Below, in pieces: positions 1 to 23,267 of a stretch of DNA of 23,267 nt. The stretch spans positions 1-23,267 of the forward strand of contig CAXGMD010000054.1 in NCBI GenBank assembly GCA_964010765.1. Reading direction: 5' to 3'. Source of the stretch: an uncultured bacterium. GTDB taxonomy: Bacteria > SAR324 > NAC60-12. Made by a program: the position numbers and the translations under genes. Below the pieces are notes generated by a model. That model was given only the letters and a program-made list of their open reading frames with translations, ran no database searches and had not been told where the DNA came from. Each line of letters opens with the position of its first letter. Position 1 is the first letter of the stretch.

Positions 1-31
1 AGAGCAATCAGATTTTTAGAATTGGTAGTAG

Positions 32-1153
32 CTAGGAGCGATGATCCGCACCAATTGCATCCGAAAGGTGAGCGTAACCATCTTTGTCCAGATGTGTCAG
101 CAGTTCTCGGCAGATTTGATTGGCTAGACCAGGGCCCTGGTAAACAAGCCCTGTGTAGACTTGCAGCAGAGTAGCCCCGGCTTTGATCTTATCGTAGGCA
201 CTTTTACCGTCCTTGATTCCACCGACACCAATCAGTGGAAGCTTTCCTTGAAGTTCCCGATAAAGTTTCGAGAGGATTTGAGTCGATAACGTGTGTAAGG
301 GACGTCCACTCAATCCTCCTGTTTGATGAGCATGAGAAGAGCGTAATTGATTACGTTCAAGAGTCGTATTGGTGGCGATCAAGCCAGCTAGAGGAAATTG
401 GTGGACAACTTCCAGGAGATCGCGAAGGGCCTCATCACTCAGATCAGGAGCAATTTTAAGTAAGATTGGGAGCCGCCGAGGATGTTGTAACTGTAACTCT
501 TGGGCAGTCTGAAACAAGGAATCCAACAGTCGTTGGAGAGCAGTTTTTTCCTGTAGTTCACGGAGATTTGGAGTATTGGGTGAACTGATGTTGACTACAA
601 CGTAATTTGCAGTGTGCCAAACAGCAGTCAGGAGTCGTTGGTAATCCTCAGCAGCTTTTTCGTTGGGAGTGTCTTTGTTTTTGCCAAGGTTGATTCCAAC
701 AATGCCTTGCTTTGGTCTTTGATGTAGACGTTGGAGCAAGGCATCCTGACCTTGGTTGTTGAAACCTAGACGGTTGATCAGTGCCTCATCTTCTAATAGA
801 CGGAAGATTCTTGGAGACTCATTTCCAGGCTGGGGACGAGGCGTAATAGTCCCACATTCCACGAAGCCAAAGCCGAAGGAAAGCAGTGAGTTGTAGACTT
901 TGGCGTTTTTGTCTAAACCAGCTGCGATCCCAACAGGGTTAGGAAATTCCAGACCGAAGCACTCGATTTTTAGGCGATGTAGGTCTGGAACCGGTGGATA
1001 GAAGAGTTTGTAAAGATGCGGACTTCCAAAACGCTCTGCCTGCTCAAGCCAATTCAGGGTCAATTCATGGATCTCTTCTGGATCCTGACGGAAGAGAAAC
1101 GGTCGAATCAGCTTCTGATAGGCTTTGTCAGTTAGTTTCTGGCAGTCCTTCAT
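32..1153 (-). CDS. pyrD: Dihydroorotate dehydrogenase (quinone), class 2
   Basis: 373 aa with class 2 motifs NPVGIAAGLDKNA, GFVECGTITPRPQPGN, INRLGFNN, NISSPNTPNLR (catalytic Ser), LKIAPDL, ATNTT, GGLSG, IGVGGI. Start overlaps the malic enzyme stop (ATGA, 1150-1153). Confidence 0.97.
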   Translation of the reverse strand: MKDCQKLTDKAYQKLIRPFLFRQDPEEIHELTLNWLEQAERFGSPHLYKLFYPPVPDLHRLKIECFGLEFPNPVGIAAGLDKNAKVYNSLLSFGFGFVECGTITPRPQPGNESPRIFRLLEDEALINRLGFNNQGQDALLQRLHQRPKQGIVGINLGKNKDTPNEKAAEDYQRLLTAVWHTANYVVVNISSPNTPNLRELQEKTALQRLLDSLFQTAQELQLQHPRRLPILLKIAPDLSDEALRDLLEVVHQFPLAGLIATNTTLERNQLRSSHAHQTGGLSGRPLHTLSTQILSKLYRELQGKLPLIGVGGIKDGKSAYDKIKAGATLLQVYTGLVYQGPGLANQICRELLTHLDKDGYAHLSDAIGADHRS

Positions 1154-2613
1154 TCTCCATCTTGTTTTGAACTACTGGGAGTCATTCTGATAATTTTTTC
1201 CCGTCGAGCGACTCCAGTATCGATAGCAGCCTGTTGAACAGCTTCGGATACGGCAGGGACAACAGTCTGATCAAAGACACTGGGAATGATATAGTCAGGA
1301 GCTAAGTGATTTTCATCAATACTATGAGCGATTGCTTCAGCTGCCGCCATCTTCATCTCTTCGTTGATGATGGATGAACGGGAGTCAATCGCACCACGGA
1401 AGATGCCCGGGAAACAGAGCACATTATTGATCTGGTTTGGATAGTCGCTGCGACCGGTCGCCATTACAGCGACATAGGGTTGTGCGATTTCCGGCATGAT
1501 TTCGGGATCGGGATTTGCCATCGCAAAGACAATCGGGTCTTTTGCCATGTTCTGTAGATCCTGCTCATCCAGCAGATTGGGTTGCGATACTCCGACAAAT
1601 ACGTCTGCTCCACGAATTACATCTTTCAAAGATCCAGCCTCCCCATCGGGATTGGTATGATCAACAAGCCACTGTTTGTCAGCATTGAGGTTAGTGCGTC
1701 CAGTGTGTAAGGCCCCTTTACTGTCACAACAAACAATATTGGTAATTCCCATCAGCATCATCATCTTGGTGCAGGCCGTACCAGCAGCTCCAGCGCCCGA
1801 AACAACCACCTTGAGGCTTTCCACTTGTTTGCTGACTAACTTCAGAGCATTGATCAAGGCAGCTGTGGTGACGACGGCAGTCCCATGTTGATCATCGTGG
1901 AAGACAGGAATATCCAACTCTTCCTTGAGCCGCTTTTCGATTTCGAAGCAGCGAGGAGCTGCGATGTCTTCCAAGTTAACACCACCAAGACCAGGAGCCA
2001 TCGCTTTGACGATCCGGATGATCTCCTCGGTATCTTGTGTGTCCAGGCAGATGGGCCATGCGTCAATTCCTGCAAATTCCTTAAACAGCATCGCCTTACC
2101 TTCCATCACGGGCATCGCAGCTTTTGGGCCGATGTTTCCGAGTCCAAGCACTGCGGTCCCATCTGTTACGACTGCCACACAATTCCCCTTGATAGTGTAG
2201 CGATAAGTGTCCTCAGGATTGCGATGCAAGGCCATGCAGACACGTGCGACTCCCGGAGTGTAAGCGAGAGACAAATCGTTGCGTGACTTCAGGGGTAATC
2301 GACTCTCAACAGATAGTTTTCCACCTTCATGAACGAGAAACGTTCGATCGTAGAATCGAATGAACTCTGCGTTCTCCAATTGCTTGAGCGCTTCCACAAT
2401 TTTTAATCCATGATCTTCACTATGGGTAAAGATGCTGATGTCCCGCACTAGAGCATCGGAGGTCGGTCTGACGATATCGATCGCATCCAGATTGCCACCC
2501 ATTTCGGAGATAATGTTAGTGATCTTGGCCAACATGCCGATCCTGTTAGCGATCTTAAGCCGTACAATGATGCTGTTGCTGGGATTGGAGGGAAAAGAGC
2601 CAGAAGCGGACAT
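1150..2613 (-). CDS. NAD(P)-dependent malic enzyme with N-terminal ACT domain
   Basis: Motifs DLSLAYTPGVA, VTDGTAVLGLGNIG, PVMEGKA, NLEDIAAP, FHDDQHGTA, GAGAAG, MANPDPEI, ATGRSDYPNQINN. The N-terminal ~80 aa (IANRIGMLAKITNIISEMGGNL) is ACT-like. SD-like AGGT lies before the ATG. Confidence 0.93.
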   Translation of the reverse strand: MSASGSFPSNPSNSIIVRLKIANRIGMLAKITNIISEMGGNLDAIDIVRPTSDALVRDISIFTHSEDHGLKIVEALKQLENAEFIRFYDRTFLVHEGGKLSVESRLPLKSRNDLSLAYTPGVARVCMALHRNPEDTYRYTIKGNCVAVVTDGTAVLGLGNIGPKAAMPVMEGKAMLFKEFAGIDAWPICLDTQDTEEIIRIVKAMAPGLGGVNLEDIAAPRCFEIEKRLKEELDIPVFHDDQHGTAVVTTAALINALKLVSKQVESLKVVVSGAGAAGTACTKMMMLMGITNIVCCDSKGALHTGRTNLNADKQWLVDHTNPDGEAGSLKDVIRGADVFVGVSQPNLLDEQDLQNMAKDPIVFAMANPDPEIMPEIAQPYVAVMATGRSDYPNQINNVLCFPGIFRGAIDSRSSIINEEMKMAAAEAIAHSIDENHLAPDYIIPSVFDQTVVPAVSEAVQQAAIDTGVARREKIIRMTPSSSKQDGE

Positions 2614-2726
2614 GGAACCTCAATACGCTGAGTAAAAGTGCGGAAGAGCCGGAAAATTTGGGGTGTCCGGGTAGATTGCTATCTCATCCATTCCGTTGAA
2701 GTTTGGATGGCAAGTCAAGGTCTTTA

Positions 2727-3863
2727 TCAGGTGTAAATTCCCTTGGGAGGAGAGCGGAGCTTCCACTTTTCTAACTCTTCCAAAGCCTCGTCCAAGGAAG
2801 CTGAACAAAGATTGAGGTGAGCCATTTTGCGTCCCGGTCGCGCTTCGGCTTTTCCATACCAGTGCAGATGTGCTTCAGCTGGCAGACCAGCATGCCACAC
2901 TTGAAGAGCTGGAATGTGCTCGCCAAGCAGGTTCAACATAACGGTTGGAGAGTGTAACTTTGGTTCTCTGAGAGGCCAGCCACAGATAGCTCTGAGGTGC
3001 TGCTCAAATTGGCAAACATTGGTGCCGTCCTGAGTGTAATGTCCTGAATTATGAGGTCTTGGCGCGAGTTCATTGACCAATAATTGGCCATCTGGCATCA
3101 CAAACATTTCGATAGCAAGCATGCCGTGCAGCTGCAACCCCTGAGCGATTTTAGTTGCAATGTTCAGTGCTTTTCGATTCAAGTCTTCACTGATCCGGGC
3201 GGGTACCAATGAACTTGCCAGAATCCCTGCCTCGTGAACATTTTCCACAACTGGAAAACAATGAATTTCACCCTTTGTGGATCGGGCAACTAGCACAGAG
3301 ATCTCTCGCTCAAAAGGTAGCCAACCTTCAGCAATCAACCCTCGCTGGTCGCCTTGTAAGTCCTGAAAAGCAGCTTCTGCATCAGCTACTTCGTCTACCT
3401 TCCTTTGGCCTTTGCCGTCATAGCCACCCATACAGGTTTTGAGCAGAATGGGAGTCTGCCACTGCTGGAGGCATTCTTCTAGTGCTCCAGCAGAAGCCAC
3501 ACTCTGAAAGGGAGCTGTTGCAATTGAGAGCTTTTGTAGGGTTTGCTTCTCACGAATGCGATGCTGGCAGATCGATAACAAGGAGCTGCCCTGTGGCAAA
3601 GAAACCTTCTGCTCTAGTTCTGCAACCAAAGGATAGGGAATGTTCTCGAATTCATAGGTGACCAAGTCGGAGTTTCTGGCGAATTCCTCAAGGGTTTCTT
3701 TTGAATCGTAAGGTTTACAAAAATGTCTGGTAGAAAGCCTACCGGCTGGACTGCCGGGGTCTGGATCCCAAACAACAAAGCGTAGCCCGAGAGGTAGGCC
3801 TGCTAGGATCAGCATTTGTCCAAGTTGACCACCTCCCAGTAGCCCAATGGTTGGGCCCATCAT
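2727..3863 (-). CDS. purK: N5-carboxyaminoimidazole ribonucleotide synthase
   Basis: [68 protein letters not shown] overlap with the purE stop. Confidence 0.97.
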
Positions 3864-4342
3864 GGTAATTCTGTTGCTAGAACAGTATCACGAGTTTGGT
3901 TCCGCCAGTCCTCCAAGCGAGCGTGCAGATCCTGATTATAGACGGCGAGCATCTGGACAGCGAGCAAACCAGCGTTGAACGCACCTGCCTCACCAATGGC
4001 AACGGTGGCGACAGGAACTCCACGGGGCATTTGCACAATGGATAGAAGTGAGTCCAAGCCGCTCAATGATGAAGATTTGACAGGAACCCCGATCACGGGA
4101 ACCAGAGTTTGAGCTGCAACCATTCCCGGCAAATGTGCGGCTCCCCCAGCCCCAGCGATGATAACTCTTAGGCCTCTTTTGGCAGCCTGATTCGCGTATT
4201 CTGCCATCAATTGAGGTGTGCGATGAGCTGACACAATGCGTTTTTCAAATTGCACATCAAACTGTGCGAGAGCCTCACAGGCGTGCCGCATCGTTTCCCA
4301 GTCCGATTTGCTACCCATTATGACTCCAACCTCAATCGTCAT
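3860..4342 (-). CDS. purE: N5-CAIR mutase
   Basis: [56 protein letters not shown]. Start moved from 4366 to the ATG at 4342, which has a GGAG SD 8 nt upstream; 160 aa. Confidence 0.97.
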
Positions 4343-4425
4343 GACGGCTTCTCCATACTGTTTCAATGTTTATTCAACCAAGTTTAAAAATCGTATTTGT
4401 AATCCGTTTCATACACCAATATCGT

Positions 4426-5676
4426 TCAGCCTTGATTTGCTTTGCGCTCACGTAGCCTTTGCCAGTAAGCCAGGCGTTTGGCAATTTCTCTTTCATAGCC
4501 TCGCTCCACAGGCGCATAGAGTTGTTTACGAGGAATTTCATCCGGGAAACAATTCTGTCCCGAAAAACCATCTGGATCGTCGTGGTCATATTGGTAGCCC
4601 TGAGCGTATCCTTCCTCACGCATCAGCTTCGTTGGAGCATTCAAAATGTGCTTGGGTGGCATGAGCGAACCATACTGCTGAGCTAGCTGCTGGGCCTGCT
4701 TCCAAGCCAGATAGGCAGCATTTGATTTGGGTGCTGTAGCCAGAAAAATTGTAAGTTGCACCAAAGCCAGATCTCCCTCAGGACTACCCAGTCGCTCATA
4801 ACAATTCCAAGCTTCCAAGGCTCGTCCCATTGCTTCAGGGGCCGCCAACCCAACATCTTCAACCGCCATCCTGGTCAATCTCCGCAGAATGTAAGCCTTG
4901 TCTTCACCACCAATCATCATTCTCGCCAACCAATACAGGGCAGCGTCACAATCGGAGGCTCGTAAGGATTTGTGTAGCGCTGAGATCAAATTGTAGTGCT
5001 GGTCCCCAGCTCGATCATACTGCGGTGCCCGATGGCGTACCAACTCCAGCATTTGATCTGTGTCCAGTTTGGTGGCTTCTGGTTGATCATAGAGAATTTC
5101 TGCCAGATTTAGTAGGTAACGTCCATCTCCATCAGCGAGTTGCAGTAACTTTTCACGAGCAGTTGCTTCGAGTGGAAGTGGTCGCTTGATGTGATCTGCC
5201 GCACGTTTCAGCAGGGACTCTAGTGCATCCTTGTCCAATGGCTTGAGGCTGAGTACCTGAGTGCGTGAGAGCAAGGCAGCATTCAATGAGAATGAAGGGT
5301 TCTCCGTGGTGGCCCCGATCAACCGGAGGAGTCCTTCCTCAATCGCTGAGAGCAACGCATCTTGCTGGCCTCGATTGAAACGATGAATTTCATCAACGAA
5401 CAGAATCGATTTTGAAGTGAGTAAGGACACTTCCTCGGCCTGACGAAAAACTTTTCGTAACTCCGCAACACCGTCATAGACCGCAGAGATGGCAAAAAAT
5501 CGAATACCTGGCTGCTCCCCGATGATCCTTGCGATGGTTGTCTTGCCACACCCGGGTGGACCCCAAAGGATGAAGGATCCTTTTTGTAACAGAGCCTGTT
5601 GGTGGGCCAAGAGGTGCTCCTGACCAAAGACCTCCTCTAGTTTTTTGGGGCGTAGCAACTTGGCTAACGGATCCAT
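4426..5676 (-). CDS. rarA: Replication-associated recombination protein A (AAA+ ATPase, MgsA/RarA)
   Basis: PLAKLLRP, Walker A GPPGCGKTT, LFVDEIHRFN, IGATTENPSF, ALLSR, YNLISALHKSLR, EDVGLA, APKSNAAY, GYQYDHD. Confidence 0.96.
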   Translation of the reverse strand: MDPLAKLLRPKKLEEVFGQEHLLAHQQALLQKGSFILWGPPGCGKTTIARIIGEQPGIRFFAISAVYDGVAELRKVFRQAEEVSLLTSKSILFVDEIHRFNRGQQDALLSAIEEGLLRLIGATTENPSFSLNAALLSRTQVLSLKPLDKDALESLLKRAADHIKRPLPLEATAREKLLQLADGDGRYLLNLAEILYDQPEATKLDTDQMLELVRHRAPQYDRAGDQHYNLISALHKSLRASDCDAALYWLARMMIGGEDKAYILRRLTRMAVEDVGLAAPEAMGRALEAWNCYERLGSPEGDLALVQLTIFLATAPKSNAAYLAWKQAQQLAQQYGSLMPPKHILNAPTKLMREEGYAQGYQYDHDDPDGFSGQNCFPDEIPRKQLYAPVERGYEREIAKRLAYWQRLRERKANQG

Positions 5677-5733
5677 TTTTTGACTCTTTCTGAGGAAAAA
5701 TCAAAAATCGTGGCGTTTGCTCTGATTTGGGCG

Positions 5734-5762
5734 TTGCCTTCCTTCGTCCAGAGCGCTACGAT
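5734..5762 (+). promoter_or_regulatory. Candidate sigma70-type promoter for the plus-strand sugar gene block
   Basis: TTGCCT (5734-5739), 17-nt spacer, TACGAT (5757-5762), in the divergent intergenic region ~100 bp upstream of the ATG at 5860. Motif match only. Confidence 0.4.
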
Positions 5763-5859
5763 TCGGCCGTTTGCTCCCTTGTGGGCTTCTCCTCTAAATC
5801 CATCCCAAGGTCTTAATTCTTTGGGACGAAATTGCATCACGCCAACTGTGGAGTTTCTC

Positions 5860-6915
5860 ATGAAAACCATTAAAGGTCCCGCTATCTTCTTGGCCCAATT
5901 TGCGGGCGATCAGGCACCGTTCAACAGCTTTGACAGCATTTGTCAGTGGGTTTCCGGTCTCGGCTACAAAGGAGTTCAGGTGCCGAGTTGGGACAAGCGA
6001 CTCTTCGATCTGGAAAAAGCAGCAGCTTCCAAGACCTACTGTGATGAGGTCGCCGGGGTTGCGGCTTCTCATGGACTGAAAATCACTGAACTCTCCACGC
6101 ACCTACAAGGCCAACTCGTGGCCGTTCATCCGGCTTATGATGACGCATTCGACGGGTTTGCAGCACCTGAAGTTCGTGGTAACCCACAAGCCAGACAAGA
6201 GTGGGCTGTCAATCAGTTGTTTATGGCAGCTCAGGCTTCCCAACACCTTGGACTGACTGCACACGCTACCTTCTCAGGAGCATTGGCGTGGCCCTACATG
6301 TATCCCTGGCCACAGCGACCTGCAGGACTTGTCGAGACGGCCTTTGATGAGTTGGCCAAGCGTTGGACCCCCATCCTCAATGCGTTTGAAAATGCCGGAG
6401 TTGATGTTTGCTACGAAATTCATCCAGGCGAAGATCTCCATGATGGAGTGACCTTTGAAATGCTGCTAGAACGAACGGGCAATCACCCCCGCTGTCGAAT
6501 GCTTTATGATCCCAGTCACTATGTCCTGCAAGCCTTGGACTATCTGGAGCACATCGACATCTATCACGACATGATCAAGATCTTCCATGTCAAGGATGCA
6601 GAATTCAACCCGACTGGTCGACAAGGAGTTTATGGTGGTTACCAGTCTTGGGTCAACCGTGCAGGTCGTTTCCGCTCTCTCGGGGATGGACAGGTGGACT
6701 TCCCAGGGATCTTCTCCAAGATGGCTCAGTATGACTTTCCAGGCTGGGCAGTGCTGGAGTGGGAATGTTGTCTGAAGCATCCCGAACAAGGTGCTGCGGA
6801 AGGTGCTCCCTTCATTCAACGCCATATCATCGAGGTTACCGAAAAGGCCTTTGATGACTTCGCGGATGGTGGGACAGATGAGGCAGCGAATCGGCGGATG
6901 CTGGGTCTAAACTAA
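5860..6915 (+). CDS. Xylose-isomerase-like TIM-barrel (AP_endonuc_2) sugar isomerase/hydratase; probable 2-hydroxy-3-keto-glucal hydratase-like enzyme
   Basis: Start at MKTIKGPAIFLAQF (GGAG SD at 5850-5853); 351 aa. Metal-ligand pattern CYEIHPG, LYDPSH, FHVKD, RFRSLGDG, VLEWE. The family call is secure; the specific activity is recalled similarity, not a search result. Confidence 0.85.
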   Translation: MKTIKGPAIFLAQFAGDQAPFNSFDSICQWVSGLGYKGVQVPSWDKRLFDLEKAAASKTYCDEVAGVAASHGLKITELSTHLQGQLVAVHPAYDDAFDGFAAPEVRGNPQARQEWAVNQLFMAAQASQHLGLTAHATFSGALAWPYMYPWPQRPAGLVETAFDELAKRWTPILNAFENAGVDVCYEIHPGEDLHDGVTFEMLLERTGNHPRCRMLYDPSHYVLQALDYLEHIDIYHDMIKIFHVKDAEFNPTGRQGVYGGYQSWVNRAGRFRSLGDGQVDFPGIFSKMAQYDFPGWAVLEWECCLKHPEQGAAEGAPFIQRHIIEVTEKAFDDFADGGTDEAANRRMLGLN

Positions 6916-6941
6916 AAGGCAGTCTAGCTACCGAAAACACA

Positions 6942-7844
6942 ATGGAACACGATCACGCACACCATGTTGGTGATTACAACCGAGCTTTTGCGCTGGGGGT
7001 AACGCTGAACTTGGGATTCGTGATCGTAGAGTTCTTTTTCGGGTTACTCTCAGATTCGCTCGCTTTACTGGCAGATGCTGGTCATAACCTGAGTGATGTT
7101 GCAGGATTACTGCTTGCCTGGGGCGCAAGTTATCTGGCAAAAGCTCCTGCCACAGCAAATCGAACTTACGGATGGCGCAAGGTGCCTGTGATGGCTTCCT
7201 TATTGAGTTCGTTGATGCTGCTGGTTGCCACAGGTGCCCTTGGCTGGGAAGCCTTTCAGCGACTCTTTGCACCACAATCGGTGACAAGCTTGACCGTCAT
7301 TGTGGTGGCTGGAGTTGGAGTGCTGGTCAATACAGTGACGGCTCTGCTGTTCGTGAGTGGTCAACACCATGACCTCAATTTACGGGCTGCTTTTCTGCAC
7401 ATGGCGGCGGATGCGGGGATCTCACTAGCGGTTGTGCTTGGTGGGCTGCTAATGCTTTGGCAGGAATTGCCCTGGGTTGATCCAGTCCTGTGTCTGCTGG
7501 TGGCCAGTTTCATCATTTTCAGCAGTTGGAGCCTACTCAAAGATTCCCTAGATTACGCATTGGATGCAGTACCTCGAAACATTGATGTACAAGGCATTCG
7601 CCAGTATCTGGCTAACTTGGAACAGGTAGACCGTCTGCATGATCTGCATGTTTGGCCGTTGAGTACCAGTGAGGTCGCACTGACCGTTCATTTGGTGGTA
7701 CATCAGCAATCACTGGACAACGGCTTGCTCCACCAGATTCAGCAGCATCTGCATGATCACTTTGAGATTGACCATGCAACCATCCAGCTTGAATCCTCGC
7801 TCGAAGAATCAAACTGCCTGTTGGCTCCGACAACCTGCCACTGA
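6942..7844 (+). CDS. czcD: Cation diffusion facilitator, Zn/Co/Cd exporter (CzcD/ZitB type)
   Basis: His-rich N-terminus MEHDHAHH, SLALLADAGHNLSD (TM2 HxxxD), NLRAAFLHMAAD (TM5 HxxxD), six hydrophobic segments, C-terminal LHDLHVW and HATIQ. Confidence 0.92.
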   Translation: MEHDHAHHVGDYNRAFALGVTLNLGFVIVEFFFGLLSDSLALLADAGHNLSDVAGLLLAWGASYLAKAPATANRTYGWRKVPVMASLLSSLMLLVATGALGWEAFQRLFAPQSVTSLTVIVVAGVGVLVNTVTALLFVSGQHHDLNLRAAFLHMAADAGISLAVVLGGLLMLWQELPWVDPVLCLLVASFIIFSSWSLLKDSLDYALDAVPRNIDVQGIRQYLANLEQVDRLHDLHVWPLSTSEVALTVHLVVHQQSLDNGLLHQIQQHLHDHFEIDHATIQLESSLEESNCLLAPTTCH

Positions 7845-7888
7845 TCAAAGAATCCATTTATCACTACAACAAATTCTTGGAGGATTAC

Positions 7889-9067
7889 ATGTCGATTGAA
7901 GCGCATGAAACCAATTCGAACTTCCGACGCATTCCCTATGGAATGGTGGGTGGTGGAGAAGGCGCCTTTATTGGAGCAGTACATCGCATTGCGGCTCGCA
8001 TTGATGACCGTTTTGAGCTGGTTGCAGGGGCTTTGAGTTCAGAAGCCGAGCGTTCGAAGCGCTCCGGTCAAGCCATTGGAATTACCTCGGATCGTTGTTA
8101 CGGAAGCTACCACGAAATGGCTCAGCAGGAAGCGGCTCGTCCTGATGGAATTGAGGCAGTCGTGATCGTTACCCCAAATCATCTGCATGTCCCGATTGCC
8201 AAAGCCTTTCTGGAAGCTGGGATCCACGTGATTTGTGACAAACCGTTGGCTGCTCATCTTGCGGACACCGAGGGACTATCTGAACTGGTTAAGGAGAAAG
8301 GTCGTCTTTTTGCCGTAACTTACAACTACAGCGGTTATCCGTTGATTCGACATGCTCGTGAAATCATCGCTAGTGGAGAGCTTGGAAAGATTCGGGTGGT
8401 TCAAGCGGAATATCCGCAGGATTGGCTGAGCGAAAAGTTGGAAGACACCGGGCAAAAGCAAGCTTCCTGGCGAACAGATCCGAATCAGGCCGGAGGAGGT
8501 GGATGTCTTGGAGATATTGGAACCCATGCCTTCCATTTAGCCTGTTTCGTCTCGGGACTTGCGCCAGTGAGTGTGTTGGCAGACCTGAATTCCTTTGTTG
8601 ATGGAAGGCAGCTCGATGATAACGTCCACGTGCTGCTACGCTTTGAAGGGGGCGCCAAAGGTATGCTTTGGGCTAGTCAAGTGGCCCCTGGAAATGAAAA
8701 TGGACTACGTCTGCGGATTTATGGAGAAAAAGCCGGCCTGAGTTGGTCTCAGGAAAACCCTAATTATTTAACGTTCTCCCCTCTTGGGGAAACTTCTCGC
8801 CTGCTTGGACGAGGCGGTCCTGGCCTGACAGGTGCGGCTGAAAGGGTCACCAGAATTCCACCAGGGCATCCTGAGGGCTACCTCGAAGGTTTTGCTACCA
8901 TCTATCGTGAAGTGGCTGATGCAATTGAAGCCAAGCGTAACGGAAAAGATCAACCAGATGAGGTGATTTTCCCCGATCTGGAAGAAGGTCTACAAGGGAT
9001 GCGCTTTGTTGATGCCGTGTTGCGTTCCCACAAAAATGGCGGAGTGTGGACTTCACTAAACAGCTGA
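7889..9067 (+). CDS. Gfo/Idh/MocA-family NAD(P)-dependent sugar oxidoreductase
   Basis: GMVGGGEGAFIGAVH, IVTPNHLH, HVICDKPLA, GGCLGDIGTHA. The ATG at 7889 follows a GGAGG SD and is preferred over the TTG at 7877. Confidence 0.92.
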   Translation: MSIEAHETNSNFRRIPYGMVGGGEGAFIGAVHRIAARIDDRFELVAGALSSEAERSKRSGQAIGITSDRCYGSYHEMAQQEAARPDGIEAVVIVTPNHLHVPIAKAFLEAGIHVICDKPLAAHLADTEGLSELVKEKGRLFAVTYNYSGYPLIRHAREIIASGELGKIRVVQAEYPQDWLSEKLEDTGQKQASWRTDPNQAGGGGCLGDIGTHAFHLACFVSGLAPVSVLADLNSFVDGRQLDDNVHVLLRFEGGAKGMLWASQVAPGNENGLRLRIYGEKAGLSWSQENPNYLTFSPLGETSRLLGRGGPGLTGAAERVTRIPPGHPEGYLEGFATIYREVADAIEAKRNGKDQPDEVIFPDLEEGLQGMRFVDAVLRSHKNGGVWTSLNS

Positions 9068-9148
9068 CATTTTCCCTTTCCAACCTCCATTCTATCTGAT
9101 TGTGCAAGTGCGAAATTTGTGTTCGGCGTATTTTTTTCTTTCTTTTGT

Positions 9149-9167
9149 TTAGTTTTACGTTTACTAA
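9149..9167. promoter_or_regulatory. Candidate operator palindrome upstream of the ABC operon
   Basis: TTAGT-TTTACGTTT-ACTAA inverted repeat in a T-rich stretch ~115 bp before the binding-protein start. Confidence 0.3.
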
Positions 9168-9282
9168 TTTAGCGCCTTGCGCAACAGACCGGAGTCGATT
9201 CCGGAGCCTGGAACAAGCGACAACTGTTCACCCGGAATCATTTCAGATCGGGTGATGGGATCTCCTTAACAAGAGAGGAATC

Positions 9283-10623
9283 ATGAAAAAGGGATGGATC
9301 AAGTCAATGCTGCAGACCGCAGCCGGTGCTGCACTAGCGCTGACGGTCATGGCGGCGCCAAGCCAGAAGGCTCAAGCCCAAAGCCTCACTCTATGCTGGG
9401 CAGCGTGGGACCCTGCAAACGCTTTGGTTGAGATGTCCAAGGACTTCACAGCCCAGAGTGGAATCGAAATGAACTTCGAGTTCGTGCCCTGGCCCAATTA
9501 TGCTGACCGAATGCTAAACGAACTGAACTCCGGCGGTAAACTTTGTGACCTGCTGATTGGAGACAGTCAGTGGATCGGTGGTTCTGCTGAGAATGGACAC
9601 TACGTTAAGCTAAACAGCTTCTTCGATAAGGAAGGCATCTCAATGGATGACTTCCTGCCAGCAACTGTTTACGCCTACTCTACCTGGCCAAAAGGAAGCC
9701 CCAACTACTGGGCTCTGCCGGCGATGGGTGATGCCAATGGCTGGGTCTACCGAAAGGACTGGTTCTCGCGGCCGGCGCTACGTTCAGAATTCAAGTCCAA
9801 GTACGGACGTGATCTGGAGCCGCCAAAGACCTGGACAGAGATGAAGGACATTGCCGAGTTCTTCCAGGGGCGAGATATTGACGGGAAGCGTGTCTATGGT
9901 GCTGCGATCTTCACCGAGCGTGGATCTGAGGGAATCACAATGGGTGCGACTGGTGCTCTCTACTCCTGGGGTTTCAAGTACCAAAATCCTAACAAGCCCT
10001 ATGACATGGAAGGCTTTGTTAACTCACCGGATGCTGTGGCAGCGCTGGAATTCTACAAGGAACTCTACAAGTGCTGTACTCCTCCAGGCTACACCGATAG
10101 CTACATGTCAGAAGGACTGGATGCGTTCAAGTCCGGACAGGTTGCTATGATGATGAACTGGTTCGCTTTCTTCCCAGGTCTCCACAAGGACCCTGTAGTG
10201 GGTGGTGACAAGATCGGATTCTTCGTGAATCCAGGTCAGAAAGTAGAAGCTTCTACATTGGGTGGACAGGGAATCTCCGTGGTTTCCTACTCCGAGAAGA
10301 AGGATCAAGCCTTGGAGTACATCAAGTGGTTCGCTTCCCCTGAAGTTCAGAAGAAGTGGTGGTCATTGGGTGGATATTCTTGCCACAAGTCTGTTCTTTT
10401 GGATCCAGGCTTTGCTAACACCCAACCGTTTGCTGCAGACTTCCTGAAGGCGATGGATGGAGTTCAGGATTTCTGGCAGGAGCCTGCTTACGCAGAACTG
10501 CTGCTAGCGATGCAGAAGCGCGTGCATGACTTTGTGGTTGCTGATCAAGGAACCGCTCAAGAAGCACTCGACAAGTTGATTGAAGACTGGACAGAGACCT
10601 TCGAAGACGAAGGCAAGCTCTAA
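9283..10623 (+). CDS. CUT1 carbohydrate ABC transporter substrate-binding protein
   Basis: Sec signal peptide (MKKGWIK...AQA/Q), 446 aa, SBP family 1 features (YALPAM-like YWALPAM, YRKDWF, PPKTWTE, FKSGQVAMMMNW, TLGGQGISV). Strong SD AGAGAGGA. Confidence 0.93.
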   Translation: MKKGWIKSMLQTAAGAALALTVMAAPSQKAQAQSLTLCWAAWDPANALVEMSKDFTAQSGIEMNFEFVPWPNYADRMLNELNSGGKLCDLLIGDSQWIGGSAENGHYVKLNSFFDKEGISMDDFLPATVYAYSTWPKGSPNYWALPAMGDANGWVYRKDWFSRPALRSEFKSKYGRDLEPPKTWTEMKDIAEFFQGRDIDGKRVYGAAIFTERGSEGITMGATGALYSWGFKYQNPNKPYDMEGFVNSPDAVAALEFYKELYKCCTPPGYTDSYMSEGLDAFKSGQVAMMMNWFAFFPGLHKDPVVGGDKIGFFVNPGQKVEASTLGGQGISVVSYSEKKDQALEYIKWFASPEVQKKWWSLGGYSCHKSVLLDPGFANTQPFAADFLKAMDGVQDFWQEPAYAELLLAMQKRVHDFVVADQGTAQEALDKLIEDWTETFEDEGKL

Positions 10624-10630
10624 GATGAAT

Positions 10631-10670
10631 TCACAGGAATTCACTGTTACTAGCAGTTGAATTCCTGTGA
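10631..10670 (+). terminator. Intercistronic stem-loop (partial terminator or mRNA stabiliser) after the binding-protein gene
   Basis: Perfect 13-bp arms TCACAGGAATTCA (10631-10643) / TGAATTCCTGTGA (10658-10670) with further inner CTG/CAG pairing. Only a weak U-tract follows. Confidence 0.65.
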
Positions 10671-10694
10671 TCAGTTTCAATTAAACGGAGCCCG

Positions 10695-11657
10695 ATGCCT
10701 CGTCCTTCCATACTTCAAAAAATTGCTTCCTCTGCAGCTGTTGCGACACCTGCGCCCGTTGCCAGGCAAGTCAGAGGGCTGTCAGATCGAGCCATTGCCT
10801 GGCTCTTTGTGACTCCAACAATCCTACTGTTGTTGGCGATCAACATCTTCCCGTTGATTTGGACCATCCAACTATCCTTTACCAACTACAAAGCGAACCG
10901 TGCTGCCCGCGGTGAAAAGTTCATTGGCCTCAGAAACTACGAGCGTGTGCTGGGTGATGCAGATATCTGGATCACCTTGCAGACGACCGCACACTTTCTC
11001 ATATGGACGATGCTGCTGCAGGTACTGCTAGGCTTTGGCCTAGCTTGGCTGCTGAACAAGCAATTCAAAGGACACTCTTTCTGGACCACGCTGATCTTGC
11101 TGCCAATGATGCTTTCACCGGCAGTAGTGGGAAATTTCTGGCGCTTTCTCTATCAACCCCAGATCGGTCTTTTCAATTACATCATCGCCTTCTTCACAGG
11201 CGCTGATCCTTCTTCTTTTGAGATGTTGGGGGATGTAAACTTAGCACCCTGGTCCATCGTGATAGTCGACACATGGATGTGGACACCCTACATCATGCTG
11301 ATCTGCCTAGCAGGCTTGCGTTCAATCCCAGACTACATCTATGAAGCGGCAGAAGTAGATCGGGCATCAAAGTGGCGACAGTTTTGGTCAATTACTATAC
11401 CAATGATCCTGCCTTTCTTGATGCTTGCGGTGCTTTTCCGAGCTATCGAAAACTTCAAAATGTTCGATTTAGTTGTTCAACTTACTAACGGAGGCCCTGG
11501 CTCAGTGACTGAACTAGCTTCGATAAATCTAAAGCGAGAGGCTTTTGAGAAGTGGCGGACTGGATACTCTTCAGCCTTTGCCATCATTCTTTTTGTGACA
11601 GTCTTTGGCGTGGCGAACATCTACGTCAAAGCTCTCAATGCGGTGAAGCAACGATGA
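10695..11657 (+). CDS. Carbohydrate ABC transporter permease (MalF/UgpA-like)
   Basis: FVTPTILLL, FIGLRNY, LILLPMMLSP, DTWMWTPY, EAA loop IPDYIYEAAEVDRASKW, LTNGGPG. Confidence 0.95.
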   Translation: MPRPSILQKIASSAAVATPAPVARQVRGLSDRAIAWLFVTPTILLLLAINIFPLIWTIQLSFTNYKANRAARGEKFIGLRNYERVLGDADIWITLQTTAHFLIWTMLLQVLLGFGLAWLLNKQFKGHSFWTTLILLPMMLSPAVVGNFWRFLYQPQIGLFNYIIAFFTGADPSSFEMLGDVNLAPWSIVIVDTWMWTPYIMLICLAGLRSIPDYIYEAAEVDRASKWRQFWSITIPMILPFLMLAVLFRAIENFKMFDLVVQLTNGGPGSVTELASINLKREAFEKWRTGYSSAFAIILFVTVFGVANIYVKALNAVKQR

Positions 11658-12592
11658 GTTCCGCACCTCCACACGAAAAGCCCTGGGGCAAGCGATTAGC
11701 TGCTGGACTAGTTATTCTGTACGCATTGGTCAGCATCATTCCGCTGATTTGGATATTCCTAACGGGCTTCAAGTCACCCCAGGATTCGATCAGCTATCCT
11801 CCCAAGATGGTGTTCTCCCCAACCATGGAAGGCTATGTAAACGTCTTCACTACTCGAACTCGGCAAACTCCAGAGTACATGGAAACATTGCCGCCTCCGG
11901 AAACCTGGTACGATGAGTTGGTGCGCTCACGAAGCATGGTGATCGCAGGGCCTTCCAAGTTTGGGCAACGCTTCTTGAATTCCATCATCATCGGCTTCGG
12001 TTCTACCTTTCTTTCGGTCTTCCTGGGAACTCTGGCGGCTTATGCCTTCTCACGCTTTAAGATTCCGCTCAAAGACGATCTGATGTTTTTCATCCTCTCC
12101 ACCCGGATGATGCCACCAATCGCTGTGGCGATTCCCATCTTTTTGATGTATCGCGAGTTGGGCTTGGCAGATACGCATCTAGGAATGATCCTCCTCTACA
12201 CGGCTGTCAACATCTCCTTGGCGGTCTGGCTTCTGAAGGGCTTCATTGATGAGATTCCGCGGGAATACGAGGAAGCTGCGATGATTGATGGCTACTCTCG
12301 TTTCCAGTCTTTCCGTAAAGTGGTCTTACCCCAGGCAACTACAGGCATAGCAGCAACCGCAATATTCTGTTTGATCTTCAGTTGGAACGAATATGCCTTT
12401 GCCCTCCTACTAACCTCAGGCACCGCTCAGACAGCACCACCTTTCATTCCAACCATCATTGGGGAAGGTGGACTAGACTGGCCTGCGGTAGCAGCTGGCG
12501 CAACACTCTTCCTGGTACCCATCGTTTTCTTCACGATCATGCTCCGCAAGCATCTGCTACGTGGAATCACTTTCGGCGCCGTCCGCAAATAA
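11654..12592 (+). CDS. Carbohydrate ABC transporter permease (MalG/UgpE-like)
   Basis: Start MSSAPP at 11654 by ATGA overlap with the upstream stop. FLNSII, LAAYAFSR, RMMPPIAVAIP, EAA loop IPREYEEAAMIDG, FSWNEY. Confidence 0.95.
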   Translation: MSSAPPHEKPWGKRLAAGLVILYALVSIIPLIWIFLTGFKSPQDSISYPPKMVFSPTMEGYVNVFTTRTRQTPEYMETLPPPETWYDELVRSRSMVIAGPSKFGQRFLNSIIIGFGSTFLSVFLGTLAAYAFSRFKIPLKDDLMFFILSTRMMPPIAVAIPIFLMYRELGLADTHLGMILLYTAVNISLAVWLLKGFIDEIPREYEEAAMIDGYSRFQSFRKVVLPQATTGIAATAIFCLIFSWNEYAFALLLTSGTAQTAPPFIPTIIGEGGLDWPAVAAGATLFLVPIVFFTIMLRKHLLRGITFGAVRK

Positions 12593-12603
12593 AGAGGAGC
12601 TGG

Positions 12604-12798
12604 ATGTCAGAGAACACAACATTGAGCCTTCGGCGCTACTTTCGAAGAAATTTCTGGGAGTGGATTGCTACAGTGATCATCCTGTTTGGGGTGGTGATGT
12701 TGATGCAGCCCTTTTTGCTCGTGCTTTACACCTACTCCTTCGTGGTGATCCTCACAGGCACCGTTTTGTTCATCATCGTGAGCCACTTCCCGGAATAA
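12604..12798 (+). CDS. Small two-TM membrane protein, 64 aa; probable accessory ABC subunit
   Basis: AGAGGAG SD at 12593-12599. It fills the gap between permease 2 (11 nt) and ATPase 1 (3 nt). Basic N-terminus (RRYFRR) then two hydrophobic segments WIATVIILFGVVMLMQPF and LYTYSFVVILTGTVLFIIV. This is the C-terminal part of track ORF 12382..12798. Confidence 0.8.
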   Translation: MSENTTLSLRRYFRRNFWEWIATVIILFGVVMLMQPFLLVLYTYSFVVILTGTVLFIIVSHFPE

Positions 12799-12801
12799 CA
12801 A

Positions 12802-13896
12802 ATGGCCGAGATTCAAGTCAGTCGCCTGAAAAAATCCTTTGGGGAGTTTGTTGCGGTCCAAGACTCCAGCTTCACGATTCAAAACGGCGAATTCTTCGTG
12901 ATGTTGGGGCCCTCTGGGTGTGGAAAGACAACAACGTTACGGATGATTGCTGGATTGGAGTTGCCAACTTCTGGTGAGATTCGGCTGGATCAGGAGGAAG
13001 TTACTTTCCTACCAGCGTCTCAACGAGACATTGCGTTTGTCTTCCAGTTGTTTGCGCTCTATCCCCACATGAATGTGCGGAAAAATCTGGCTTTCCCATT
13101 GAAGTGCATCGGGATCCCTTCTTCAGAAATCAAGCAGCGAGTTGAAGAAGCGGCTCGTCTACTGAGAATTGATCATCTGCTGAATCGTTCTGTCTCCGGG
13201 TTATCTGGTGGTGACCGTCAACGCGTAGCCCTCGGAAGAGCGATCATTCGTCGCCCGAAAGCCTTCCTGATGGATGAACCTCTTGGTGCTCTTGATGCTG
13301 AATTTCGTAATTTGATGTGCCAGGAACTGAAGGGATTGCATGACCGAATTGAGGCAACGACGGTTTACGTCACGCATGACCAACTGGAGGCGATGGCGAT
13401 GTCTGACCGGATTGCGGTGATGAATCACGGTGTGATTGAGCAGTTGGGGACTCCAAGCGAGATCTACAATAAGCCAGCAACCATGTATGTCGCTGATTTT
13501 ATCGGATCTCCACCGATGAACTTGCTCACCTTGCCCAATTCGCTGGAGCCTGGACAAACGGAGATCACTCTGCCAGGCGAGGGTTGTGGAACACTTCGTT
13601 GTCCTGCGTCAACACAGGGTGTTCAAGCAGACAATCTTGTCTTGGGTGTTCGCCCGGAACACTTACTTCCAGAGCAGAACGGTCCCCTACCAGGAGAAAT
13701 CAGTGTCGTCGAATACATGGGAACCACCCAGATCTTGACCATCCAGACTCCTTACGGGCAAGCACTTTCTCGCGTTCGTAGCACTCATTCATTTGGGGAA
13801 GGACAATCAGTGCGATTGAATTTTGCTGCTCAGCGAGCCTCTCTGTTTGACAAGAGTGATGGCAAAGCATTGCCCACGGAGGTGACTCATGGCTGA
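12802..13896 (+). CDS. Carbohydrate ABC transporter ATP-binding protein 1 (MalK family)
   Basis: Walker A GPSGCGKTT, Q-loop VFQ, signature LSGGDRQ, Walker B FLMDE, YVTHDQ, FIGSPPMN, C-terminal GVRPEH TOBE region. Confidence 0.96.
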   Translation: MAEIQVSRLKKSFGEFVAVQDSSFTIQNGEFFVMLGPSGCGKTTTLRMIAGLELPTSGEIRLDQEEVTFLPASQRDIAFVFQLFALYPHMNVRKNLAFPLKCIGIPSSEIKQRVEEAARLLRIDHLLNRSVSGLSGGDRQRVALGRAIIRRPKAFLMDEPLGALDAEFRNLMCQELKGLHDRIEATTVYVTHDQLEAMAMSDRIAVMNHGVIEQLGTPSEIYNKPATMYVADFIGSPPMNLLTLPNSLEPGQTEITLPGEGCGTLRCPASTQGVQADNLVLGVRPEHLLPEQNGPLPGEISVVEYMGTTQILTIQTPYGQALSRVRSTHSFGEGQSVRLNFAAQRASLFDKSDGKALPTEVTHG

Positions 13897-14914
13897 GATC
13901 GCTCTCCAGGGAATACAGAAGCGCTTCGGGGATACGCTTGCTATCAACAACCTTGAGTTGACCATTGGAGATGGAGAACTGGTCGTTTTGTTGGGCCCTT
14001 CGGGAGCTGGCAAGACAACCACTCTCCGCTTGATTGCTGGATTGGAGGAGGCAGATTCTGGAAGTATTCGGATCAATGGCCTGGACATGACAAAGTCGCA
14101 ACCCGCTGAGCGAGATGTTGCGTTTGTTTTCCAGCAATACTCGCTGTATCCACACCTAACGGTTCGGGACAACCTGAGCTTCCCGCTTCGCTCGCCAGTA
14201 TCCGGTCTTTCAGAAGACGCTGTTGCCAGTCGGGTTGAGGAAATTGCGAAGATGGTGCGGATCAAACACAAGCTTGAAAATAAGGCCACGGCCTTGTCCG
14301 GTGGGGAGATGCAGCGTGTCGCGATTGGCCGGGCACTGGTACGAAAGCCAACCATCTATCTAATGGATGAACCGCTCTCCTCCCTGGATGCGAAGCTGCG
14401 AGCTGAACTGCGAGTGGAGTTGAAGCACATTCAGCAGAATCTTGGGGCAACGATCCTTTATGTGACCCACGACCAGGTGGAAGCAATGACTCTGGCTGAT
14501 CGCATTGGTGTGCTCCGAGAGGGTGAACTGGTACAGCTGGGAACCCCCAAGGAAATTTTTGAACAGCCAAACAATACCTATGTGGCTGAGCGACTTGGGC
14601 AACCCTCGATCAATCTTGTGCCATTGAGTAATGAATGGCCCGTACAGGCTCCTGCCAACACCACACAGCTTGGATTGCGGACAGACCATGTTCAGTTGCA
14701 TTCTGCAGATAAGCAGACCCAAGCCACGGTTCCAGCCCAAGTGCAACGTGTTGAATATCTTGGCGACCAGACCTACCTGCATCTGCTCTGTGCAGGACAG
14801 GATCTCACCTTGCTGGCGGATCCAGCAACCTTGCTGAAGGAAGGTGACGGGGTAGCCCTTGAACTGGTGCAACCTCTTTTCTTCGACCAATCCGGAAATC
14901 GTTTGTCTGCTTGA
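13889..14914 (+). CDS. Carbohydrate ABC transporter ATP-binding protein 2 (MalK family)
   Basis: GPSGAGKTT, VFQQYSLYPH, LSGGEMQ, YLMDEPLS, YVTHDQ. Overlaps ATPase 1 by 8 nt, with a GGAGG SD. Confidence 0.96.
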   Translation: MAEIALQGIQKRFGDTLAINNLELTIGDGELVVLLGPSGAGKTTTLRLIAGLEEADSGSIRINGLDMTKSQPAERDVAFVFQQYSLYPHLTVRDNLSFPLRSPVSGLSEDAVASRVEEIAKMVRIKHKLENKATALSGGEMQRVAIGRALVRKPTIYLMDEPLSSLDAKLRAELRVELKHIQQNLGATILYVTHDQVEAMTLADRIGVLREGELVQLGTPKEIFEQPNNTYVAERLGQPSINLVPLSNEWPVQAPANTTQLGLRTDHVQLHSADKQTQATVPAQVQRVEYLGDQTYLHLLCAGQDLTLLADPATLLKEGDGVALELVQPLFFDQSGNRLSA

Positions 14915-14944
14915 GGGCAAGGCAACTTGATGGGGAAGCTACAG

Positions 14945-15553
14945 ATGACTCCAGACTTACTTAGATCGTTACTTCAAGGAACTGCAGAAGCAGTGATTGC
15001 CCAAGCTGAACACCTCACGGCTTTGGATCAAGCTATTGGTGATGGTGATCACGGCATCAACATGAAGAGAGGCCTGGAGAACGTGCTCGCTGATTTGGAA
15101 AATATCACAGCCAAACCACCAGCCGAGGCTCTTAAAGCGGTAGGCATGACCATGGTGATGAAAGTCGGTGGAGCCTCTGGTCCACTCTATGGCACCCTGG
15201 CGGTGACGCTGGGTAAGGAATGGCCAACAGACGATGAGCTAGACTCGGCGAAATTGGGCCAGATGCTCGCGGCATCCATCGAAGCTTTGAAGAAACGAGG
15301 AAAAGCAGATCTTGGAGCCAAGACCATGTTGGATGTGCTGGCTCCAGTCCAGCAAGCCTTGGAAGCAAATAAATCAATGACGGAGATCTCTGCGATTGCC
15401 CAGCAAGCCGCAGAAGCCACAATTCCAATGAAAGCAACTCGCGGACGGGCTTCCTTTCTGGGTGATCGTTCCATCGGACACATGGACCCTGGGGCCTATT
15501 CCTCTGCATTGATAATTCAAACTATCTGTCAACTTCTGGAAGAGAAATCATGA
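14945..15553 (+). CDS. dhaL: PEP-dependent dihydroxyacetone kinase, ADP-binding subunit
   Basis: LDQAIGDGDHGINM, GGASGPLYG, KTMLDV, ATRGRASFLGDRSIGHMDPGA. Start uncertain: 14930 or 14945 (the latter follows GGGGAAG). Confidence 0.93.
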   Translation: MTPDLLRSLLQGTAEAVIAQAEHLTALDQAIGDGDHGINMKRGLENVLADLENITAKPPAEALKAVGMTMVMKVGGASGPLYGTLAVTLGKEWPTDDELDSAKLGQMLAASIEALKKRGKADLGAKTMLDVLAPVQQALEANKSMTEISAIAQQAAEATIPMKATRGRASFLGDRSIGHMDPGAYSSALIIQTICQLLEEKS

Positions 15554-15930
15554 GTAACGTGGGCATTGTGATCGTTTCACATTCTCAGCAGGTCGCTGCG
15601 GGTACGGCTGAAATGGTGCTGCAGATGGTGGGAGATGAAGTTCCTCTTGCCTGGTGTGGTGGCAACCCTGATGGTGGTTTGGGGACAAGTGTAGAAGCGA
15701 TCATGGAAGCCATCTCTAAAGCCTGGTCAGATTCTGGAGTAGCCGTAATGGTTGATCTCGGTGGAGCTGAAACAAATAGTGAGATGGCGATTGAAATGCT
15801 ACCTGCCGAACGACAAAAGAAAGTTGTGATCTGCAATGCCCCGATTGTCGAAGGGAGTGTCATCGCAGCGACGGAAGCATCTGGTGGTGCAAGCCTGGAA
15901 GAAGTCAAAAGCTCAGCAGAAGAAATGTGA
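15550..15930 (+). CDS. dhaM: Dihydroxyacetone kinase phosphotransfer subunit, stand-alone EIIA(Man)-like domain
   Basis: VGIVIVSHS (phospho-His), CGGNPDGGLGTS, VMVDLGGAETN, NAPIVEG. 126 aa, single domain. ATGA overlap with dhaL. Confidence 0.93.
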   Translation: MSNVGIVIVSHSQQVAAGTAEMVLQMVGDEVPLAWCGGNPDGGLGTSVEAIMEAISKAWSDSGVAVMVDLGGAETNSEMAIEMLPAERQKKVVICNAPIVEGSVIAATEASGGASLEEVKSSAEEM

Positions 15931-15936
15931 GGAGGC

Positions 15937-16254
15937 ATGACTGAAGAAAATACCTGGACTTCTGAGGGTGCGGTAGAAATCACTCATGATGTGGGTCTAC
16001 ATGCGAGGCCCTCTGTCAAGTTGACCAAGCTCGCCAAGCGCTTCTCAGCACGGATTGAAATCGCAGCTGACTCTGAGGGTCCTTGGATCGATGCCAAAAG
16101 TATTGTCAAGGTGATGGGAGCCAAAATGCCGCAGGGAACCATTCTGCAATTGAGAGCCACAGGAACAGACGCTCAGCCTGCCGTGGAGGCTTTGATTGAT
16201 TTGGTCAATCAGGATTTTGAGGAATCACAGGATGCCCAGTCAGCCTCAGCTTAA
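15937..16254 (+). CDS. ptsH: HPr-family phosphocarrier protein
   Basis: GLHARPS (His15 equivalent), DAKSIVKVM (Ser46 equivalent), ATGTDA. GGAGG SD. Confidence 0.93.
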   Translation: MTEENTWTSEGAVEITHDVGLHARPSVKLTKLAKRFSARIEIAADSEGPWIDAKSIVKVMGAKMPQGTILQLRATGTDAQPAVEALIDLVNQDFEESQDAQSASA

Positions 16255-17833
16255 AGGAATCAGTGCAGCTCCTGGTCTTGCTCAGGGTGCGGCATTCTGG
16301 GCGGAGGCGCCTGCCGTAGTAGATTTTGCAGACTCCTTGAAACCCACGATTGATCTAGCGGAAGCCCTGACGTTGGCCAGTAGCCAGTTGGTGGAGTTGA
16401 TGGAGCGAGTCGAGGGAGACGACGCAGAAATCCTCGAGTTTCAGCTTGCGATGCTCGAAGATGAAGCTCTCACTGATCCAGTACGTCAGGCTTTTGCAGC
16501 GGGTACGACATTGATTGAAGCCTGGCAACAAACCCTGGACGAACATGTCACAGACTACGAGCAAAGTGAAGACGAGTACTTTCAGGCACGGGCCAGTGAC
16601 CTACGTGATATTCGTGACCGAGTCCTCAGGATTCTACGTGGAGAAACAGAAGCTGCGATCCCTGAGGGAGCGATCCTGCTCGCAACCGATTTAACTCCCA
16701 GTCGCTTTCTCAGCCTAGATTGGAACAAGGGTGGGGGAGTGGTCTTGCGGGAAGGTAGCCCTTCAAGTCATGTAGCCATGCTAGCACGTTCCCGTGGGGT
16801 GCCGATGTTGGTAGGCATTGGAGACCTCCAAACTGGAGCTTTCCCAGATCAAACCAGATTGTTGCTGGATGCGGATGAAGGTGTGCTGCACGTAGATCCT
16901 TCCACAGAGGAAACCCAAGCCTTTGAGCATAAGCTGCAAATAGCTGTAGAGGAAGCAGAACGACTAGCCCCTTTATTGAATCAACCCGCGCAAACTTTGA
17001 ATGGAACATCGGTTCAGGTACTGATCAATGTGGCGCTGCCAGAAGAATTGGCAAAACTCAATTCAGCGCATTGTGATGGAATCGGCCTGATGCGTTCAGA
17101 ATTTCTGTTTCACCATGGGCTACCCAGCGAAGAATCACAATACCGATCCTATCGAAAACTCTTGGAATGGGCTGGAGAAAAGCCAGTAACGATTCGTACT
17201 CTTGATGCAGGCGGTGACAAGCCTCTGCCCGGGCTGGAGCAACCAACTGAAAGTAACCCGTTTCTTGGTCTACGAGGACTCCGACTTTCCCTACGACAAC
17301 CAGAGGTCTTCCGAACTCAACTCCGTGCACTGTGCAGGGCAGCTGTTCATGGAAATCTGAAGGTGATGGTGCCGATGGTTACTGTCCCTGATGAATTACA
17401 TTCGACCCGGGAATTATTGGAAGATGTTTGTGCCGAACTTACCACAGAAGGTACTGAATTCCATAAGCCAGTTCTCGGAATGATGGTAGAAGTCCCCGCT
17501 GCTGCTCTGGCTCCTGAGTTGTTTGCTGATGCTGCGTTCTTTTCAATTGGTAGTAATGATCTGGTTCAATATCTGACAGCTAGTGCACGCGACCTTCATC
17601 ATGTTGCAGATCTGGCAGATCCTGGCCATCCAGCAGTCTTGCGAGTCATTAGAGAATTAGCGCAGCATTGCGCTCGTTCCGGCCAAGAGTTGAGCCTTTG
17701 CGGAGATATGGGTAGCGATCCGAATTTCATCGCACAGTTACTGGAAGTGGGCTTGCGTAATTTGTCAGTGGCACCAGCCCGCTTGGGGAAGACCAAGTGG
17801 ACCATTCGTGAAACCAATCTGGAGGGGGTGTGA
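16232..17833 (+). CDS. ptsI: Phosphoenolpyruvate-protein phosphotransferase (PTS enzyme I)
   Basis: KGISAAPGLAQG, RASDLRDI, DLTPS, EGSPSSHVAMLARS (phospho-His), GIGLMRSEF, IRTLDAGGDK, ESNPFLGLRGLR, MMVEVP, FSIGSNDLVQY, LCGDMG (catalytic Cys). ATG at 16232 after GAGGA; overlaps the HPr gene by 23 nt; no GAF domain. Confidence 0.94.
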   Translation: MPSQPQLKGISAAPGLAQGAAFWAEAPAVVDFADSLKPTIDLAEALTLASSQLVELMERVEGDDAEILEFQLAMLEDEALTDPVRQAFAAGTTLIEAWQQTLDEHVTDYEQSEDEYFQARASDLRDIRDRVLRILRGETEAAIPEGAILLATDLTPSRFLSLDWNKGGGVVLREGSPSSHVAMLARSRGVPMLVGIGDLQTGAFPDQTRLLLDADEGVLHVDPSTEETQAFEHKLQIAVEEAERLAPLLNQPAQTLNGTSVQVLINVALPEELAKLNSAHCDGIGLMRSEFLFHHGLPSEESQYRSYRKLLEWAGEKPVTIRTLDAGGDKPLPGLEQPTESNPFLGLRGLRLSLRQPEVFRTQLRALCRAAVHGNLKVMVPMVTVPDELHSTRELLEDVCAELTTEGTEFHKPVLGMMVEVPAAALAPELFADAAFFSIGSNDLVQYLTASARDLHHVADLADPGHPAVLRVIRELAQHCARSGQELSLCGDMGSDPNFIAQLLEVGLRNLSVAPARLGKTKWTIRETNLEGV

Positions 17834-18270
17834 CAACGGACTTAAAAGCCCAGTTAGTTGCCCAGTACAAGCAGATTCTCTCAGAAATGCTAAGCAATCG
17901 CCCTTCCGGAACCCGACAGCGACTGGCGACAATGCTGCGCAAGAATCGTAGTTTTATCTCCCAGATTTCCAATCCCAGCTACGCCACACCCATCCCGGCT
18001 CGTCATCTGGATATCATCTTCGAAGTTTGCCATTTCTCTGAAAAAGCTCGTCGAGACTTCTTATACTACTACGACCAGGCGCACCCTGGTAGACGTCACA
18101 GTCCAAATTACCAGCACCAGGAGGCGCATCGAGAGGGGCTGCGATTTCGTCGGATGATGTTATACTTACCAGATCTGGGAAGCGATGAAGCCAACAAAGA
18201 ACTCGATGACCTGATCCTGGAAACCGCCCGTCGGTTAAGTCACCTGTTACAGATTTCTGAGCGCTCCTGA
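17830..18270 (+). CDS. Uncharacterised 146-aa protein with a Cro/XRE-like helix-turn-helix pattern; putative regulator
   Basis: GTG start overlaps the ptsI stop (GTGA) with SD GGAGGGG. Segment TRQRLATMLRKNRSFISQISN fits a helix-turn-helix spacing. It fills the gap before dhaK. Confidence 0.75.
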   Translation: MTTDLKAQLVAQYKQILSEMLSNRPSGTRQRLATMLRKNRSFISQISNPSYATPIPARHLDIIFEVCHFSEKARRDFLYYYDQAHPGRRHSPNYQHQEAHREGLRFRRMMLYLPDLGSDEANKELDDLILETARRLSHLLQISERS

Positions 18271-18318
18271 AAGCGTGCTGATCTGTTCCCCATCCTCATT
18301 TCTTCCGTGGGAGAGTTC

Positions 18319-19308
18319 ATGAAAAAATTAATTAACGCTACCGATCAAGTACTTACCGAAAGCCTAAGTGGTTTTGTCTCCGCACATGCCGATTTGCTGG
18401 AGCTCGGTTCCGAGGGAAAATTTGTACGCCGCAAGCAACTCAAGCCTGGAAAGCCAGTCTTGATCTCTGGTGGAGGTTCCGGTCATGAACCTCTGCATGG
18501 TGGTTTTGTGGGGCATGGAATGCTGGATGCCGCCTGTCCTGGACAGGTCTTCACTTCACCGACTCCAGACCAAATGCTGGAAGCAATGCAAGCTACCGAA
18601 AGTGGTGGTGGGGTGCTACTGATCGTCAAGAACTACGAAGGTGACGTGATGAACTTCGAGATGGCTGCCGAGATGGCAGAGTGTGAGGTTACTACGGTAT
18701 TGACTGATGATGACGTAGCTGTGGAAACCTCAACCTATTCAACAGGCCGACGGGGTGTCGCAGGCACCATGATCGTTGAGAAGATCGTTGGCGCTGCAGC
18801 AGAAACAGGGAGAGACTTGGCAGCTTTGAAGGACTTAGGAGATCGTGTCAATCAGCAGACCCGATCAATGGGGGTCGCCCTGACAAGCTGTACGGTTCCA
18901 GCTGCAGGTAGTCCGACCTTCCAGATTGGTGAAAATGAAATGGAGATGGGAGTCGGGATTCATGGTGAGCCAGGAAGAAAAAGAGTTGCTCTTGGTGAAG
19001 CCAAGGACATCGCTGCAGAAATGATTGGAGCCATCCGCAAGGATTTTGGAGACCAAGCCAAGGGCAACGCTATCATGCTGGTCAATGGATTTGGTGGAAC
19101 CCCATTGATGGAACTTTACCTGATGCACCACTGTGTTGAACAGGAGTTGGCGGGAAGTGGAATAACGATTGCCCGCTCACTGGTTGGTAATTATGTGACT
19201 TCTTTGGAAATGGCCGGATGCTCGGTCACACTGAGTCTGGTTGATGATGAATTGCTGGGACTCTGGGATGCACCTGTTCACACAGCAGGACTACGCTGGG
19301 GCATGTAA
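18319..19308 (+). CDS. dhaK: PEP-dependent dihydroxyacetone kinase, substrate-binding subunit
   Basis: MKKLIN, ISGGGSGHEP, GQVFTSPTP, IVKNYEGDVMNF, DDVA, GRRGVAG, GVGIHGEPG (substrate-binding His), NGFGGTP, YVTSLEMAG. ATG at 18319 after GGGAGAG. Confidence 0.96.
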   Translation: MKKLINATDQVLTESLSGFVSAHADLLELGSEGKFVRRKQLKPGKPVLISGGGSGHEPLHGGFVGHGMLDAACPGQVFTSPTPDQMLEAMQATESGGGVLLIVKNYEGDVMNFEMAAEMAECEVTTVLTDDDVAVETSTYSTGRRGVAGTMIVEKIVGAAAETGRDLAALKDLGDRVNQQTRSMGVALTSCTVPAAGSPTFQIGENEMEMGVGIHGEPGRKRVALGEAKDIAAEMIGAIRKDFGDQAKGNAIMLVNGFGGTPLMELYLMHHCVEQELAGSGITIARSLVGNYVTSLEMAGCSVTLSLVDDELLGLWDAPVHTAGLRWGM

Positions 19309-19414
19309 GCAGACCTGATAAGTTTGTGCTCTGGGCAGAGATCGTGTACATCTAAGCGAAAGCGTTAATTATCAGCGTTGATAAATTCTGCAACACTGTT
19401 TCTGATACCCAAGA

Positions 19415-20074
19415 TTGACTTCTACAAGCAAAGCCCAGAGCCTCGGCGAAGAGATCGCCAATAGCATTACCCACGGAATCGGAACAGCCCTAAGCGTCGC
19501 GGCTCTCACGCTGCTAGTCACGTTGGCTTCCCAGCAAGGAGACGCCTGGCAGATTGTCAGTGTTAGTGTTTATGGCAGTTCGCTGATTCTGCTGTACCTT
19601 GCTTCTACTCTCTATCACGGACTACAAAATCAGCGGGCTAAGCGCATCTTCAAGATCCTCGACCACTCGGCGATCTTTCTGCTGATTGCTGGAACCTACA
19701 CACCCTTCCTGCTTGGTAACCTACGCGGCACTTGGGGCTGGAGTCTCTTTGGAGTGATCTGGGGTATGGCTCTGCTGGGGATTGTCTTCAAGATTTTTTT
19801 TGTGGGCAAACTTCCTAAGGCCTCGACGGCCACGTATCTAGTGATGGGCTGGCTCTGCCTAATTGCACTTCCTCAAATGTGGGAGACGATCGAAACAGCT
19901 GGCCTGATCCTGCTCTTTGTGGGCGGGGTTTCTTATAGTGTGGGTGTGGTTTTTTATTCCTGGCGCCGACTCCCCTACCATCACGCCATCTGGCACCTCT
20001 TTGTCCTCGGAGGTAGCACGGCTCATTTCTTTGCTGTACTGCTGAATGTCCTGCCTACTGACGTTTCTGCCTGA
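19415..20074 (+). CDS. trhA: Hemolysin III / PAQR-family membrane protein (TrhA/YqfA-like)
   Basis: EEIANSITHGIG, STLYH, ILDHSAIFLLIAGTYTP, YLVMGW, HAIWHLFVLGG; seven hydrophobic segments. TTG start; an in-frame TGA at 19403-19405 limits any extension. Confidence 0.9.
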   Translation: MTSTSKAQSLGEEIANSITHGIGTALSVAALTLLVTLASQQGDAWQIVSVSVYGSSLILLYLASTLYHGLQNQRAKRIFKILDHSAIFLLIAGTYTPFLLGNLRGTWGWSLFGVIWGMALLGIVFKIFFVGKLPKASTATYLVMGWLCLIALPQMWETIETAGLILLFVGGVSYSVGVVFYSWRRLPYHHAIWHLFVLGGSTAHFFAVLLNVLPTDVSA

Positions 20075-20171
20075 TTTTCAGAATTTAGAATGCAATTGAG
20101 ACGGGTTGTTGCTTGTTGACAAAGGGACTTGATTTATTTGTGGCAGGTTTGCCTTTGGACTCAGTTCAGCT

Positions 20172-20217
20172 ACAACAATATTCATCTCAAAAGGCATTTT
20201 GAGATGAATATTGTTGT
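20172..20217. repeat. Perfect 21-bp inverted repeat with a 4-nt loop
   Basis: ACAACAATATTCATCTCAAAA (20172-20192) - GGCA - TTTTGAGATGAATATTGTTGT (20197-20217); the arms are exact reverse complements. Confidence 0.95.
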
Positions 20218-20249
20218 CTCTGGGAGGAAAATTAATCTTAGATGAGAAT

Positions 20250-20274
20250 AAAAAAAGAACCTATTGCAAATAGG
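20250..20274 (-). terminator. Candidate intrinsic terminator, minus strand
   Basis: Minus strand reads CCTATT-TGC-AATAGG then TTCTTTTTTT. The stem is short and weak. Confidence 0.4.
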
Positions 20275-20302
20275 AGAGTTGAATCGCTTGATAGGTTGCA
20301 GG

Positions 20303-20325
20303 GTAGCAAGTATTTGCTACTTTTT
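20303..20325 (+). terminator. Candidate intrinsic terminator, plus strand
   Basis: GTAGCAA-GTAT-TTGCTAC followed by TTTTT. Confidence 0.5.
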
Positions 20326-20521
20326 GTGGTATGGTGCCGCATGAAGGCTCGCTGAACCATATTTGCTCAGCAGAGCCTTACGAAAGGCGACTAACTCTTT
20401 GGTAGCAAAGTTATTGAACTCACAAGTCAGCTTTATCGATATTATACAGAAAATCACTCACCATAAGTGAGGTTGGGCAATCTTTCTGAATTATATTTGA
20501 GCGTAGACCGTTCAATTAGAA

Positions 20522-20896
20522 TCACGTCCCAACAGGTCCGCCGTTCTCTTTCCAATCAGAAAACCCGCCAACATTGCAGACATTCTTGAAACCCATCTCC
20601 ACAAGAGTGTGCCCTGTTAAAGCGGCCATACCACCAGCACCACATACCAAGACGATCTCGGCATCTTTTTGAAGCTTTTCCTCATGGTAGGGTGTACTTG
20701 AATCAGCAGCAAATTCAATAAATCCTCTTGGTATTTTCAGGGCACCTTGAATAGTACCTGTTTCTTGAATTTCAAGACCGTCTCGCACATCGATAAAAAC
20801 ACTATTTCCGTCGGCATGCTTTTGGATTCCATCAGCAACACTGATTTTTGGTACCACTGCGTTTGCAGCACTCAAAGCAGATTCAGCGGTTTTCAT
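20522..20896 (-). CDS. Single-domain rhodanese-like sulfurtransferase
   Basis: VFIDVRD, GTIQGALKIPRG, active-site loop LVCGAGGMA, LVEMGFKNVCNVGGFSDW. GGAG SD. Confidence 0.9.
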   Translation of the reverse strand: MKTAESALSAANAVVPKISVADGIQKHADGNSVFIDVRDGLEIQETGTIQGALKIPRGFIEFAADSSTPYHEEKLQKDAEIVLVCGAGGMAALTGHTLVEMGFKNVCNVGGFSDWKENGGPVGT

Positions 20897-21186
20897 AAAT
20901 ACTCCATTTTATGTGTTATAGATTGAGACTCTGTACAAAGTTTGTCTTCAGTTTGCTGAATGACTCTTTGCCAATCTCGTTAAAGACAACAAATTAGTTT
21001 TAGACATACCACAAGCCTTGGCAAGCAAATTAGTCAGGGTGTGAAGGCCGACTCAAGTGATTGCAACATAACTCGATCATCCTAGTAATTTTAAGTATGC
21101 AAGCGGAGAATCCACATTAATTATGATAGAGAATTTCGTTCATAATTCGCTGATTTTTTTTAAATGTCAGCAGTGACGCTTTGAGC

Positions 21187-21687
21187 TCAAGAGGTAGCTG
21201 CCAAAGCCGCCTCGTAATCAGGTTGTTGGGCAACTTCGGGTACCAGCTCGGTGTGCTTGACGATGCCGTTTCCATCAATCACTACGATGGCTCGAGCCAT
21301 CAGACCTCGTCGGAAGCTGTCTTTGATGATGACCCCATATTCCTTCCCAAAATCTGGGGAACGGAAGGCTGAGCCAGTTTGTACATTCTCAATATTTTCT
21401 GCGCCGCAGAAGCGAGCTTGTGCTTGGGGCAAATCAACAGACACGCAGAGCACCACCGTATTGTCTTGGTTAGCAGCCTTGACGTTGAAAGTGCGCACGG
21501 ATGTGGCACAAGTTGGAGTATCGATGCTGGGGAAGATATTCAGGATCAGGTTTTTTCCAGCAAAGTCCCCTAGGTTCAGATCACTCAGATCCTGAGCTGC
21601 CAGCATGAAGTCTGGGGCCTTGCTGCCCACTTGCGGCAGCTCACCTTCCGTGTTGACGATCAGTCCTCGCCATGAAATCTCAGCCAT
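21187..21687 (-). CDS. tpx: Thiol peroxidase (atypical 2-Cys peroxiredoxin)
   Basis: VGSKAPDF, FPSIDTPTC (peroxidatic Cys), SVDLPQAQARFCG (resolving Cys), FGKEYGV, MARAIVVID, ELVPEVAQQPDY. Start set at 21687 (166 aa, typical Tpx length) rather than 21735. Confidence 0.94.
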   Translation of the reverse strand: MAEISWRGLIVNTEGELPQVGSKAPDFMLAAQDLSDLNLGDFAGKNLILNIFPSIDTPTCATSVRTFNVKAANQDNTVVLCVSVDLPQAQARFCGAENIENVQTGSAFRSPDFGKEYGVIIKDSFRRGLMARAIVVIDGNGIVKHTELVPEVAQQPDYEAALAATS

Positions 21688-21840
21688 GGATTCGCTCGTT
21701 GGTAAAGAAAAGGTTGGATAGGATGAGCAACTCATCGTTTGCTCACAAGAAAACGGATAACAATAATTAAATCTGCACTTGCAGAGGAATCAAGCTTGAG
21801 GTGTTTGTTAGGACAGAATTTTTAAAGTACTGGAAGAACA

Positions 21841-21867
21841 GCGCTCCCGTGGAATGATTGGGAGCGC
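21841..21867 (-). terminator. GC-rich stem-loop downstream of the aminotransferase gene
   Basis: GCGCTCCC (21841-21848) / GGGAGCGC (21860-21867), 25 nt past the stop, followed on the minus strand by TGTTCTT. Confidence 0.55.
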
Positions 21868-21892
21868 GTCTGTAGGCTAGAAGGAAACAAGT

Positions 21893-23266
21893 TCAGAAGT
21901 GACTGGTTACCGCTTGATGGATGGCTTTGACGATTACGTCAGCTTCTTCTCGGCTGAGGCACAGCGGTGGGGCCATTCCGAGGATGTCTCCCTGGGCCAT
22001 CGCACGGACGATCACCCCATTTTCACGGATCTTGGTGGCCAGTGTTGGTCCGACTTTTTTCGAAGGATCAAAGAACTTCCGCCCGGATTTTTCCTCAACC
22101 AGTTCGACGGCTGCGAGCAAGCCTTCTCCCCGAATTTCCCCAACATTTAGATGATCTCCCAGCGCTGATTTCAGCTCCTTCAACAAATAGGGTCCGACTT
22201 CAGCCGTATTAGCAACGATGTTCATCTCATCAATCAGCTTTAAATTCGCCACTCCAGCTGCTGCACAGATCGGATGGGCGGAGTAGGTCCAGCCGTGTCC
22301 AATCGGTCCGCTTTCGTCGGTACCCTGCATCAGGACATCGTAGACCTTTCCGGAGATGAGGGAACCGGAGAGGGGCAGGTAGGCGCTAGTCACACCCTTG
22401 GCAATTGTCATGAAGTCAGGCTCCAAGCCGTAGAAGGGACTGGCGAACATCGACCCAAGCCGCCCGAAGCCTGTGACTACCTCATCGGCGATCAGCAGGA
22501 TGTCGTGTTGCTTGAGAATGGGCGTGATCGCTTCCCAGTAGCCCTTGGGAGGGGGTACAAGTCCACCGGTGCCCAAAGCGGGTTCGGCGACCATCGCAGC
22601 GATTGTATCGGCACCTTCCTGGGCAATCAGGGCTTCCAATTCCTTGGCACAGTGGGCGCTGAATTCCTCTTCACTCAGATTCTCTAACTCGGCAGGCCGA
22701 CGATAGTAGTAGGGAGCCACAGTGTGCTTGACCATTGGCAAGGGCAGGTCAAACTTCTTGTGGAAGGCATCCAAACCGGTTAGGGAACCGCTCATCAGGC
22801 CGGAACCGTGATAGGCTCGCCAGCGTGAGATGATCTTCTTCTTCTGGGGACGTCCGAGGATATTCTGGTAGTGCCAGGTGAGCTTGATGTTGGTGTCATT
22901 AGCATCGGAACCGGAGACCCCGAAGTAGATCTTACTCATGTGCTTGGGGGCTCGCTCCAGGACCATCTTGGAGAGAGTGATGCTCGCCTCGGTACCATGA
23001 CCAAAATAGGCATGGTAGTAAGCCAGTTTCTGGGCCTGTTCGCTGATCGCATCAATCACGGGTTGGCGTCCGTAGCCGATGTTGACACAGTACAGCCCCG
23101 CAAAGCCATCCAACAACTTATTACCGTTGCTGTCATAGACATAAACCCCTTCGCCACCGGTCATCACGACCTGGGGAGCTTCCTTGCGCACAAATTGACC
23201 GAGATGGGTGTTCGGGTGAAAAAAACTCTCCCGATCCCAGCTTTCGAGTTGTCCCTGTTCAAGCAT
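21893..23266 (-). CDS. doeD: Class III PLP-dependent aminotransferase, DoeD/Atf-like (2,4-diaminobutyrate transaminase of ectoine catabolism)
   Basis: LLDGFAGLYCVNIGYG, SGSDAND, AYHGSG, EPALGTGG, IADEVVTGFGRLG, TIAKG (PLP Lys), GHGWTYSAHP. Class III is secure. The DoeD subgroup is from recalled similarity (WDRESFFHP..HL, YYHAYFGH). The ATG sits at the window edge, so the SD is not visible. Confidence 0.75.
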   Translation of the reverse strand: MLEQGQLESWDRESFFHPNTHLGQFVRKEAPQVVMTGGEGVYVYDSNGNKLLDGFAGLYCVNIGYGRQPVIDAISEQAQKLAYYHAYFGHGTEASITLSKMVLERAPKHMSKIYFGVSGSDANDTNIKLTWHYQNILGRPQKKKIISRWRAYHGSGLMSGSLTGLDAFHKKFDLPLPMVKHTVAPYYYRRPAELENLSEEEFSAHCAKELEALIAQEGADTIAAMVAEPALGTGGLVPPPKGYWEAITPILKQHDILLIADEVVTGFGRLGSMFASPFYGLEPDFMTIAKGVTSAYLPLSGSLISGKVYDVLMQGTDESGPIGHGWTYSAHPICAAAGVANLKLIDEMNIVANTAEVGPYLLKELKSALGDHLNVGEIRGEGLLAAVELVEEKSGRKFFDPSKKVGPTLATKIRENGVIVRAMAQGDILGMAPPLCLSREEADVIVKAIHQAVTSHF

Positions 23267-23267
23267 G

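Follow-up and report, generated by a model that had tools for sequence, protein, structure and literature searches.

A twelve-gene bacterial operon joining a CUT1-type ABC importer to a Dak-type phosphorelay, with a small ketose as its candidate cargo

Twelve tightly packed genes on the + strand (positions 9283–19308) encode a six-component ABC importer, a phosphorelay of the dihydroxyacetone kinase (Dak) type and a probable regulator. They lie in the window, that is, the whole stretch of 23,267 nucleotides from an uncultured SAR324 bacterium that was analysed here. We are very confident in the architecture of this module and in its relay. The wider reading has about an even chance of being right: a self-contained, horizontally mobile 'import-then-trap' operon whose cargo is a small free ketose and whose regulator is the protein ORF146. 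The gene order is SBP, permease 1, permease 2, a 64-aa protein, ATPase 1, ATPase 2, DhaL, DhaM, HPr, EI, ORF146 and DhaK. Intergenic distances range from -23 to +71 nt, with start/stop overlaps at four junctions (permease 1/permease 2, ATPase 1/ATPase 2, DhaL/DhaM and EI/ORF146), and the preliminary description of twelve same-strand genes with short gaps or overlaps holds at every coordinate. Curated Pfam and NCBIfam models are matched above cut-off by 10 of the 12 genes; the 64-aa protein and ORF146 match no family in either collection and are conserved nonetheless.

The first six genes encode the importer:
9283–10623, + strand: periplasmic SBP of the CUT1 type, 446 aa (Pfam SBP_bac_8/SBP_bac_1)
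10695–11657, + strand: ABC permease 1, MalF/UgpA-like (BPD_transp_1; NCBIfam MalF/UgpA below cut-off)
11654–12592, + strand: ABC permease 2, MalG/UgpE-like (BPD_transp_1; NCBIfam matches)
12604–12798, + strand: 64-aa membrane protein with two hydrophobic helices (open reading frame; positional conservation)
12802–13896, + strand: ABC ATPase 1, UgpC/MalK-like, with TOBE/OB domain (ABC_tran and TOBE; NCBIfam)
13889–14914, + strand: ABC ATPase 2, MalK-like and distinct from ATPase 1 (ABC_tran and TOBE; NCBIfam)

The SBP_bac_1/8 protein, the two BPD_transp_1 permeases and a MalK/UgpC-like ATPase with TOBE domain are shared with the CUT1 systems MalEFGK2 and UgpBAEC, to which the window adds a second, different ATPase gene and the 64-aa membrane subunit. 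The translation of ATPase 1 shows Walker A, signature and Walker B motifs, and those of ATPase 2 are intact (GPSGAGKTT, LSGGEMQR and LMDEP). Permease 2 begins at 11654, overlapping the permease 1 stop, and not at 11552, where the longest ORF would start. The SBP shares 68–82% identity with its counterparts in Alpha-, Beta- and Gammaproteobacteria and Verrucomicrobia, and permease 1 shows 67–86% identity in related loci. In 67 related loci, a homologue of the 64-aa protein is found at the equivalent position, with the pattern LMQPF...GT..F.IVS(H/K)FPE conserved; no Pfam family was matched even at E≤10, DUF2160 included. It is probably an accessory subunit of the transporter. A paralogous six-gene cassette with other neighbours and an SBP of 44% identity is found on pSymB of S. 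meliloti.

Five of the following six genes encode the phosphorelay:
14927–15553, + strand: DhaL, the ADP-binding (Dak2) subunit (TIGR02365, 232 bits, cut-off 138)
15550–15930, + strand: DhaM, a single EIIA-Man domain, 126 aa (TIGR02364, 144 bits, cut-off 98)
15937–16254, + strand: HPr-family phosphocarrier, 105 aa (PF00381; TIGR01003, 62.8 bits, cut-off 47.9)
16232–17833, + strand: Enzyme I (EI), PEP-protein phosphotransferase, 533 aa (three EI domains; TIGR01417, 387 bits, cut-off 342)
18307–19308, + strand: DhaK, the substrate-binding (Dak1) subunit (TIGR02363, 468 bits, cut-off 406)

Judged by its motifs, the EI-HPr-DhaM-DhaL-DhaK relay is complete, as had been claimed. DhaL contains GDGDHG and GGASGP, and HPr has the equivalent of His15 within a GLHARP motif. 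The N-terminus of DhaM reads IVIVSHS and includes the expected histidine, which, following the literature on L. lactis and E. coli DhaM, we take to be the phosphorylated residue. Alignment of EI to 2HRO shows that its SH (phospho-His), RTLD, NDL and C(G)D/E motifs have been preserved; EI has no GAF domain, and its start is most likely the ATG at 16232, overlapping the HPr end. The GSGHEP, NYxGD and GIHGEPG motifs of DhaK align with the E. coli DhaK structures 1UOE/1OI2 (E 1e-99). EIIB, EIIC and EIID domains are absent from all 25 window proteins scanned with Pfam, in agreement with the earlier remark that the operon has no EIIB or EIIC. The importer (SBP, two permeases, the 64-aa protein and two ATPases) would take up a small free ketose at the cost of ATP. 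A non-transport phosphorelay, running from PEP to EI, HPr, DhaM (the lone EIIA-Man), ADP on DhaL and finally the substrate on DhaK, would phosphorylate this cargo at once, like the DhaKLM enzymes of E. coli and L. lactis.

When comparing the operon to these two DhaKLM systems, we find the same split into DhaK (Dak1) and DhaL (Dak2), both above equivalog cut-offs. DhaM of L. lactis is a lone EIIA-Man domain, and so is DhaM of the window. Whereas E. coli and L. lactis borrow EI and HPr from the general PTS, the window operon encodes its own. Its gene order, dhaL-dhaM-ptsH-ptsI-orf146-dhaK in one operon with an ABC importer, differs as well, and a 146-aa XRE-like protein is found instead of DhaR (E. 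coli) or DhaQ/DhaS (L. lactis). The haloarchaeal cytosolic DHA-PTS (Haloferax volcanii HVO_1543-1546; Haloquadratum walsbyi) is similar in that a dhaKLM operon with its own HPr gene forms a non-transporting PTS branch, for which DHA is an environmental carbon source; it is archaeal, however, and as described there it has no linked ABC importer and its EI lies outside the operon (PMC2841640; PMC3863723). The same 12 genes in the same order are found in Bradyrhizobium diazoefficiens USDA110 (blr3566-blr3577), a locus outside the 80 sampled below, whose likeness to the window rests on annotation and order: SBP, two permeases, a small hypothetical protein, two ATPases, a DhaL-domain hypothetical protein, EIIA-Man, HPr, EI, a hypothetical protein and DhaK (PMC5017801). 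In the transcriptome table from which this locus is known, expression of all 12 genes increases in concert, by 4- to 24-fold, in a regulatory mutant and decreases for every one of them in bacteroids (PMC5017801), a demonstration by others of 12-gene co-regulation in a relative.

We sampled the best 80 of 576 confirmed SBP loci. Among these, 55 loci were informative, with a complete ABC cassette and 2 kb or more of sequence past ATPase 2, and we observed a Dak-family kinase directly downstream of the six-gene cassette in all 55. Synteny of the SBP with such kinases, on which the preliminary description had let its reading depend, is therefore found throughout this sample. The kinase is of the split PTS type in 36 of the 55 and a fused DAK in 20; two loci have both, and one has DhaL and DhaK only. 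ORF146 is present in 35 of the 36 PTS-type loci, as is a DhaK of at least 55% identity (35 loci). In a quick SBP tree, starred branches imply at least two switches of kinase type and parsimony five to six, with the ABC cassette unchanged throughout. This suggests that the conserved unit is 'ABC + Dak-type phosphorylation' with any phosphoryl donor. The earlier idea of a portable module is borne out, in that the relay and the ABC cassette move as one block into unrelated genomic contexts and phyla. With 487–548 bits on the glycerone-kinase equivalog, fused DAKs from ATP-type loci stay under its cut-off of 575, and thus DHA specificity is not assured.

These comparisons also bear on whether EI and HPr are the general or regulatory PTS of the organism, located here by chance, with sensing or regulation, and not catabolic trapping, as the main role of the Dak proteins. 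E. coli DhaK and DhaL also act as co-regulators of DhaR, and the EI C-terminus is fused to an ORF146 domain in 6 of 12 long family members scanned, both of which would fit a regulatory role. However, within the best 80 of 576 loci, EI, HPr and DhaM were found only with the split kinase (36 PTS-type loci) and a fused ATP-type DAK takes their place wholesale in 18, as expected of a dedicated relay and not of a general PTS. In addition, the three proteins travel with the ABC genes, the window has no EIIB/C, and the catalytic motifs of the kinase are all intact. For this organism, where the sequence covered was the window and three short contigs of close relatives, we consider a general PTS very improbable and infer that the EI/HPr pair serves this kinase alone.

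The remaining gene of the operon had been set aside as an orphan of 146 aa. It probably encodes the regulator of the module, and a candidate operator lies upstream:
17830–18270, + strand: ORF146, probable XRE/lambda-cI-like helix-turn-helix regulator (fold, profile and language-model leads)
9147–9169, no strand assigned: candidate operator, an imperfect palindrome (GTTTAGT-N9-ACTAATT) that precedes the SBP start by 114 nt

ORF146 is conserved in 36 related loci, and its AF2 model (pLDDT 90) is all-helical. The top Foldseek matches are lambda cI, C.Esp1396I and ClgR, none of them significant (best E 0.28). In a profile search against the PDB, the XRE-family protein 3F6W is best (E 0.011), and the ESM Atlas places ORF146 with HTH_3 clusters at 0.93–0.95; no Pfam HTH model is matched. 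Of the 35 loci with ORF146, 32 have a dyad GTTTAGT-N8-14-ACTAAAC upstream of the SBP gene, compared with 1 of 19 loci lacking ORF146 and 0 of 2590 control windows (Fisher p 2e-10 for the co-occurrence, a statistic that ignores the phylogenetic relatedness of the loci). The palindrome in our sequence is the sole match with at most two mismatches across the 23-kb window; it has two mismatches and a spacer of 9 instead of the usual 12–13. In ATP-type loci, a LacI gene and another palindrome, of 18 bp, are found instead. Since the fold, profile and language-model leads agree and the palindrome co-occurs, we read ORF146 as the XRE-like HTH regulator of the module, a new assignment that we consider likely. 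As the operon's own regulator, it would bind the GTTTAGT-N-ACTAAAC palindrome that precedes the SBP gene.

Two genes upstream of the operon are relevant for the cargo:
5860–6915, + strand: TIM-barrel protein, AtHYD orthologue (PDB 8RO4, E 7e-188, ~78% identity over 350 residues)
7877–9067, + strand: Gfo/Idh/MocA NAD(P) oxidoreductase (Pfam; PDB 3V5N, E 2e-155)

8RO4 is the solved 2-hydroxy-3-keto-glucal hydratase of A. tumefaciens (AtHYD). The end of the Gfo gene and the start of the SBP gene downstream are 216 nt apart, and the Gfo product, with 115 bits, falls short of the 650-bit cut-off of the NCBIfam levoglucosan dehydrogenase model. The preliminary description was literally correct in finding no dehydrogenase within the operon, but it missed these adjacent, conserved genes. 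Its suggestion that the cargo is then the kinase substrate itself is not supported as worded, since it leaves out the TIM-GFO pair, which adjoins the module, in three arrangements, in 25 of 41 fully flanked loci (best 80 of 576).

The pair opens the possibility, a doubtful one in our view, that the importer carries a keto-sugar, anhydro-sugar or glycoside. The AtHYD-like hydratase and Gfo would then do 3-keto chemistry on the sugar part, the Dak kinase would phosphorylate a released small ketose fragment or aglycone, and the operon would form one branch of a larger pathway. Apart from the conserved adjacency and the identity to a solved hydratase, the SBP fits this reading: the nearest solved folds to its AF2 model (pLDDT 83) are SBPs for di-/oligosaccharides and glycosides at ~20% identity, none of which binds a C3 compound. 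In Rhodobacterales, the genes are arranged as ABC-DAK-LacI-TIM-GFO, and LacI-type operators are found nowhere but ahead of the SBP gene; here, TIM-GFO and the ABC-DAK genes appear to be transcribed as one unit under LacI control. The A. tumefaciens 3-keto-glycoside pathway (GlycDH, AtOGE, AtHYD and Gfo oxidoreductase) likewise pairs AtHYD with a Gfo/Idh/MocA oxidoreductase; together these turn a 3-keto-glycal into glucose in vitro, and a Dak kinase is not among the genes reported for that locus (PMC10628242). In the window, however, a cation-efflux gene is inserted between TIM and Gfo, and glycoside 3-dehydrogenase and eliminase are absent; neither is conserved in the related loci. Furthermore, the LacI-HYD-GFO unit also occurs without a Dak kinase: its companions in S. 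meliloti are xylB-xylA, and on plasmids of P. inhibens and A. tumefaciens it adjoins other ABC systems. It thus looks like a shared trunk of sugar islands and not a specific partner. The ORF146 palindrome is confined to the SBP promoter (0/2590 other windows), and no natural glycoside yielding a DhaK substrate could be named.

It is unlikely that the cargo is a polyol (glycerol, erythritol, threitol or xylitol) or pentose from which Gfo or an unlinked dehydrogenase makes the ketose inside the cell. Models would be the conversion of glycerol to DHA (dha regulon) and of tetritol to erythrulose (LerK/DerK), and the tetritol pathways of M. smegmatis, with a dehydrogenase, a DAK-family kinase and a PF01261 TIM-barrel isomerase, are a precedent for the combination. 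The Gfo gene lies immediately upstream of the operon, and xylB (11/41 loci) and xylA (7/41) join the TIM-GFO operon adjoining the module (best 80 of 576). The two ATPases and the small membrane protein recall the rhizobial glycerol transporter GlpSTPQV, in which a small DUF2160 protein likewise accompanies two ATPases, but DUF2160 is not matched by the 64-aa protein at E≤10. Moreover, glycerol dehydrogenase, glycerol kinase and RpiB-type isomerase are not conserved in the related loci, and the TIM protein is orthologous to a cyclic keto-sugar hydratase and not to a tetrulose-phosphate isomerase.

Both alternatives face the 16 of 41 fully flanked loci (best 80 of 576) that lack the TIM-GFO pair, and with it the oxidoreductase. 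Their flanks are heterogeneous, with no shared enzyme or regulator and nothing substituting for the pair, a finding that speaks for a small ketose (DHA or similar) being imported directly. We give uptake of a DHA-like small ketose as such close to an even chance, though not above it; candidates would be dihydroxyacetone or a relative fitting the DhaK pocket, e.g. glyceraldehyde or a tetrulose such as erythrulose. A PEP-driven phosphorylation chain, an ATP-driven sugar-type importer and what is likely their own regulator are thus joined in one widespread bacterial operon.

Twelve consecutive genes on the same strand had been proposed for 9283–19308 in the preliminary description, and the ORF list together with the Pfam and NCBIfam scans confirmed this architecture, which is conserved well beyond the window. 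The genes are separated by short or negative gaps:

9283–10623, + strand: CUT1-type solute-binding protein, SBP (Pfam and NCBIfam scans)
10695–11657, + strand: permease 1 (Pfam and NCBIfam scans)
11654–12592, + strand: permease 2 (Pfam and NCBIfam scans)
12604–12798, + strand: 64-aa two-helix membrane protein (ORF list)
12802–13896, + strand: MalK/UgpC-like ATPase 1 (Pfam and NCBIfam scans)
13889–14914, + strand: MalK/UgpC-like ATPase 2 (Pfam and NCBIfam scans)
14927–15553, + strand: DhaL (NCBIfam, above the curated cut-off)
15550–15930, + strand: DhaM, a single EIIA-Man domain (NCBIfam, above the curated cut-off)
15937–16254, + strand: HPr (NCBIfam, above the curated cut-off)
16232–17833, start corrected, + strand: Enzyme I, EI (NCBIfam, above the curated cut-off)
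17830–18270, + strand: ORF146, 146 aa (ORF list)
18307–19308, + strand: DhaK (NCBIfam, above the curated cut-off)

Upstream, the minus strand carries the housekeeping genes pyrD, ACT-domain malic enzyme, purK, purE and rarA (32–5676), and downstream lie genes for a rhodanese, a redoxin and a class-III aminotransferase (20522–23266). With housekeeping flanks on both sides, the module sits in the chromosome with no obvious mobile element. A gene for a TrhA/hemolysin-III-family membrane protein (19415–20074) is found 3' of DhaK only in the window and in two closely related loci (L001 and L054), and is outside the conserved module. Scans of 5400–20600 yielded 6 promoter-like sites compared to 10.8 expected and 15 terminator-like sites compared to 15.5 expected, and are thus uninformative on the transcription unit.

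To compare the module across genomes, we scanned for relatives using one genome per species, fetched the best 80 of the 576 confirmed SBP loci and compared each fetched locus with all 16 proteins encoded in this region of the window. We considered 55 loci as informative, namely those in which the six-gene ABC cassette is complete and the sequence continues for at least 2 kb past ATPase 2. The preliminary description had proposed synteny of the SBP with dhaKLM as a check, and this check was passed: among these loci from the best 80 of 576, a Dak-family kinase gene lies immediately 3' of the ABC cassette in all 55, the arrangement of the window (DhaL-DhaM-HPr-EI-(ORF146)-DhaK, PTS-type) is found in 36, a fused two-domain DAK in 20, and both kinase types together in two. 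The best model of the fused DAK is the ATP-type glycerone kinase, with 487–548 bits, which is under the cut-off of 575. Both kinase types follow the ABC cassette on a Rhizobium plasmid, and a Ruegeria plasmid combines the cassette with the ATP-type kinase. On a quick SBP tree, the kinase type switched at least twice according to well-supported branches and five to six times by parsimony. At the locus of Candidatus Desulfacyla euxinica (L038), DhaL and DhaK alone make up the kinase behind the cassette, with a TPP-enzyme gene downstream; DhaM, HPr, EI and ORF146 are all absent from the fetched stretch. EI, HPr and DhaM are thus gained and lost together with the split kinase, which is the behaviour of a dedicated relay, and the proposal that the relay is private to the operon is well supported.

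The relay proteins themselves have retained their characteristic motifs. DhaK scored 468 bits on TIGR02363 (NCBIfam cut-off 406), and its GSGHEP, GD and GIHGEPG motifs are kept in the alignment to E. coli DhaK (1UOE/1OI2, E 1e-99). DhaL scored 232 bits on TIGR02365 (cut-off 138) with a GDGDHG motif in the translation, and DhaM scored 144 bits on TIGR02364 (cut-off 98) with an N-terminal IVIVSHS, of which IVSHS occupies residues 8–12. EI has three EI domains in Pfam, is above the cut-off of TIGR01417 and aligns over its full length to EI structures including 2HRO, with the SH of the phospho-histidine site and the RTLD, NDL and C-terminal Cys motifs kept. HPr has the GLHARP motif (His15 site). 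The roles of these motif residues we take to be those known from the DhaKLM and EI literature: substrate binding through His, Asp and His in DhaK, nucleotide and Mg binding by an Asp cluster in DhaL, and phosphorylation of the N-terminal histidine in DhaM. Judged by sequence, DhaK, DhaL and DhaM would constitute a PTS-dependent dihydroxyacetone (DHA) kinase, and EI and HPr have the domains and phospho-histidine sites expected of a general sugar PTS. The membrane EIIB/EIIC part of such a PTS is absent, as the preliminary description had stated: EIIB, EIIC and EIID domains were found in none of the 25 scanned window proteins (Pfam), nor among the conserved neighbour families of the 82 loci. Normally, one membrane protein of the PTS couples translocation and phosphorylation. 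In this operon, translocation falls to an ABC importer and phosphorylation to a soluble, operon-private EI-HPr-EIIA-DhaL-DhaK chain.

The SBP, the two MalF/G-type permeases and the MalK-type ATPase with its TOBE domain together define a CUT1 importer (TC 3.A.1.1), and the Walker and signature motifs are intact in both ATPases. The presence of two different ATPases is a constant feature across the loci (best 80 of 576), and the 64-aa protein takes the same position in 67 loci. The SBP model (pLDDT 83) matches the CUT1 SBP fold in Foldseek with TM 0.72–0.76; these matches are only generic CUT1 binders of di- and oligosaccharides and glycosides at about 20% identity, which neither fix nor exclude a small ligand. 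Across loci, identity to the proteins of the window is 68–82% for the SBP and 67–86% for the permeases, compared to 46–54% for EI and 36–56% for ORF146. The transporter parts are much more conserved than the relay, which is unusual for binding proteins. An S. meliloti pSymB-type plasmid (locus L085) carries a paralogous six-gene ABC cassette with the same small hypothetical protein and two ATPases, whose SBP is 44% identical and whose neighbours are TetR, UPF0261 and PEP-hydrolase-family genes in place of the Dak kinase. The importer therefore belongs to a CUT1 sub-type that covers more than one specificity. The rhizobial glycerol ABC transporter GlpSTPQV has a small DUF2160 membrane protein and two ATPases and is linked to glpK/glpD. 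We did not adopt a kinship with this transporter since the 64-aa protein had no match to the DUF2160 model of Pfam even at E≤10. The 82 loci carry neither glpK nor glpD among their conserved neighbours.

ORF146 had been labelled an orphan; it is probably a helix-turn-helix regulator of the module instead, with a candidate operator upstream of the SBP gene. The protein had no Pfam match even at E≤10, no NCBIfam match and thus no match to sequence models of the HTH_3/HTH_31 type. An alignment of 27 sequences has 53% mean column identity and invariant RPSG.R...A....SF motifs. The AF2 model is all-helical (pLDDT 90), and its top Foldseek matches are the lambda cI N-terminal domain, C.Esp1396I, C.AhdI and ClgR, with target TM 0.57–0.67 and E≥0.28, which is not significant. 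A profile search against PDB sequences ranked the XRE-family protein 3F6W first at an E of only 0.011, and in the ESM Atlas HTH_3 clusters were found at 0.93–0.95. These fold, profile and Atlas leads are each weak, and all point to an XRE-like helix-turn-helix.

The position of the candidate operator is suggested by a dyad, GTTTAGT-N8-14-ACTAAAC, which we searched for in 460 nt around the SBP start with up to two mismatches. It is present in 32 of 35 loci with ORF146 compared to one of 19 loci without, and in none of 2590 control windows from the same loci (Fisher p 2e-10 for the co-occurrence, ignoring the relatedness of the loci). The copy in the window (9147–9169, spacer 9, two mismatches) is the only such site there. 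ORF146 is encoded in 35 of the 36 PTS-type loci, and the exception, a locus of Taklimakanibacter albus (L059) that has lost ORF146, is also the sole dyad-bearing locus without it. There, only 22 nt (18807–18829) separate the end of EI from DhaK, and the palindrome is kept. The ATP-type loci lack both ORF146 and the dyad and have a LacI gene and an 18-bp palindrome, TTGAGGTGCGTACCTCAA, instead. In Rhodobacterales (loci L006–L044 and L082), this palindrome occurs in one or two copies, 30 bp apart, 90–180 nt upstream of the SBP gene, and the LacI-family regulator whose gene lies between those for the DAK and the TIM barrel probably uses it as its operator.

The ORF146 family comprises 354 cluster representatives at E≤0.001 among 1.84 billion proteins. 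In six of 12 long members (P0200, P0190, P0233, P0186, P0262 and P0225), the C-terminal part of EI is joined to the ORF146 domain. Three others of these 12 (P0195, P0241 and P0149) have the ORF146 N-terminal domain fused to PAS-GAF, PAS-HisKA-HATPase (histidine kinase) or GntR-FCD modules, which suggests a portable DNA-binding head. Some of the long proteins may be gene-calling artefacts or read-throughs rather than real fusions. In the window, the EI and ORF146 genes overlap by GTGA. Since relatives fused to an EI C-terminus or to PAS-GAF sensor domains occur, the regulators may respond to how far the relay is phosphorylated.

Three further genes precede the module in the window:

5860–6915 (true start 5860), + strand: TIM-barrel gene, TIM
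6942–7844, + strand: cation-efflux (CDF) gene, between TIM and GFO
7877–9067, + strand: Gfo/Idh/MocA oxidoreductase, GFO (Pfam)

With PDB 8RO4, the 2-hydroxy-3-keto-glucal hydratase of A. tumefaciens (AtHYD), the TIM protein shares about 78% identity over 350 residues, and the GFO protein matches PDB 3V5N at E 2e-155. According to the part of PMC10628242 on this pathway, AtHYD and the adjacent Gfo oxidoreductase convert the glycal from 3-keto-glycoside elimination to 3-keto-glucose and then to glucose. The window resembles the A. tumefaciens 3-keto-glycoside locus in its hydratase and Gfo genes, here with a CDF gene inserted between them. A glycoside 3-dehydrogenase or beta-eliminase (OGE) was found neither in the window nor among the conserved neighbour families. 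The CDF gene occupies this position in this lineage only, and in two related loci it is a remnant (68 aa left at 5395–5598 of L034; split into two frames at 365–1125 of L001); it looks like an insertion that is decaying in some strains.

For neighbour counts we used the 41 fully flanked loci from the best 80 of 576, and neighbour families were clustered with known genes masked and ORFs weighted by GC3. The TIM-GFO pair lies within 10 kb in 25 of these loci and takes one of three positions: upstream in the same direction, divergent, or downstream. LacI-family genes occur in 21 of the 41 loci, genes for an FGGY kinase (xylB-like) in 11 and for xylose isomerase in seven, often in the order LacI-xylB-xylA-TIM-GFO. 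This frequency and the similarity to AtHYD argue for a route by which imported keto-sugars or glycosides would pass through the TIM-GFO pair. However, the LacI-xylB-xylA-TIM-GFO unit occurs in S. meliloti without any ABC-Dak module, LacI-TIM-GFO adjoins different ABC systems on plasmids of Phaeobacter and Agrobacterium, and the pair is absent from 16 of the 41 loci, so that we regard this route as rather unlikely. Import of a polyol or pentose precursor is, in our estimation, less likely still. LacI-TIM-GFO units that stand apart from ABC-Dak suggest a common trunk of sugar-catabolic islands, and the linkage of TIM-GFO to the module is frequent and real, not obligatory. The 16 loci without the pair have heterogeneous flanks with no shared enzyme or regulator, which supports a self-sufficient module. 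Self-sufficiency in turn supports, without proving, that the cargo is the kinase substrate itself. Direct uptake of DHA or a comparable small ketose is thus the reading we prefer, and we see close to an even chance for it.

Relatives of the SBP number in the thousands, the best being 77–91% identical. Three loci whose SBP is 98–99% identical to that of the window (L001, L034 and L054) represent the same locus on 'Deltaproteobacteria' MAG contigs, which bear a Myxococcota label in the SBP tree. The other fetched loci (best 80 of 576) are mostly from Alphaproteobacteria (Rhodospirillales, Kiloniellales/Pelagibius, Dongiaceae, Hyphomicrobiales and Rhodobacterales), with some Burkholderiales, a Sedimenticola, a Desulfacyla and Verrucomicrobia as further carriers. 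In a quick unrooted tree, the SBP of the window grouped with Pelagibius and Rhodospirillales (SH-aLRT 92), a placement consistent with horizontal spread in either direction. GC content in the window is even (0.47–0.55, except 0.41 at 20–21 kb), which gives no compositional sign of recent transfer.

In B. diazoefficiens USDA110, the annotation of blr3566–blr3577 gives these twelve genes in an identical order, and the whole set rises jointly by 4- to 24-fold in a blr7984 mutant and falls in bacteroids (PMC5017801). Among the papers that could be searched, a single further one names any of these locus tags. Haloarchaea are described as having a cytosolic dhaKLM operon that includes an HPr gene, with DHA discussed as an environmental carbon source (PMC2841640; PMC3863723). 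In the literature that could be searched, we found nothing besides PMC5017801 that ties an ABC importer to a DHA kinase, and no ABC importers for DHA, erythrulose or tetruloses; DHAP or an unrelated gene list is all that PMC3333776, PMC4941405 and PMC11375893 bring up. The module is built from known parts and was noticed once, in a transcriptome, and never explained. It points to an uncharacterised transporter specificity.

Taken together, we tentatively propose, as possible rather than probable, that the module holds an ABC importer dedicated, with high affinity, to free DHA or another small 2-ketose, the first of its kind, which would spend ATP for uptake and PEP for trapping through a private, transport-free PTS branch, under an unnamed XRE-like regulator family that acts at GTTTAGT/ACTAAAC and may sense the relay. 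ORF146 and its palindrome offer a testable regulator–operator pair for an unnamed protein family, and the occurrence of the same importer with an ATP-type DAK in other lineages is a natural experiment on the choice between PEP and ATP as donor. Since culturable carriers exist (B. diazoefficiens USDA110, Dongia mobilis, Bauldia litoralis and Sinorhizobium fredii), every step is open to bench testing. If the joint reading is true, free DHA-like ketoses would be a more important environmental carbon currency than is now assumed, given the spread of the module across soil and marine Alpha-, Beta-, Gamma- and 'Delta'-proteobacteria.
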